From positions 65,156 to 129,155 of the forward strand of contig DATKIP010000093.1 in the NCBI GenBank assembly GCA_035544015.1: a DNA stretch of 64,000 nt, in the 5' to 3' direction. Numbering within the stretch: position 1 is the first letter of the stretch; every line of letters starts with the position of its first letter. Shown piece by piece: positions 1 to 64,000 of this stretch. The translations under genes were made by a program, and so were the position numbers. Below the pieces are notes generated by a model. It was not told the DNA's origin. It saw only the letters and a program-made list of their open reading frames with translations, and did no database searches. The stretch is from Candidatus Saccharimonadia bacterium (GTDB lineage: Bacteria > Patescibacteriota > Saccharimonadia > UBA4664).

Positions 1-1697
1 CGGAGCACGTCACTGCGCTTATAGCCGCAATACTTGAGATCGCTGGCCATGGCCAAGAAATAGGGCAGCGCCGCCAGCAGTACCAGCGGGCTCAGCAGTC
101 GGCCGTCATACGGGTACGCCAGCAAAAAGATCAGGCCAAAGCTGGCCCACGCGATCGACGCCATGTAGTTGAGCCGCAGCAGCACCTCGGTGCGCGATAC
201 AAACTCATTGCGGCGTTTGCGCTCGCGAATAGTGGCCCACAGCTTGGGCAAAATCAGCAAGCCGCCATTGGCCCAGCGCCGCCGCTGCACAATCAGCGAA
301 CCAAAGTCCGGCGGCGTGGCGCTATAGCTCAGCCGCTCCGGGTAGTTGGTGAGCGTCCAGCCGTGCAGCGCCAGGTCCACACTCGACTCCGTGTCTTCGA
401 TCACCGTGCGGTCTTGAATGAACCGCCGAATCGCAAATCCGCCGACCCACTCCGTCTCGGCAATGTCCTCCAGCGCCTGCTTGCGAATGACCGCATTTGC
501 CCCCACCCAAAACGTCGCGCCAAAGTGGCTCATGCCCTGATGCAAAATATGCTGAATGTCGGTCGTAGCCGCGGCCAATCGCTCGATCCGCGTAGCCGCG
601 CCCCGAAACGACGAATACGGCGTCTGCGTCACCGCCACCCGGGCATTGCCAGGTTGCTGCAAAAAGTAAACCAGGCGCAAGCAGTAGTCGCGTAGCAGAA
701 TCGAATCCGCATCCAGCGTCAAAATAAATTCACTATCCGGCACCACCACATCACCCGGCTGGCGGCGGCTCGTCGGCACCAGCGCCGGACCATCCGGCGT
801 CGGCATCGAGCGGTACGTGCCGCCCATGAGGCCGATGTACGAGTTGAGGTTCATGGCCTTGTTGGCCTCGTGCGACAACGACGCATATTGCTTGCGCTCA
901 AATACCGAGATTTCGGCCTCAAAAATCCAAGCCAGCCGCCGGTATAGCTGGTGCACGCGGCTCGCCGCCAGCGGCGCCCCTTCGCGGCAAGAGGCCGTCA
1001 GTGCATCCGCCGTCAGACGCAGCTCAGCTGCCAAACTGCGCAGCACCTGGTCGCCGAAAAACACATCCACATGATCCTCAATGTCCTCCGCATCAGCCAA
1101 CCTCGTCAGCCAGTCCGCCGCCCAGGTATAATGCCCGGCCAGATCCATCACCGTCATAAAGTTGGCAAATTTCGCCTTCGATTGCTTGCGCTCAAAGCGA
1201 GCCAGCGCCCCACCAAACCGTTCGCGCGGCTCTGTGAAGAGTTCCATAATGTCGCCCCCCAACGCCCGAGTCGCCTCGAGCTGCGCGGCCGCCACGGGGT
1301 CTTTGGAGTTGGGTTTGTCGTCCACGAGCAGTACCACGCGCATCCCCGGATACTCCTGAAGAGCCGCCGACATGAGCGTCTTGCGAATTACCCCCGTCTC
1401 CTCGCTATAGGAAGGCACCAGAACCGTGATCGACGATTGCACCTGCGAGAAATGCCGGTCCAGTTCAGCTCGCGGCACGCGCACGTGTTTGCCAAAACGC
1501 TGCAGCGCGCCCTGGCGAGCTATCAAATACATCAAGGCCGAGAAGGTCAAAAACGTCACCACCACCAGGTAGCTCAGGGCCTGCATCATAAATTGAAAAC
1601 TGTGCGGGCCGTCAAAGAATTGGCGAATAATAGTCGACACCACATACGCGGCCCACAGGCCGATCGTCAAAACGATCGCCAAACGACTAAACGTCAT
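1..1697 (-). CDS. processive family-2 glycosyltransferase (cellulose/PNAG/hyaluronan-synthase-like), partial, runs off left window edge
   Basis: Reverse-strand frame is open from the ATG at 1697 (cat at 1695-1697) to the window edge. It is absent from the ORF track because it has no in-window stop. My own translation MTFSRLAIVLTIGLW... contains VLLVDDKPN, TLDADS and QRRRW (QxxRW), the hallmark motifs of processive GT2 enzymes, plus hydrophobic TM segments. Confidence 0.7.
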   Translation of the reverse strand, partial: MTFSRLAIVLTIGLWAAYVVSTIIRQFFDGPHSFQFMMQALSYLVVVTFLTFSALMYLIARQGALQRFGKHVRVPRAELDRHFSQVQSSITVLVPSYSEETGVIRKTLMSAALQEYPGMRVVLLVDDKPNSKDPVAAAQLEATRALGGDIMELFTEPRERFGGALARFERKQSKAKFANFMTVMDLAGHYTWAADWLTRLADAEDIEDHVDVFFGDQVLRSLAAELRLTADALTASCREGAPLAASRVHQLYRRLAWIFEAEISVFERKQYASLSHEANKAMNLNSYIGLMGGTYRSMPTPDGPALVPTSRRQPGDVVVPDSEFILTLDADSILLRDYCLRLVYFLQQPGNARVAVTQTPYSSFRGAATRIERLAAATTDIQHILHQGMSHFGATFWVGANAVIRKQALEDIAETEWVGGFAIRRFIQDRTVIEDTESSVDLALHGWTLTNYPERLSYSATPPDFGSLIVQRRRWANGGLLILPKLWATIRERKRRNEFVSRTEVLLRLNYMASIAWASFGLIFLLAYPYDGRLLSPLVLLAALPYFLAMASDLKYCGYKRSDVL

Positions 1698-1995
1698 TTT
1701 GCGCGTCGAAGGCCGGTCATGGACAATCGAAAGCGGCAGCGTCCGCCGCTCCGCGCCCCACTGCCGCTTTCGCAGCCGTTGTTTTTCAGTTTTTAGGCCT
1801 GGCTTAGCCAAATTAACGTTCCTTAAGGTCAAGGATTACATTTATAACACATATCATTATTTTTTACAATACATTACGACAAAAACACCCAAAAAACACA
1901 AGAAAAACGCGCCGGCGGCTGGCGCAGCCTCGCGGGCAGGCTGGCACTGAGCGCCAATTGAGCGGATAATACCAGCATAAAACGAGGCAGCCATC

Positions 1996-2184
1996 ATGAA
2001 GGAACACAGTCATAAAGTCGCAAACGCCGGCGGCGGGGGCGTCTACGGCCTGGGCCTCATCGGGGCTCTCGTTTACTATCTGCAGCACGCTGCTTCATTT
2101 GGTGATGGCGTTCTCGGTATTTTGAAGGCCATCTTCTGGCCGGCGTTCCTGGTGTACCACCTGCTAGCACACCTCCAACTATAA
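1996..2184 (+). CDS. small hydrophobic membrane protein (62 aa)
   Basis: ORF follows an AT-rich divergent promoter region (1800-1990). GC-rich third codon positions. Two predicted TM helices (GLGLIGALVYYL, ILKAIFWPAFLVYHLL). Lies 20 bp upstream of the MFS gene. Confidence 0.35.
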   Translation: MKEHSHKVANAGGGGVYGLGLIGALVYYLQHAASFGDGVLGILKAIFWPAFLVYHLLAHLQL

Positions 2185-2204
2185 CGAGGGAGTATAATTT
2201 CATC

Positions 2205-3470
2205 ATGAAGCAAAACCCCCAACGGGTGCAAAATGTGTATCTCGTGCTCACCCTGCTGAGTACCCTCGCCGCCTCGTTCATTTGGGGCGTCAACACGCTA
2301 TTTTTGCTCGACGCAGGCTTGAGCATCACCGCCGCCTTCGCCGCCAACGCGCTGTTTTCGGCCGGCCAGGTTATTTTTGAAATTCCCACCGGCGTTGTCG
2401 CCGACACCATGGGCCGCCGCACGTCGTATCTGCTCGGCACACTCACGCTAGGCGTCTCCACCTTGCTCTATCTGTGGGCTTGGCAAGCGCATGCGCCGTT
2501 TTGGGCCTGGGCCGTCACCTCCGTGCTGTTGGGTCTGGGCTTTACCTTTTTCTCGGGCGCCACCGAGGCCTGGCTGGTTGATGCGCTCCATGCCACCGGC
2601 TACACCGGCACGCTCGAGGCCGTATTCGCGCGCGGCCAGATCGTGGGCGGCATCGCCATGCTCACCGGCTCCGTGGCCGGTGGCCTCGTGGCCCAGGCTA
2701 CCAACCTCGGCGTGCCCTACATTTTGCGCTCTGCCGCCTTGCTTGCCACCTTTGGCGTGGCCCTCGTGTATATGCGCGATCTGGGCTTCACGCCAGTGAA
2801 GGGCGAGCGGGCCGTCAAAAATATTAAGAATATCCTGAGCGCCTCCCTCGAAAACGGCCTCAAAAAACCACCCGTACGCTGGGTAATGCTCACCGCACCT
2901 TTCTCGGCTGGTGTGGGCATTTACGGCTTTTACGCCATGCAGCCGTATTTGCTCCAGCTCTTCGGCAATCCCCACGCCTACGGCATCGCCGGGCTCGCCG
3001 CTTCGATCGTGGCCGGCGCCCAGATCTTGGGCGGCCTCACGGTGCCGTTCGTGCGCCGCCGCTTCGGCCGCCGCACCACGCTGCTCATGACCGGCATCGT
3101 CGGCAGCGCCGTGGTGTTGGCGCTCATTGGGCTCACCCACGTGTTCTGGCTAGCAGTGTTGCTGCTCATTGTGTGGGGCCTCATCTTTGCCGCCGGCTCA
3201 CCCATTCGCCAGGCCTACCTCAACGGCCTCATTCCCTCGCAGCAGCGCGCCACCGTGCTGTCGTTCGACAACCTCATGGGCTCGGCCGGTTCGGTCTTTA
3301 CCCAGCCGGCGCTCGGTAAGACCGCCGACATTTGGGGCTACGGCCTGTCATATGTCTTTGCCGCGGTGGTGCAAATTATGGCGTTGCCGTTTTTGGTGCT
3401 GGCGCGCCGCACTCATCCCGCCTCCGACCCCATCGTTCCTGAATCCGCCTCCAAAAAGACCGCCTCGTAA
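2205..3470 (+). CDS. MFS transporter
   Basis: 421-aa ORF with about 12 hydrophobic segments and an MFS-like GxxADxxGRR motif (ADTMGRRTSY). RBS GAGGGAG upstream of the ATG. Confidence 0.8.
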   Translation: MKQNPQRVQNVYLVLTLLSTLAASFIWGVNTLFLLDAGLSITAAFAANALFSAGQVIFEIPTGVVADTMGRRTSYLLGTLTLGVSTLLYLWAWQAHAPFWAWAVTSVLLGLGFTFFSGATEAWLVDALHATGYTGTLEAVFARGQIVGGIAMLTGSVAGGLVAQATNLGVPYILRSAALLATFGVALVYMRDLGFTPVKGERAVKNIKNILSASLENGLKKPPVRWVMLTAPFSAGVGIYGFYAMQPYLLQLFGNPHAYGIAGLAASIVAGAQILGGLTVPFVRRRFGRRTTLLMTGIVGSAVVLALIGLTHVFWLAVLLLIVWGLIFAAGSPIRQAYLNGLIPSQQRATVLSFDNLMGSAGSVFTQPALGKTADIWGYGLSYVFAAVVQIMALPFLVLARRTHPASDPIVPESASKKTAS

Positions 3471-3503
3471 GAAGCGGTCTTTTCCATACGAACGAGCGCG
3501 TAG

Positions 3504-4433
3504 CTACAGATCGTTGTGGTGCGCCATGCAGTATGCGTCGCGGTTGGCTGTCTGCTGAGCGGTGTTGGTGGTCGCTAGCTTGAGCGCGTTGGCCGCGGCC
3601 GTAGATTGGGCATCAATCTGGGCTGCCACCAGCTGGTATAGCAACGGATTGTGCGTATCCACGGCCAATTTTAGCTGCTCAGCATTGCGCCAGGCCAGCT
3701 CGCGCCACCCTGCTACCAACTGGTAGTCGATGGTGCTAAAAGGCGGCGTGTTGAGGACGGCCGGCTGCCCGATTGCCGGGTCAAATCGCCGTGCTGCCTC
3801 CGCAATAGTGGGCACCTGCGCGGCCGCCAGCCACACATTATCTTTGTCGTAGTCGCCCTTGGCGCTCACGCCGTCCGGATAGGCAAGTCCCATTTCGAGC
3901 AGCGTGTAGGGCTCATCGTGCAAAATGTGCGCCGCCAGAGCAATAAACGCGTCCCCGAGGCCGCTCACTTGCTTCTGGTCGGCAGCCGCAAACGCCACCC
4001 GCCAGGCCGGTGCTACTTGGGCCGTATTGCCCGCCCGCCAGGCTTGATACTGCCGGCTATAGTAGCCCGCAAATACCGCATCTTCCTGGTTCAAATATTG
4101 CGGATTGTGGAAAAACGTGGAGTCATTTTGGGTGGTCCGAAACGCCTGCGTAATCCGCCAGTACACAAAATTAAACACTAAATTGTGATCACAGCTAGCG
4201 ATCAGCGGATCAAGCTGCGCCTGCTGGGCCGCAATCGTGGCGTCCACACACGTGATGCTGCCAGTAGGGCAGGCCGTCGCCGTGCTCGGGCTCCAGCCGA
4301 TCGGCGCCGGCAAGAGCAGGCCCGTCCACGGCGACGGGTCGGCCAACGCGTGCGCCGTGCCAAAGGGCATCAGCAGCGAAGCCATCACCGACACGCCGGC
4401 GGTTAAAATCTTAATGCGAGGCCAAAATCTCAT
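3504..4433 (-). CDS. secreted hypothetical protein (signal peptide)
   Basis: 309-aa ORF with N-terminal signal-like MRFWPRIKILTAGVSVMASLLMPFGTAHA. Consistent GC3 bias. No recognisable catalytic motif. Confidence 0.55.
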   Translation of the reverse strand: MRFWPRIKILTAGVSVMASLLMPFGTAHALADPSPWTGLLLPAPIGWSPSTATACPTGSITCVDATIAAQQAQLDPLIASCDHNLVFNFVYWRITQAFRTTQNDSTFFHNPQYLNQEDAVFAGYYSRQYQAWRAGNTAQVAPAWRVAFAAADQKQVSGLGDAFIALAAHILHDEPYTLLEMGLAYPDGVSAKGDYDKDNVWLAAAQVPTIAEAARRFDPAIGQPAVLNTPPFSTIDYQLVAGWRELAWRNAEQLKLAVDTHNPLLYQLVAAQIDAQSTAAANALKLATTNTAQQTANRDAYCMAHHNDL

Positions 4434-4539
4434 ACAAAACTCCTTTGTTACCAGGAAATAATACGTATTGCAGTGCGTAGTTAAAAATACCTAGGGGTAC
4501 AAAATTATCAGCCTTTTCTAAGCCAAACTTTGGCACTAT

Positions 4540-4602
4540 GCCTCTGCTAAACGAAAATAACAACAGCATGACCCCGGCCGGAGGGTATCCGGCCGGGGTC
4601 AT
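4540..4602 (-). terminator. intrinsic terminator of the 4607..5059 gene
   Basis: Perfect 14-bp GC-rich inverted repeat ATGACCCCGGCCGG/CCGGCCGGGGTCAT (4568-4602) with a 7-nt loop, immediately 3' of the minus-strand stop. It is followed on the minus strand by UUGUUAUUUUCGUUU. Confidence 0.55.
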
Positions 4603-4606
4603 CACG

Positions 4607-5059
4607 CTAACGCAGTCGTGGTACGCTAGCGTGATCGGCGCAAACGTAGAGCTCAAGGTTCTCGAGCCCCGCCTGTTCGCCGGGTTTTGCGCCCGTTTGG
4701 ATCCGCGGCACGATCACCCCCTGAGCCCCATTTCCGGCGCTGAAGTCAGAGAAGTACCTCACGAGCTTGGTGTCGTCGTCGGTGTGGCCGGCCTTCACCT
4801 CCAAGATTCTGACGCTCGGTGTCGCGGTAATGTCGTACCTGCTGGCGGCGCCCTTGTTGTTCTCGGTCACGGTGATGACGCCAGCGCCGCTACCGGAAGC
4901 ATCTCCGCGGCCGCCCACCTGCGTGGCGGTGGTGTAGTGCAGCGCGTAGCCGCACGTTCGCTCGTAATTGGGGTGGGGCGCCGGCAAGTGCTGTAGCCCA
5001 ATTAAGCCGCCAACCAGGAGCCCCGCACCTACTGGGGCCCACCGGAAAATGCGCCTCAT
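4607..5059 (-). CDS. small secreted hypothetical protein
   Basis: ORF 4607..5089. Likely start at the internal Met that begins signal peptide MRRIFRWAPVGAGLLVGGLIGL. Terminator hairpin directly downstream. Confidence 0.45.
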   Translation of the reverse strand: MRRIFRWAPVGAGLLVGGLIGLQHLPAPHPNYERTCGYALHYTTATQVGGRGDASGSGAGVITVTENNKGAASRYDITATPSVRILEVKAGHTDDDTKLVRYFSDFSAGNGAQGVIVPRIQTGAKPGEQAGLENLELYVCADHASVPRLR

Positions 5060-5232
5060 CGCCACCCGCTCACTTCGGCAACCGCGCAACCCGCAATGGC
5101 CGCCAGTGTTCTCTTCACGCCTATCCTTTCGACCGTAGCCCCGCGCCGGGTGCGCGAAACTAGAAATAGCCGCTCGCGAAACGCAAGCTAGGCCATGATA
5201 GGTTATAACTGCCTGGGAATGTGTTTACAAGG

Positions 5233-5733
5233 CTATTTTTCGAACAGCGAGGCTTCATGCGCCGCTTCCAGATCGAGGAGCCAGCGCTTACGCTCGAGGC
5301 CCGCCACGTAGCCGGCCAGACCGCCGTCGGCGCCGAGCACGCGGTGGCAGGGCACCACCACGCACAGCGGATTGCGGCCCACTGCCGTACCCACCGCCCG
5401 CACCGCCCGCGGCCGGTCGATCAGCGCCGCCAGCTGCGAATACGTGGTGTGTTCACCATACGGCGTCGCCGACAGCGCCTCCCACACTGCCCGCTGAAAC
5501 GCCGTCCCCGCCGGCTCGATCGGCAGATCAAACTCCCGCAAACCGCCGGCAAAATACCGCTCAGTTTGCCGCCGCGCCGCTCGCAGCACCGGCTCCTCGG
5601 GCCGCAGTTGCCAATCTGCCGGCACGCCGTCAAAGTAGCGCTGCCCCTCAAAATGCCAGCCGGTCAAAGCCGCCTCATTGCCACTTACGTAGGCATTGCC
5701 GAGCGGCGTCTCAATAATGTCGTAATACGTCAT
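5233..5733 (-). CDS. ogt: methylated-DNA--protein-cysteine methyltransferase (Ogt/MGMT)
   Basis: C-terminal PCHRV active-site motif (VPCHRVLGADG) and an N-terminal domain beginning MTYYDIIETPLG, typical of Ogt. Start set at the Met with GAGGG 4 nt upstream. The ORF track's 5' extension to 5940 (MRRMARPG...) is judged non-coding. Confidence 0.75.
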   Translation of the reverse strand: MTYYDIIETPLGNAYVSGNEAALTGWHFEGQRYFDGVPADWQLRPEEPVLRAARRQTERYFAGGLREFDLPIEPAGTAFQRAVWEALSATPYGEHTTYSQLAALIDRPRAVRAVGTAVGRNPLCVVVPCHRVLGADGGLAGYVAGLERKRWLLDLEAAHEASLFEK

Positions 5734-5853
5734 AAAACCCTCACTATCCTCACCATAGTAGTACGCCAGCAGAAGCAGTTCCATGCCATTGACATGCTCC
5801 GCCATCCACGCGACAATTCCGCCTGCGGACTCCCATCGTCGAAACGGGGCACT

Positions 5854-6105
5854 ATGAAGCCAATCAGGTTGGCAATAGCCGCTGGTGTCACCATGGCACT
5901 TCTCGGCGGTACGCAAGCCCGGCCGAGCCATCCGTCGCATGTAACGTCAGGTGGGTTTATCTGCGCCCGGCCGAAGCCACCTCAGGACATCTGTCACAGC
6001 GGCCAGCTGATCGATAGCAACGAGGCCTGTGTCACCGCCGGAGGCAACCCCACCTACCTCGCGCTGGCCAAAGCCTCAACAACGGCCGGCTCACCCGCCG
6101 GGTAA
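5854..6105 (+). CDS. small secreted Cys-containing protein (83 aa); possibly the N-terminal fragment of a disrupted SLT-like gene
   Basis: In-frame ATG at 5854 begins signal-peptide-like MKPIRLAIAAGVTMALLGGTQA. This start is freed once ogt is trimmed to 5733. Ends at TAA 6103-6105. Confidence 0.3.
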   Translation: MKPIRLAIAAGVTMALLGGTQARPSHPSHVTSGGFICARPKPPQDICHSGQLIDSNEACVTAGGNPTYLALAKASTTAGSPAG

Positions 6106-6179
6106 AGGTTGGCAAAAAGTTCCACGCCGTCCGGATTGGTTTCGGGCCTGGCCAGTGGAACGCCCTCTGTAAAGTTGGC

Positions 6180-6480
6180 ATGGCCGAGTCCAAGTTCAAC
6201 CCTAAGGCGGTGAACCCAGACAGTGGAGCGTGCGGGATCGGCCAATCCAAGCCGTGCGGCAAAATGGGGCCGTACAATCACACGACGGGCATCAGCCTCG
6301 TGCCGCCGCGGGAGCAGATCATCTGGATGTTCATCTACATCCACGACCGGCCCGACCAACGCAATCCCGACGGCGCCTGGCGGCACCACGTCGCCTACAA
6401 CTGGTACCTAACGGGGCAGCAGCCAAATATCCGCCCTATACAGCCAAAATGGTGTATAAACGGTAAGGGTCTATTGTCTA
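6180..6480 (+). pseudogene. lytic-transglycosylase (SLT-domain)-like ORF, probably frameshifted or degraded
   Basis: Translation AESKFNPKAVNPDSGACGIGQ matches the SLT family-1 catalytic motif ES-x-FNP-x-A-x-S-x-x-GA-x-G-(L/I)-(M/G)-Q. The same frame is open upstream from 6018 without a start. Downstream, the frame runs with falling GC3 into the overlapping 6497 gene and ends only at 6737. Confidence 0.25.
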
Positions 6481-6496
6481 CCGAAAGGGGACCCTC

Positions 6497-6916
6497 GTGT
6501 CAAGGGGACAATCAAGGCGCCGTCTGCTCATACCAGGGGCGGTATTCGCGGTTTGTGCGGTGCTCGGCACCCTCGTCGCACTCGGGACCAACAACACCCC
6601 ACCCGCCACCGAACCCTGCCTCTACACCCTCAGCTGGGATCAGCAGGGGCCGGGGAGCGGTTTCACCGGTGACACCGGGCTGTTCACGAGTCTGTCGGGC
6701 CCGTCCGCCGGCACACCCACCGCGCAGCGGACCCTGAAGTTGCAGCCATTGGGCGGCTACCGCGTCGCCGCGGCCCAGCTCTACGACGGCAAGCGGCTCG
6801 GCGACAAGTTGGTGACCGGTACGGGCGTCGGTCAGCTCTATGAGCGGAAGCTTGACGGACACACCACATCGGTGGTCTTCAGCGTCTGCGCCGGCGGCCA
6901 ACCCACCACATCCTGA
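6497..6916 (+). CDS. small membrane-anchored/secreted hypothetical protein
   Basis: GTG start with GAAAGGGG RBS. N-terminal TM/signal segment LLIPGAVFAVCAVLGTLVALG. Terminator-like hairpin plus T-tract downstream. Confidence 0.5.
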   Translation: MSRGQSRRRLLIPGAVFAVCAVLGTLVALGTNNTPPATEPCLYTLSWDQQGPGSGFTGDTGLFTSLSGPSAGTPTAQRTLKLQPLGGYRVAAAQLYDGKRLGDKLVTGTGVGQLYERKLDGHTTSVVFSVCAGGQPTTS

Positions 6917-6943
6917 CCCTACGGACACCGCGCCCCAAGAGGG

Positions 6944-6983
6944 GGGACCCTGCGGCGCCGTCCGTGGGGTCCTTTCTCTTTTT
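6944..6983 (+). terminator. intrinsic terminator candidate
   Basis: GGACCC ... GGGTCC stem followed by TTTCTCTTTTT immediately after the 6497..6916 gene. Confidence 0.4.
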
Positions 6984-6997
6984 AGGCTATGTGCCCC

Positions 6998-7026
6998 TTG
7001 ACAAATCGCCGAAATAGGACATACTC
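6998..7026 (+). promoter_or_regulatory. sigma-A-like promoter for the 7060 gene
   Basis: Perfect -35 TTGACA (6998-7003), a 17-nt spacer, then ATACTC as a -10 candidate. AAGGAG RBS and GTG start follow about 35 nt downstream. Confidence 0.35.
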
Positions 7027-7059
7027 AAGGCTACTTTGCCCTAATCAAGGAGTGCGTTC

Positions 7060-7734
7060 GTGTATTGCATACATTGCGGCTATCGGCTGCATCCCGGCGC
7101 CGCCTTTTGCGCCCGGTGTGGCCGCAAATACCCCGCGCCGGTCCAGCATATGGACATCAAGCCCGTCTTCCGCAAAACCCCCGGTGTTGCCGAATTCGGC
7201 GAGTTCGCGCCGGCCACCTACGTCCCGGCTGCCCCCGCCGCAAACGGCTGGCTCGAAGCCGATGAGCTCCCCGGCCTGCGCCGCGAAGGCGCCATTGCTG
7301 GCTTCATCGTGGCCGCCGCTACCGGCTTCGTAGGTCTCATGGCCATGGCCGGCTTCGATATCTTCGGCGTGGGGCCGTGGAGCCTCATCGACGCCGCCAT
7401 CTTCGCCCTCCTCGGCTTTGGCACGCTCAAAAACAACCGTTTGGCCGCCGCTGCCGCATTCACCCTGTTTTTGGCCGAAACCATCACCGTCTTCGCCGCC
7501 GCCGGCCAAAGCGGCACCACTGTGGGTATCGCCGGCATTATCATTCGCATGCTGCTCGTGCGCAGCTTTTATCGCGGCGTGAAGGGCGTGCTCTCGAGCC
7601 ACCCCGGCCGTTTCTCGCTCCAAGCGGCCGCCGGCGCGCACATTCTCCTCCGCCCGCTGTACCTGCTCACGGCCGGGCTTTCGCTCGCCGGCATTGCGGC
7701 CGGTATCGCACTCAGTAGCCTCGCGGCCCTCTAG
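7060..7734 (+). CDS. zinc-ribbon domain membrane protein
   Basis: N-terminal CxxC...CxxC (CIHCGYRLHPGAAFCARCG) followed by multiple hydrophobic helices. AAGGAG RBS. Confidence 0.6.
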   Translation: MYCIHCGYRLHPGAAFCARCGRKYPAPVQHMDIKPVFRKTPGVAEFGEFAPATYVPAAPAANGWLEADELPGLRREGAIAGFIVAAATGFVGLMAMAGFDIFGVGPWSLIDAAIFALLGFGTLKNNRLAAAAAFTLFLAETITVFAAAGQSGTTVGIAGIIIRMLLVRSFYRGVKGVLSSHPGRFSLQAAAGAHILLRPLYLLTAGLSLAGIAAGIALSSLAAL

Positions 7735-7826
7735 CCGCTATAGGCTTGCCCGCGCCCATAAATGAAGGTATAACCAAACGTGGCGTCCGCGTTTGCGGCG
7801 CTATCCGGACCGAAAGGTGTATACCC

Positions 7827-8186
7827 GTGCGTAGATGGGGAACAGTGGGATTGGTCGCCGTGGTCGTGGTCGGGGCCGCGGCGATTATCGCCACCGGTTA
7901 CAGCAGCACCAAGTGCAATATCAGCACCTCGTGGCAGCGCACCACGAGTGCGGTGTCGAGCGCCGATGCCAGCCGGCTCGAGCTCGCCGTCGACCCGGCT
8001 GGCGGTACCTACACGGTGACGCCAACGGGCGCCAAGATCGCCACCGTCACCATTACGTACACCGACGCCACCGTCGCGACCCGCATCACCGTCAACTCCA
8101 CGGCCGTCTATCACGGCCAGTTGCCGCCGGGCGCCGATTCCGTCACCGCTCGGGGCAGCCGGTGCATCCATCCGTCTCGGCGGTAG
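7827..8186 (+). CDS. small membrane-anchored Thr-rich hypothetical protein
   Basis: In-frame GTG with GAAAGGTG RBS. One TM helix (VGLVAVVVVGAAAIIATG) followed by a Thr/Val-rich segment. The ORF track's longer 5' extension is not supported. Confidence 0.35.
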   Translation: MRRWGTVGLVAVVVVGAAAIIATGYSSTKCNISTSWQRTTSAVSSADASRLELAVDPAGGTYTVTPTGAKIATVTITYTDATVATRITVNSTAVYHGQLPPGADSVTARGSRCIHPSRR

Positions 8187-8251
8187 AGGGCCCCTCAGTC
8201 CCTCGGGGGCCGGCCGGCCGCAATAGCCCGGCCGGCCCCAGCTCCCAAACC

Positions 8252-8563
8252 CTAACCCGCGGCGTTGCCCCACGCCCGCATCTGGTCCACGATCGCCGAC
8301 AGCGAGCGGCCCTTGGCCGTGAGGCAATACACTGGATGCGCCTCGCCGCCGCTGCAATCACGGTCGAGCACGCCGTCGGCCTCGAGCTCTTTGAGCCGAA
8401 TCGCCAGCGTGCGCGGCGAGATGCCTTCGAGCGAGGTTTCAAGCTCGCCAAACCGCCGGGGCTGTTCGAGCAAATCGCGAATAATCAACAGCGTCCACTT
8501 GCCGCCGATCACCTCAAGCGCGCGCGTGACACCGCAGGCTTTTGTCTCCCCAGTCGCATTCAT
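8252..8563 (-). CDS. HxlR-family winged-helix transcriptional regulator
   Basis: 103 aa. LEVIGGKWTLLIIRDL...RFGEL...ISPRTLAIRLKELEADGVL is the canonical HxlR/DUF24 signature. Divergent from a DUF1761-like membrane gene, a recurrent pairing. Confidence 0.75.
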   Translation of the reverse strand: MNATGETKACGVTRALEVIGGKWTLLIIRDLLEQPRRFGELETSLEGISPRTLAIRLKELEADGVLDRDCSGGEAHPVYCLTAKGRSLSAIVDQMRAWGNAAG

Positions 8564-8635
8564 GCGCCCATTATACCAGTCTGGCTTGTATGCCGGCCCA
8601 AAAAGACTATGATTTGCGTATAAACAAGGAATAAC

Positions 8636-9034
8636 GTGGTGTTATTCGAAATATCGTTCTGGTGGGTGTTGCTCGCAGCAGTCGTCTACTTTGGCATTGG
8701 CGCGGTGTGGTATTCGCCGGTGATGTTCTCCAAAATGTGGGCAGAAGAAATCAAACGCAAAAAGGCCGACATGACTATGGCGCTGCCGGCCATGGTTACG
8801 ACGTTCGTCACCATACTCGTCTTGGTGGGCGTCGAAGCGTGGTTTGTCACTGCCACCGGCACCTCCGGCTGGATGAACGGTGCGATGCTCGGCTTCAAAT
8901 TATGGCTGGGCTTCGCCGCTACCACCGCGCTCATCAATAGCTCGTTCCAAAACGGATCGATGCGGCTGTATGCCATCGACCAGGGCTATCATCTTATCGG
9001 CATCGCGCTAGCCGGCGCCATTTTGGCTCACTAG
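8636..9034 (+). CDS. DUF1761-like small membrane protein
   Basis: 132 aa with 4 TM helices. GTG start 72 bp from the hxlR start on the opposite strand. Confidence 0.55.
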   Translation: MVLFEISFWWVLLAAVVYFGIGAVWYSPVMFSKMWAEEIKRKKADMTMALPAMVTTFVTILVLVGVEAWFVTATGTSGWMNGAMLGFKLWLGFAATTALINSSFQNGSMRLYAIDQGYHLIGIALAGAILAH

Positions 9035-9115
9035 AGCTCGCCAAGGTGCTCGCGCTTGATTTCTGACTCCCGTCGATTATGCTAGCAACAGATATGACAA
9101 CTAGGAGTTACTGAT

Positions 9116-9550
9116 ATGATCATGCCCCGCCTCCTTGCCGGACTCGCCTCCTCCCTGTTCGTATTTGGGTCACTATTTTTCGCTAGTCCGCCGGTGCCCA
9201 ATCGGGTCGATTTGGCCGGCGCGGTGACCACCCAAGCCGCTCACGTTCCCAGCGCCGGGAGCGTTCAGTCCGCCGCTACCGTCGGTCCTGATGCCACCAC
9301 TGCGCCCACGCCGGCCACTTCGCCTGCGCCGGCCGTCGTGCTGCCCTCGTCGGGCCCCACTCCGGCCGCTCAGCCCCAGCCGTCGCCGCAGCCGCTGCCG
9401 GTCATTACACCCCAACCCACGCCCGAACCGACGCCCATCATCAAGCCCGTGCCCGGCGGCACCTGTGGCGGCTGCGGTTCCTGGACCGGTCCCGGCCCGC
9501 ACCCGCTCGTAATGTGCCCCCTCATGACCGACCGCATGTGCCCCAACTAG
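9116..9550 (+). CDS. secreted Pro/Thr/Ala-rich protein with Cys-rich C-terminus
   Basis: AGGAG RBS. Signal peptide MIMPRLLAGLASSLFVFGSLFFASP. Low-complexity PT linker. C-terminal GGTCGGCGSWTGPGPHPLVMCPLMTDRMCPN. Confidence 0.5.
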   Translation: MIMPRLLAGLASSLFVFGSLFFASPPVPNRVDLAGAVTTQAAHVPSAGSVQSAATVGPDATTAPTPATSPAPAVVLPSSGPTPAAQPQPSPQPLPVITPQPTPEPTPIIKPVPGGTCGGCGSWTGPGPHPLVMCPLMTDRMCPN

Positions 9551-9565
9551 CGCTATACTAGCGGC

Positions 9566-9952
9566 ATGAAACTACAAGTTGAGTCCAATCACAAACGCCA
9601 AATTATCGACCTCACCGAGTCGGTGCAGGCGCTCATACCCTCAGCCGCATCCGGCGCCGTACTGGTGGCCGTGCAGCACACTACGGCCGCCGTCACGACC
9701 GCCGATCTCGATCCCGGCACCGATCTCGACCTGCTCGATTTTCTCGAACAGGTCACGCCCAGCGTTCGGTGGCGCCACCCGCATAATCCCAGTCACGCGC
9801 CCGACCACCTATTGGCCTCGGTGATTGGTCCGTCGGTGATTCTGCCGGTGCAGGAGGGGAGACTCGTGCTTGGCTCCTGGCAGCGCATCATCCTCATCGA
9901 GCTCGACGGCCCGCGCGAGCGGCAATTAACGGTGCAGCTCTTGGCAGAGTGA
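9566..9952 (+). CDS. yjbQ: YjbQ/UPF0047 family protein (secondary thiamine-phosphate synthase-like)
   Basis: 128 aa. ...HTTAAVTTADLDPGTD...HNPSHAPDHL...GSWQRIILIELDGPRERQ matches the YjbQ family pattern. Confidence 0.7.
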   Translation: MKLQVESNHKRQIIDLTESVQALIPSAASGAVLVAVQHTTAAVTTADLDPGTDLDLLDFLEQVTPSVRWRHPHNPSHAPDHLLASVIGPSVILPVQEGRLVLGSWQRIILIELDGPRERQLTVQLLAE

Positions 9953-9976
9953 GCGTAACGCACGTATACTAGGCCC

Positions 9977-10270
9977 ATGTCAAAGATTGGTGTTACCGAG
10001 GTAGAGCGCGTCGCTGCATTGGCGCGCATTGGTTTGACGGGCGAAGAGGCCGCCGCCATGGCGGTTGAGATCGGCCGCATCGTGGGCTTTGTGGAGCAAC
10101 TACTGGCCGTAGACGTCGAGGGCGTGGCACCCACCGATCAAGTCACCGGCCTCGTCGATGTGTGGCGCGAAGACATCGTAAAACCCAGCCTGCCGCGCGA
10201 CCAATTGCTGGCCAACGCGCCCGCCCAAAAAGACGGCTACATTGTCGTAAAGCGAGTGCTCAATGGCTAA
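9977..10270 (+). CDS. gatC: Asp/Glu-tRNA(Asn/Gln) amidotransferase subunit C
   Basis: 97 aa. VERVAALARIGLTGEE...VEQLLAVDVEGVAPT is typical GatC. Overlaps the gatA start by 8 nt. Confidence 0.85.
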   Translation: MSKIGVTEVERVAALARIGLTGEEAAAMAVEIGRIVGFVEQLLAVDVEGVAPTDQVTGLVDVWREDIVKPSLPRDQLLANAPAQKDGYIVVKRVLNG

Positions 10271-11711
10271 CCACACTGCCGATCTCACGCGTCCCATTGC
10301 AGGTCTCGCCGCCGACGTGCGCGCCGGCCGGATTTCGGCCGCCGAGCTGCTGGCCGCCAGCCTCGAGCGCATCGCTGCCACCGAAGATTACCACGCACTG
10401 CTTGAGCTCAACCCCGAAGCCGCCGCCGAAGCCGCCGAGGCCGATCGCCGCGCCCAGGCCGGCGAAAACCTGCCGCTAGCCGGTGTGCCATTCGTGGCCA
10501 AAGACAACTACCTCACCATCGGCACCCACACTACCGCCGCCAGCCGCATGCTCGAGCCGTTCCGCGCGCCCTACGAAGGCCCCGCCATGCAACGTCTGCG
10601 CGCCGCCGGCGCCGTGTTGGTAGCCAAGGCCAACCTCGACGCATTCGCGCACGGCACGTCCACCGAAAACTCCGACTTCGGCCCCACCAAAAACGCCCAC
10701 GACCCGTCGCGCGTGCCCGGCGGTAGCTCCGGCGGCTCGGCCACAACCGTGGCGCTCGGCCAGGTCACCTTCGCCGTCGGCTCCGACACCGGCGGCTCGA
10801 TCCGCCAGCCCGCCGCCCTCAGCGGCGTCGTGGGCCTCAAGCCCACCTACGGCCTCGTACCGCGCACGGGCGTGGTGGCCATGGCCAGCTCCACCGACGT
10901 GCTCGGCCCCATCACCCGCAGCGTGGCCGACGCTGCGCTCGTACTCGACGTGATGGCCGGCCGCGATGCCTCCGACGCCACCACCATCGACCGCGACCCC
11001 AAATCCTACGCCGTCACCACCGGCAGCCTGAAAGGCCTCAAAATCGGCCTCATCAAAGAATACCTCGGCGAGGGCCTCGACCCCGCCACCAAGCGTCACC
11101 TCCTGGAGCTCGTCCCCCAGCTCGAAGCCGCCGGCGCCACCATGGAAGAGGTGAGTGTGCCCGCCACCACCTTGGCCCTGGCTGCCTACTACATCCTCGT
11201 GCCAGCCGAAGTATCGTCGAATCTCGCCCGCTACGACGGCGTCAAATACGGCCACAGCTCGCCCCACGCCAAGGACCTTGAAGAAACCTACCGCCTCAGC
11301 CGTCAAGAGGGCTTCGGCCCCGAGGCCAAACGCCGCATCATGATCGGCACCTACGTGCTCTCGAGCGGCTACTACGACGCCTACTACAAGCGCGCGCAAA
11401 AGGTCCGCACCAAGCTCATCGAGCAGTTCGACCATGCTTTCGTCAAATACGACCTCCTGCTCGGCCCCACCTCGCCCAGCCCGGCCTTCCCGCTCGGCTC
11501 TAAAGCCAATGACCCGCTCGCGCTCTACCTCGAAGACGTCATGACCGTGGCCGTCAACCTCGTGGGCATTCCCGCCATTTCCATCCCCTTCGCCACTTCC
11601 GACAGCCTGCCCGTCGGATTGCAGATTATGGCTCCCCAAAGGGCCGAACACCAATTATTCGCCGCCGCCATCGCTACCGAAGCGCTCATCGGCGATTGGA
11701 GGAAACGCTAA
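10263..11711 (+). CDS. gatA: Asp/Glu-tRNA(Asn/Gln) amidotransferase subunit A (amidase)
   Basis: 482 aa. Amidase signature GGSSGGSA plus a Ser-cisSer-Lys context. Located between gatC and gatB. Confidence 0.9.
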   Translation: MANHTADLTRPIAGLAADVRAGRISAAELLAASLERIAATEDYHALLELNPEAAAEAAEADRRAQAGENLPLAGVPFVAKDNYLTIGTHTTAASRMLEPFRAPYEGPAMQRLRAAGAVLVAKANLDAFAHGTSTENSDFGPTKNAHDPSRVPGGSSGGSATTVALGQVTFAVGSDTGGSIRQPAALSGVVGLKPTYGLVPRTGVVAMASSTDVLGPITRSVADAALVLDVMAGRDASDATTIDRDPKSYAVTTGSLKGLKIGLIKEYLGEGLDPATKRHLLELVPQLEAAGATMEEVSVPATTLALAAYYILVPAEVSSNLARYDGVKYGHSSPHAKDLEETYRLSRQEGFGPEAKRRIMIGTYVLSSGYYDAYYKRAQKVRTKLIEQFDHAFVKYDLLLGPTSPSPAFPLGSKANDPLALYLEDVMTVAVNLVGIPAISIPFATSDSLPVGLQIMAPQRAEHQLFAAAIATEALIGDWRKR

Positions 11712-12169
11712 TGTTACCCTTTCTCGTTGTCGCCCTCGTCGGCGGTGTGGTGCTCTATGGTGTGGTCGAAAACGGCAGCCGCAAGGGCCGCAAGCGCTCC
11801 CGGCCCGTGGCCTCCTCGCGCGGCTACCGCGGTTTTGTCGATCCCACCGAAATCAAAACCCGCTGGGACACCATCATGGCCATCTCAAACACCGGCGCCA
11901 GCGGGCTCAAAAGCTCGCTCAACGAGGCCGACAAGCTCTTCGATCACGTCATGAAATCCCTCGGCTTTGCCGGCGACACGATGGGCGAGCGCCTCAAGCA
12001 CGGCCGCAGCCGCTTCGCCGACCACGACGCCTACCAGGCCGTCTGGCGCGCCCACAAACTCCGCAACGCCCTCGCCCACGAAATCGGCTTCGACCTCGTG
12101 CCCAGCCAAGCCAAAGACGCCCTAGCCGACTTCGAACGCGGCCTGCGCGCCCTGGGGGCTCTGCGATGA
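11711..12169 (+). CDS. membrane-anchored hypothetical protein inserted in the gatCAB operon
   Basis: ATG overlaps the gatA stop (TAATG). GGAGG RBS 9 nt upstream. N-terminal TM (MLPFLVVALVGGVVLYGVV) plus a basic, helical C-terminal domain. Confidence 0.5.
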   Translation: MLPFLVVALVGGVVLYGVVENGSRKGRKRSRPVASSRGYRGFVDPTEIKTRWDTIMAISNTGASGLKSSLNEADKLFDHVMKSLGFAGDTMGERLKHGRSRFADHDAYQAVWRAHKLRNALAHEIGFDLVPSQAKDALADFERGLRALGALR

Positions 12170-12279
12170 CCAAGCCGGAGCTTCAAGCTTTCATCGATCA
12201 CCACGACTTGGCGGTCATCTCCACCCTGGCTGATCTAAACCAGCGACCTTGGAACATACAGGAGATGATATTCTCATGA
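12166..12279 (+). other. 37-aa ORF resembling the N-terminus of a PNPOx/F420-dependent-oxidoreductase-like protein (probable gene remnant or coupling peptide)
   Basis: ATGA overlaps both the upstream stop and the downstream HD-gene start. Translation MTKPELQAFIDHHDLAVISTLADLNQRPWNIQEMIFS resembles PPOX-class N-termini (M..ELxxFL....LAVLATV..DGRP..VPVWF). Confidence 0.2.
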
Positions 12280-12926
12280 ATCGCGAAGCCCTGCTGTCAA
12301 AGCTCGAACAATACTTGGAGTCCGATGCCGATTTTCGGATCGTCTACAAATATGTTGAAAAACGCTTTAAAGACACTCCCAACTTGGTCGCCCACAATTG
12401 GGATCACGCCCGCCGCGATACCCTAAACGCCATTGTTATCGGCGAATCCGAGGACGCCGACATGAGCATCGTGCTGCCGGCCATGATCATGCATGATATT
12501 GGCTTCTTGTATGGCGCCAGCGGCCCCACTCATGGCACTATCGGCGCCCAAAAGCTTAAAGAATTCCTCAAAGATGCCGGCATCAGCCTTAGCCAGGACA
12601 AAATTACCCGCATTGCCAACTGCATCCGTACGCACAAGGGTAGCTTGCATAACGAAACGCCCACAACGCTCGAGGCCAAGGTCATTTCGGATGCCGATCT
12701 CTTGGACAAATTTGGCCCCATCGGTGTCTACCAGGGCATCCGGGTGTTCGTGGAGTTTAATTACGACATTGATAAAATCATCGAAAGTTTAGTTGGACGC
12801 CACAAAAAAGCCGTTTTCCAAACCCCCACCGGCGCAGCCCTAGCGCGCGGGCAAGAAGATTACCCCGCCAACTTTGGCCGCGCCCTGCAACAAGCCTATG
12901 AACCATACCGTGAGGACCTATCATGA
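12276..12926 (+). CDS. HD-domain phosphohydrolase
   Basis: H...HD motif (AHNWDHARRD ... MIMHDIGF). AGGAG RBS. Noticeably lower GC and AT-ending codons than its neighbours. ATGA overlap with the gatB start. Confidence 0.7.
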   Translation: MNREALLSKLEQYLESDADFRIVYKYVEKRFKDTPNLVAHNWDHARRDTLNAIVIGESEDADMSIVLPAMIMHDIGFLYGASGPTHGTIGAQKLKEFLKDAGISLSQDKITRIANCIRTHKGSLHNETPTTLEAKVISDADLLDKFGPIGVYQGIRVFVEFNYDIDKIIESLVGRHKKAVFQTPTGAALARGQEDYPANFGRALQQAYEPYREDLS

Positions 12927-14386
12927 ACCCCGAACTCCGCGCCAAATACGAAACCGTCATCGGCATCGAATGCCATGTGCAGCTGGCCACCCGATCGAAG
13001 CTGTTCTGCGCCTGCGACAACGATTCGCGCGAGGCCGAGCCCAACACGCATGTATGCGAAGTCTGCCTGGGCCTGCCCGGCACCCTGCCGGTGCTCAACC
13101 GGCGCGCCGTCGAGTTGGCGCTGCGCCTCGGTCTGGCGCTGGGCGCCGAGTATCCAGCCGAGCTCCATACCAAATTTGACCGTAAAAATTATTTTTACCC
13201 CGACTCGCCCAAGGGGTACCAAATTACCCAATTTGACGAGCCGATCGTGCCAAACGGTGCTGTCGAGTTTCCGCTAGATGGCAAAATCAAGCGCGTCGGC
13301 ATCACTCGCGCCCACCTCGAAGGCGACGCCGGCAAGCTCACGCACCCCGAAAAAGCCAATTACTCGCTCGTGGACCTCAACCGCGCCGAAACCCCATTGC
13401 TCGAAATCGTGAGCGAGCCCGACATGCGCAGCGCCGCCGAGGCCAAAGGCTACGCCCAGGAACTTTACAATCTCGCGCGCTACGCCGGCGCTTCCGACGC
13501 CAACCTCTATTACGGCAACATGCGCTTCGATGTGAACGTGAGCGTGCGGCCCATCGGCCAGAAGGAATTTGGCACCCGCACCGAGACCAAAAACCTCAAC
13601 AGCTTCAAAGCCATCGAGCGCACCGTCGAATACGAAACCCGTCGCCAAATCGCCGCCATCGAGCAGGGCGAGCGCATCCGCCAAGAAACCCGCGGCTGGA
13701 ACGAGGCCAAAGGCCAAACGTACCCTATGAGAAGCAAAGAAGACGCCGATGAATACCGCTACTTCCCCGAGCCCGACCTGCCGCCGCTCGTGATCACCGC
13801 GGCCATGGTGGCCGAGCAAGCCGCCGAACTCGGCCTCATGCCCCGCGACCTGCGCGCCGAGCTCGCCGCCGCTGGCCTGCCCGCCGCCGCGGCCGAGGCG
13901 CTCGTAGCCGACCCCGACGCGGGCCAGCTCTGGCACACCACTGTCAGCGCCTACCCCGAGCACGCGCGCTTTGCTCTCAACTGGCTGGTCGGCGACGCCG
14001 TCAAACTGGCCGAGACCAAGGGCCAAACGCTGCCCCAATCCGACATCAATTCCGCCACCCTCGGCGGTGTTGCTGAGCTTGTGAAGGACGGCAAACTTAG
14101 CTCTACCAACGCCAAGGTCCTCCTGTCTCACCTCTGGGACAAGGATGAAGGCCCACGTCAGGCCGCCCAAACACTCGGTCTGCTCCAGCAATCCGACGCC
14201 GGCGAGCTGGGCAAAGTCGTCGACGATGTCATCGCGGCCAACCCCCAAGCCGCCGCCGACTACCAGGCCGGCAATCACCGGGCGCTCGGCGCCCTCGTCG
14301 GCCAAGCCATGAAAGCCACCCAGGGCAAAGGCAACCCGCCGCTCATCACCAAGCTTCTCAAAGACCGCTTAGATGAGCCGGCGTAG
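12923..14386 (+). CDS. gatB: Asp/Glu-tRNA(Asn/Gln) amidotransferase subunit B
   Basis: 487 aa. N-terminal Cys cluster (ECHVQL...CACD...CEVCLGLPG) and a C-terminal YqeY-like domain, typical GatB. Confidence 0.9.
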   Translation: MNPELRAKYETVIGIECHVQLATRSKLFCACDNDSREAEPNTHVCEVCLGLPGTLPVLNRRAVELALRLGLALGAEYPAELHTKFDRKNYFYPDSPKGYQITQFDEPIVPNGAVEFPLDGKIKRVGITRAHLEGDAGKLTHPEKANYSLVDLNRAETPLLEIVSEPDMRSAAEAKGYAQELYNLARYAGASDANLYYGNMRFDVNVSVRPIGQKEFGTRTETKNLNSFKAIERTVEYETRRQIAAIEQGERIRQETRGWNEAKGQTYPMRSKEDADEYRYFPEPDLPPLVITAAMVAEQAAELGLMPRDLRAELAAAGLPAAAAEALVADPDAGQLWHTTVSAYPEHARFALNWLVGDAVKLAETKGQTLPQSDINSATLGGVAELVKDGKLSSTNAKVLLSHLWDKDEGPRQAAQTLGLLQQSDAGELGKVVDDVIAANPQAAADYQAGNHRALGALVGQAMKATQGKGNPPLITKLLKDRLDEPA

Positions 14387-14410
14387 ACTGCAACGCAAGG
14401 GTAGACGGCA

Positions 14411-14502
14411 GGATTGACCCCATTTCGTCAAACCGCCAGACAACATCGCGCCTAGATAGTCACCAAAGGAAGAGTTCGCGTTTGACGAAATGAGGTCAAT
14501 CC
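14411..14502. repeat. long inverted repeat (23-bp arms, one mismatch, 46-nt spacer)
   Basis: GGATTGACCCCATTTCGTCAAAC (14411-14433) pairs with GTTTGACGAAATGAGGTCAATCC (14480-14502). Intergenic between gatB and mscS. Confidence 0.6.
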
Positions 14503-14577
14503 GGGAGCAAGCAGGGAAGGCGTGCACGTCGCTAGCACCCAAACCGTGTTACACTAACCACAAGCACAATCCTCACC

Positions 14578-15228
14578 ATGTTTGAACTCAACTCCAGCTT
14601 TGTCGATCATATTTTAGCCATTGGCCGCCTCGTGCAGGCCAATCTGTTAAAGGCCCTGTTTGATTTACTCCTAGGCATCCTCATCGTCCGCTTTATGGTC
14701 CGCGGGCTGCGGCTCCTGCTCAAGCTCACGCACATCCAAACCGGCTTGCGCTATGTGCTTACCTCCATTATCGAGACCGTGCTCTGGATGTTGCTTACCG
14801 TGGTGATACTCCAGGAACTCGGCTTCCAAAACCTCATTTTGTTCTTCACTGGCTCCATCGCTGCCATCGGTATCGCCATGGCCGCCGGCGGCTCAACGCT
14901 CGTTTCAGACGTAATCGCCGCCGTCTTTTTGGCCCGCGACCACGATTTTAACGTCGGCGACGAGGTTATTGTGGGCGAAACCCCTACTCAGGGCGTCATT
15001 GAGCGCATGGACGCCCGCCGCATTCGCGTCCGCGACGACGACGGCATCCTGCATGTCATCCCCAACTCTCTCGTCGAGCGCAAAGAATGGGTGGTGTTGC
15101 AGCGCCGAGCCGAACTCAGCGCCGCTGCCCGGGCTGCCCGCACCGCCAAGCGTTTGGGCGCTGCCGCTTTGGAGAAAAGATCAAATTTCAGAGCCAAAGC
15201 CAAAACGGCTCGTGAGAATGAACAATAG
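14578..15228 (+). CDS. mscS: small-conductance mechanosensitive channel (MscS family)
   Basis: 216 aa. TM helices followed by an MscS beta-domain motif (FNVGDEVIVGETPTQGVIERMDARRIRVRDDDGILHVIPNS). Confidence 0.75.
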   Translation: MFELNSSFVDHILAIGRLVQANLLKALFDLLLGILIVRFMVRGLRLLLKLTHIQTGLRYVLTSIIETVLWMLLTVVILQELGFQNLILFFTGSIAAIGIAMAAGGSTLVSDVIAAVFLARDHDFNVGDEVIVGETPTQGVIERMDARRIRVRDDDGILHVIPNSLVERKEWVVLQRRAELSAAARAARTAKRLGAAALEKRSNFRAKAKTARENEQ

Positions 15229-15309
15229 CCAGGCTCCGAGAGGCATGTATGATAGAGCTATCCGTTAGAATAATTAACAATCAAGCAGATTGAATAACGA
15301 GCACGCACT

Positions 15310-15573
15310 ATGAATACCGTCGAGCTAATATTGGTAATACTCCTAAGCGTTGGGTTTTTAACCCTAATCGTTTTGAGCATCGTACTGGTAAGCCTCATGG
15401 TTGCCATCATGCGAAACCTCAAGCGCATCTCGGAGCGGGCAGAGTCCGCCACCAGTAGCGTAGCCAACCTCGCCGAAACCTTCGGTCGCAAGTTAGGCCC
15501 CTTAGCCGCCTCCGGTATCCTGGGTATGCTCATCAAACGCTTCACCAGCAAGCGAGCATCAAAGGAAGATTAA
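15310..15573 (+). CDS. small membrane protein (DUF948-like)
   Basis: 87 aa with an N-terminal TM helix and a helical C-terminal domain. AT-richer than flanking genes. First gene of a three-gene cluster. Confidence 0.45.
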   Translation: MNTVELILVILLSVGFLTLIVLSIVLVSLMVAIMRNLKRISERAESATSSVANLAETFGRKLGPLAASGILGMLIKRFTSKRASKED

Positions 15574-15577
15574 TACT

Positions 15578-16060
15578 ATGAACGAACGAGAAAGGAATAG
15601 AGCCATGAAGCGAACATTTTGGAAGGGTACCATGATCGGAGCCATAGCCGGAGCAGTGGCCGGAATTCTCCTGGCCCCCAAGAGCGGCAAGGAAACCCAA
15701 GAAGACATCAAGCGCAAAGTTAAAGGCACCTACGAAGACATTCAGCGCCGACTCGAAAAAATGAGCGAAGAAGTCGGCGGCCGGGTCGACACGCTGCGCG
15801 AGGCCGCCAAAGATCTGCAGGGCGAGGCCAAAGCAGAGAGCCAAGAGCTCATCCGCCGCGCTGAAGTACTCAAGCAAGACCTGCGCGTTTCCGCCACCAA
15901 CCTCACCAAGAGCGGCGCCCAGACGAAAGACGTGGCCGTCAAAGAGGTCAAGCAGCTCCTCAACGAGGGCGCAGCCGTTATGAGCGAGCTCGAACGCGTC
16001 ACCCGCCATCTCGCCACCTCGGCCAAGAGCAAAGTCGACGACGTGCGCGACGGCCACTAA
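15578..16060 (+). CDS. YtxH-domain protein (general-stress-like)
   Basis: GAIAGAVAGILLAPKSGKETQEDIKRK matches the YtxH motif GxxxGxxxGLLxAPKSGKETR. The true start may be the second Met (15605). Confidence 0.6.
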   Translation: MNERERNRAMKRTFWKGTMIGAIAGAVAGILLAPKSGKETQEDIKRKVKGTYEDIQRRLEKMSEEVGGRVDTLREAAKDLQGEAKAESQELIRRAEVLKQDLRVSATNLTKSGAQTKDVAVKEVKQLLNEGAAVMSELERVTRHLATSAKSKVDDVRDGH

Positions 16061-16354
16061 ATGATTCTCGCCAGCGACCGACCCGACTCCAACTCCAAGC
16101 GCAGCGGCGTCAACTACGAGCGCCTCGGCAAAGCCGTCGAAGACGCGCTCATCCTCGACTACATCTACGTGCTGCACAGTACCCGACGCCAGATTTGGAG
16201 CTCGTTTGTGCGCGGCATTTTTGCCGGCCTCGGCGGCGTTTTGGGCGCCACCGTGGGCGTGGCGGTACTCGTGGGACTGCTTCAGCTCTTCGGCGGCGCG
16301 CCCGTCATTGGGCACTTTTTCCGCGACGTCGGCCAAACCATCGAAAACCGCTAA
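16061..16354 (+). CDS. small membrane protein
   Basis: TAAATG overlap with the previous gene. Hydrophobic segment IFAGLGGVLGATVGVAVLVGLLQLFGG. Confidence 0.45.
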   Translation: MILASDRPDSNSKRSGVNYERLGKAVEDALILDYIYVLHSTRRQIWSSFVRGIFAGLGGVLGATVGVAVLVGLLQLFGGAPVIGHFFRDVGQTIENR

Positions 16355-16442
16355 ACGCCCGGTCTAGAACGACGAAAGCCCCCGGCAAGAGCCGGGAGCT
16401 CCCGCCAAGGGCGGTTGTTCTGTCATGCGACAGAACGGGAAG

Positions 16443-16832
16443 TTACGCGGGGCAGGTGTTCTCCTGCTCGTCCGATGCGATCGGCACCGGCTTCTTGGCT
16501 TCCCACAGCGCGACCAGCTTCTTGCCGCAGGCCGCGGCATCGGATTCGGTGTCGAAGTGGCCGGCCAGATCGTAGGTCCGAAACTCCTTGCCCGTCACGT
16601 CGGCCGTCACGAACCACTGCCCGGAGAGCGGCGACTGCTGGACCTTGATGCTCTTCACCTGCGCGGCCGGGATCGAACCATCCGAGTAGACGCGTTCGTT
16701 GGAGCTGCGGGTGCTGGTGGGGTTCGGGGTGACGTCACCACCCGACTGGTTGCCGGACAGACCGCCATTCGCAGCGACGGCGACGCCACCCACCACCAGC
16801 ACCCCGGCAGCAATAATTCCCCTGATGCGCAT
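16443..16832 (-). CDS. small secreted hypothetical protein (paralog A)
   Basis: Start at Met with GGAG RBS. Signal/TM segment MRIRGIIAAGVLVVGGVAVAANG. C-terminal ...SDAAACGKKLVALWEAK motif shared with the neighbouring gene. Confidence 0.45.
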   Translation of the reverse strand: MRIRGIIAAGVLVVGGVAVAANGGLSGNQSGGDVTPNPTSTRSSNERVYSDGSIPAAQVKSIKVQQSPLSGQWFVTADVTGKEFRTYDLAGHFDTESDAAACGKKLVALWEAKKPVPIASDEQENTCPA

Positions 16833-16985
16833 AACACGCTCCAATGCAAGAGCTCCACTGCGGGTTACCCGCAGATCGTCCCGAAACGGAAACGACGTTC
16901 TGTTGATACTACAAAAAAGCCCAAAACACAACTAATTGCCGTCCAAAAAAGGCTTCAGGGCCCGACCACCGCACCATGCCGCGCT

Positions 16986-17393
16986 CTACGCGCAGGTTCC
17001 CGCCCGCCGCCGGCTAGCCAGCAGTATGCGCCGTCCCCGGCCGAAGGCTTGGCTGCTCAGCCGCCGGGCACAGGCCTTGGCCGCCTGCCGATCGGCCAGT
17101 CCCGTCACTACCTCCAGCGGTCCGTCAACGCCCTGGGCGTAGACCACCACCCGCCAGCTCGTGCGGCTCGGCGAGACCGGCTCCTCCTTGAAATCGATCA
17201 CCGTTGCTCCCGCCACAGAATCTGGCGGCGCAGTCTGCGGCTTGGGCCGCTGAGGATCCCGGGATGGGCTCGCGATCGTCGATCGCAGGCCCGCATTCGC
17301 GCTCGTGATGGAATCCCGGTTACCCATATTCCCGACCCACACCGCAGTCGCTACGGACACTATCGCCACGGCCGCCAGGCGCCTGAATGTCAC
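16986..17393 (-). CDS. small secreted hypothetical protein (paralog B)
   Basis: GTG start with AAGGAGG RBS 9 nt upstream. Signal/TM segment (M)TFRRLAAVAIVSVATAVWVG. C-terminal ...DRQAAKACARRL motif. Confidence 0.45.
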   Translation of the reverse strand: MTFRRLAAVAIVSVATAVWVGNMGNRDSITSANAGLRSTIASPSRDPQRPKPQTAPPDSVAGATVIDFKEEPVSPSRTSWRVVVYAQGVDGPLEVVTGLADRQAAKACARRLSSQAFGRGRRILLASRRRAGTCA

Positions 17394-17544
17394 CGTCGTA
17401 CTCCTCCTTCTCGGGTTGGAAATCCTCCCGCTACCGTCCATAGCGGGAATAGGCCTCATATTTTATAGAATAACTAACATGCGAAAGCAACCATCCGTGT
17501 CCGCCACCCGAAATCGAAAGCGGCGGCTTGCGACTGCAAAACGA

Positions 17545-17610
17545 GTCTAGAATTTAGACAAACCGTCCGAACCTGAAGGTAATGACGCACTGAATGTCTA
17601 AGGTTTAGAC
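17545..17610 (+). promoter_or_regulatory. paired palindromic operator module upstream of dnaE
   Basis: GTCTAGAATTTAGAC (17545-17559) and GTCTAAGGTTTAGAC (17596-17610) are 7+1+7 palindromes with centres 51 bp apart. GTCCGAAC (17565-17572) lies between them. The identical architecture recurs at 28797-28864. Confidence 0.5.
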
Positions 17611-17688
17611 ACATTACCGCGGACGACTGCCCCCGCGGCCGGTCACGCCCATGTGCTACCATTAAAATCAACGAAGAGGGGAGAGGGC

Positions 17689-20600
17689 GTGCCGGAAACA
17701 CAAACAGCGAAACCACAATTTGTCCACCTGCACAATCACAGCCACTACTCCCTGCTCGACGGCCTCCAAAAGGTCCCCGGCATGCTCGATCGCGTGCAGG
17801 AGCTCGGCATGACCTCGGTGGCGCTCACCGATCACGGCACCATGTCGGGCGCCATCGAATTTTACAAAGAAGCCAAAAAGCGCGACATCAAGCCAATAAT
17901 CGGCGTTGAAACCTACGTGGCGCCGCGCGGCCACCTCGACAAAGCCGGCCGCCAAGACGCCAATCCCTACCACCTCATCCTGCTGGCGTACAACAACGTC
18001 GGCTACCACAACCTCATGAAGCTCGTCACCATCGCGCAGCTCGAGGGGTACTATTACAAGCCGCGCATCGACCGCGACCTCATTACCCAGTACCACGAAG
18101 GCCTCATCGCGCTTTCCGCCTGTGCCGGTGGCGAGGTGGCTCAAAACATCCTCAACGGCAACCTGGCCGAGGCGCAGAAAGTAGTCGAGTGGTACGACGC
18201 CACCTTTGGCCGCGGCAATTATTACCTCGAACTCCAAGCGCACGAGCACCAATGGGAGACCCAAAAACAAATTAACGATGCCAAAATCGAGCTCTCGCGC
18301 AGCACTGGCGTGCCGCTCGTAGTCACAGCCGACGCCCACTACAGCGCCCACACCGATCGCGAGGCGCACGAAATCTTGCTGTGCGTCCAGACCGGCAAAA
18401 CCATCAGCGACGCCGGCCGCATGACCATGGACATGGACCTCTACGTCACCAGCCCCGACGAAGTCATCGAGCGTTTCCAGCGCGTCCCCGAGGCCTACGA
18501 AAACACGGTCAAAATCGCCGAACGCTGCGATGTGGAGCTTGAATTGGGCCGCATTCTCATCCCCACCTTCGAAGTCCCCGAGGGGTTCAAGGATGAGCGC
18601 GAATACCTGCACAGCCTGTGTTGGCGGGGGCTCGCCTGGCGCTACGGCGGCATTCCCAAAGAAGACATCGCCCACATTACCGAAGTCAAAGCCAAAACTC
18701 TCGTCACCCCCGAAATCGCCGAGCGCCTCGAGTTTGAGCTGTCGGTCATCGGCCGCATGGGCTACGACGGCTACTTTCTCATCGTGTCCGATTTCATCAA
18801 CTGGGGCAAAAACCAGGGCATCATCTTTGGCCCCGGGCGGGGGAGTGCGGCCGGTTCCATCGTGTCCTTCGCCATGAACATTACCGACCTCGATCCGCTC
18901 AAATACGACCTGCTGTTTGAGCGCTTCCTCAACCCCGACCGCATCTCCATGCCCGACATCGACATCGACATCCAAGACACCCGCCGCGGCGAAGTCATCG
19001 ACTACGTCACGGAAAAATACGGCCAAGAACGCGTGGCGCAGATCATCACCTTCGGCACCATGGCCGCCCGCAACGCCGTGCGCGACACCGGCCGCGCGCT
19101 CGGCTACTCCTACGCCGAGGTCGACGCCATTGCCAAGCTTGTACCGCAGCCGGTGCAGGGCCGCCACATCCCCCTGGCCGTAGCCGCCGGCCTCAAAACC
19201 GGCAAAGGCAGCGAGCAGCGCCCCGACCCCGAGCTTGTGAAGGAATACACCACCAACCAGCGCGCCCGCGAGCTCATCGACCTCGCCATCCGCCTCGAAG
19301 GCACCATCCGCTCAAACGGCGTGCACGCGGCCGGCGTGGTGATCGCGCCCGAGCCGATCGTGGGCTACACGCCGGTGCAGCGCGCCCAAAAAGGCGGTAC
19401 CGCCACGCAGTACTCCATGGGCCCCATCGAGGAGCTCGGCCTGCTCAAAATGGACTTCCTCGGCCTCTCCAACCTTACCGTCATCAACAATGCCCTGCGC
19501 ATCATCAAACGCGTCTACGGCGCCGCCATCGACATTGCCGACATCCCGCTCGACGATCCCAAAACCTTCGAGCTCCTCTCGCGCGGCGACACCACCGGTG
19601 TCTTCCAGGTAGAATCCGCGGGCATGAAGCGCTACCTGCGCGACCTCAAGCCCACGGTCTTCGACGACATCATTGCCATGGTAGCGCTCTACCGCCCCGG
19701 CCCCATGCAGTGGATCGACGAATTCATCGGCCGCAAGCACGGCAGCATCCCCATCACCTACGTGCACCCCTCCATGGAAAACGCGCTCAAAAACACCTAC
19801 GGCGTGCTCGTGTACCAAGAGCAGGTCATGCAGATCTCCAAAGAGGTCAGCGGCTTCACCGGCGGCGAGGCCGACACCTTGCGCAAAGCCATTGGCAAAA
19901 AGAACGCCGCCATGATGGCCAAAATGAAAACCAAATTCGTCGAAGGCGCGGTCAAAAACGTTGGCGCCGATCAAAAAATCATGGAAGACTTCTGGGCCAA
20001 TCTCGAAGATTTCGCCGCCTATTGTTTCAACAAATCCCACGCTGCCTGCTACGGCCTCATCGCCTACCAAACCGCCTACCTCAAGGCGCATTACCCCGCC
20101 GCCTTCATGGCCGCGCTCATGACCAGTGATTTTGGCAACATCGACCGCATCGCCATCGAGGTGGCCGAGTGCACGCGCATGGGCATCCAGGTGCTGCCCC
20201 CCGACGTCAACGAGTCGTTCCACGAATTTGCCGTGGTCAAAGAGTCGGGCAACATCCGATTTGGCCTTTCGGCGGTCAAAAACATCGGTTCCGGCCCCAT
20301 CGAGACCATCCTGGCGGCGCGCGACGAGGGCGGCCCCTTTGCCTCTGTCGAAGACTTTGCCAAGCGCGTCAACGCCCGCGAGTGCAACAAAAAAGTCTGG
20401 GAATCACTCACCAAATGCGGTGCCTTCGACGCGCTCATCGACGGTGACCGAGCTCAGCTTCTCTTTAACATCGAAACCATCACCGCCTTTGGCGCCAAAG
20501 CCCAAAAAAACGCTCTCTCGGGCCAAATCGACATCTTCGGCTCGCTCGGCGTCGAAGAAAACCTGCCGGCTCTTCGGCTCGAATCCGCGCCGCACCCTGC

Positions 20601-21321
20601 CTCGACCCGCGAGCAGCTCGCCTGGGAAAAGGAGCTCCTCGGCCTCTACATCTCGCATCATCCCCTCGACGAATACGCCGGCTACCTCGCCGACACCTGC
20701 GTGCCCATCAGTGACATCACGCCTTCGTCGGACGGCAAACTCCTGCGTATCGGCGGTATTATCACCACGGTGCGCAAAATTCTCACGAAAAAAGGCGACA
20801 CCATGGCCTTCGTGGGCATCGAAGACAAAACCGGCCTCACCGAGCTCATCGTCTTTCCCAAGGCCTTCGAAAAATCCCCCGAAGTCTTCGAGGCCGACAA
20901 CATCATCATGGCCACGGGCAAAATTTCCGCCCGCGACAAAGAAGGCCGCCTCACCGACGAGCCGAAGATGATGGTAGACGCCGCCAAAATCGTCAATTAC
21001 GACACCGCTTCCAGTCATGTCTCTACCCACGCGCCGCAGCCGGCGGCCCCAGTCGCCGCCCCGCCCGCCCGCCCAGCCGCCGCGGCATCCCCTGGCGGCG
21101 GCTACGTGGTGCTTCATCTCGCCGACCTGTCCGATCAGCAATTGCTTCACGACATCAAGCAAATCATCGGCGCTCATGCCGGCGGCGCCGAAATTTATAT
21201 CGTGGTCGGGGCCGACGCTCCCAAGAAAATCCGGCTACCGTTTAAGGTCGCCGTTTCCGAAGCACTCTTAGAGCAATTAGGCGCCCTCGTTGGCACGGAC
21301 CAAGTAACCCACGCCGCGTGA
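17689..21321 (+). CDS. dnaE: DNA polymerase III alpha subunit (DnaE1) with a C-terminal ~115-aa extension
   Basis: PHP domain start (FVHLHNHSHYSLLDG), polymerase core, OB fold. GTG start preferred because of the GAGGGGAG RBS (the track's ATG at 17653 lacks one). C-terminal Pro/Ala linker plus an extra domain. Confidence 0.9.
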   Translation: MPETQTAKPQFVHLHNHSHYSLLDGLQKVPGMLDRVQELGMTSVALTDHGTMSGAIEFYKEAKKRDIKPIIGVETYVAPRGHLDKAGRQDANPYHLILLAYNNVGYHNLMKLVTIAQLEGYYYKPRIDRDLITQYHEGLIALSACAGGEVAQNILNGNLAEAQKVVEWYDATFGRGNYYLELQAHEHQWETQKQINDAKIELSRSTGVPLVVTADAHYSAHTDREAHEILLCVQTGKTISDAGRMTMDMDLYVTSPDEVIERFQRVPEAYENTVKIAERCDVELELGRILIPTFEVPEGFKDEREYLHSLCWRGLAWRYGGIPKEDIAHITEVKAKTLVTPEIAERLEFELSVIGRMGYDGYFLIVSDFINWGKNQGIIFGPGRGSAAGSIVSFAMNITDLDPLKYDLLFERFLNPDRISMPDIDIDIQDTRRGEVIDYVTEKYGQERVAQIITFGTMAARNAVRDTGRALGYSYAEVDAIAKLVPQPVQGRHIPLAVAAGLKTGKGSEQRPDPELVKEYTTNQRARELIDLAIRLEGTIRSNGVHAAGVVIAPEPIVGYTPVQRAQKGGTATQYSMGPIEELGLLKMDFLGLSNLTVINNALRIIKRVYGAAIDIADIPLDDPKTFELLSRGDTTGVFQVESAGMKRYLRDLKPTVFDDIIAMVALYRPGPMQWIDEFIGRKHGSIPITYVHPSMENALKNTYGVLVYQEQVMQISKEVSGFTGGEADTLRKAIGKKNAAMMAKMKTKFVEGAVKNVGADQKIMEDFWANLEDFAAYCFNKSHAACYGLIAYQTAYLKAHYPAAFMAALMTSDFGNIDRIAIEVAECTRMGIQVLPPDVNESFHEFAVVKESGNIRFGLSAVKNIGSGPIETILAARDEGGPFASVEDFAKRVNARECNKKVWESLTKCGAFDALIDGDRAQLLFNIETITAFGAKAQKNALSGQIDIFGSLGVEENLPALRLESAPHPASTREQLAWEKELLGLYISHHPLDEYAGYLADTCVPISDITPSSDGKLLRIGGIITTVRKILTKKGDTMAFVGIEDKTGLTELIVFPKAFEKSPEVFEADNIIMATGKISARDKEGRLTDEPKMMVDAAKIVNYDTASSHVSTHAPQPAAPVAAPPARPAAAASPGGGYVVLHLADLSDQQLLHDIKQIIGAHAGGAEIYIVVGADAPKKIRLPFKVAVSEALLEQLGALVGTDQVTHAA

Positions 21322-21404
21322 GCTTGCCAAAAACGCCCAGCCCATTAATACTGATTGAGACCAAATTCTCCATGACCACCTAGCCACCCGAAAGGCGGTA
21401 CCGT

Positions 21405-22148
21405 ATGGGAAGTCTACAGATTTGGTTGATCGTTATAGGAAGCCTCGCTGCAGCTCTGGTGCTGTGGTACGTCGTGTGGCCGCTCTGTGCCTTGGTGCAA
21501 GCCTGGCTGAGGGTGAAGGCCGCCACGATCACCGCATCGCGCGATGGACGCGTTGAGGCGGCCCGAGCCAAGGGCCAGCAGCTGGCCGCGGAGGCCAAAC
21601 TGCAAACAGCTCGCCTCCAGACGGCCGCCAAGGCCGCCACCGCCACGGCCGCATTCAAGGCCCAAACCATTGCGGAGCAGAGGGTGATTGAGGCCGACGC
21701 CGCGACCCGCGTTCAGGCCGCGAAAGACACGCCTCCCGCACCTGCCAAACCGCCACCACGCCTGGCCCGTTCGGACCTGTTCTGGAATATCAGGTTCTGG
21801 GCGAACTTCGCGGCCGCGATCGTGATCGTGGTCGGTGCCATCGGGTACGGCATCTTCAAGTACGACCAGGCCTCTACCCGGCCGCACCAAGCCACCATCC
21901 TGGTGTGCAAGGTGTCGGACAACCCGCTCGACACCGACCCGCCCAAGCTCGAGACCGCCAGCGGTTCATACTACATCAACAAGGGCACGTTCGGCGCCAC
22001 CTACTACCCCGACCCGAGCAAGGGAAAGAAGTTCTTCGGGCCCAACAGGCAATACGCCATCACCTTCCACGGCATCTGGCCTGGAGATCGGTATGTCATT
22101 GGTGCCACCGAGTTGCCCAACACGGAGCAGCAGTGCGCCGGCTCGTAG
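21405..22148 (+). CDS. hypothetical membrane protein (2 TM)
   Basis: 247 aa. N-terminal TM, Ala/Lys-rich helical region, second TM, then a C-terminal globular part. Confidence 0.5.
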   Translation: MGSLQIWLIVIGSLAAALVLWYVVWPLCALVQAWLRVKAATITASRDGRVEAARAKGQQLAAEAKLQTARLQTAAKAATATAAFKAQTIAEQRVIEADAATRVQAAKDTPPAPAKPPPRLARSDLFWNIRFWANFAAAIVIVVGAIGYGIFKYDQASTRPHQATILVCKVSDNPLDTDPPKLETASGSYYINKGTFGATYYPDPSKGKKFFGPNRQYAITFHGIWPGDRYVIGATELPNTEQQCAGS

Positions 22149-22153
22149 ACCTG

Positions 22154-22186
22154 CTGCGGCCCGGGGACCAGCTCCCCGGGCCGCAG
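22154..22186. terminator. perfect 14-bp GC-rich hairpin (terminator or attenuator) between the upstream gene and rplS
   Basis: CTGCGGCCCGGGGA ccagc TCCCCGGGCCGCAG. No U-tract. Confidence 0.35.
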
Positions 22187-22234
22187 GCCCAGCCCCTTGA
22201 TCGCTCCGCTCAGATATGCTAAAGTACCCGGGTT

Positions 22235-22858
22235 ATGGAAGCCATTCGTCAACTCGAACTCAATTACCGCAAGCCCGCCCTGCCCCAGGTGCAGACGGGT
22301 GATACCGTGCGTGTGCATCAGCTCATCAAGGAAGGCGCCAAGCAGCGTATCCAGGTGTTCGAAGGCATTATCATTCGCACGCACCGCATGAACGAGCTGA
22401 CCGCCTGCGTTACTGTTCGGCGCATTGCTTCCGGTATTGGCGTCGAGAAGACCTTCTTGCTGCACTCACCCAACGTTTCCAAAATTGAAATTTTGCGCCG
22501 AGCCAAAGTCCGCCGCAACTTCCTCTCCTTCCTGCGCGAGCGCCGAGGCAAGTCGGCCCGTCTCAGGGAAATTAGCTTCGACAAGATCGCCGCCAACGAC
22601 GTCTCCACGCCCGAGACGCCCGCCGGCGACACCGATGAGACCGAGGTCATCGATGCCGAGCAAGCTGAAGACGCCCTCACCGATGCTGTGCCGCTGGCTG
22701 ATGTTGAAAAATCCGAAGCCAAAGCCGCCGCCAGCGAAGACGAACCCAACACCGCTGCCGATACCGGCACTCCCGACGAACAGCAAGCCCCCGCCGACGA
22801 GGCCGAAGCCGGTGTTGCCCAAGCCGAGCCTGGCGAAGGCAAAGCCGTCCAATCGTAG
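22235..22858 (+). CDS. rplS: 50S ribosomal protein L19 with a ~90-aa acidic C-terminal extension
   Basis: N-terminal ~115 aa match L19 (QVQTGDTVRVH...GAKQRIQVFEGIII...VRRIASGIGVEKTF). The Asp/Glu/Ala-rich tail follows. Confidence 0.85.
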   Translation: MEAIRQLELNYRKPALPQVQTGDTVRVHQLIKEGAKQRIQVFEGIIIRTHRMNELTACVTVRRIASGIGVEKTFLLHSPNVSKIEILRRAKVRRNFLSFLRERRGKSARLREISFDKIAANDVSTPETPAGDTDETEVIDAEQAEDALTDAVPLADVEKSEAKAAASEDEPNTAADTGTPDEQQAPADEAEAGVAQAEPGEGKAVQS

Positions 22859-22884
22859 CCAAAATCCTTTAGTGTTCATCTAAA

Positions 22885-22913
22885 ACAGCGCCGTTATACC
22901 GGTGCTGTTTTTT
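22885..22913 (+). terminator. intrinsic terminator after rplS
   Basis: 9-bp stem ACAGCGCCG/CGGTGCTGT (one G-U pair), 5-nt loop, then TTTTT. Confidence 0.5.
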
Positions 22914-22939
22914 GGTATAGAAGTCGGCCGTTTTGCGGT

Positions 22940-23620
22940 ATGCTGGTTGGCATGACGGTCATATCTGGAATTCCCGCTACCACCCGCACCCCCCGGCATG
23001 CCGCCGCCCCCGGCTGGCGCGCGGTACTCCCGCTGGTGCGCGCAGGCCGCACCATCATCGGCATCGACGAGGTCGGCCGCGGCGCCTGGGCCGGCCCGGT
23101 AGTGGCCGCGGCCGTAATCTTGCCGCCCCGCCTGCGCCTTCCCGGCCTCGGCGACTCCAAAGCCCTCGCAGCCCCGGCCCGCCGCCGCCTCAGTCGCGAC
23201 ATCCGTCGCCGCGCCCTCGCCGTGGGCATCGGCTGGGTGGCCGCCGCTGAGGTTGACGCCCACGGCCTCAGCTGGGCAGTGCGCGAGAGCGGCTTGCGCG
23301 CTCTGGCCGGCATGAGCCTTGAGGCTGCCGTTATCATCCTCGACGGCAGACACAATTACCTGCGGGGCACCCACGAGTCGCAGGTGTTTGTGAAAGCCGA
23401 CGCCACCATCTCACCGGTTGCCGCCGCCTCGATCATCGCCAAGGTGGCGCGCGATGCCTACATGCAGCGGCTGCACCGGGCCGACCCCCGCTATGGTTTC
23501 GACCAGCATGTTGGCTACGGCACCGCCCTGCACGCTGCCGGCCTGGCCGCCCACGGTCCCGGCCCGCAACACCGATATAGCTTTCGTCCCATCCGGGAGG
23601 CCGCACGTGTCATCGGTTGA
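22940..23620 (+). CDS. rnhB: ribonuclease HII
   Basis: IGIDEVGRGAWAGPVVAAAV (DEVGRG catalytic motif) and GDSKALA motif. Confidence 0.85.
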   Translation: MLVGMTVISGIPATTRTPRHAAAPGWRAVLPLVRAGRTIIGIDEVGRGAWAGPVVAAAVILPPRLRLPGLGDSKALAAPARRRLSRDIRRRALAVGIGWVAAAEVDAHGLSWAVRESGLRALAGMSLEAAVIILDGRHNYLRGTHESQVFVKADATISPVAAASIIAKVARDAYMQRLHRADPRYGFDQHVGYGTALHAAGLAAHGPGPQHRYSFRPIREAARVIG

Positions 23621-23963
23621 GACCGGCCGCGCGGGCGAACAGCTCGCCGCTCAGCACCTCGCCGCCAGTGGCTTTGCCATTCTCGCGCGCAATTGGCGCA
23701 ACCGGTGGTGCGAGCTCGATATCGTCGCCCGCCGCCACGGCATAATTCACTTCATCGAGGTTAAATACCGCTCCGACATCCGCTACGGCTACGCGGCCGA
23801 ATACATTTCGCGGGACAAATCCGCGCGCCTCATGCGCGCCGCCCTGGCCTGGAACCAGGCACATGGTTACGACGGCCCCTACCAAATCGACGTCGTCACC
23901 GTTGAGGGCAGCCTCGAACAGCCCCAGATCGCGCACCTCGAAAACGCCGTCGGTGGATGGTAG
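23607..23963 (+). CDS. yraN: YraN/UPF0102 family endonuclease
   Basis: GTG with GGGAGG RBS. Overlaps the rnhB end by 14 nt. RAGEQLAAQHLAASGFAILARNWR...ELDIVA...HFIEVKYR is typical YraN. Conserved rnhB-yraN pairing. Confidence 0.7.
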   Translation: MSSVETGRAGEQLAAQHLAASGFAILARNWRNRWCELDIVARRHGIIHFIEVKYRSDIRYGYAAEYISRDKSARLMRAALAWNQAHGYDGPYQIDVVTVEGSLEQPQIAHLENAVGGW

Positions 23964-23976
23964 CCGGCTGGCCGCA

Positions 23977-26553
23977 TTAGCGGGCCTGCGCCTGCTCCCA
24001 ATCGGCCAAAAACGCCGCCACGGCCGCCGCGTCGCGATCTGCCCAATCGGCCCGCAACTCCACGCTTTCCACCGCCTGATCCGTCGGCCGGCCCAGCGCC
24101 GGGTGCGGGTGGCTGTCGAAAAAGTCCCGGATCTCGGCTGCTTTCGCGTGTGTCGCAAAACCCGCGCCCACAAACAAAGGAAAATGCTCCAGCATATGGC
24201 CGCCCGCTCCGTAGCGCTCCAGCCATAGATTCCAGTGATCTTGGACCCATTGCCAGGTAGCGTCGCGCCCGTCGCGGTTGCGCATGCCCCAGGCTAGCGC
24301 AATGTAGAGGTCCTGCGGCCGTACCGCCTCGGTCAGTGCGTACGCCAAATAGCGCGCAATCAGGGCCGGCTGACGAAAACGGCCCATTGCCCCCAGTAGC
24401 CCCAGTTTGATCTGCGGCACCGGTTCGCGCTCATAGCGGCTTTGCATAGCCTCAAACTCGTGTTCACCACCATGTCTCGCCGCCGCAAACAGCAGCGCCG
24501 CCACCACGTCCGGATCTGTTTCGGCTCCGTCCATCCAGGCTGCCCAGCGTGTCTTGGCCTCCTTCACCACTGTCTCATCATCAAACCGAATCGCCTGCTG
24601 CAATACCAGTGGCCGCATCAACGTATCAAACGATGACTCATCGTCGGCGGCCTCCCAGCCCAGGCGCTTCACGTTTGGTCCCACGAGCCAATGCCCAAAA
24701 TGGTCGAGTCGCTCGCGCAAGGCCGCATCCTCGACGGCATGCGACAAATCACCCAACGCACCACTCACTCCGGTCCACACCACATAATTCGGCTCATCGC
24801 GCAGCGCCGCCACCAGTTTCAGCAACGCCGTGCTGGTCGTGACACCGGCTTCAGTAGCCGCCGTCACGTCGCCGATGATGCCAAACCGGTCCACCACCGC
24901 CAGCTCGCGGGTGTGCAACGGCGCGGTCAAAGCCTCGATCATCCCCTCGGTGTAGTGCGTCCGGAAAAATCCCGTTTGCCCCGGATTGGGCTTAAACCAA
25001 TCCGAACCCAATATCTCGGCCGACAACATGTCGCTGTGCTTTCGCAGCAGCTCCGTGGGGGTCTCCCGCCCGCCGGGCAGCAGCACATTAAACGGTATCG
25101 GCCACAGCGACGCATCCTGGCCTTTGGCCGCCTGTCGCGGCGAGCTGTAAAACCGCCGCTGCTGTACCTCGCCGTCGTCAAACGTCACCACCGGATACCC
25201 TGGCTTGCTCGTCCAGGCCGACATCAGCGCGTCCACCGGCTTGCCCGATGCCGCTTCCAGCGCCCGCCACAGATCGTGCGTCACCGCGTTGGCGTAGCTG
25301 TGCTTCGTGAGGTACGCATGCAGCCCCTTGCGAAAGTCCTGATCTCCCAAATAGTGGTGCAGCATGCGGATCACACTGCCTCCCTTGCTATATGACACCG
25401 CATCAAAAATTTCGTCGAGCCCGCGCGGGTCCTCTACCTCCACCTCAATGGGGTGAGTGCTCACGAGGCTATCGAGCTCCATGGCGCGACCTGTTTCATC
25501 GGCCGTAAAGTGCGCCCAGATCTCCCACTCCGGGAACCGCGCGTTGCGCGCCAAATCGGCACACCAGGTCGCAAAGCCTTCGTTGAGCCACAAATCGTTC
25601 CACCACCGCATCGTGACGAGGTTGCCAAACCACTGGTGCGCTAGCTCGTGCGTCACGATCTCGGCCACGCGCTGCTTGGCCATGAGCGAGGTGCGCTCAG
25701 GATCGAGCAGCAGCGCCGTTTCGCGGTACGTCACCAGTCCCCAGTTTTCCATCGCGCCGGCCGCAAAATCCGGCAGCGCTACCATATCGAGGTTGGGCAG
25801 GGGATAGGGAATGCCAAAATAATCTCCGAAAAATGATAGCGTCCACGTCGCCATATCCAGCGCAAACGCCAGCTGGTCTTTGTGTCCCGGCGTTGCCAGT
25901 GCGCGCACCCGCACGCCCTCGGCCGTCTCGCCCTCCAGGTACTCAAACTCGCCTACCACATACGCCAGCAAGTAGGTGCTCATCTTGGGCGTGGGCGCAA
26001 AGGTTACGCGCTTGCGCCCCTCGCCGGCCGGCGTCTCCTCGGTCGCCACGGTATTCGACAGCGCCATCATGCCCTCCGGCACGGTCAAATTCAGCTCAAA
26101 CACCGCCTTGGCGCTGGGTTCGTCGATCGCCACCAGCGCCTCGCGCGCATGCACCGCTTCAAATTGCGTGGTCGCAATGAGCTGCTCCTGGCCGTCGCGC
26201 TGGTAAGTGCTGCGGTAAAAACCATGCAGCGAGTCGCCGATGACACCGCGCACCCGCATCGACAAGTGATGCATGCCGGCGCCCACGATCTCCGCAAACG
26301 CAAACGTCACGGTCTCGGTCTTCTCGTCGAGCTTCACCGACTCCGGGCTGAGCTTGCCGTCGAGCTTCACCTCGCTCACTTCCAGCCCAACCGCATGGAA
26401 TACCAGCTCGTTTGATGGCTCCACCACGGCAAAATCAATCGATTCATGAATCGCAAACCGTGAACCCGCCATGTCAACGTCAATGTCCAGCGCGTACCGC
26501 TCGGGCACAATAGTATCCAAAAGACGAGCCACCTTTGCCATGCACAACCTCAT
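23977..26553 (-). CDS. pepN: aminopeptidase N (M1 family)
   Basis: GAMENWG exopeptidase motif and HELAHQWFGNLVTMRWWNDLWLNEGFA zinc-binding HEXXH-(18)-E. Confidence 0.9.
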   Translation of the reverse strand: MRLCMAKVARLLDTIVPERYALDIDVDMAGSRFAIHESIDFAVVEPSNELVFHAVGLEVSEVKLDGKLSPESVKLDEKTETVTFAFAEIVGAGMHHLSMRVRGVIGDSLHGFYRSTYQRDGQEQLIATTQFEAVHAREALVAIDEPSAKAVFELNLTVPEGMMALSNTVATEETPAGEGRKRVTFAPTPKMSTYLLAYVVGEFEYLEGETAEGVRVRALATPGHKDQLAFALDMATWTLSFFGDYFGIPYPLPNLDMVALPDFAAGAMENWGLVTYRETALLLDPERTSLMAKQRVAEIVTHELAHQWFGNLVTMRWWNDLWLNEGFATWCADLARNARFPEWEIWAHFTADETGRAMELDSLVSTHPIEVEVEDPRGLDEIFDAVSYSKGGSVIRMLHHYLGDQDFRKGLHAYLTKHSYANAVTHDLWRALEAASGKPVDALMSAWTSKPGYPVVTFDDGEVQQRRFYSSPRQAAKGQDASLWPIPFNVLLPGGRETPTELLRKHSDMLSAEILGSDWFKPNPGQTGFFRTHYTEGMIEALTAPLHTRELAVVDRFGIIGDVTAATEAGVTTSTALLKLVAALRDEPNYVVWTGVSGALGDLSHAVEDAALRERLDHFGHWLVGPNVKRLGWEAADDESSFDTLMRPLVLQQAIRFDDETVVKEAKTRWAAWMDGAETDPDVVAALLFAAARHGGEHEFEAMQSRYEREPVPQIKLGLLGAMGRFRQPALIARYLAYALTEAVRPQDLYIALAWGMRNRDGRDATWQWVQDHWNLWLERYGAGGHMLEHFPLFVGAGFATHAKAAEIRDFFDSHPHPALGRPTDQAVESVELRADWADRDAAAVAAFLADWEQAQAR

Positions 26554-26583
26554 GAGTTACAGATCACCATTATATCGACAAAC

Positions 26584-26648
26584 TTGCCGCCAGCCCACCC
26601 CCACGCTATAATGTCTCTTGTAGCCGGCCAGCAGGCCGGTCATTTTTA
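26584..26648 (+). promoter_or_regulatory. nusA promoter (-35 TTGCCG, 17 nt, -10 TATAAT) with leader hairpin and T-tract (attenuator candidate)
   Basis: TTGCCG 26584-26589 and TATAAT 26607-26612. CCGGCC agca GGCCGG hairpin at about 26622-26640, then ATTTTTAT. RBS TAAGGAG at 26681. Confidence 0.4.
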
Positions 26649-26696
26649 TCACACAGCGCCACAATTGAATAACAACAGAATAAGGAGTTCACCACT

Positions 26697-27938
26697 ATGC
26701 AAACCAATTTTTTAGCCGCTATCAACCTCATCGCTGAGGAAAAAAATCTTCCCCGCGACATTATCATCGAGACCGTTCAGGCCGCGCTGGCCGCGGCGTA
26801 CAAGAAAGATTACAGCGACAAAGATCAAGAAGCCCGCGCCGAGCTCGACGAAGAGACCGGTGAGGTGCACATCTATGAATCCAAGGCTGTGGTACCAGAC
26901 GGCGAGGTCGACAACGAATTTCTCCAAATCGGTCTCTCGGACGCCAAAAAGATCGACAAAAAGGCCGAAGTGCGCGAAGCCGACGTCGAAGCCGGCATCG
27001 AGCCCTACATGGTCGAAATGGAAGCCCACCCCGAAGACTTCGGCCGCGTGGCCGCCCAAACCGCCAAGCAGGTGATCATTCAGCGCCTGCGCGAAGCCGA
27101 GCGTGAAATCGTCTTCACCGAGTACAAAGACAAAGAGGGCCTGGTGCTCAACGGCAACGTGCAGCGCGTCGAAGGCAGCGTGGCCTACGTCGATCTGGGC
27201 AAAGCCACCGGCGTATTGTTTGCCTCAGAGCAAATTCCCGGCGAGCGCTACTACACCGGCCAGCGCCTCAAGGTGTTTGTGGTGCGCGTAGAGCAAACCG
27301 CCCGCGGACCGCAGATCGTGCTCAGCCGCGCCCACGCCCACATGGTGAAGCATTTGTTCGAGCTCGAAGTGCCCGAGATCGAGGCGGGCAGTGTCGAAAT
27401 CGTCGGCATCGCCCGCGAGGCCGGCATCCGCTCCAAGGTCGCGGTGCAATCGCACGCCTCTGGCGTCGACGCCGTCGGCACCTTTGTGGGTGGCCGCGGC
27501 TCGCGCGTGCAGGCCGTCATGAGCGACCTCGGCGAAGAAAAAATCGACATCATCCCCTACGCCGAAGACCCCGAAACCTACATCGCCAATGCGCTGTCAC
27601 CCACCAAGGTCGTCAGCGTCAGCCTCAATGACGTCGAAAAGAAGGCCGTGGTGCGCGTGCCCGAAGACCAGCTCTCGCTGGCCATCGGCAAGCAGGGCCA
27701 AAACGTCCGCCTGGCCGCCAAGCTCACGGGCTGGAACATCGACATCATTTCGGCCGACGAATCACGCATCGAAGCCGCTGCCGCAGCCGCCGCGGCCGAA
27801 CCCGCGCCCAAGGGTGGTGACCTCGAGAGCTCGCTCATCGACGCCATCAACCAACAGGCCGAAATCGACCCCGCCCGCAGCGAAGAGGTCTCAGGCGGCC
27901 AAACCGACGTGCTCTCGGGCCGCGAGTCCAACGACTAG
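26697..27938 (+). CDS. nusA: transcription termination/antitermination factor NusA
   Basis: 413 aa. N-terminal NusA domain, S1, two KH domains (…LAIGKQGQNVRLAAKLTGWNIDI), acidic C-terminus. Confidence 0.9.
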   Translation: MQTNFLAAINLIAEEKNLPRDIIIETVQAALAAAYKKDYSDKDQEARAELDEETGEVHIYESKAVVPDGEVDNEFLQIGLSDAKKIDKKAEVREADVEAGIEPYMVEMEAHPEDFGRVAAQTAKQVIIQRLREAEREIVFTEYKDKEGLVLNGNVQRVEGSVAYVDLGKATGVLFASEQIPGERYYTGQRLKVFVVRVEQTARGPQIVLSRAHAHMVKHLFELEVPEIEAGSVEIVGIAREAGIRSKVAVQSHASGVDAVGTFVGGRGSRVQAVMSDLGEEKIDIIPYAEDPETYIANALSPTKVVSVSLNDVEKKAVVRVPEDQLSLAIGKQGQNVRLAAKLTGWNIDIISADESRIEAAAAAAAAEPAPKGGDLESSLIDAINQQAEIDPARSEEVSGGQTDVLSGRESND

Positions 27939-28046
27939 CCACCGCGACCGCCGGCTCGCCGGTTGCACCCAGGCACATAATCCGCTACGGTAACAATCGC
28001 CGAAGTTGGCATCCCTCCGTTCATCTCCAGCCCCCGAAGGAGCGCC

Positions 28047-28697
28047 GTGAGGCGGTTATTTGGCATCCTCGCGCTCATAGGCATAATCGTCTATGTTGTC
28101 CCGCACGCTAGCAACGGTGGTCCAGGCGCCACCCAAACCGGCCGGCGGGGGATCGTCACGTCCCAAGCCCGCATCGATTACTCCAAGGTGACAAGTCGAC
28201 TCACGGAGCTAAAGCTCGGTCCGCTAGTGACGAGCCAAAGCTCTGGCGCGCAGCGTCAGGTGGCCACCACCAAACTGCTTGCTAGTGGCCTCGTCACCGC
28301 GGTCAAGTACGATCAGCGCATTCGATGCTACCCGCTCGATGACCTCAGCCAGCGTGCCGCCAAGATGTATTGGGGGCTCGTGCAGTTCTTGCAGGTGATC
28401 GTAACCGCCGGTTTCGTCGTCGGGGTCAGCTGCGTCAATACGGGCCACGATCGTGACGGTGCACTCCATCCGTTATGGCGGGCTATGGACATAAACTACG
28501 TCAATGGTCGGCGGGTTAATACTCGTCTCGATCAAGTCTGGCGGTTTGCGCGCTGGGTGATGGGTCTCAATACGGCCGATCTACCCACCGAGGTCGGTAG
28601 CGACAGCGATTTCATTGACCACAGTCGTATGAAAAAGGCCGGCCGAGGCCCGTTTATTGTCGATCCAGCCCATTTTCACTTCGGGTATCGGCTATGA
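28047..28697 (+). CDS. membrane-anchored LAS/M15-like zinc peptidoglycan hydrolase (motif-based)
   Basis: N-terminal TM. HPLWRAMD fits the H-x6-D metal motif. C-terminal DPAHFHFGY resembles the M15 EPWH(F/Y) motif. Confidence 0.45.
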   Translation: MRRLFGILALIGIIVYVVPHASNGGPGATQTGRRGIVTSQARIDYSKVTSRLTELKLGPLVTSQSSGAQRQVATTKLLASGLVTAVKYDQRIRCYPLDDLSQRAAKMYWGLVQFLQVIVTAGFVVGVSCVNTGHDRDGALHPLWRAMDINYVNGRRVNTRLDQVWRFARWVMGLNTADLPTEVGSDSDFIDHSRMKKAGRGPFIVDPAHFHFGYRL

Positions 28698-28796
28698 CCT
28701 GCCCGTCAACTTCCGGCGGCCCGCCCGTGCCCGTGATCGGGTGCGGGCGGGCAATCCGGCCTGGGCGCCGCACCGGCATTACGTGCGCTATGTACA

Positions 28797-28864
28797 ATGT
28801 CTAAAGTTTAGACATTTGCCGTAGGTCCGAACTCAAATAACCGTAAAAAGTCTAAACTTTAGAC
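28797..28864 (+). promoter_or_regulatory. paired palindromic operator module upstream of the wHTH regulator and clpC
   Basis: ATGTCTAAAGTTTAGACAT (28797-28815, perfect 9+1+9 palindrome) and GTCTAAACTTTAGAC (28850-28864), centres 51 bp apart. GTCCGAAC lies between them (28825-28832). The second palindrome ends 13 nt before the regulator ATG. Confidence 0.5.
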
Positions 28865-28876
28865 CACATCACCTTC

Positions 28877-29206
28877 ATGAACACCCTCCAGCCACCAAAA
28901 ACCACCCGCCAAGTCCGCACCAAGTACACGCCGCTCAGTTACGAGCGCCTCGCCATCCTTCTCGCCGTCGCTGCGGGTCCCATCGATTGCGCCCGCATCG
29001 CCGAGCAAGTACTGGCCGATACTGTCGCCAATATCGTCCTCAAGAAAAGTACAGCCTATTATCTTATAAGTGAATTGACCACTACCGGTCACCTGCAAAA
29101 ACACGGTTCCTACACCCTCACCGCCAAAGGTCGCCAAACCTTGCAACGCGAGCTCGCGCGCCTCGAACAACAGCGCCGTCTCCTGCTCCAGCGCCTACCG
29201 CAATGA
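28877..29206 (+). CDS. small winged-helix transcriptional regulator (PadR/ArsR-like)
   Basis: 109 aa. LSYERLAILLAVAAGPIDCARIAEQV...STAYYLISELTTTGHL...YTLTAKGRQTL has a wHTH pattern. Occupies the CtsR-equivalent position upstream of clpC. Confidence 0.5.
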   Translation: MNTLQPPKTTRQVRTKYTPLSYERLAILLAVAAGPIDCARIAEQVLADTVANIVLKKSTAYYLISELTTTGHLQKHGSYTLTAKGRQTLQRELARLEQQRRLLLQRLPQ

Positions 29207-29209
29207 CGT

Positions 29210-29248
29210 TTAGCACTCGCTTGCATAGAGTGCCAACAATGCTATACT
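29210..29248 (+). promoter_or_regulatory. CIRCE-like inverted repeat (HrcA operator) with embedded promoter upstream of clpC
   Basis: TTAGCACTC-gcttgcata-GAGTGCCAA (29210-29236) matches 17/18 of the CIRCE consensus TTAGCACTC-N9-GAGTGCTAA. -35 TTGCAT lies inside the spacer, then 16 nt, then -10 TATACT (29243-29248). Confidence 0.5.
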
Positions 29249-29317
29249 ATCTGCATATCTCGCGTACTCTTGACTACCGGATGCCAGCGTGGGAGGGTAA
29301 CGGAAAGGACATCAATC

Positions 29318-31849
29318 ATGGCCGATTTTAGCTCACAGTTCGATCGGTTCACCGAGAACGCCAAACGCAGTCTCGAAAACGCCGAGGCCATCGCCACCCA
29401 AATGGGTTCCAGCTACGTCGGCACCGAGCACATTTTGCTCGGCGTGCTGCAGCAAGAGACCTCCATCGGGGCCAAAATTCTCAAAAATGTCGGCGTCACG
29501 TTCGAAAAAGCCCAGCTGGTACTGAGCTTCTCGCAGCAGTTAGCCGGCGGCGGCTACAAAGGCGCCTCCGAAACCGCTAAGCGTACGCTCACCTACAGCA
29601 TGCGCGTGGCGAAGGAATTCGGGCAGCCTTACTGCGGTACCGAGCACATTTTGTTCGCCATCCTGAGCGAAAAAAGTGCGCGCGCTATCAGCTTGCTCAA
29701 AAACGACCTCCAGATCGACCCCGCTATCATCCGCGGTGAGCTCGAAAACTACCTCGGCAACCAGCAATACTTCTATGCCGACGAAGAGCGCGGCGGCGCC
29801 CGTACCGCCAAGGGTGGGGGAGGCGGCAACGCCGGCAAATCCAAAACCCCCGCGCTCGATCACTTTGGCATCGATCTCACCGCCAAAGCCGGCGACAACA
29901 AGCTCGATCCCATGGTGGGCCGCGAAGCCCAGATTAGCCGCGTCATTTCTATCCTCGGCCGCCGCAGCAAAAACAACCCCGTGCTCATCGGCGAGCCCGG
30001 CGTTGGCAAAACCGCCATCGCCGAGGGCCTGGCTCAGCGCATCATTGCCGAGGAAGTCCCCGAAATGCTTCTGCGCAAGCGCCTCGTCATGCTCGACCTG
30101 GCGTCGGTCATCGCCGGCACCAAGTACCGCGGCGAATTCGAAGAGCGCCTCAAAAAAATCCTCGACGAGGCCAAAGCCACTCCCGAGGTCATCCTCTTCA
30201 TCGACGAGCTCCACACCGTGGTGGGCGCCGGCGCGGCCGAAGGCGCCATCGACGCCGCCAACATCCTCAAGCCCGCGCTCAGCCGCGGCGAAATTCAGGT
30301 GATCGGCGCCACTACTCTCGACGAATACCGCAAGCACATCGAAAAAGACGCCGCCCTCGAGCGCCGCTTCCAGCCGGTGCAGGTCCCCGAAACCACGCCC
30401 GAAGAGACCGTCGACGTGCTGCGCGGTTTGCGGCCCCGTTACGAAGAGCACCACCGCGTCGAAATCAGCGACGAGGCCATCGAAGCCGCCGCCAAGCTCG
30501 CTAAGCGCTACGTGGCCGACCGTTTTCTGCCCGACAAGGCCATCGACCTCATCGACGAGGCCGCCAGCCTCGCCCGCATCAAGCGCGGCGGCTCCAGCAA
30601 GGCTTTGCGCAACCTCCAAAAACAAGTAAGCGAAATCCGTGACGACATCGAAAACGCCGTCTTCGACCAAGACTTCGAGCTGGCCGCTCGCCTCAAGACC
30701 CGCGAATCGGTCATCCAAAACCGCCTCAGTCAGCTCAAACTCAAAGAAGGCGCCGCCGATGCCGCCGTGCGTATCACCGCCGAAGACATCGCCCAGGTCG
30801 TCTCGCTCATGACCGGCATCCCCGTCACGCGCCTCATCAAGACCGAAGTCGACAGCCTCCTCAAGCTCGAAGACTCGCTCAAGCGCCGAGTCATCGGCCA
30901 AACAGAAGCCATCGAAGCCATCTCCCGCAGCATCCGCCGCTCGCGCACCGGCGTGTCCGACGCCCGCCGTCCCATCGGCAGCTTCATTTTCCTCGGCCCC
31001 ACCGGCGTCGGCAAAACCGAGCTCGCGCGTATGCTGTCCGAGGAATTGTTCCACGACCGCGATGCCATGATCAAGATCGACATGTCGGAATTCATGGAGC
31101 GGCACAACGTTTCGCGCCTCGTCGGCGCCCCCGCCGGCTATGTCGGCTACGACGAAGGTGGTCAGCTCACGGAGCAGGTCCGGCGCAAGCCCTACAGCCT
31201 CATCCTTTTCGATGAGCTCGAGAAGGCCCACCCCGATGTGTTCAACATGCTGCTGCAAATCCTCGAAGATGGCTATGTCACCGACGCCAAAGGCCGCCGC
31301 GTCGACTTCCGCAACACGGTCATCATCATGACCTCCAACGTCGGCGCCTCCGACATGAACCGCGAAGTCGAGCTCGGTTTCCGCACCGAAACTCCGAATG
31401 AGGAAAAAGCCCTCGAGGCCACTCACCTCAAGGTCAAAACTAAGGTGCTCGAAGACCTGCGCAAGCAATTCCGCCCCGAATTCCTCAACCGCATTGACGG
31501 CACACTGGTCTTCAAGACGCTCAGCCAAAACGACATCAAAAAGATTCTTGTGCTTCAGCTGACCGACTTGAGCAAACGCCTCGATGAACAAGATCTCAAG
31601 CTCAAAGTGACGTCCTCGGCCAAAGGACTCCTCGTGGAGCGTGGCTACGACACCAAACAGGGCGCCCGCCCGATGCGCCGTGCCATCCAGGATCTCCTGG
31701 AAGACCCGCTCGCCACGGGGCTGCTCGACGGCCGCTTCGAAGCCGGTGATACCATCACCGCCACCCGCCGCGGCGACCAAATCCACCTCACTTCCGAGCG
31801 GCCTGCCCCCTCGCCAACCACCACGGTCGACGAAGCGGGCCGCGCCTAA
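29318..31849 (+). CDS. clpC: ATP-dependent Clp protease ATP-binding subunit ClpC
   Basis: Clp_N repeats, two AAA+ modules ([15 protein letters not shown]; [11 protein letters not shown]), UVR-like coiled coil. Start at the ATG with GGAAAGG RBS (29318) rather than the track's 29270. Confidence 0.9.
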
Positions 31850-31894
31850 GGTAGCCTAGAGACCGCAACCGCACTATCAATAAATCCGTGGTGT

Positions 31895-31927
31895 GGTGGC
31901 CCTGATCGGATTGCGACCAGGGCCACC
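31895..31927. terminator. GC-rich hairpin between convergent clpC and the wHTH-repeat gene
   Basis: GGTGGCCCTG ... CAGGGCCACC 10-bp stem with a 13-nt loop. No clear U-tract. Confidence 0.3.
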
Positions 31928-31956
31928 ATGGCACTCTCCCGGGTGCGAGGTGGCGG

Positions 31957-33660
31957 TTACGCCACCGGACCAGTCGGGCCAGCCGAGCGGGGGTGCGCCG
32001 ACTGGAGCTCGGCGATTTGTTGATCGCGCTGAGCTATCAGTTCCAGCAGAAACTGTTTCTCCAGCTGCTGTCGAGTCCGATCGGGAGCCGGCATCGAAGT
32101 CGGCAAATCCCGGATCAGCCGACTCACGACCTCGGCCGCGAGCCGCGGAGCATGGGGTAGCTCCAGGGCCAGCCGTTGGCGTATCTGTTTGCCCAAGGGC
32201 AGGAGCCGGATATAAGACGTAGACCGTCTGCCTCCGCGCTCGATCATCTTGTGCTCGGCGAATGTTTTGAGCAGCGCCGACACGGCTGTACTCCCCACCG
32301 AACCGAAAAAGGGCCGAACCAAGGCCAGACTCGCCTTCCGAAGCATCTCTCCTGGTTGAGCCTCGATGTACAGAAGCAGTTGATACAGATGACCCCTGGT
32401 GCCATACGCGATCCCCGTCAGGGTCTCGGCTAGCTCGGCCGCCGCTGGCAGTCGTTCGTAGCGCTCCAAGTAGCTTCCGTAGTACTCTAGTGCCGCGAGA
32501 CCAGCAGGCGTAAGGACTATGAACAGAGGGGGAGTCTTCGGGATCGTGCTCTTCGTGATGGTAATGAGTTCGGCCGCCTGAAGGCTCGGCAGCAGCTGGC
32601 GAAGAACAGAATTCGGAAGACCGGTGATGGTCTCCAGCGGCTTGAGCTGCGGGCAGGACCATCGCTCCCCCCGCTGCCGAATAAACCGAAGAATCATCAG
32701 ACCCTCCGGAGCTCGGCTGAGGCCACCCATCGTTCCGTCCAGATCGGCTTCATCGAAGACGCCGACTACCGCAGGGGAGGTGGGAAGCACCATATCGGCT
32801 CTGGAGCCATACTGGTGCCACAGCTCCCGCCCAAGCGCGGTCCAGCTTAACGAATGGCCGTCTCCCACTCTCTGCCATGTCAGGTAACCGCCGGCCTCAC
32901 TGTCTTGAAGTAGTTTGCGGATCCACCATTCACTGATGTCGCCGCACCACTCCTGGAGAGTATCGAGCGAGAGGTCCGACACCTCCCCCTCCCTGTCGGC
33001 TAGATGACGCAGGAGGACGACGGTCAGGAGCGGGGAGAAGAGCGTCGCCACCGACGGGGAGAAATCCGCCTCGATCGTAGCCTGCCAAGCAGTCTGAAAT
33101 GCCATCACCTCCCGTTTCAGGTCGTCGGTCTCACCATCCAGGAACACTTCGAGCTCCTGGATGGCGCTCCAGCCGGCTGGAGTTAGCCGCGTGTAGGCCC
33201 GAGTCTCTTTTGAGACGCGGGGCCCCCGATCGATCAGTTGGTGGCTTTCGGCAAATCGCAGCGTGCGGACCTCCAGCCGGCTATACCTACCGCCAAGCAG
33301 TGGGCTCGGCTGGATATTCATGACCGGCCCGCAGAGACCCTCTGGCTGGAGCGCCAGCCAAGACAGCAGGAAGTAGAGCTTGCGTAGGCTGGGCCGGAGC
33401 AGGCGCCCGCTTTGGTTGAGGGCGGTAAGGGTACCGATCGGCTCCTGGGCCGCCGCTAGTTCGAAGACACCCCCCTTCGGCAGCGCTAGCTGGACTCCCT
33501 GATTCTGTAGGTAGCCGATGAGTGCGGCCGGAGTAGAAAGCTCCAGTCGCCGCATGAGCCGGTAGAGCTCGGGCTCGGATGGTGGTGCCCCCAGCTCAAG
33601 GAGGCCGGCTTCGAGCCGCCGTTGTCGCTCTACCGCCGTTAGGCCTATCCTGCGGTTCAT
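31957..33660 (-). CDS. hypothetical protein with about four tandem winged-helix-like modules and a C-terminal coiled coil
   Basis: Start at Met with GAGGTGG RBS. Recurrent helix-turn-helix-wing pattern ending in (Y/F)xxLTPAG/LLPLG (YTRLTPAGWSAIQELE, FIVLTPAGLAALEYYG, YIRLLPLGKQIRQRL). Codon usage (AGG, ATA, CTA) and GC are below the local norm. Confidence 0.55.
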   Translation of the reverse strand: MNRRIGLTAVERQRRLEAGLLELGAPPSEPELYRLMRRLELSTPAALIGYLQNQGVQLALPKGGVFELAAAQEPIGTLTALNQSGRLLRPSLRKLYFLLSWLALQPEGLCGPVMNIQPSPLLGGRYSRLEVRTLRFAESHQLIDRGPRVSKETRAYTRLTPAGWSAIQELEVFLDGETDDLKREVMAFQTAWQATIEADFSPSVATLFSPLLTVVLLRHLADREGEVSDLSLDTLQEWCGDISEWWIRKLLQDSEAGGYLTWQRVGDGHSLSWTALGRELWHQYGSRADMVLPTSPAVVGVFDEADLDGTMGGLSRAPEGLMILRFIRQRGERWSCPQLKPLETITGLPNSVLRQLLPSLQAAELITITKSTIPKTPPLFIVLTPAGLAALEYYGSYLERYERLPAAAELAETLTGIAYGTRGHLYQLLLYIEAQPGEMLRKASLALVRPFFGSVGSTAVSALLKTFAEHKMIERGGRRSTSYIRLLPLGKQIRQRLALELPHAPRLAAEVVSRLIRDLPTSMPAPDRTRQQLEKQFLLELIAQRDQQIAELQSAHPRSAGPTGPVA

Positions 33661-33781
33661 AGGGAATCCACCTCTCTCGGCCGGAGAAACTGCACTTGGG
33701 AAGGGCCATCCGTTGTCGCAATGAACTGCATTTCGACTCGGGATCATTCCATTATGCCGTCAAATGCGGCCACCGCAAACT

Positions 33782-35635
33782 CTAGCGGTATCCCGAGGCC
33801 TGTAGCTCAAAGAGCTCATGGTACCGCCCACCCAGCGCCACGAGCTGTTCGTGGCTCCCGCGCTCCGTAATGGTGCCGTTCTCAAGCACAATAATCATGT
33901 CGGCGTTGCGCACCGTGCTAAACCGATGCGAGATAATGATGGTTGATTTCTCGCGCTGGTTGGCCGCAATTTGCTCAAAGATCTCAAACTCGCCTTTGGC
34001 GTCAATCGCCGACGTCGGCTCATCGAGTATCAGAATGCTGGCATCGCGGTAAAACGCTCGCGCCAGCGCGATGCGCTGCCATTGCCCGCCCGACGGCTCA
34101 ATGCCGTTCTTGAAACTGCGATTGAGAATCTGGTCGTACGTATGCGGATACTCCTCGATAAAGCCGTTGGCGCCCGCCTCCTCAGCCGCTGCCCGCACTT
34201 CGGCCGAATTGGCCTTGGTGGCGGCCCGGCCGAGCGCGATATTGTCGCGCACGCTCAAGGAATCGTAGCGGTTAAAATCCTGAAACAGCGCCCCGATGCG
34301 TCGGTACCAGCTGGCTGCATTGATCGCGCGCAAATCCTGGCCATCCACCAGAATTCGTCCCGACGTCGGATCGTAGAGCCGCAAGAGCAGTTTAATAAGC
34401 GTAGTTTTGCCGGCGCCATTCGCCCCCACGATCGCCAGGCCCTCCCCGGGCTCGAGCACAAACGACACCTCCCGCAACACCTCATGCTCGCCCCCGGGGT
34501 AGCGAAAACTTACCTTCTCAAATTCAATCCGGGGCGGCGGCCCGGCCGGTTCGAGCACCACCGGCTCGGCCGCCTCGGGCAGTCGCGGCTGAAGCGCCAT
34601 CATCTCGAAGTAATCATTCACATACAAGCTACTCTCCTGCATCGTGTGCAGGTTGCGCACGAGACTCGAGCCAGCACTGGCGTAGTTGTCAATCACCTGG
34701 CGATAAAACACGAAGCTCCCCAGACCCGACCCGCGCGCCATCACGCGCAGGAGCAACCAGGCCTGCGACCCCACGCTCACCACAATGTCGAGCACGCCGG
34801 CAATGGCCCGCTGCTTTTGAGCGCGCCGCTCGATACCAATTTGAGCCAAATGCGCCGCTCGGTAGTGCTGCTCCCAGCGTTTGATGAGCGCGTTTTTGAG
34901 CCCGTACAATTTAATTTCCCGCAGGCTGATCACGTTCGACAGCAACCCCCGCAGGTACCACTGCAGCCGCCAGTCGTTGCCGCGCTCGTCCCAGCTGCGC
35001 CATTGCGCCATGCTCGTGCGCACCTCGATCACGAGCACCGGAATCAGCCCCAGCGTAATCGCCAGCGCAATCAACGGCTCGAACGCCACCAGCGCAATCG
35101 CCGTCGACACCAGCTGCACCACACTATTGCCCGCCATCAAAAAATTGCGGTTGAGTCGCCGCATCGATGACAAATTCTGACTAATCTTGTTGAGCTGGTT
35201 ATTGAAGGCCTGGTCTTCGTAATAGGTTTGATCGAGCGCGTGAACCTTTTCAAACAGACTCCGCTGCACAAACAAATCAAACTGCATACCGAAAACATCA
35301 TCGAGATAAAAACTCCAGTAGCTCGTTTGGTTAATCACAAATTGCAACAAACCAATCGCCACCATGAGCCACAAAAGGCCCACAATCGGTCCCGGATGCG
35401 CCACGCGCTCAGCGATGCCGCCGAGCACCAGCGCCACCAAAAAGGCGTTTAGGAGGGGCAAAAGACCCTGAACCACCGTTATTACTACCTGCAACACATA
35501 CAGTCGCGGCGACACCCGCCAGTTCATAGCTACTACCCGGCTCAGCGTGCGTGAAAAGCTGCCGACACCGCGCAGGCTGACCCTCAATTTGCTCATAATC
35601 ATAGCTCCTACACTAGCACAATTGCGTGTTCGCAT
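33782..35635 (-). CDS. ABC transporter, fused permease/ATP-binding (type-I exporter, MsbA-like)
   Basis: Six TM helices followed by Walker A GANGAGKTT, signature SGGQWQRIALAR, Walker B ILILDEPTSAID. N-terminal start uncertain (35602 or 35635). Confidence 0.8.
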   Translation of the reverse strand: MRTRNCASVGAMIMSKLRVSLRGVGSFSRTLSRVVAMNWRVSPRLYVLQVVITVVQGLLPLLNAFLVALVLGGIAERVAHPGPIVGLLWLMVAIGLLQFVINQTSYWSFYLDDVFGMQFDLFVQRSLFEKVHALDQTYYEDQAFNNQLNKISQNLSSMRRLNRNFLMAGNSVVQLVSTAIALVAFEPLIALAITLGLIPVLVIEVRTSMAQWRSWDERGNDWRLQWYLRGLLSNVISLREIKLYGLKNALIKRWEQHYRAAHLAQIGIERRAQKQRAIAGVLDIVVSVGSQAWLLLRVMARGSGLGSFVFYRQVIDNYASAGSSLVRNLHTMQESSLYVNDYFEMMALQPRLPEAAEPVVLEPAGPPPRIEFEKVSFRYPGGEHEVLREVSFVLEPGEGLAIVGANGAGKTTLIKLLLRLYDPTSGRILVDGQDLRAINAASWYRRIGALFQDFNRYDSLSVRDNIALGRAATKANSAEVRAAAEEAGANGFIEEYPHTYDQILNRSFKNGIEPSGGQWQRIALARAFYRDASILILDEPTSAIDAKGEFEIFEQIAANQREKSTIIISHRFSTVRNADMIIVLENGTITERGSHEQLVALGGRYHELFELQASGYR

Positions 35636-35667
35636 TTTGTTCGCAACCTGCTACAATAATATCAGAC

Positions 35668-37014
35668 ATGGCAAAACTTTCTACCAAATATGTCTGCCAA
35701 ACCTGCGCCGCCGTTTATTCCCGATGGATGGGTCGTTGCGAGCAATGCGGCACCTGGAACTCGCTCGTCGAAGAAGTGCAGGCTGCGTCGGCCGGCGGTT
35801 TCGGCAAGACGCGCTCCGCCGCCGCGCTCAAGCCCACCACCATGGCCGACGTTACCGCCGAGCATTCACCGCGCCGCACCACGGGCCTGGCCGAAGTCGA
35901 CCAGGTACTGGGCGGCGGCCTCGTGCCGGGTTCGGTGATCTTGCTCTCGGGTGATCCCGGCATCGGCAAGAGCACCCTGGTGCTGCAGATCGCCGCCGCC
36001 GTGGCCAGCCGCGAGCGCGTGCTCTATGTGAGCGGCGAAGAGAGCACAGCGCAAATCCGGCTGCGAGCCGAGCGCCTCGAGCTCGCGGGCAGCAGCCTGG
36101 AGCTCCTCGCCGGCACGGGCGTGGACGCGATCGCCGCGACGATTGATCAGGGCGACTACGGCCTCGTGATTATCGATTCCATCCAAACCATGGCTGTAGA
36201 GGCGCTCACCGGCTCGCCCGGCACCGTCGGCCAAATCACCGCCAGCGCCCAGGCGCTCACGGCCGTGGCCAAGCGCCGCGGGCCGGCCATGCTCATCATT
36301 GGTCACGTCACCAAAGAGGGCAATATTGCCGGGCCCAAAATTCTCGAACATCTCGTGGATGTCGTGTTGTACCTCGAAGGCGAGCGCTACGGCGCCTTCA
36401 AGGCCCTGCGCGGCGTTAAAAATCGGTTTGGTTCCACCAGTGAGGTCGGCATCTTCGAAATGGGGGAGCACGGCCTCGTGCCCGTCCCCAATCCGTCCGA
36501 GGCCCTGCTCGCCGAGCGCCGCCCGGCCTCCGGATCGGTGGTGCTGGCCACTCTCGAGGGCAGCCGGCCGTTACTCGTTGAGGTCCAGGCGCTGGTCTCG
36601 CCCACGCCGTTTGGTTACCCCAAACGCACCGCCGTTGGCTTTGACCTCAACCGCCTCAACTTGCTCGTAGCCGTGCTGGGTAGACGCGCCGGTCTCAATT
36701 TGAGTTCATCCGACATCTATGTTAATGTAGTGGGCGGATTGCGGGTCACCGAGCCGGCCGCAGATTTAGCAATTATTTTATCCGTAGCTTCGGCTCTCCA
36801 AGACACGCAGGTCCCCCAAGGGCTCGTCGCCTTCGGCGAAGTAGGACTCAGCGGCGAAGTTCGGTCAGTGGCCCAGTCCGCCGTCCGCGTGGCCGAGGCC
36901 GCTCGCCTCGGGTACAAATTCGCCATCGGACCGGCCTTTGGCGCGGCCCGCGGCCTCACCGGAGTGGCCGACGTCGCTGCGGCCGTCAAGCTCCTGCGTA
37001 CCAGCAAGCATTAA
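35668..37014 (+). CDS. radA: DNA repair protein RadA/Sms
   Basis: N-terminal zinc ribbon CQTCAAVYSRWMGRCEQCGTWNS, RecA-like Walker A GDPGIGKST, KNRFG motif, Lon-like C-terminal domain. Confidence 0.9.
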   Translation: MAKLSTKYVCQTCAAVYSRWMGRCEQCGTWNSLVEEVQAASAGGFGKTRSAAALKPTTMADVTAEHSPRRTTGLAEVDQVLGGGLVPGSVILLSGDPGIGKSTLVLQIAAAVASRERVLYVSGEESTAQIRLRAERLELAGSSLELLAGTGVDAIAATIDQGDYGLVIIDSIQTMAVEALTGSPGTVGQITASAQALTAVAKRRGPAMLIIGHVTKEGNIAGPKILEHLVDVVLYLEGERYGAFKALRGVKNRFGSTSEVGIFEMGEHGLVPVPNPSEALLAERRPASGSVVLATLEGSRPLLVEVQALVSPTPFGYPKRTAVGFDLNRLNLLVAVLGRRAGLNLSSSDIYVNVVGGLRVTEPAADLAIILSVASALQDTQVPQGLVAFGEVGLSGEVRSVAQSAVRVAEAARLGYKFAIGPAFGAARGLTGVADVAAAVKLLRTSKH

Positions 37015-38240
37015 TGCAAGGATTTATTTTCATGACTCCCACAATGACCGTTTCTCTCGCCGTCGTCAGTGTATTACTAATAGTACTAGCGCTGCTGCGG
37101 CTGCGGCATGTCTCGCTGCAGGGGCTCGTATTTGGCCTCAGCGGAGCCATAATCGGCCTGCTGCTGGGCGCTCTGGCCAGCGTTCCGCTCAGCAAACTGC
37201 CCGACCCGGTCGGTAATGTCTTGCCGCTGGCGGTATCGCTGGCGCTGACGCTCATCGTGATGGGCGCCGTGCTTTCACGGCGGCGGGCTTTGCTGGCCGC
37301 CATGCCGTTTCTGGATGTTAAATCGCGCACTGTGGTTCAGCCGGCCGTAGCCGAGCCCGAACCCGTTGCTCCAGCTGAGCCCACGCTGCCCCAAATTCTC
37401 GTCGACACCTCGGTGATCATCGACGGCCGCATCGCCGATATTGCCGCCGCCGGCTTTGTGCCCGGCCGCCTCACGGTGCCGCGGTTTGTGCTGGCCGAGC
37501 TCCAAAACATCGCCGACTCCGACGACGCCATGCGACGGGGCCGCGGCCGCCGGGGCCTAGACGTGCTCAACACCCTGCGCGAGCTACCCGATGTCGAGAC
37601 CTCGATCATCGAGGACGATGTCCCGGGCGTACGCGAAGTCGACGCCAAGCTGGTGGCCCTGGCTCAGCGATTTAGCTGCAACGTGCTCACTACCGACTAC
37701 AATCTCAACCGCGTCGCCCAGATTCAGGGCGTGCGGGTGCTCAACGTCAATGAACTTTCCAACGCTATCCGCCCGGTGGTGCTGCCCGGCGAGGAGCTGC
37801 TAGTCCGCGTGGTCCAGCCCGGCAAAGAGCGCAACCAAGGTGTGGGATACCTGGCCGACGGTACTATGATCGTCGTTGAAAACGGCGACAAACTCATCGG
37901 CCAAGAAGTGTCTACCGAGGTCACCCGCGTCTTCCAGACCGTCGCCGGCAAAATGATCTTTGCCGTGCCGCGCCATGGCCTGGGCGGCGCCCCGGCTGCG
38001 GCGGCCACGCCCATCGCCGCCGACCCCACCACCACGCCGGCCCCCGCTGCCGCTCCCGTAGCCCCCGCGGCTGCCCCCACCGCCCCCCCGGCCGACAAAG
38101 ACGCCGCCCAGCGCAAGAATCGCTTCGGCCGCCACCGGGGGCGCGGCAACGGCAACAAACCGGGCCCGGCGGCTGGTGGCCAAGACGGCCAGTCGCTCGA
38201 AGACCGTGTCATCGCCGCCACCACCCCGCCAAACGAGTAA
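37014..38240 (+). CDS. PIN/TRAM-domain membrane protein (YacL-like)
   Basis: Two N-terminal TM helices, PIN domain (ILVDTSVIIDGRI...), TRAM domain (EELLVRVVQPGKERNQGVGYLADGTMIVVENG), Pro/Ala- and RGG-rich tail. Directly downstream of radA. Confidence 0.8.
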   Translation: MQGFIFMTPTMTVSLAVVSVLLIVLALLRLRHVSLQGLVFGLSGAIIGLLLGALASVPLSKLPDPVGNVLPLAVSLALTLIVMGAVLSRRRALLAAMPFLDVKSRTVVQPAVAEPEPVAPAEPTLPQILVDTSVIIDGRIADIAAAGFVPGRLTVPRFVLAELQNIADSDDAMRRGRGRRGLDVLNTLRELPDVETSIIEDDVPGVREVDAKLVALAQRFSCNVLTTDYNLNRVAQIQGVRVLNVNELSNAIRPVVLPGEELLVRVVQPGKERNQGVGYLADGTMIVVENGDKLIGQEVSTEVTRVFQTVAGKMIFAVPRHGLGGAPAAAATPIAADPTTTPAPAAAPVAPAAAPTAPPADKDAAQRKNRFGRHRGRGNGNKPGPAAGGQDGQSLEDRVIAATTPPNE

Positions 38241-38291
38241 AAATTTGGTATAACTAGACCTGGGTTCTGACGTCTACGAAGGGATGAACTC

Positions 38292-38660
38292 GTGTCGAGG
38301 TTAAGGTTGGCCACCATGGTTGCTTGTGCCGTGCTGCTAGGGGCCGGGTATATCTATCTTAGCCACCTAGACGACAAGGCCTGCAATACCGACCTGTTGT
38401 GGACCAGGGCCAGCGGTCTGTCGTCGGTTGAGTCCAGCAAGCTCCGCCTCACCGTCAGCTCCGACGGCAAGACCATCACCGCCACACCGATCGGCCGTCA
38501 CGTGCTCCGGATCAACCTCTTCAACCTCTACCCCACCGCCGACACCGGCGGCTTCGCCGACAAGCAGCAGATTTCGCCCCGGGTGCACCCGGGCGATTCG
38601 GCGACCATCACCCTCCCGGCCAGCGTGCAAGCCGTTCGCGTATACGGCGCCCTCTGCTAG
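38292..38660 (+). CDS. small secreted hypothetical protein
   Basis: GTG start with AAGGGA RBS. Signal/TM segment LATMVACAVLLGAGYIYL. Confidence 0.4.
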   Translation: MSRLRLATMVACAVLLGAGYIYLSHLDDKACNTDLLWTRASGLSSVESSKLRLTVSSDGKTITATPIGRHVLRINLFNLYPTADTGGFADKQQISPRVHPGDSATITLPASVQAVRVYGALC

Positions 38661-38768
38661 CCCACCCTCACCTTGGGCTTCGTCCAGGGTGAGCTCACCC
38701 CAAAATAGGTGCGGGCCGGCTACTAGCCGGCCCGCACCCCGAGGCTCAACATTGACCGAGCAGCCGCT

Positions 38769-41708
38769 CTATGGCTTCACTTTGAATGTCAACGGGTCGG
38801 TCGCGTCACTCGTATCGGCGCGCACAAACCAAGTGTGGTTGCCCACCGCCAAGCCGCTGACCACTTTGGATGTCGTGCTGGTGCTACCGCGCAAGATGTT
38901 ATCCACATACAAACTGTACGACGCCGCCCCCGTGGCCGCCCCCCAGGTAAACGTCACCGGTCCGTTATTGACTGAGCTGCCATCGGTCGGCAGCAGTCCC
39001 GTAAAACCACCACCTCCGGCGCCTGTCACATTCACGCTTTGGTCATCGCTGCCCTGATACAGCCCGGCGTCAGTCACCACCGCCTTGAAGGTATGGCTGC
39101 CCGTCACAGTAGGCCCATAGGATACCGGGTACGTTCCCGAACCGTTAATAACCTGGGTCGACACAATCTGATCATCGAAGTAAACCTCGAGCTTATTGGC
39201 GGTAAACAGCCCCGACGTCACCTGTATCTGGAGATTATACGGCCCGCCCCCACCCGCGCCCGTGATAGCCACCACCGGTTTCGCATCGTCGCAATGATGC
39301 GCGTTGTCGCTCTCGGTCGGCAAATCGCCGCCGCTCGTCGAATACCCCGCCTTTTGCAGCGCCGTCAACCAGAGCTGGTATTGCGTGGGGTTTTCGCTTT
39401 TGGTAATTTCAGGCAGAATTGCGCTCGAGTGCACCGTACTCTTGGCGAGATCCGGCGTACACTCAGCCGCCAACTTACCCGACACCGTGTCGATCTGCGC
39501 GCTTTTGCCGCCCGCTGAGCTCATCGGCGTGTACCAGCTGGGAAAAACATCCACAGTAGTATTCTTGGTGCCCGCCGCCACCGCCCGCCCGGTCTCTTTG
39601 TCGAGCGACACCGTCTTGAGCTCCGATGGCTTCGCAAACGCATCGGTAGCCTTGCCCTGCACCACCAGGTTCATGTACTGCTGCCACACCGGCGCCGCCA
39701 CGTTGGCCGCCGCCGAACGCATCGGCGCGTTGTCATTGTTGCCCACCCACACCGCAGCCACTACATCGGGCGTGAAGCCCACGGTCCAGCCATCGTTGAA
39801 GTACTCGGTGGTACCCGTTTTTACCCCCGCGTGCACGCAGTTGGTGTTGCTGTTATTGCCACAAATATTTTTGAGCATCAAGCTGTTGCCAAATACGAAT
39901 TGCTTGGCAACGGTGTCGCTGAGCACATCGGCCATCAAGCCCGCCACCTGCGGGTCGAGCGCCTGCTTGGGCTTCTTGGGCTTGGTGTTGTCTTCCATCA
40001 CGTTGCCCTTTTGGTCTTTCACCATCAGCAGCGGCGTCTGCTCATAGTGCAGGCCCCCGTTGGCAAACGACTCATAGGCGTTTGCCATTTCTATCGGCTT
40101 CACCTCCCCGGTGCCCAGTACGAGCGACAGGCCGTACTGATCGGCCGACTTGAGCGTAGTGATGCCCATCGCTTGAGCGGTCTGGAGCGAGTTGGAAATC
40201 CCGGCCATGGCCAGCGCCTTCACCGCCGGCACGTTGAGCGAACCGGCCAGGGCTTTGCGAATCGTAATGATCCCATTATTTTTGTTATCAAAGTTGTGAG
40301 GGTGATAATCGGGGTTTCCACCAAAGCTGGTCGGCACGTCGTAGATCGTGGTGCCCGGGCCATACGTGGGACAGTCGCGGGTTTTGGCACAGGCCGCATC
40401 CTTGTTTTTGGCAAACAAAGTAGAATACACAATCGGCTTGAAGCTCGAACCCGGCTGCCGCAGCGAGGTAGCCACGTTGAATTGGCCGCTGTTGGGATCA
40501 TTGAAGTCGTGCGAGCCGATCATGGCCAACATGTGGCCGCTCTTCGGATCGGTTGATACCAGCGCCGCATTTGAACCCCCCAGCGCTTTTATATTCCCCA
40601 TATTGTCGGCAATCGCCTTGCAGCCGGCAATTTGCTTATCGTAATCGAGCGTGGTGCGCACATTGAGCCCGCCTTCGGTGACCGTAGCTGTCCCATATTT
40701 GTTCTCCAAAACGTCTTGGGTGTAGAGCACAAAGTGGGCCAGGCAGGGGTCGAGGTTGGCATACAGATTCTGAACATGCGAAATCTTGGTAGACGTCGTC
40801 GCTAGGTCGGCCACGGTCCACTTGGCCGCATCCGCCTCGGCGCGGGTCGCGTAGCCCTGCTCTACCATCAGGTCGAGCACGATATGCTGGCGGTCGATGA
40901 GCTCCTGCTGGTGTGTGCCAAAGGGCGAAAAGTACGATGGGGCGTTCAGAATAGCCGCCAGCAACGCCGACTGGTCCAGTTTCAGATTTTTGGCGCAATG
41001 CTGGTCTTTGTCGGCCGTATCGATATCCATGGGGAAAAAGGTCTTGCACGCACTCTCGATCCCATAGGCGCGGTTGCCAAACGGAATTTCGTTCATATAA
41101 AACGCCAAAATGTCATTCTTCGAGAAGCGCGCCCCAATTTCGATCGACAAAATTAGCTCTTTAATTTTGCGCGAGAAGCTGTGGTCGGCCGGGTCGAGCA
41201 GAGCATTCTTAACGTATTGCTGCGTGATAGTAGACCCACCCTGATGCGTGCTGCGGCTCATGAGGTCAGCGAACCCAGCCCGCAAATACCCCACGAAACT
41301 AAAGGCCCCGTGGCGGTAAAAATCTTTGTCTTCTATGGCGATGGTGGCGTTTTTGGCCACCGCCGGAATTTGGTCAAACGAGATAATGCTGCGGTTTTGA
41401 TCACCATAAAGCTCATAAATGAGCTTGTTGCCGGTAGAGTCATAAAATTTCGTCGTCTGGGCGGTCACCCGGGCATTAATCTTGCCCGGCGTCGGCAGAT
41501 CCTTGGCAAACCACAAAAACACCAAAAAAATAAACAGCACACCGGCGCCGGCCAATTTGGCCACCCGCCGCAAGCCGTCGCGGCTCAGCCAATAAGCCTT
41601 GAACCGGCTGGGCGTAAACGAGAGGAAGAAATTTTTGATATGGTTTTTCGCGCCGCGAGTGTTGTCTTGAGACGGCTTAGCGGGCTTGCGGACATGTCGT
41701 TTGGCCAT
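38769..41708 (-). CDS. class A penicillin-binding protein (PBP1A) with C-terminal tandem beta-sandwich (Ig/FN3-like) domains
   Basis: Glycosyltransferase-51 motifs (EDKDFYRHGAFSF, RQPGSSFKP), transpeptidase SxxK/SxN/KTG. About 230 aa of repeated GAGGGG-delimited beta-rich modules at the C-terminus. Confidence 0.9.
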   Translation of the reverse strand: MAKRHVRKPAKPSQDNTRGAKNHIKNFFLSFTPSRFKAYWLSRDGLRRVAKLAGAGVLFIFLVFLWFAKDLPTPGKINARVTAQTTKFYDSTGNKLIYELYGDQNRSIISFDQIPAVAKNATIAIEDKDFYRHGAFSFVGYLRAGFADLMSRSTHQGGSTITQQYVKNALLDPADHSFSRKIKELILSIEIGARFSKNDILAFYMNEIPFGNRAYGIESACKTFFPMDIDTADKDQHCAKNLKLDQSALLAAILNAPSYFSPFGTHQQELIDRQHIVLDLMVEQGYATRAEADAAKWTVADLATTSTKISHVQNLYANLDPCLAHFVLYTQDVLENKYGTATVTEGGLNVRTTLDYDKQIAGCKAIADNMGNIKALGGSNAALVSTDPKSGHMLAMIGSHDFNDPNSGQFNVATSLRQPGSSFKPIVYSTLFAKNKDAACAKTRDCPTYGPGTTIYDVPTSFGGNPDYHPHNFDNKNNGIITIRKALAGSLNVPAVKALAMAGISNSLQTAQAMGITTLKSADQYGLSLVLGTGEVKPIEMANAYESFANGGLHYEQTPLLMVKDQKGNVMEDNTKPKKPKQALDPQVAGLMADVLSDTVAKQFVFGNSLMLKNICGNNSNTNCVHAGVKTGTTEYFNDGWTVGFTPDVVAAVWVGNNDNAPMRSAAANVAAPVWQQYMNLVVQGKATDAFAKPSELKTVSLDKETGRAVAAGTKNTTVDVFPSWYTPMSSAGGKSAQIDTVSGKLAAECTPDLAKSTVHSSAILPEITKSENPTQYQLWLTALQKAGYSTSGGDLPTESDNAHHCDDAKPVVAITGAGGGGPYNLQIQVTSGLFTANKLEVYFDDQIVSTQVINGSGTYPVSYGPTVTGSHTFKAVVTDAGLYQGSDDQSVNVTGAGGGGFTGLLPTDGSSVNNGPVTFTWGAATGAASYSLYVDNILRGSTSTTSKVVSGLAVGNHTWFVRADTSDATDPLTFKVKP

Positions 41709-41796
41709 AATATGCGTTTTTCACCTATTCGAATAATACCGGCTTATTATACCACTCTCGCTCGCTAGCGCCCCCTCATGCTACACTACGTGCCAT

Positions 41797-42969
41797 ATGG
41801 AAGAATTACTCAGCCGCGGCGTCGATCAGATCGTGGGACGGGCCGAACTAGACCAGGCGCTGGCCAGCGACCGTAAACTTCGCATCAAATTCGGCGTCGA
41901 TCCTACGCGCCCCGATCTGCACATCGGCCACGCTGTAGCCCTGCGCAAACTCCGCGCGTTCCAGGAACTCGGCCACACCGTTATATTCCTGATCGGCGAT
42001 TACACCACCAAAATCGGCGATCCCTCGGGCAAAAACAAAACCCGGCCGATGCTCTCGGGGGCCGAAATCGCCGCCAACGTCAAAACCTATCTCGATCAGG
42101 TCGGCCTCATCCTCGACGTCAAAAAAGCCGAAATCCGCTACAACAGCGAATGGCTGAGCAAACTCAGCTTCGGCGACCTCGTCGGCCTCGCCTCCAACGT
42201 GAGCGTGGCCCAAATTATCGAGCGCGACGACTTCAAAAACCGCCTCGACGCGGGCATTGAGCTCGCGCTCCACGAGCTGCTCTACCCGCTCATGCAGGCC
42301 TACGACTCCGTGGCGCTCGAAGCCGACGTCGAGTTTGGCGGCACCGACCAGCTCTTCAACCTGCTCACCGGCCGATCACTCCAAAAAAAGCTCGGCCAAG
42401 CCCCGCAAATCGTATTCACCACCGAGCTGCTGGTGGGCCTCGACGGTACCAACAAGATGAGCAAAAGCCTCGACAACTATGTGGCCGTCACCGATGAGCC
42501 CACAGATATGTACGGCAAAATTATGAGCCTGCCCGATAACCTCATCGCGCCATACTACAAGCTCTGCACCGAAATTGAGCTCGCCATTATCGATGAGCTA
42601 GTGAAAACCCTGGCCGGCGGCGCCAATCCCCGCGACGCCAAGGCCTCGCTAGCCCGCGAAATTGTGCGCATCTACCACGGCGAAGCCGCCGCGCTGAAGG
42701 CCGAAGCCAGCTGGAACGCCACCTACCGCGACAAAAAAGGGCCCAGCGACGAGCAGATCGAAACTCTGAAAATCCATGCTCACGATTCCGCCACCGTTAT
42801 CGATTTGCTGCCGCAGCTCCAGATCGTCCCATCTCGCAGCGAGGTTCGTCGGCTTATTAGTTCCGCCGGCATCCGCGTGAATGGCGAAGTCGTCACCGAT
42901 GAGACCCTCACGCTCAAGCGCGAAGATCTCTTGCAGGTTGGCAAACGCCGCTTCTTTAAGCTTGATTAG
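41797..42969 (+). CDS. tyrS: tyrosyl-tRNA synthetase
   Basis: HIGH motif (LHIGHAV), KMSKS motif (KMSKSLDN), C-terminal S4 domain. Confidence 0.9.
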   Translation: MEELLSRGVDQIVGRAELDQALASDRKLRIKFGVDPTRPDLHIGHAVALRKLRAFQELGHTVIFLIGDYTTKIGDPSGKNKTRPMLSGAEIAANVKTYLDQVGLILDVKKAEIRYNSEWLSKLSFGDLVGLASNVSVAQIIERDDFKNRLDAGIELALHELLYPLMQAYDSVALEADVEFGGTDQLFNLLTGRSLQKKLGQAPQIVFTTELLVGLDGTNKMSKSLDNYVAVTDEPTDMYGKIMSLPDNLIAPYYKLCTEIELAIIDELVKTLAGGANPRDAKASLAREIVRIYHGEAAALKAEASWNATYRDKKGPSDEQIETLKIHAHDSATVIDLLPQLQIVPSRSEVRRLISSAGIRVNGEVVTDETLTLKREDLLQVGKRRFFKLD

Positions 42970-42994
42970 GCCGGTCGCGACCGATTACATAGCA

Positions 42995-43098
42995 CTATTC
43001 CAGAAACTGGAATAGTTGGAAGGTTACCACTAAATTATGGCTTGATATAGGGTTTATTTCGATCACCAGAGCTCACTATTCCAGAAAGTGGACTAGTG
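42995..43098 (+). promoter_or_regulatory. paired palindromic sites upstream of recG
   Basis: CTATTCCAG-AAA-CTGGAATAG (42995-43015, perfect 9-bp arms) and the degenerate copy CACTATTCCAGAAAGTGGACTAGTG (43074-43098). Both lie in the 205-bp tyrS-recG intergenic region. Confidence 0.4.
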
Positions 43099-43174
43099 TC
43101 GCCAGCACGGCATGTCCCGGATTCGCGAAAGCACAAGCGCCACCCGCCCCGACCAGATTTGCTACACTACTCAA

Positions 43175-45247
<2,073 letters not shown>

Positions 45248-45256
45248 GAAGGCATC

Positions 45257-46096
45257 ATGTACGCAGGCTTCATCAGCCCCAAACGAGTCGTAAAATCCGC
45301 CGGCATTCATCAGCGTCTCGACAGCGCCGCCTACAAAATGATCGCCCACTACCTCCCCGACGACGCCTTCCCTGAGCTCTCGGCAATTTTGAGCTTCGAA
45401 GGCTACAATGGACCCGATGGACTCAACTCCAAAATTGGCCTGCGGCCCAAGGGCAGCGACCCCACGGGGCAAGACAACCACAATCCCAGCCACCTGTACG
45501 ATCCCGTGAGCGATTCTGGCGAAGTGCCAATGCACATCGCTACGCACTACCGCGGGCTCGTGGAGTGCCTGGGCAGCGGCGACATGATCCGGGCTGCATT
45601 CGAGGCCGCCTGGCTGGCCCATTACGTGGGTGACGGCCTCACGCCGGCGCATCACTTCCCGCTCGAAGACAAAATTGCCGAAGCCGCTGCCAAGGCCTCG
45701 CGAGATCTCGAAGCCGGGCGTTTCAGCCAATTTGCCGGCAAGATTCGCAAAAACTGGGATATTTGGGGTGCCAAGGGCCACATGACAACGCACCAAAACT
45801 TCGAACTCGGCATTGCTTTTGCCCTGCTGGTATTTCCTATCAAGCCCCAATTTGACGACCAAGAGCTCGGCCGCGCCCGCCAGCTGGGACCCGTGGAATA
45901 TTTCAAAAACGAAGCCCGCGAAATTGCCGAGCTCGATCTGTACGACCGCTTCTACAAAGAGGGCTGGAACAACGACATCGCCTCCATGATCAAGCGCGTG
46001 CTCGCGCCCAAAGCCGCGCGCACCATCGGCCTCATCTGGCTGCTGGCGCTGCTCGAAGCCGGCCAGCGCATGGTGACGGCCGAGCCGCCGGCATGA
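45257..46096 (+). CDS. zinc-dependent phospholipase C / S1-P1 nuclease superfamily protein (motif-based)
   Basis: AHYVGDGLTPAHH fits the HxxxDxxxPxH zinc-ligand motif. Further His/Asp pairs are upstream. ATGA overlap with rsmD. Confidence 0.5.
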   Translation: MYAGFISPKRVVKSAGIHQRLDSAAYKMIAHYLPDDAFPELSAILSFEGYNGPDGLNSKIGLRPKGSDPTGQDNHNPSHLYDPVSDSGEVPMHIATHYRGLVECLGSGDMIRAAFEAAWLAHYVGDGLTPAHHFPLEDKIAEAAAKASRDLEAGRFSQFAGKIRKNWDIWGAKGHMTTHQNFELGIAFALLVFPIKPQFDDQELGRARQLGPVEYFKNEAREIAELDLYDRFYKEGWNNDIASMIKRVLAPKAARTIGLIWLLALLEAGQRMVTAEPPA

Positions 46097-46644
46097 AAAT
46101 CCTGGCCGGCTCCCTCGGCGGCCGCTTCATTGCTCAGCCACCCAGCCGCAGCGTGCGCCCGCTGTCCGAAAAGGTGCGGGGGGCGCTGTTCGACATCGTC
46201 GGCGACATCACGGGCTTCACGGTACTCGACGCCTACGCCGGCTCCGGCGCCGCCGGCTTCGAGGCCACCAGCCGCGGCGCCACGCTCGTAGACGCCATCG
46301 AGGCCAATGCTCGGGTGGCGCGCACCATCCAATCCAACGCTGCCGCCCTCGGCCTCGATTGGGGCTACGTGCTGCACCAGCTCACGGTCGAAACCTGGCT
46401 CGCTTCGCCCGCGCAGCAACCGTCGGCGCCGCGCTACGGCCTCATCATCGCCGACCCGCCCTACGCCCAGCTCGATCCCGATGTCATCGCCCGACTCGCC
46501 GCCTACCTGGCGTCGGGCGGCATTTTAGCGCTATCGCATTCCAGCAAGCTCACCTCACCGAGCATCGAACCCCTCCGCCTTGTCAAATCCAAAACCTACG
46601 GCGACACGGCGTTGAGTTTCTACGCGCTCCCGAATAGCACGTAG
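46093..46644 (+). CDS. rsmD: 16S rRNA (guanine966-N2)-methyltransferase RsmD
   Basis: 183 aa. SAM motif LDAYAGSGAAGFEA and substrate motif DPPY. Confidence 0.8.
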   Translation: MKILAGSLGGRFIAQPPSRSVRPLSEKVRGALFDIVGDITGFTVLDAYAGSGAAGFEATSRGATLVDAIEANARVARTIQSNAAALGLDWGYVLHQLTVETWLASPAQQPSAPRYGLIIADPPYAQLDPDVIARLAAYLASGGILALSHSSKLTSPSIEPLRLVKSKTYGDTALSFYALPNST

Positions 46645-46751
46645 TGAAAATTTACTACCATTCGAGGTATGTACCAAAAAGGTAGTAAAACACACAAGAG
46701 GCTCACCCCAACTTGCGCAAACGCGCCCCGTAGCTTAGCTTTAGAGAGCAC

Positions 46752-46837
46752 GCGGATGTGGTGGAATGGTAGACACGCTAGCCTTAGGAGCTAGTGGGGG
46801 CAACCCCGTGAAGGTTCAAGTCCTTTCATCCGCACCA
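46752..46837 (+). tRNA. tRNA-Leu (anticodon TAG), class II with long variable arm, CCA encoded
   Basis: GCGGATG acceptor pairs with CATCCGC. 3-bp D-stem. Anticodon stem CTAGC/GCTAG with loop CTTAGGA. Variable arm GGGGGCAACCCC. T-loop TTCAAGT. 3' ACCA. Confidence 0.85.
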
Positions 46838-46921
46838 ATGCAATTATTCGCCGCCCGTGCCTTGTGTCCTGCCACCTCCCAGCCTATGCTTAATGCAAGA
46901 CTAGAAAGGCATCCGCAGCAC

Positions 46922-47302
46922 ATGCAAAAAATCCTGCTCGTCGAAGACGACCCTCTCATTTATCGCCTCTACCAAAAGGTTTTCGCCCTCGAAGGCTTCG
47001 AAGTGCAGCTGGCTGAAAACGGCCAGTCGGCGCTCGATCAGCTCAAAACCTTTCACCCCGACATCATCTTGCTCGATATCATGATGCGCGCCATGAACGG
47101 TCTGGAGGTGCTCGACAAACTAGGAGCCGACCCCACAACCGCCACGATCCCGGTGCTCGTGCTCACCAACATATCCGACACCCGCATCACCCAGCGCGCC
47201 ACCGAAAAAGGTGCCGCCGCCGTGATGATCAAAAGCGAATCAGAGCCAGACGCCGTGATCGCGATGGTGCGGAGCATCCTGGCCAAGCCCGCCGGGCAAT
47301 AG
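46922..47302 (+). CDS. single-domain response regulator (CheY-like receiver)
   Basis: MQKILLVEDD...LLDIMMRAMNGLEVL...PVLVLTNISD. Receiver only, about 127 aa. The track's 5' extension (46766) overlaps the tRNA and is rejected. Confidence 0.8.
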   Translation: MQKILLVEDDPLIYRLYQKVFALEGFEVQLAENGQSALDQLKTFHPDIILLDIMMRAMNGLEVLDKLGADPTTATIPVLVLTNISDTRITQRATEKGAAAVMIKSESEPDAVIAMVRSILAKPAGQ

Positions 47303-47313
47303 CCCTTACCGCG

Positions 47314-48582
47314 ATGCCAGAAACGTACCATCAGCAGCTGCGCCGCCAAATCAACGAAGCCCTGGGCGCAGATGCCAAGCTTCCGGCCGACCTGCAGAAG
47401 TTGCTGCACCACATCAGCGACACCTACAGCCAATTTGACGCCGAGCGAGCTCAGGCCCAAACCACCATCAAGCTCCGAACCGAGCAGCTCATGGCCTCCA
47501 CTTCTCGGGCATACTCGTTTCTTGATAGCCTGCACAGGGGATTCATCATGTGCGACGTCAATCCCGAAGTGGTCCTCACCAATCTCTCGGTGCGCGCGAT
47601 GTTGTCTGCCGACGAACCCCCGTCGCCATCCGGGGCCAACCGCGAGTGGACGCTCGCCGCAATCGATACCCTCTTGCAGCCCGCCTTGCACCTCAAAGAC
47701 CTCATTCGAGCCAGCCTCGCGTCAAACCAACCCCGCGAATTCAAAGAAGTTAGCTTTGGCAAGCGCGTTCTGCGGTTGTTCATCGCCCCCATGATCAACG
47801 AAGTAAACGGCGACCAACAACCAATCGGGGCAGTGATACTCGTGGAGGACATCACCGAGCAGAAGGTATTGGATCGCTCCAAAGACGAATTCTTTTCCAT
47901 TGCCTCCCACGAACTGCGCACCCCGCTCACCGCCATTCGCGGCAATGCCTCGGTCATCAAAAAATACTATGCCGAAAGCCTCAAAGACCCCAGCCTCGTC
48001 GAAATGATCGACGATATTCACGAATCATCCGTGCGCCTCATCGAGATCGTCAACGATTTCCTCAACGTTTCGGCTCTCGAGCAAGGCAAAATCCAAATGA
48101 ACCCCGAGGCGTTGGCGCTGGCTGATGCCGTCAGTGAAGTCACCCGCGAGCTTCAGGCTTTGAGTGACGCCAAAGGCCTTGCCCTGGTCGTCGACCCGAG
48201 TGTTCCAGCCGCACCATTGGTAACCGCCGATAAACAGCGCATCAAACAAGTCATATACAACCTCATCGGCAACGCCATCAAATTTACCGACCAGGGCAGC
48301 ATCACCGCCACGGCGCGGGCCGACCAAAACTTCGTTTACTGCACCGTTACCGACACCGGTCACGGCATGCCGCCCGAAAGTCACCGGCTGCTGTTTCGCA
48401 AATTCCAGCAGGCCGGCAGTAGCCTGCTGACCCGCGACAATACCAAGGGCACTGGTCTGGGCCTCTATATATCCAAGCTTATCGTGGAGCTTTCGGGGGG
48501 CAAGATCGAGCTGGAGCACTCTGAGGTGGGCAAAGGCAGTGCATTTACGTTTAGCCTGCCGCGCGCCGCTTCCAGACAATAA
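47314..48582 (+). CDS. cytoplasmic PAS-domain sensor histidine kinase
   Basis: HisKA H-box (FFSIASHELRTPLTAIRGN), N/G1/G2 boxes (NLIGNAIKFT, DTGHGMP, GTGLGLYISK). No TM segments. Confidence 0.8.
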   Translation: MPETYHQQLRRQINEALGADAKLPADLQKLLHHISDTYSQFDAERAQAQTTIKLRTEQLMASTSRAYSFLDSLHRGFIMCDVNPEVVLTNLSVRAMLSADEPPSPSGANREWTLAAIDTLLQPALHLKDLIRASLASNQPREFKEVSFGKRVLRLFIAPMINEVNGDQQPIGAVILVEDITEQKVLDRSKDEFFSIASHELRTPLTAIRGNASVIKKYYAESLKDPSLVEMIDDIHESSVRLIEIVNDFLNVSALEQGKIQMNPEALALADAVSEVTRELQALSDAKGLALVVDPSVPAAPLVTADKQRIKQVIYNLIGNAIKFTDQGSITATARADQNFVYCTVTDTGHGMPPESHRLLFRKFQQAGSSLLTRDNTKGTGLGLYISKLIVELSGGKIELEHSEVGKGSAFTFSLPRAASRQ

Positions 48583-48594
48583 ATCCCAAAAGAC

Positions 48595-48636
48595 GCTCGC
48601 CGAGGCAACGGTATCCAAAACCGCGCCTCGGCGAGC
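48595..48636. terminator. bidirectional terminator-like hairpin between the convergent kinase and membrane-protein genes
   Basis: Perfect 12-bp stem GCTCGCCGAGGC/GCCTCGGCGAGC with a 17-nt loop. A-rich on the 5' side (U-tract for the minus strand). Confidence 0.4.
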
Positions 48637-48685
48637 ATTGGCGTGGATCGCGCACGTCCTAGCCGCCCACGATCCGCCCTAGCGT

Positions 48686-49483
48686 TCAGCCCGCCACCAT
48701 GGCGATGATCGAATAGAAATCCCGCCAGTTCAGTACCAGCGAGGCCTCGCTATCGCTCAAATTCGGCTGGCTGCGCACCGTAGTGTTGCGCCACCCCCGC
48801 AAAGGGGTCAGCAGCCGAGCCCCCCAACCCCGGCGTCCAACCACTTTTTGGCTAGCCTCCACATGTGTGCGCCAAACGATGACGAGCCGTAGACACGCCA
48901 GTGCTACCTGCGCTGCCAGGCTAACCCCGCTAAATCCCGCCGAACCCGCCAGCGCGAAGTGCCCGGCTTGAATGTACTGCGGCGCCACCTTAAATCCTGT
49001 TGCGCTCGTAATGCGTGCCCTGCGCGCCGCCACCGCGGGCAATTCCCGGCTTCGGTGCTTCTCGAGCCAGGCGCCCGTCACGAACGCGGCGGCTATGCTC
49101 ACCAGCACGCCGTCGGCCGGATGCAGTCGGGCTCCATATTGCGCCAGAAAGATCGTAGCGACAGTATTGTAGATGGTTATGAACCCGAACATCATAAACT
49201 GCACTCGCAGCAGATGTCGCGTCCGAAAGCGCGCCTCTGCCTCCACGCGGGCGGACTGCCGCCAAACCCCGGGATATAGTGAAGCTTGCACGATGGCAAA
49301 CCCCTCGCCGATCAAGATGTAGCTATAGAGAACTCCTTCGGTTGATGCGCGGATTCGAGTTAGCTGGGCTACTTCATAGGTGAGGGCAAGGACTACGCAA
49401 AGGCCAGGAACGATGAGCATCTCCCATCGATGCCGCCACAAAATATGCCGCCACGAAGCCGGAGGCTGTGCAGTCAGAATCAT
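48686..49483 (-). CDS. polytopic membrane protein, hypothetical
   Basis: 265 aa with about 6 hydrophobic helices. Consistent GC3. Confidence 0.5.
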   Translation of the reverse strand: MILTAQPPASWRHILWRHRWEMLIVPGLCVVLALTYEVAQLTRIRASTEGVLYSYILIGEGFAIVQASLYPGVWRQSARVEAEARFRTRHLLRVQFMMFGFITIYNTVATIFLAQYGARLHPADGVLVSIAAAFVTGAWLEKHRSRELPAVAARRARITSATGFKVAPQYIQAGHFALAGSAGFSGVSLAAQVALACLRLVIVWRTHVEASQKVVGRRGWGARLLTPLRGWRNTTVRSQPNLSDSEASLVLNWRDFYSIIAMVAG

Positions 49484-49701
49484 CGCGAACTACGCTCCTT
49501 AAAATGGAGGTGGATGGGGGAGGGTACGCGGACTGGTGAAAGCCCCAGGCATTATAAAAACCAGCGAATCGATATTCAACTCAATCTACAAAAAATCTTT
49601 TTGCACCATCTTATCGCCATCCGTTGGGCCACGTAGACACCGACTCCACCATTTCTATACGATAAAACCGTTAAGAAATTATTAAGAAAAGGAGTCTCAT
49701 C

Positions 49702-51144
49702 ATGTCATTAACAAAGCTGCGATCAGCGCTAGCGGCGGCGGTATTGCCGGTGGCCGCATTTATGCCGCTGCTCGCGCCGGCCGGGACGGCCCGGGCATTT
49801 TCAAGCTGCCCCACCGACCCGCTATCGGCCCTCACCCCGTACGAAGCAAATTATAACGACTCAGCCGCTGTCGATGTCGGCGTCAAATTCAACGTGCACG
49901 GCGCGCCGTTTGTGCGCGGCGTCAAATTCTACAAAGGCACCGACAACACCGGCACCCACGTAGCGCACCTTTTCGACTACTCAGCTTCCACCGAGCTCGC
50001 CTCGGCCACCTACACCAGCGAAACCAGCACTGGTTGGCAGACCGTAAACTTCTCGAGCGACGTGCCGGTGGACGACACCCACACCTTCGGCGTGTGGGTT
50101 GAAATGCCCGACGGCCACTACGCTGTTGATGGCGCCGGCGGCAACGGCACCAACAACTTTGGCGCCACCCCCGGCGGCCACGGCCAATTCGGCACTGCCG
50201 ATGACGTGGTCGTGATTCCCCAGGGCAACTCGGGCATCTACGAGTACGAGCCGCAAGCCGGCGTGCCTAGCAACACCACCGACCTCAACTACTGGGTATC
50301 GCCCATAGTCGGCGACACCACCGCTCCGTCGGTTGAGGTGGGCAACATGTCGGTCACCGATGACGCTTCCGGTCCCTCCGTGGATTGGGACGCCCCCGGC
50401 GCGGACACCAACGCGGCCACCAGTGATGGCACCCCGGTCCGGACCGCGGTTGAGCGCATCCAGGGCGAAAGCAGCGACTGGATCGTTGGCAGCCAGTCGG
50501 GCGATCTCTCAAGCTGGAGCGACGGTCCCAACGACCCCACCGCCCTTCCCGGCACCGCGTACACCTACAAGGTCATTAACTACGACGGCTGCGGCAATGC
50601 CTCCTCCGGCGCCACCGACACCGTAACGACCGCCAGCCAATCGCTCGACCACATCTTCTCGGGCAACCCGGCCAACACCGACACGGGCCAAACCGACCCG
50701 CTCACCGTCGGCCTGCGCTGGCACGCTGATGAGCCCGGCTATGTCTGGGGCGTGCGCGTGTACCGCGCCAGCGGCACCCAGTACACCGGCAGCCTGCAAA
50801 ACTTCGTTAGCCTTTGGGATACCGCCTCAACCACCACGGCTATGGCCACGCGCAACATCCCTCATGGCAACAACCAATCCGGTTGGATTGACGTACGCTT
50901 CGACGCACCCGTAGCCGTGGACGCCAACCACGACTATGTCGTGGGCTACCTCAGCCGTAACGGCCTCGAAACCTACACCAACGGCACCCTGAGCAGTGAC
51001 GTCACCAACAGTCACCTCACCGCCGTCGGCGACACCGAGGGTACACCCAATGGTGTCTACTCAACCTCGGGCGGCTACCCCGGCACCCGCTCGGGCAACG
51101 ACACCTGGTACGGCCTCGATGTAGACTGGTACCCCGCTCCGTAA
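49702..51144 (+). CDS. secreted protein with two DUF4082-like domains
   Basis: Strong RBS AAAAGGAG. Signal peptide MSLTKLRSALAAAVLPVAAFMPLLAPAGTARA. Internal duplication (VGVKFNVHGAPFVRGVKFYKG...HVAHLF versus VGLRWHADEPGYVWGVRVYRASG...). AT-rich upstream region. Confidence 0.65.
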   Translation: MSLTKLRSALAAAVLPVAAFMPLLAPAGTARAFSSCPTDPLSALTPYEANYNDSAAVDVGVKFNVHGAPFVRGVKFYKGTDNTGTHVAHLFDYSASTELASATYTSETSTGWQTVNFSSDVPVDDTHTFGVWVEMPDGHYAVDGAGGNGTNNFGATPGGHGQFGTADDVVVIPQGNSGIYEYEPQAGVPSNTTDLNYWVSPIVGDTTAPSVEVGNMSVTDDASGPSVDWDAPGADTNAATSDGTPVRTAVERIQGESSDWIVGSQSGDLSSWSDGPNDPTALPGTAYTYKVINYDGCGNASSGATDTVTTASQSLDHIFSGNPANTDTGQTDPLTVGLRWHADEPGYVWGVRVYRASGTQYTGSLQNFVSLWDTASTTTAMATRNIPHGNNQSGWIDVRFDAPVAVDANHDYVVGYLSRNGLETYTNGTLSSDVTNSHLTAVGDTEGTPNGVYSTSGGYPGTRSGNDTWYGLDVDWYPAP

Positions 51145-51280
51145 CGCTTACGGAAAACCGTTCACACGAAGGGCCGGACGCTGGTTGTCCGGCCCTTCCC
51201 TTGACTCTTGCATGTTCGCAAAATGTTCGGTATATTTCTCTCGGTCAGCAACTATAATGAATCGCAGAAGGGGACCAACC

Positions 51281-51778
51281 ATGGCCGAGTTAACCGCCGC
51301 CGCTGTTCGGACAATCTTTAAAGAGGAATTCTCCGATCTTCGCGCCGAAATGCAGCAGGGATTGACCATCGTAAAGCAGGAATTCGTAGGCGTCAGATCC
51401 GAAATGAAGCAAGGACTTGCAGGTATACGGTCCGAAATGAAACACGGACTCGCGGACGTCAGGTCCGAGATGCAGCAAAGCTTTGCAGCTATACGGTCCG
51501 AAGTGGCTGCAGAATTCACCAACGTTCGCGCCGAAATGAAGCAAGGCCTCGCGGACGTTCGGGCTGAGATGACCGCCGAATTTGCGAATGTCAGATCCGA
51601 GATGACCACCGAATTTGCCAACGTCCGCGCCGAAATGCTCGATGGCCACGACCAAATTCTCGAAGCCATTCAGCGCCTGAGCGACGAAGACCGCGACGAA
51701 ATGGCCGGCCTCACCGGTCGTTTGCGCAATCACAATGAGCGTATCGCCCGGCTCGAACGGCTGAGCGATCTGCGGTAG
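51281..51778 (+). CDS. 11-residue-repeat (apolipoprotein/LEA/DUF1640-like) helical protein
   Basis: GAAGGGG RBS. At least 8 phase-perfect 11-aa repeats R(S/A)EM.Q(G/E)(L/F)A.V (RSEMKQGLAGI, RSEMKHGLADV, RAEMKQGLADV, RAEMTAEFANV ...) spanning about 51395-51658. Lower GC and unusual codons (AGA, ATA, TTA). Confidence 0.65.
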   Translation: MAELTAAAVRTIFKEEFSDLRAEMQQGLTIVKQEFVGVRSEMKQGLAGIRSEMKHGLADVRSEMQQSFAAIRSEVAAEFTNVRAEMKQGLADVRAEMTAEFANVRSEMTTEFANVRAEMLDGHDQILEAIQRLSDEDRDEMAGLTGRLRNHNERIARLERLSDLR

Positions 51779-52738
51779 TTACGCCCCCGCCTTCACGAGT
51801 CGCTCCACCTCGGCCAGTGTCGGCAGGCCCGGCCGCGAAATTTTCAGCGCTGCTGTGGCACTGCCGTAGCGCATGGCCGTCTCCAGATCTTTGCCGGCCC
51901 GCACCGCCGCGATGACCCCGGCATTGAAGCTATCGCCCGCACCCACCATATTCACAGGTCTCACGTCATGGGCCGGCACTCGAACGACATTGCCACCTAC
52001 CAGCCCCCAGGCACCACGCGCGCCGTCTTTCACCGCCACCCGCGTGTCGCCCCAATCGTGGTCTTCAAGCCCAGCCTCGATCGCACCAAACCCCCACAGC
52101 GCCAAAAACTCATCGCGACTCGGGAAGTAATAATCCGCCCGACGCACCAGTTCGCGCACCATGGCAAGATCGCCCTCGGTCGAACCGGCATTTAGCCGGC
52201 CGTGATCTACCACAATTCGCGTATCGGTCGCCCTCGCTCGCTCGGCCAATTCTTCATAGGCTGGCAGCAGCCGCTTGAGCTTAAGACAGCTGCCTAGGTA
52301 CAAATACTCCACTTCGGGTAGCAGCGGTTCGGCCCGCTCCAACACCTCATCGGCCGTCAGAGCCTGGTTGGCCGTGCCCATCGCCGCCATCAGGGTGTGC
52401 GCCTGGTCATTCACGAAATTCATGCCAATATTCGTATGCACCGCCGCATCAACCACTAGCGCCGGTCGAATTCCGGCCTGCTCGATCATTCGCGCCAACA
52501 TTTCTCCGGGCCGATCTTGCCCAGTTTTGCCCACCATCACGGCCGACAGCCCCAGCGCGACACATAGCCGGCTAAAATTCAGCGCCGAACCCCCAAGCGT
52601 AAACTCGTAATCTCCGGCCACCAACTCGGTCTCCACGGCTAGCCCGCGCTCATCAAACGGCGCACCGGTTGAATTAATGTCGATATACACCCCGCCGACA
52701 GCCAAAAGCTCGTATTTTTTCATGACTCGAGCATACAC
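51779..52738 (-). CDS. PfkB-family carbohydrate/sugar-acid kinase
   Basis: N-terminal GG dipeptide region (LAVGGVYID) and C-terminal GAGDSF anion-hole motif. The true start may be the Met at 52723 (MKKYELL). Confidence 0.8.
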   Translation of the reverse strand: MYARVMKKYELLAVGGVYIDINSTGAPFDERGLAVETELVAGDYEFTLGGSALNFSRLCVALGLSAVMVGKTGQDRPGEMLARMIEQAGIRPALVVDAAVHTNIGMNFVNDQAHTLMAAMGTANQALTADEVLERAEPLLPEVEYLYLGSCLKLKRLLPAYEELAERARATDTRIVVDHGRLNAGSTEGDLAMVRELVRRADYYFPSRDEFLALWGFGAIEAGLEDHDWGDTRVAVKDGARGAWGLVGGNVVRVPAHDVRPVNMVGAGDSFNAGVIAAVRAGKDLETAMRYGSATAALKISRPGLPTLAEVERLVKAGA

Positions 52739-52839
52739 GAACGGCCATCCCGCCGGCTAGCCAGTCGACAAACAACACCGCAGAGCGTATCGTATGCCTG
52801 CCCGGAAAGAGCACTGCCCAACAGAGTTAGGAGCCCAGT

Positions 52840-53406
52840 ATGGGCAACCCCCCGTACGATCGTGAGCAGGTAAACCAGTCCATCTATGCGCTGGGGCCAT
52901 CCATCGTGGATCAAATGCGCATCCTGCACCCCGCTCATCACAGGGTCGATGCACCGTACGGTTTCATGATCCTCGACCCGCAAGTCCACGCCGTCAATCG
53001 AAACAATGCACTGGGCCTGAGCAATCCCCTCAAGGAAGCCCGGGCCTATCTGGGGGCACGCCTCGTGGGGCACTATGTGAGCCCCGCCGCTACCGCGAGA
53101 AGCCACGGACGACCGCCGCTCGCTGGCGCGATGAGCCTAGCGGCGGCGGTCGCACTCATGCGGTATCGCAATCAGCTCAGCGACAACACCGCTGGAATAT
53201 TCGACCGCGAACAGGGCAAAACCGGCTGGCAGAGCTTCCTCGAGGTAAGGCCGGCGCCGATCATCCCGACTACCTTCAACGGCCCCGCCTTCATCATCGT
53301 GGCTGGCGGTTGGCCACAGGAGGACCACGTCGCAGCGACGGCGATCGAGCTCATGGCCCATGCGCTCGATCTCGCTTTCGGGGATCGTCCGCCCATCCTG
53401 CGATGA
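52840..53406 (+). CDS. hypothetical protein
   Basis: 188-aa ORF with AGGAG RBS. No recognisable motifs. Confidence 0.45.
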   Translation: MGNPPYDREQVNQSIYALGPSIVDQMRILHPAHHRVDAPYGFMILDPQVHAVNRNNALGLSNPLKEARAYLGARLVGHYVSPAATARSHGRPPLAGAMSLAAAVALMRYRNQLSDNTAGIFDREQGKTGWQSFLEVRPAPIIPTTFNGPAFIIVAGGWPQEDHVAATAIELMAHALDLAFGDRPPILR

Positions 53407-53515
53407 CTACAGCTCATCTTCCGGGTGCGTTCCGCCGGCCCCCACTATCCCGGGGGCCGGCGGGACCACCGCTAACGCTTTGCGTCGGCCGCCAGCCGTG
53501 CTAATCTAGTACACT

Positions 53516-54796
53516 ATGGAAACCAAGCTTATCACCCGCACCGACACCGAAATTCAGTTCACGGTAGTCCTCGACGAGGCCTATCTCAAGCCCATCAAGG
53601 CTGAAATGTTCGATCATCTGCGCGGCCGCGTCAAGGCCGCCGGCTTCCGCCCCGGCAAAGCTCCCGACATGATCGTGGAGCGTGAGCTTGGATCGGGCAC
53701 CGTTCACAGCGAAATTATCGATCACGCTATTCAACATTCGTATCCCGATGCCATCAAGGAGCACGCCGTCCAAACCGTTTCCGGCCCCAAAGTATCGCTC
53801 GAAAAGTTCGTCCCCTACACCGAACTCGTCTATAAAGTGACCGTCGAGCTCCTGCCCAAAGTCAAACTGCCCGATTTCAAAAAACTACGCGTGAAGCGAC
53901 CCGCCATCAAGGTCGAAAAAGCCGAAATCGAGCGCACCATCGAAGACTTGCGCCGCCGTGAAGCCGCTCGCCTCGAGAGCGAGCAGCCGGCCAAGAAGGG
54001 TGATGAAGTCAATTTTGATTTCGACGGCACCAAAGACGGCCAGTCCGTCTCCGGCGCTTCGGCCAAAAACCAGACCCTCCAGCTTGGCTCTGGCCAATTT
54101 ATCCCCGGCTTCGAAGACGAAATGATCGGCCTCAAAAAAGGCGACGAGAAAACCTTCGACATCCGTTTCCCCGAAAGCTACCACGAAAAAACCTTGGCCG
54201 ATCAGGTGGTCACCTTCGCCATCAAGATCAACACGGTCACCGAGCTGGTGCTGCCCGAGATCGACGAATCATTCATCAACGCCGTCAGCCCGTTCAAATC
54301 ACTCGACGAGCTTAAGGCCGACATTACCGCCAAAATCTCCGGCGAAAAGGCCGAAGCCGCCTCGCGCGAGTACGAGCAAGAAGTCCTCAATAAGCTCCTC
54401 AAAAATTCTGACTACCAAACCCCTGAGACGCTCGTGGAGCAGCAGCTGGAGCGTATGCGCACCGAGCTCGAACAAAACCTCGCCTACAGTGGGCTTGATC
54501 TGACCAAATACCTCGACCTCTCGGGCAAGACCCGCGCCGAGCTCGACACCGAAATGCGCCCCGAAGCTCAGCGACGCGTCGGCCTGGCGCTCGTCCTCAC
54601 CGAAGTGGCCGCGGCCGAGCAGTTGAGCGTGAGCGCCGAGGAACTCGACGCCGAAATCAGCCGCCTCAAGCAATCGTACCCCGACCCTAGCACCCAGGCC
54701 GAACTCGAAAACGCCAGCACCCGCGAAGAGGTCTACAACCATCTCATGAGCTCCAAAGTCATTGCCCGGCTCGTCAGTTACGCCGAAGCCAAATAG
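53516..54796 (+). CDS. tig: trigger factor
   Basis: 426 aa. N-terminal ribosome-binding domain with GFRPGKAP motif, FKBP-like PPIase middle, helical C-terminus. Confidence 0.9.
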   Translation: METKLITRTDTEIQFTVVLDEAYLKPIKAEMFDHLRGRVKAAGFRPGKAPDMIVERELGSGTVHSEIIDHAIQHSYPDAIKEHAVQTVSGPKVSLEKFVPYTELVYKVTVELLPKVKLPDFKKLRVKRPAIKVEKAEIERTIEDLRRREAARLESEQPAKKGDEVNFDFDGTKDGQSVSGASAKNQTLQLGSGQFIPGFEDEMIGLKKGDEKTFDIRFPESYHEKTLADQVVTFAIKINTVTELVLPEIDESFINAVSPFKSLDELKADITAKISGEKAEAASREYEQEVLNKLLKNSDYQTPETLVEQQLERMRTELEQNLAYSGLDLTKYLDLSGKTRAELDTEMRPEAQRRVGLALVLTEVAAAEQLSVSAEELDAEISRLKQSYPDPSTQAELENASTREEVYNHLMSSKVIARLVSYAEAK

Positions 54797-54867
54797 CGCA
54801 CCCCGGGGCTAGCACTCGCATACCACGAGTGCTAAAATAACCCCAGAATGTGAACAAGGAAGCCCCC

Positions 54868-55482
54868 ATGAAGCCAACCAGCCAATCCATTTTGATCCCC
54901 ACCGTCATCGAGAAAACTCCCGGCGGCGAGCGCGCTTACGATATCTATTCGCGTTTGCTCAAAGAACGCATCGTGTTTCTGGGCACCGGCATCGATGACA
55001 CGGTCGCCAACCTCATCGTGGCGCAGTTGTTGTTCCTCGAAAGCGAAGATGCCAGCAAAGACATTCAGCTCTACATCAACTCACCCGGCGGGCAAGTGTA
55101 CTCGGGCCTGGCCATCGTCGACACCATGCACCTCATCAAGCCGGCCGTTTCCACTATCGTGGTGGGGGTGGCGGCCTCCATGGGTGCCATCATTGCCTCT
55201 CAGGGTGAAAAGGGCAAGCGTTTCGCGTTACCAAATGCTAAGATAATGATGCACCAGCCGTCCTCAGGCTTTGAAGGCACTTCGGCCGATATCGAGATCT
55301 CGGCCCGCGAAGTGCTCAGCCTGCGTCACCGCATCGACGAAATGCTAGCTGATGCCACGGGTCACCCCATCGAAAAGATCAATCACGACACCGATCGCGA
55401 TTATTGGCTGACCGCGCAGGCCGCCGCCGAGTACGGCGTGATCGACAAAGTCATTACCAAATCCGCCTCCGCTACGAAATAA
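54868..55482 (+). CDS. clpP: ATP-dependent Clp protease proteolytic subunit
   Basis: Catalytic triad context ([16 protein letters not shown], and the conserved D). Start at the Met with GGAAG RBS. Confidence 0.9.
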
Positions 55483-55507
55483 GCTTAAATTCCCAGGAGT
55501 CGCCCGC

Positions 55508-56818
55508 TTGAAGCGCCGCACCGAGATACCGGCCCAGTTCGTCACTGACGACGCCTCGATCGTCCGTAATGCCAGCTTCAATCGGCTCTGGAGCGCGCAG
55601 ATTCTGTCGCAGATTGCGCAGAACCTGCTCAACTTTGCCCTCATCATCCGCGTCTTCCAGCTCGCCCAAGGCACACGCCTCGCCAACGTCTCGGTGGCAC
55701 TGCTCATTTTGAGCTTTGGCATCCCATCGCTGCTCTTCGCCGCCGCGGCCGGCGTGTACGTGGATCACTGGAACAAAAAGCGGGTGCTCATCATCGCCAA
55801 TGTCACCCGGGCGCTGCTGGTGCTCGGGTATTTGGCCTTCGAGCATAATCTGTATCTCGTGTTGCTGCTGACCTTCCTCATCTCCACCGCCACCCAGTTT
55901 TTTACCCCCGCCGAAGCCGCGGCCATACCGGCCCTGGTGTCCAAAAAACACCTCCAGCGCGCCAATTCGCTGTTCGTTTTTACCATCTACGCCTCGTTTA
56001 TAATTGGCTATTCCGCTTCGGCGCCGGTGATCGCCGCCTTTGGACCCAGCGGACCGTACATCCTCACGGCTATTATGTTTGCCCTAGCCTCGGCGCTGGT
56101 GTGGGTGCTGCCCGATATTCAGGTGGAACGCTCCAAGGGCATGCCATTTAGGCACGTAGTGCGCCATACCTGGAGCGAACTGCGCGACAACTGGGAGCTC
56201 ATTCGCACCACTCACAATCTATCGTTTCCCATCCTCCAGCTCACCGTCGCGCAGTCCATTCTGGGAGTCATCCTGGCGCTCGCTCCGGCTCTATCACTGG
56301 CAGTTTTAGGCTTGCCATTGCAAAATTCATCGCATTACCTCATTATTCCAGCCGGCATTGGCATGGTGCTTGGAGTAGTACTCATTGATCGCCTAACGGC
56401 GCTCGTGCCACGCATCCGGCTTATCGTGGGCGGGGTGATCGCCGGCGCTGTCGCTCTCACGCTGCTCGGTTTGGCCGACCGCTTGCACCATTTCACCGAC
56501 GGCAAGGTTATGCTGGCGCATTACCAGATCGGCCTGATTGTCATCCCGATTGTTTTCATGCTGGGGTTCACGAATGCGGTCGTGTCGGTGGCAGCCCAAA
56601 CGCTGCTGCAGGAAAACACCACCGAACAGAGCCGCGGCAAGGTCTTTGGCGCGCTCGGTATGATGATTAACATCGCCGCCACGCTGCCCATTTTCTTTGC
56701 CGGCATATTAGCCGATCTCACGAGTGTTAATATTGTCATCTCTACCCTTGGGCTCCTTCTGCTTGCATTTGCTCTCGGGCAATTTTGGTACCTCCGCCGC
56801 TCTGGTAAACTCGGCTAA
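55508..56818 (+). CDS. MFS transporter
   Basis: TTG start with AGGAG RBS. 12 TM segments. Occupies the position where clpX is commonly found. Confidence 0.7.
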   Translation: MKRRTEIPAQFVTDDASIVRNASFNRLWSAQILSQIAQNLLNFALIIRVFQLAQGTRLANVSVALLILSFGIPSLLFAAAAGVYVDHWNKKRVLIIANVTRALLVLGYLAFEHNLYLVLLLTFLISTATQFFTPAEAAAIPALVSKKHLQRANSLFVFTIYASFIIGYSASAPVIAAFGPSGPYILTAIMFALASALVWVLPDIQVERSKGMPFRHVVRHTWSELRDNWELIRTTHNLSFPILQLTVAQSILGVILALAPALSLAVLGLPLQNSSHYLIIPAGIGMVLGVVLIDRLTALVPRIRLIVGGVIAGAVALTLLGLADRLHHFTDGKVMLAHYQIGLIVIPIVFMLGFTNAVVSVAAQTLLQENTTEQSRGKVFGALGMMINIAATLPIFFAGILADLTSVNIVISTLGLLLLAFALGQFWYLRRSGKLG

Positions 56819-56867
56819 TGGTTTCCCGCCTAAGTTCTCAGGCCACCGCTTGAGCTCTTGGGTTGGA

Positions 56868-56899
56868 GTCCGACCTCGAGCCTGCGCCCGAGGTCGGAC
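56868..56899 (+). terminator. terminator-like hairpin after the MFS gene
   Basis: GTCCGACCTCG agcctgcgcc CGAGGTCGGAC perfect 11-bp stem, followed by GGTTGTGGTG. Confidence 0.35.
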
Positions 56900-57171
56900 G
56901 GTTGTGGTGAATGGTCGCTGCCTGACCACCCGCTTGCCGTCGGGCGTCATGCCCGCCGACACGAGGGACGCGGGCGCGCCGAGGGCCGTCGTCTCCCCCT
57001 ACCTGACCTTCCACGAAGCGCTTGAGCTCTGTCGGAGTAGCTGGATTGGGACTGCCGGTTCGGTGAGCGGTCGCGGTCGTCGCAATCATTTCGTTAGGGG
57101 CCGAGAAAGCCCTGCGGTAATTCCTAGAGCCTGCCACTCCATCTCGATGATGAGGATAGCTCGATGGAGGG

Positions 57172-57203
57172 AGGACCCGCCCGGCACCAAGACCGGGCGG
57201 GTC
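57172..57203 (-). terminator. terminator-like hairpin after the lipoprotein gene
   Basis: GGACCCGCCCGG caccaaga CCGGGCGGGTCC perfect 12-bp stem, 13 nt beyond the minus-strand stop. Confidence 0.35.
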
Positions 57204-57215
57204 CTCGTCCCGGAA

Positions 57216-57755
57216 CTAGCAGCCCAGCTGGACCGCCGGTACCGGCTTACTCACTACGCTCAGAATCAAGCTCCCTGGGTACCCGGCAGATGTGTCGCCC
57301 CAGCGATTCGGGTACGAGTGCTTCTGCCACCAGTCCAGCGAGTGCGGTGACACCAGCTGTACCCGGCAGTCATGCGGCGTGCCGACGATCAGGGTCTGGC
57401 CTGCGGGGCATGGCCGGGTAGACAAGGTCACCAGGTCGCCGGATTCCACTACCAGCGGGGTGCGGGTGCTGTCGGTGGCCTGGACCTTCCGGTCCAAGAC
57501 GCACGCCCGGATCGGGCGACTCGAGTTGGCGACCAGCTGTTCGAAATTGATGCTGGCAATCTTTGTCCCCTCTGGTAGGCGCGGCGCACGAGATGCGGGG
57601 CCGGGAACGGGCCGCGCCGAGGTGGGCGCAGCTGCGCGCGTCGTTGCCGTCGCGGAGCCTCCCGGATCGCTGGTGCAGCCTGCGAGCAGGAGGCCTGCAG
57701 TGAGGCCCAGCCCTGCGAGCAAGGCAGTCGTTCGTGTGAAGTGCACAGAAATCAC
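57216..57755 (-). CDS. lipoprotein, hypothetical
   Basis: Signal peptide with lipobox (LLLAGCTSD). Pro/Ala/Ser-rich linker, then a Cys-containing globular domain. Confidence 0.55.
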   Translation of the reverse strand: MISVHFTRTTALLAGLGLTAGLLLAGCTSDPGGSATATTRAAAPTSARPVPGPASRAPRLPEGTKIASINFEQLVANSSRPIRACVLDRKVQATDSTRTPLVVESGDLVTLSTRPCPAGQTLIVGTPHDCRVQLVSPHSLDWWQKHSYPNRWGDTSAGYPGSLILSVVSKPVPAVQLGC

Positions 57756-57964
57756 CCTTCGGTATCGGTACTAACGACGCCTATATGTCTACACGCCGGC
57801 CACGTGCACGTCAACACCTTGACACCGCCACCAGATTGCGCCACACTAGATACCAAGAGGATGCTTAAATCGGACAACTAGGGCCTGTAGCCCCTAGTTT
57901 TATGTGTTTAGAAAAGCCTCAGAGCACATATTCACTCACATCACCCATAGTTAGGAGCAAAGTT

Positions 57965-61513
<3,549 letters not shown>

Positions 61514-61516
61514 TAT

Positions 61517-64000
<2,484 letters not shown>

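Follow-up and report, generated by a model that had tools for sequence, protein, structure and literature searches.

The window analysed here, the whole 64-kb stretch of a contig from an uncultured Saccharimonadia (TM7) bacterium, contains two intergenic modules of the same design. One lies in the 247-bp divergent region between dnaE and the gene of an orphan membrane protein, and the other precedes a small winged-helix regulator gene, in the order regulator-clpC-radA-PIN protein (Table 1). Independent gene calls on identical contigs concurred with the start codons of dnaE (GTG) and clpC (ATG). An exact-protein look-up of NusA retrieved three contigs, all 100% identical to the window and thus offering no strain-level variation to compare, and the look-up of the source DnaE (P0074) returned no record.

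Table 1 Coordinates of the palindrome modules and neighbouring features in the window
Feature	Position	Strand	Remark
Second orphan gene	16443-16931	-	in the same ~1.2-kb stretch as the 151-a.a. orphan gene
Orphan gene, 151-a.a. membrane-anchored protein	16986..17441	-	divergent from dnaE; within the ~1.2-kb insertion
dnaE-side module, palindrome 1, GTCTAGAATTTAGAC	17545..17559	.	1 mismatch
dnaE-side module, palindrome 2, GTCTAAGGTTTAGAC	17596..17610	.	1 mismatch
Predicted dnaE -10 region, TGcTACCAT (extended -10) overlapping or abutting TAAAAT	17654..17668	+	from consensus and conservation in relatives
dnaE, replicative DNA polymerase III alpha subunit	17689..21321	+	
Regulator module, palindrome 1 (upstream operator), GTCTAAAGTTTAGAC	28799..28813	.	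perfect; orthologous site at this relative position in L003, L001, L006, L038 and L008
Regulator module, palindrome 2 (promoter-proximal operator), GTCTAAACTTTAGAC	28850..28864	.	perfect match
Gene of the 109-a.a. PadR-s2-like winged-helix regulator	28877..29206	+	no Shine-Dalgarno; probably leaderless
CIRCE (HrcA operator), TTAGCACTC-N9-GAGTGCCAA	29210..29236	+	overlaps the clpC promoter
clpC-type AAA+ ATPase gene	29318..31849	+	own Shine-Dalgarno, GGGAGGG

Paired palindromes in the window

The original prediction placed four GTCTAAA-N-TTTAGAC palindromes in the window, arranged as two pairs with their centres 51 bp apart, and both the sites and the geometry were borne out. The pattern GTCTAAANTTTAGAC, with up to two mismatches, had exactly four matches in the entire window, compared with a mean of 0.04 in shuffled controls, and four matches were not reached in any of 100 shuffles. 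The perfect 19-bp palindrome ATGTCTAAAGTTTAGACAT was likewise present (28797-28815), extending palindrome 1 of the regulator module, and in this module the reverse complement of palindrome 1 reads exactly as palindrome 2. The second palindrome is separated from the start codon by 78 nt at dnaE and by 12 nt at the regulator gene. Directly after it, on the plus strand, both modules carry ACAT(C/T)ACC. The octamer GTCCGAAC, proposed as a further shared element, did not hold up: it lies 20 nt from the start of palindrome 1 in the dnaE-side module and 26 nt in the regulator module, and is thus out of register by 6 nt. Its four copies in the window compare with 2.2 expected, a number equalled or exceeded in 18 of 100 shuffles, and alone the octamer is not significant. 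The string CCGT(AGGT)CCGAAC is common to both spacers, with a displacement of 6 nt.

The pair was also sought more widely. Among 185,579 species genomes, which do not include the source genome, a search with gaps of 26-46 bp gave 13 matches (mostly Paraburkholderia, with single MAGs from Verrucomicrobia and from an unclassified bacterium), none with the 36-bp gap; the sole match inspected, L014 from Paraburkholderia, was an unrelated GTGTCTAGAGTCTAGACAC repeat. A metagenome scan with gaps of 31-41 bp gave 16 matches, again none with a 36-bp gap, but it missed a JGI contig known to bear the module, and this negative result is therefore weak evidence. One of its matches, L023, consisted of four tandem CTAGTCTAAWTTTTAGACTAG sites and was not the module. 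A literature search combining Saccharibacteria, PadR and clpC found nothing relevant.

A PadR-like regulator and its upstream module

The 109-a.a. protein is a divergent PadR subfamily-2 (LmrR-like) winged-helix regulator, found solely in one small soil clade of the Saccharimonadia (TM7, Patescibacteria). A profile built from 25 family sequences matched LmrR with E = 5e-6 and other PadR-like PDB chains with E values up to 2e-4, over the winged helix and helix 4. The regulator alone had no match to Pfam PF03551 (PadR) at E <= 1, one close orthologue matched it at 2.8e-5, and more distant family members also carry this domain, so that the sequence match to PadR proteins was detected through the orthologue, the distant members and the family profile. 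The AlphaFold2 model (mean pLDDT 78.9) comprises helices at residues 22-32, 41-48 and 57-69, a two-strand beta wing (73-75 and 78-81) and a long C-terminal helix (83-106), which is the subfamily-2 arrangement: a winged helix-turn-helix at the N terminus, then one long C-terminal helix, in a total of ~100-120 a.a. The best Foldseek matches in the PDB were 1xma, 3l7w, 5dym (TM 0.66/0.74), 6abt, 4zzd (LmrR) and 5zi8 (Rv3488), and MarR proteins obtained scores similar to those of the PadR-s2 matches. The helix-4 Trp (W96 in LmrR), a hallmark of the subfamily and not a fold-defining residue, was not found: the aligned family segment reads 'R-l-e-q', with no conserved Trp, and the window regulator contains no Trp in its entire sequence.

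The orthologous regulator loci of five other lineages (L003/4/5, L001/2, L006/7, L008 and L038) were compared with the window. In every one of them, a pair of 15-bp palindromes is present at a spacing of exactly 51 bp, and exactly 12 nt separate the second palindrome from the ATG. The half-sites differ between lineages (GTCTAAA, TTCTAAA, GTCC(T/C)AA or GTC(C/T)CAA), and all four half-sites of a module shift together, with 98% of the cells remaining paired and 6-7 pairs changed on both sides. In the 36-bp spacer, the first half shows no conservation across lineages. In the recognition helix, residue 62 of the regulator is Tyr where the operators contain TCTAAA (window, L003, L006, L038), and Thr or Arg where they are of the GTCCCAA type (L001, L008). 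Within the 11-24 kb of sequence available per relative, regulator-bearing relatives have the sites upstream of the regulator only, and the two without the regulator (L039, L047) have none. A distant family member on another CPR contig, P0194, which adjoins dnaN-dnaA, lacks a comparable palindrome pair; the architecture belongs to the clpC-adjacent subfamily alone. The comparison of orthologous intergenic regions thus marks the regulator-side module as a real, conserved element, and the identical geometry and co-varying half-sites at five orthologous loci, next to a PadR-s2-like winged-helix protein, fit the predicted pair of dimeric-repressor operators with autoregulation.

A relaxed scan showed what the second palindrome overlies. 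In all five orthologues, palindrome 2 exactly fills the 17-nt spacer of a TTGCAA-N17-TACCCT promoter, with the general pattern TTG(C/T)(A/G)A-17-TA(C/G)(C/T)(C/T)T, and this is the sole promoter-like arrangement found at the same position in all five. We therefore regard autorepression as its most likely function. The -10 element of the orthologues ends 6 nt before the ATG and there is no Shine-Dalgarno sequence, so the regulator mRNA is probably leaderless. In the window itself, the hexamers beside palindrome 2 are degenerate (CGTAAA and CACATC, two of six matches each), so that the regulator promoter is not placeable by consensus there, and standard sigma-70 and terminator scans gave nothing at either window module. 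In the proposed mechanism, one dimer would bind each 15-bp palindrome (7-N-7). The 51-bp spacing corresponds to about five helical turns, so that both dimers would face nearly the same side of the DNA, probably binding cooperatively as a dimer of dimers. Occupation of the proximal operator would block RNA polymerase, resulting in negative autoregulation, and the centre of the distal palindrome would fall near -71.

Separate control of clpC and the candidate targets at dnaE

The original prediction treated the regulator gene and clpC as one unit under the palindromes; the intervening sequence argues against this. A CIRCE element begins 3 nt past the regulator stop codon and overlaps a clpC promoter of the same style as that of the regulator, TTGCAT-16-TATACT (-35 at 29221-29226, -10 at 29243-29248). 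A perfect CIRCE occupies the same place in L001, L002, L008, L038 and L039, and the CIRCE-clpC arrangement, promoter included, is kept in relatives, two of which have lost the regulator. A second CIRCE in the window, at 54809-54835, precedes clpP. Judged from the sequence, clpC is controlled separately, by HrcA/CIRCE. The palindromes had been described as distinct from CIRCE, and indeed none of the four matches TTAGCACTC-N9-GAGTGCTAA. The actual CIRCE, ~350 bp downstream of the palindromes, had been overlooked.

The proposed coupling of dnaE to the regulator was weakly supported. The module is really present and a role there is plausible, but none of the five relatives read (DnaE identity 79-82%; one has the regulator) carries it upstream of dnaE. 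The module also lies ~45 bp before the conserved core promoter of dnaE and not over it, its palindromes being centred ~66-72 and 117-123 bp ahead of the predicted start site, which is not a classical position for a repressor, and it accompanies a lineage-specific insertion. Because the module is missing in relatives and off the core promoter, dnaE qualifies as a possible target for this species alone. The second, slightly degenerate pair, found in this species, would probably bring dnaE, the orphan gene or both under the regulator.

The divergent orphan gene lies as near to the module as dnaE does, and it is possible, with a lower likelihood than the main account, that the module controls one or both orphan genes and not dnaE, having come with or evolved for this cassette. 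This alternative concerns the target alone and is compatible with the main account of the regulator-side module. In relatives, DUF5665 is followed directly by dnaE across 64-260 bp free of palindromes, and the extra ~1.2 kb of the window contains the two minus-strand orphan genes and the module. The position of the conserved dnaE -10 downstream of the module also favours this alternative. LmrR controls lmrCD, and PadR-type regulators often act on adjacent membrane proteins or transporters. The orphan proteins have no significant Pfam match and no homology to each other or to the divergent gene of L040. On the other side, palindrome 1 lies 85-103 nt from the orphan ATG, outside the predicted orphan promoter TTCGCA-16-AAATAT (17485-17458), and the ACAT(C/T)ACC that follows palindrome 2 hints at an orientation towards dnaE, as at the regulator gene.

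Two further alternatives question what the palindromes are, and we consider both improbable. They might act as RNA or single-stranded DNA, palindrome 1 pairing with palindrome 2 in a 15-bp stem that closes a loop of 36 nt and ends 12 nt ahead of the start codon; such a stem could serve as a processing, insulating or translational element in transcripts reading through from upstream. RNAfold predicted the long-range stem at the regulator modules (-22 to -35 kcal/mol, z-scores -3.9 to -5.3). At their central bases, the two palindromes complement each other in six of seven modules when G-U is allowed, with four two-sided changes, and in L001 the long-range pairing is perfect while palindrome 2 alone contains a C-A mismatch. 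However, a stem has no need for self-palindromic arms, yet each arm is palindromic in each lineage. The loop is invariant at 36 nt with an unconserved 5' half, which fits DNA helical phasing better, and the dnaE module does not form the long stem. Since the conserved -35 and -10 elements flank palindrome 2, palindrome 1 would not be transcribed from that promoter. Rfam also gave no match: over the whole window, a single tRNA alone passed the gathering score, and 28650-29350 was empty at E <= 1. Equally improbable is that another protein binds the palindromes, or that a duplication of the regulator promoter region left the dnaE-side copy behind without a function, although the displaced CCGT(AGGT)CCGAAC in both spacers could trace such common ancestry. 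The sites track the regulator gene: the sequence available for the two relatives in which this gene was lost contains none. The half-sites vary along with the recognition helix. Moreover, the dnaE copy keeps its palindromes and the exact 51-bp spacing while its spacer has diverged beyond alignment, which argues for selection on the sites and not neutral decay.

Taken together, we favour as the probable explanation a PadR-s2-like autorepressor with twin operators at its own gene and a second pair at the dnaE/orphan region, with clpC under HrcA/CIRCE. One feature is not predicted by a simple homodimer operator: in five of the six regulator modules, the reverse-complement relation between palindromes 1 and 2 extends to the central base (G/C, C/G, C/G, G/C and T/A). 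An unlikely elaboration is that a rigid, two-fold-symmetric dimer of dimers sits on the fixed 51-bp module, with the mirrored palindromes as its footprint, repressing at about -20 and modulating near -70. The -70 position is common to the distal site at the regulator gene and the proximal site upstream of dnaE. If this were true, the level of the sole replicative polymerase would be tied to a signal in a reduced-genome CPR bacterium; more generally, regulation of the replicative dnaE would link growth or replication to a signal, in one species only.

To our knowledge, transcription control in Saccharibacteria and other CPR bacteria is almost unknown, and these bacteria have very few regulators. 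An autoregulated PadR-like repressor with palindromic operators is of a well-known kind, and the arrangement described here is real and fairly ordinary. It provides a predicted regulator-operator pair with good comparative support, exact geometry and covariation in specificity, together with a probable leaderless promoter architecture, and the analysis gives evidence for clpC and clpP as members of the HrcA/CIRCE regulon in this clade.

Comparison with known regulatory systems

Among the stress-gene systems, HrcA/CIRCE differs from the palindrome pair in both operator sequence and protein. CtsR, the class III stress gene repressor of Firmicutes, is closer in setting. The Bacillus gene order is ctsR-mcsA-mcsB-clpC-radA-disA-yacL, which resembles the regulator-clpC-radA-PIN order here, and CtsR is likewise a winged-helix protein encoded directly upstream of clpC. 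The half-site GTCTAAA is similar to the CtsR heptad, A/GGTCAAA. However, the CtsR operator is a tandem direct repeat, A/GGTCAAA-NAN-A/GGTCAAA, bound within the -35/-10 region (PMC12634643), whereas the sites here are 7-N-7 inverted repeats. The 109-a.a. regulator lacks the four-helix C-terminal domain of CtsR, mcsA and mcsB are not present, and clpC and clpP carry CIRCE and not the regulator operator. The N-terminal CtsR domain, PF05848, gave no hit, and a match to PF17727 (CtsR_C) in one of five members (E = 0.088) was noise.

LexA offers an analogy only, as an autoregulated repressor that targets polymerase genes and whose own gene may carry two or more operators; in Streptomyces venezuelae, two boxes lie at lexA and boxes occur at dnaE2 (PMC9380542). 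The regulator differs in fold and has no S24 peptidase domain, and its target here would be the replicative dnaE.

The closest counterparts are LmrR of Lactococcus lactis and cdPadR1 of Clostridioides difficile, which, like the regulator, have ~110 a.a. with a winged helix-turn-helix and one long C-terminal dimerisation helix. The wing loop of the regulator is ~10 residues shorter than that of LmrR. In PadR subfamily 2, the helix-4 Trp (LmrR W96, cdPadR1 W94) serves ligand binding or oligomerisation, whereas this drug-pocket residue of LmrR is unconserved in the regulator family. The PadR consensus operator is ATGT-N8-ACAT, in contrast to the 7-N-7 palindromes found here as a strictly spaced pair. 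Inverted repeats are the binding sites of both LmrR and cdPadR1, in the promoters of their own genes and of a few targets (PMC4534193, PMC5050560).

Paired palindromes in the window and at orthologous regulator loci

We searched the window for GTCTAAANTTTAGAC with up to two mismatches, using dinucleotide-preserving shuffles as the background. Exactly four matches were found, versus a shuffle mean of 0.04, and the centre-to-centre distance is 51 bp in each of the two pairs, confirming the four paired palindromes of the original prediction. The 19-bp palindrome spans 28797-28815. The octamer GTCCGAAC, which had been proposed as a shared part of the modules, does not hold up: its offset, counted from where palindrome 1 starts, is 20 nt in the dnaE-side module and 26 nt in the regulator-side module, and with four copies in the window versus 2.2 expected it adds nothing. 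Outside the palindromes, no convincing alignment of the two window modules was found.

The G+C content of the window is 61%, and independent gene calls were obtained from three metagenome contigs identical to it over ~21 kb. A long plus-strand ORF (16425-17468) with a junk-like Arg/Pro-rich translation was rejected; gene callers pick the minus-strand genes instead. The radA and PIN-domain genes come after the two minus-strand genes that follow clpC. These two genes are inserted between clpC and radA, and radA directly follows clpC in the related contigs L001, L003 and L039.

Features of the window and of regulator loci in relatives (L-numbers, contigs; promoters are predicted)
Feature	Position	Strand	Sequence or remark
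DUF5665-family gene	16061-16354		by synteny
Orphan membrane-anchored gene	16443-16931	minus	
Orphan membrane-anchored gene	16986-17441	minus	
dnaE-side palindrome 1	17545-17559		GTCTAGAATTTAGAC, 1 mismatch
dnaE-side palindrome 2	17596-17610		GTCTAAGGTTTAGAC, 1 mismatch
dnaE	17689-21321		GTG start
L19	22235-22858		
RNase HII	22940-23620		by synteny
pepN	23977-26553	minus	
nusA	26697-27938		
Uncharacterised 216-aa protein	28047-28697		
Regulator-side palindrome 1	28799-28813		perfect match
Regulator-side palindrome 2	28850-28864		perfect match
Regulator	28877-29206		
CIRCE at clpC	29210-29236		TTAGCACTC-N9-GAGTGCCAA, one mismatch; overlaps clpC promoter
clpC	29318-31849		ATG start
Uncharacterised gene and ABC-transporter gene	31957-35635	minus	after clpC, before radA
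Second CIRCE	54809-54835		between tig and clpP, precedes clpP
Regulator module, window	28799-28864		palindromes 1 and 2 both GTCTAAA-type
Regulator module, L003	1003-1068		both GTCTAAA-type
Regulator module, L006	1011-1076		both TTCTAAA-type
Regulator module, L038			both TTCTAAA-type
Regulator module, L001	9923-9988		GTCCTAAcTTGGGAC (1), GTCCCAAgTTAGGAC (2)
Regulator module, L008	88-153		GTCCCAAtTTGGGAC (1), GTCTCAAaTTGGGAC (2)
TTGCAA-17-TACCCT promoter, L003	1046-1081		
TTGCAA-17-TACCCT promoter, L001	9966-10001		
TTGCAA-17-TACCCT promoter, L006	1054-1089		
TTGCAA-17-TACCCT promoter, L038	19756-19791		
TTGCAA-17-TACCCT promoter, L008	131-166		

Regulator homologues number only a handful among 5.8 billion proteins, with 14 at E < 1e-10 in a cluster-representative search. 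The orthologous loci compared were those of the homologous proteins P0002-P0005, plus L038, which was reached via dnaE. Conservation in related genomes, a check named with the original prediction, was found at every orthologous locus fetched: two 15-bp palindromes have centres exactly 51 bp apart, and palindrome 2 ends exactly 12 nt upstream of the ATG (in L008 and L038, after correction of the start codon to an upstream in-frame ATG). The half-sites vary by lineage, yet all four positions shift in concert; in the ungapped 66-nt module alignment, a formal count gave 98% of cells paired, with two-sided changes in 6-7 pairs. Recognition-helix position 62 holds Tyr in all four TCTAAA lineages, whereas the two CCCAA lineages have Thr or Arg there. 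Judged from the sequences, this pattern is that expected for a dimeric DNA-binding protein co-evolving with four equivalent half-sites.

The regulator, its predicted promoter and the symmetry of the module

A hypothetical protein from a 'Candidatus Saccharimonadia bacterium' MAG matches the regulator at 100% identity, and the regulator has no Pfam or NCBIfam match. Its close orthologues match HVO_A0261_N, one matches PadR, and more distant family members are assigned to PF03551 PadR. A 25-sequence family profile aligned at E = 5e-6 to LmrR and further PadR-like PDB chains, over both the winged helix and helix 4. The AlphaFold model (pLDDT 79) has three helices followed by a two-stranded beta wing and then a long C-terminal helix; structurally it is closest to PadR-s2 proteins, and MarR proteins match it almost as well. 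The regulator thus belongs to the PadR-s2 fold class. The family does not conserve the Trp that LmrR and cdPadR1 have in helix 4. The conserved 51-bp pairs, the co-varying half-sites and the fold class of the protein support the proposed autoregulation by a dimeric repressor.

A relaxed -35/-10 scan over five orthologues returned only one arrangement at the same position in all five: TTG(C/T)(A/G)A, a 17-nt spacer and TA(C/G)(C/T)(C/T)T, in which the spacer consists of two bases plus the entire palindrome 2. Six nucleotides separate the end of the predicted -10 from the ATG, which no Shine-Dalgarno sequence precedes in these orthologues, suggesting that the transcript most likely begins at the A of the ATG and that the regulator mRNA is most likely leaderless. 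On this reading, the centres of palindromes 2 and 1 would lie at -20 and -71, respectively. Strong Shine-Dalgarno sequences are, in contrast, present at dnaE and clpC of these genomes. The neighboring clpC promoter is of the same style (TTGCAT-16-TATACT), indicating that this clade uses sigma-70-like hexamers. The window counterparts around palindrome 2 are degenerate (CGTAAA and CACATC), so that the regulator promoter is not placeable by consensus and the argument is weaker for the window genome.

The two palindromes are reverse complements of each other, central base included, in five of the six regulator modules (centre pairs G/C, C/G, C/G, G/C and T/A), and in L001 the mirror relation extends to the imperfection inside each palindrome. 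Two such sequences might act as RNA, by pairing into a 15-bp stem, but this is unlikely, since each arm is palindromic by itself in every lineage, the 36-bp spacer is invariant in length, conserved promoter hexamers flank palindrome 2, and the dnaE module does not form the long stem. The mirror relation gives the module as a whole a dyad symmetry that would not be expected of a simple homodimer operator. It could be accounted for by a dimer of dimers with two-fold symmetry, or by concerted evolution via template switching between inverted copies.

The dnaE-side module and the clpC promoter

Upstream of dnaE, palindromes of the three known variants were found in none of the five relatives read (L038, L039, L040, L046 and L047; DnaE identity, 79-82%), among which the regulator is present in L038 and absent in L039 and L047. 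The DUF5665 gene is directly followed by dnaE in L038, L039, L046 and L047, and L040 has a divergent gene of its own between them; the window has ~1.2 kb of additional DNA before dnaE, bearing the module and two orphan minus-strand genes. The proposed coupling to dnaE is therefore a hypothesis for this one species. A -10 region that the window shares with the relatives (TGcTACCAT/TAAAAT, 17654-17668) lies, on the dnaE side, ~45 bp from palindrome 2, which would put the palindromes about 66-72 and 117-123 bp upstream of the predicted dnaE start; they are 85-103 nt from the ATG of the divergent gene. Two near-perfect sites at exactly 51 bp in an otherwise diverged spacer argue that this copy is functional, with dnaE, the orphan genes, or both as candidate targets.

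A G+C-rich inverted repeat, CCGCGG-N10-CCGCGG (17617-17638), is located between the module and the predicted dnaE core promoter. In the genome encoding P0004 (L001 1-4118), dnaE is interrupted, with DnaE residues 743-1209 covered by a separate 489-aa ORF (554-2023) that follows a minus-strand gene; an IS1595 transposase gene (3324-4118) is nearby.

The CIRCE at clpC begins 3 bases past the regulator stop codon. It is perfect at the same position in L001, L002, L008, L038 and L039, and near-perfect before clpC in L047. The regulator is reduced to a C-terminal remnant in L039 (19450-19500, still encoding ...ILKQSLHT*) and missing from L047 (17141-17460), and CIRCE-clpC is kept in both; the regulator is therefore dispensable and patchily distributed. 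These results contradict the placement of clpC under the palindrome operator. Since CIRCE elements precede both clpC and clpP, the HrcA regulon of this Saccharimonadia clade appears, from these sites, to include the Clp protease genes.

Look-alikes and known operators

Among the look-alike matches from genome and metagenome scans, a metagenome contig (L023 1576-1665) carries four tandem, unrelated CTAGTCTAAWTTTTAGACTAG palindromes resembling a plasmid/phage iteron or centromere-like array. For the Paraburkholderia look-alikes (similar matches, L009-L021), one locus was inspected: L014 (2906-3070) has repeated, unrelated GTGTCTAGAGTCTAGACAC palindromes, with a spacing that differs from the 36-bp gap.

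The position of the regulator upstream of clpC-radA-PIN recalls that of ctsR in Firmicutes, but the regulator is not CtsR, and its sites are inverted whereas those of CtsR are direct repeats (PMC12634643). Autoregulation is known for PadR-s2 proteins, which bind inverted repeats both in their own promoters and in those of their targets (PMC4534193, PMC5050560); the window element would work like their operators, and the regulator is of the same fold class. Specific to this case are the 7-N-7 motif, the strictly spaced pair, the probable leaderless promoter and the CPR host, as well as the extra module copy beside dnaE in one species only. An autoregulated PadR-s2-type operator is an already known kind of arrangement, to which this case adds another member.

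Follow-up and report, generated by a model that had tools for sequence, protein, structure and literature searches.

Introduction

CtsR, the class III stress gene repressor of the Firmicutes, is a small winged-helix protein that regulates its own operon (ctsR-mcsA-mcsB-clpC) through a direct heptad repeat. Short PadR regulators, such as Lactococcus lactis LmrR, CdPadR_0991 (5dym) and the Clostridium thermocellum protein 1xma, likewise carry a winged helix-turn-helix (wHTH); they consist of about 110 residues forming the N-terminal wHTH domain and one C-terminal helix, their genes are preceded by inverted repeats, and the usual PadR motif is ATGT-N8-ACAT. As dimers they bind an inverted repeat in their own promoter and are released from it by a ligand. 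A further PadR-like protein, AspA, binds centromeres. The HrcA repressor, which acts at the CIRCE inverted repeat, has dnaK and groE as its classic regulon. In the genome-reduced Mycoplasma, CIRCE precedes clpB and lon, which are AAA+ chaperone/protease genes (PMC4245973).

The DNA analysed here (the window, 64 kb in all) comes from a Candidatus Saccharimonadia genome in which a gene for a 109-aa wHTH protein occupies the ctsR position. A sequence-only reading of the window had proposed that this protein is an autoregulated controller of clpC, analogous to CtsR and not homologous to it.

Results

A wHTH gene occupies the ctsR position

The neighbourhood of the regulator gene is composed as follows.

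28877..29206, plus strand: ORF of 109 aa, the regulator gene
29318..31849, plus strand: clpC (Pfam domains Clp_N twice, AAA, UVR, AAA_2 and D2-small)
31957..35635, minus strand: 3.7-kb insertion between clpC and radA, encoding a 596-aa protein with a weak wHTH match and a 617-aa ABC exporter (33782-35635)
35668-37014, plus strand: radA (Pfam; syntenic with relatives)
37014-38240, plus strand: PIN/TRAM gene, yacL-like (Pfam; syntenic with relatives)

The ORF is exactly the one given by the sequence-only reading, and its placing of a wHTH gene in the CtsR position of a clpC-(insertion)-radA-PIN/TRAM order is confirmed by the ORF and Pfam assignments. The true clpC start is the ATG at 29318 (MADFSS..., kept in relatives). 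In contrast to the ctsR-mcsA-mcsB-clpC operon, mcsA and mcsB are absent and only 111 bp, devoid of any ORF, separate the regulator gene from clpC. Rfam and tRNA scans returned nothing at the locus. The block between clpC and radA is missing from two relatives (L001 and L003), in which radA follows clpC directly, so it was rightly called an insertion. No GTCTAAA palindrome lies near this block. The ABC exporter that it carries was considered as a target of the LmrR/LmrCD kind and rejected, since no palindrome is associated with it, in contrast to LmrR-type systems, and the block is absent in relatives. On the other side of the regulator gene, between it and nusA, lies a 216-aa ORF (28047-28697) whose product has a hydrophobic segment at its N terminus and matches no Pfam family; this slot is variable, with no gene in L001 and one for a dCMP deaminase in L003 and L004.

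Adjacency of the wHTH gene and clpC extends to six genomes, down to 40% identity of the regulator protein. All six are closely related: their ClpC proteins are 88-98% identical, NusA is retained upstream, and radA and the PIN gene follow wherever the contig is long enough. The adjacency is broken in the two most distant homologs for which context is available: in L037 the downstream gene is ddl, and on the P0018 contig the neighbour of the regulator gene is a convergent Obg-like gene (the contexts of P0018 and P0017 were read from gene tables only). Co-conservation with clpC, on which the sequence-only reading had staked its proposal, therefore holds in the six close relatives and fails in L037 and P0018. 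The position of the regulator beside clpC probably reflects gene order shared by closely related genomes.

A divergent short regulator of the PadR type

A Candidatus Saccharimonadia MAG encodes a hypothetical protein identical to the 109-aa sequence. A word-indexed search with this sequence returned only four further homologs; when 1.84 billion representatives were searched exhaustively with a profile, 68 were found at E<=1e-3, 14 of them at E<=1e-10. The family is small and lineage-restricted, so far confined to a group of Candidatus Saccharimonadia. Taken alone, the window protein reaches no Pfam or NCBIfam threshold; its best matches below the cut-offs are TIGR03433 padR_acidobact (E 0.017), DUF4364 (E 0.035) and HTH_45 (E 0.068). 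The PadR family PF03551 is not matched by the window protein at E<=0.01 and is matched at that level by 5 of 19 close and 32 of 47 wider homologs. Profiles built from the homologs point to PadR as well: searched against the PDB, the profile of the 19 close homologs retrieves almost exclusively PadR-like and LmrR chains (top matches E 3e-4 to 3e-3), and the 47-member profile matches PadR chains down to E 6e-11.

The AF2 model (pLDDT 77) folds into three helices, a beta wing and a single long C-terminal helix (helices at residues 22-32, 41-48, 57-69 and 83-106; strands at 73-75 and 78-81), with H3 as the recognition helix. The features that define the PadR fold, namely a three-helix winged HTH, a beta hairpin and a single C-terminal dimerisation helix, are all present in this model. 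Compared over whole chains with Foldseek, the model comes closest to short PadR proteins, namely 5dym (TM 0.67/0.75), 1xma and LmrR (4zzd among the best), and MarR structures match over part of the target only. AspA chains also occur among both the fold and the profile matches. CtsR does not appear among the Pfam matches at E<=0.1, and the 109 residues comprise the wHTH alone, without the S24 peptidase autocleavage domain of LexA/SOS-type regulators. The structure prediction, together with the profiles, bears out, on the PadR side, the assignment made from the letters of a PadR/ArsR-like wHTH protein lacking similarity to CtsR. We thus regard the 109-aa protein, on its profile matches and predicted structure, as a divergent short PadR-type winged-helix regulator. 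It resembles LmrR, 5dym and 1xma in length, in domain arrangement and in profile, although its sequence is too divergent to pass PF03551.

A paired palindrome accompanies the gene

Upstream of the regulator gene, the following elements are found.

28799..28813: distal candidate operator, palindrome GTCTAAAGTTTAGAC, 7-N-7, perfect over 15 bp
28850..28864: proximal candidate operator, palindrome GTCTAAACTTTAGAC, perfect, 51 bp from the distal one and ending 12 nt 5' of the ATG
28865..28870, plus strand: position of the -10-like hexamer, aligned with relatives; CACATC in the window (degenerate)

The palindromic pair described in the sequence-only reading is therefore real, with both members perfect and 51 bp apart. 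With up to two mismatches allowed, the 64 kb contain four copies of the motif where 0.04 would be expected, and a third mismatch adds no further occurrence. The comparison covers seven loci with DNA, the window and six relatives (L001, L003, L034, L036, L037 and L042; 38-69% protein identity), and the pair lies upstream of the homolog in all seven, with a spacing of 49-52 bp that is mostly 51. In the relatives the proximal palindrome fills the spacer between a -35-like TTGCAA and a -10-like hexamer (TACCCT, TACTCT, TACCTT, TATCAT or TAGTTT), and at all homologous loci the start codon falls exactly 6 nt after this hexamer (by alignment, and separately for L042), so that the conserved layout reads -35, 17-nt spacer, -10, 6 nt, start codon. 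A start codon this close to the -10 element would imply that the regulator gene is transcribed as a leaderless mRNA.

The half-site differs from genome to genome (GTCTAAA, TTCTAAA, GTCCYAA, GTCYCAA, GTCTTAA and GTCTCAA), and the sequence of the recognition helix varies between genomes alongside it. In L037 the same operator architecture is kept though the gene downstream is ddl, which assigns the operator to the regulator gene and not to clpC. Retention of the dual operator in all seven loci and its co-variation with the protein argue strongly for autoregulation: as the sequence-only reading supposed, the 109-aa protein very probably regulates its own gene through the palindrome pair. Co-occurrence and co-variation likewise suggest that it binds this DNA, where it would act as a repressor.

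Probable autoregulation is shared with CtsR, and inverted repeats in front of the gene are shared with short PadR regulators, consistent with autorepression by a dimer. The operator itself departs from both systems. It is an inverted repeat in contrast to the direct heptad repeat of CtsR, and a 7-N-7 palindrome (GTCTAAA-N-TTTAGAC) in contrast to the usual PadR motif; furthermore, unlike in short PadR regulators, the operator is doubled, with 51 bp as the fixed spacing, and the mRNA is apparently leaderless.

On either side of the proximal palindrome, the window (28838-28870) has the hexamers CGTAAA and CACATC, much poorer than the TTGCAA and TACCCT of relatives, so the promoter position there is extrapolated by homology of position. 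A consensus sigma-70 scan of 28600-29400 returned no promoter. The regulator may be weakly expressed in the window genome, or a different promoter may be used.

Two further repeats were noted. An octamer, GTCCGAAC, is present in the spacers of both palindrome pairs of the window (28826-28833 and 17565-17572), separated from the distal palindrome by 12 and 5 nt respectively, and resembles a half-site (GTCTAAAC). Between the PIN and PBP genes of a relative (L001 15868-15933, equal to L008 1237-1302) lies another, imperfect palindrome pair, TTCCAGTATATGGAA / TTCCATAAACTGGAA, with a spacing of exactly 51 bp, which may be a chance occurrence or the site of a related factor.

Additional sites are few and not conserved

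The two remaining occurrences of the motif in the window form a second pair, located before dnaE.

17545..17610: second candidate operator pair, GTCTAGAATTTAGAC / GTCTAAGGTTTAGAC, one mismatch each, same 51-bp spacing
17689..21321, plus strand: dnaE (alpha subunit of DNA polymerase III), a candidate additional target in the window genome

This pair lies 79 nt upstream of dnaE in a divergent region with small minus-strand genes on its other side, and it could serve these divergent genes (16986-17459) rather than dnaE. The upstream regions of dnaE in four relatives (L038-L041), one of them the genome that carries the recJ site described below, are all without the pair. Control of dnaE is therefore not a conserved feature. 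The minus-strand stretch 16443-17459 holds two small, apparently paralogous ORFs, divergent from dnaE, which each have a hydrophobic segment at the N terminus and match no Pfam family. The corresponding slot holds different minus-strand genes in each of L038-L041. In all four of these sequences gene calling divides dnaE into two or three successive ORFs; the splits are probably assembly frameshift errors and not real split genes.

The genome of L001 has one extra pair. It precedes recJ, with rel/spoT next in line, and its proximal site is followed by a canonical TACCCT. At L009 908-2744, where the pair stands before recJ and then rel/spoT in the relative's genome, the leader is about 95 nt long and contains an 11-codon mini-ORF (MGVMMYIFAYK). 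A scan of GTDB genomes with a degenerate double palindrome recovered the L001 site at the regulator gene and the one at recJ, its seven other matches being unrelated repeats. The same scan of JGI metagenomes gave 19 loci, mostly tandem repeats or unrelated sequence. Only L023, L029 and L032 look genuine among them, with downstream genes that are cut off or ambiguous; the plausible L029 site falls between dnaK and a NYN-domain gene. L022 was rejected as an operator site, as the repeats of this phage-like contig (DnaB) fall within coding sequence. No palindrome is present at radA or recG in the window, in contrast to LexA/SOS-type regulators, which have sites before recA, uvr and other repair genes. 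Since the extra sites are single observations that are not conserved, the regulon beyond self-control appears from these scans to be small and unconserved.

clpC and clpP carry CIRCE elements

The regions 5' of clpC and clpP contain a different inverted repeat.

29210..29236, plus strand: CIRCE, TTAGCACTC-GCTTGCATA-GAGTGCCAA, 17/18 to consensus; presumed HrcA operator of clpC
29221..29248, plus strand: predicted clpC promoter, -35 TTGCAT (29221-29226, in the CIRCE spacer), 16-nt spacer, extended -10 TGcTATACT (29240-29248)
54809..54835, plus strand: second CIRCE, CTAGCACTC-N9-GAGTGCTAA, between tig and clpP, overlapping TGcTAAAAT
54868-55482: clpP

These are the only two matches in the window to the CIRCE consensus TTAGCACTC-N9-GAGTGCTAA (taken from PMC4245973), each with one mismatch, against 0.02 expected, and both overlap a core promoter. 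The first begins 4 nt after the stop codon of the regulator gene. The clpC promoter was read by eye and is backed by conservation, CIRCE and TGnTATACT being kept 5' of clpC in five relatives (L001, L003, L034, L036 and L042); the consensus scan missed it because the -35 element matches at only 3/6 positions. No terminator was found between the regulator gene and clpC.

Neither the interval between the wHTH gene and clpC nor the region before clpP contains a GTCTAAA palindrome. The CtsR box (RGTCAAA-NAN-RGTCAAA) gives four matches with three mismatches, against 2.4 expected, which is the chance level, and none is near clpC or clpP. In contrast to the CtsR regulon, clpC and clpP of the window thus carry CIRCE and no CtsR box, and in contrast to the classic HrcA regulon (dnaK/groE) the CIRCE elements precede the clp genes. 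No hrcA-sized candidate occurs in the 64-kb window, and we infer that hrcA is present elsewhere in the genome. Literature searches on Saccharibacteria with PadR or HrcA returned nothing relevant.

Given the conserved CIRCE at clpC and the second one at clpP, the heat-shock control that CtsR exerts in Firmicutes is most simply supplied here by HrcA, which would occlude the two promoters. Because clpC has its own promoter with CIRCE, the 109-aa protein is probably not the clpC controller. The part of the sequence-only reading that cast it as a replacement for CtsR is thus not supported, given the CIRCE-promoters of clpC and clpP and a palindrome that goes with the regulator gene and with targets unrelated to it.

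Discussion

The similarities to CtsR are of size, fold class, position and probable autoregulation: the 109-aa gene encodes a small winged-helix protein immediately upstream of clpC in a clpC-radA-PIN/TRAM setting, and differs in lacking a CtsR domain. We favour, with moderate confidence, the explanation that the protein is a PadR-type autorepressor, that clpC is separately under HrcA/CIRCE control and that the adjacency of the two genes reflects synteny. Dimers would bind the two 15-bp palindromes, about five helical turns (51 bp) apart. The proximal palindrome sits in the -35/-10 spacer of the gene's own promoter in relatives, so that the bound protein would shut off its own leaderless transcript, and the distal site would probably add cooperativity. 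Transcription of clpC would start from its own extended -10 promoter, buried in the CIRCE inverted repeat; as clpP likewise has a CIRCE, the clp genes of this lineage would fall within the HrcA heat-shock regulon. The regulon of the 109-aa protein would be evolutionarily fluid, always including its own gene and, beyond that, the dnaE/divergent small-gene region in the window genome and recJ-rel in a relative.

An unlikely alternative would retain part of the CtsR analogy, with the wHTH gene and clpC forming one operon in which the PadR-like repressor sets the level of read-through, HrcA and CIRCE provide a second, internal promoter together with a roadblock, and the 109-aa protein is a CtsR-like co-regulator. 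Dual control by CtsR and HrcA exists in some Firmicutes, the two genes here lie on the same strand with a gap of 111 bp, and read-through from the wHTH promoter into clpC is possible because no intrinsic terminator was found. Persistence of the adjacency in six genomes, to 40% protein identity, also agrees with an operon, but these genomes are closely related and generally syntenic, as the 88-98% identity of ClpC indicates, and the two most distant homologs with context have lost it. The distribution of the sites is also at odds with dual control, the operator recurring at non-clp genes while clpP has CIRCE and no palindrome. Moreover, HrcA bound to a CIRCE only 4 nt past the stop codon would block read-through without stress.

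The extra sites suggest another role, which we consider improbable, in which autoregulation is feedback only and the protein serves chiefly as a lineage-specific switch for DNA-metabolism genes, independent of LexA. The operator pair upstream of dnaE in the window, the proximity of radA, and the pair with a canonical -10 upstream of recJ and rel/spoT in the L001 genome fit such a role. However, dnaE is without the pair in four relatives, including the very genome with the recJ site, window radA and recG have no site, the plausible L029 site adjoins dnaK and a NYN-domain gene, and the pair near dnaE could serve the divergent minus-strand genes (16986-17459). That the palindromes are not operators of this protein at all, belonging to another factor or forming a structural, partition-like site as with AspA, is very hard to credit. 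The presence of AspA chains among the fold and profile matches is what recommends it, yet the pair accompanies the gene into another context (L037), changes in sequence with the protein and keeps a fixed register with promoter-like hexamers and the start codon, and the neighbourhood is one of chromosomal housekeeping genes without par genes. Autorepression by a PadR-type protein, with the clp genes under HrcA, is the reading that we retain.

The locus adds a new, divergent member to the PadR family, with a double operator and an apparently leaderless layout; a PadR autoregulator is in itself ordinary. A bolder conjecture, to which we give little weight, is that a Saccharimonadia-specific PadR-like repressor of this two-operator (51-bp), leaderless design might link dnaE and recJ-rel, and possibly clpC by read-through, to a signal, and so act, in these reduced genomes, as a lineage-specific substitute for missing classical stress or damage regulators.

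To our knowledge, transcription factors are very few in bacteria of the Candidate Phyla Radiation such as the Saccharimonadia, and operators are known for almost none of them. The present locus yields two testable regulator-operator assignments, a PadR-like autorepressor with a conserved double operator and HrcA/CIRCE for clpC and clpP. It also corrects an inference from position, in that a gene in the CtsR slot need not be a CtsR analogue. Finally, the CIRCE elements at clpC and clpP suggest that the HrcA regulon of this Saccharimonadia lineage includes the clp genes.
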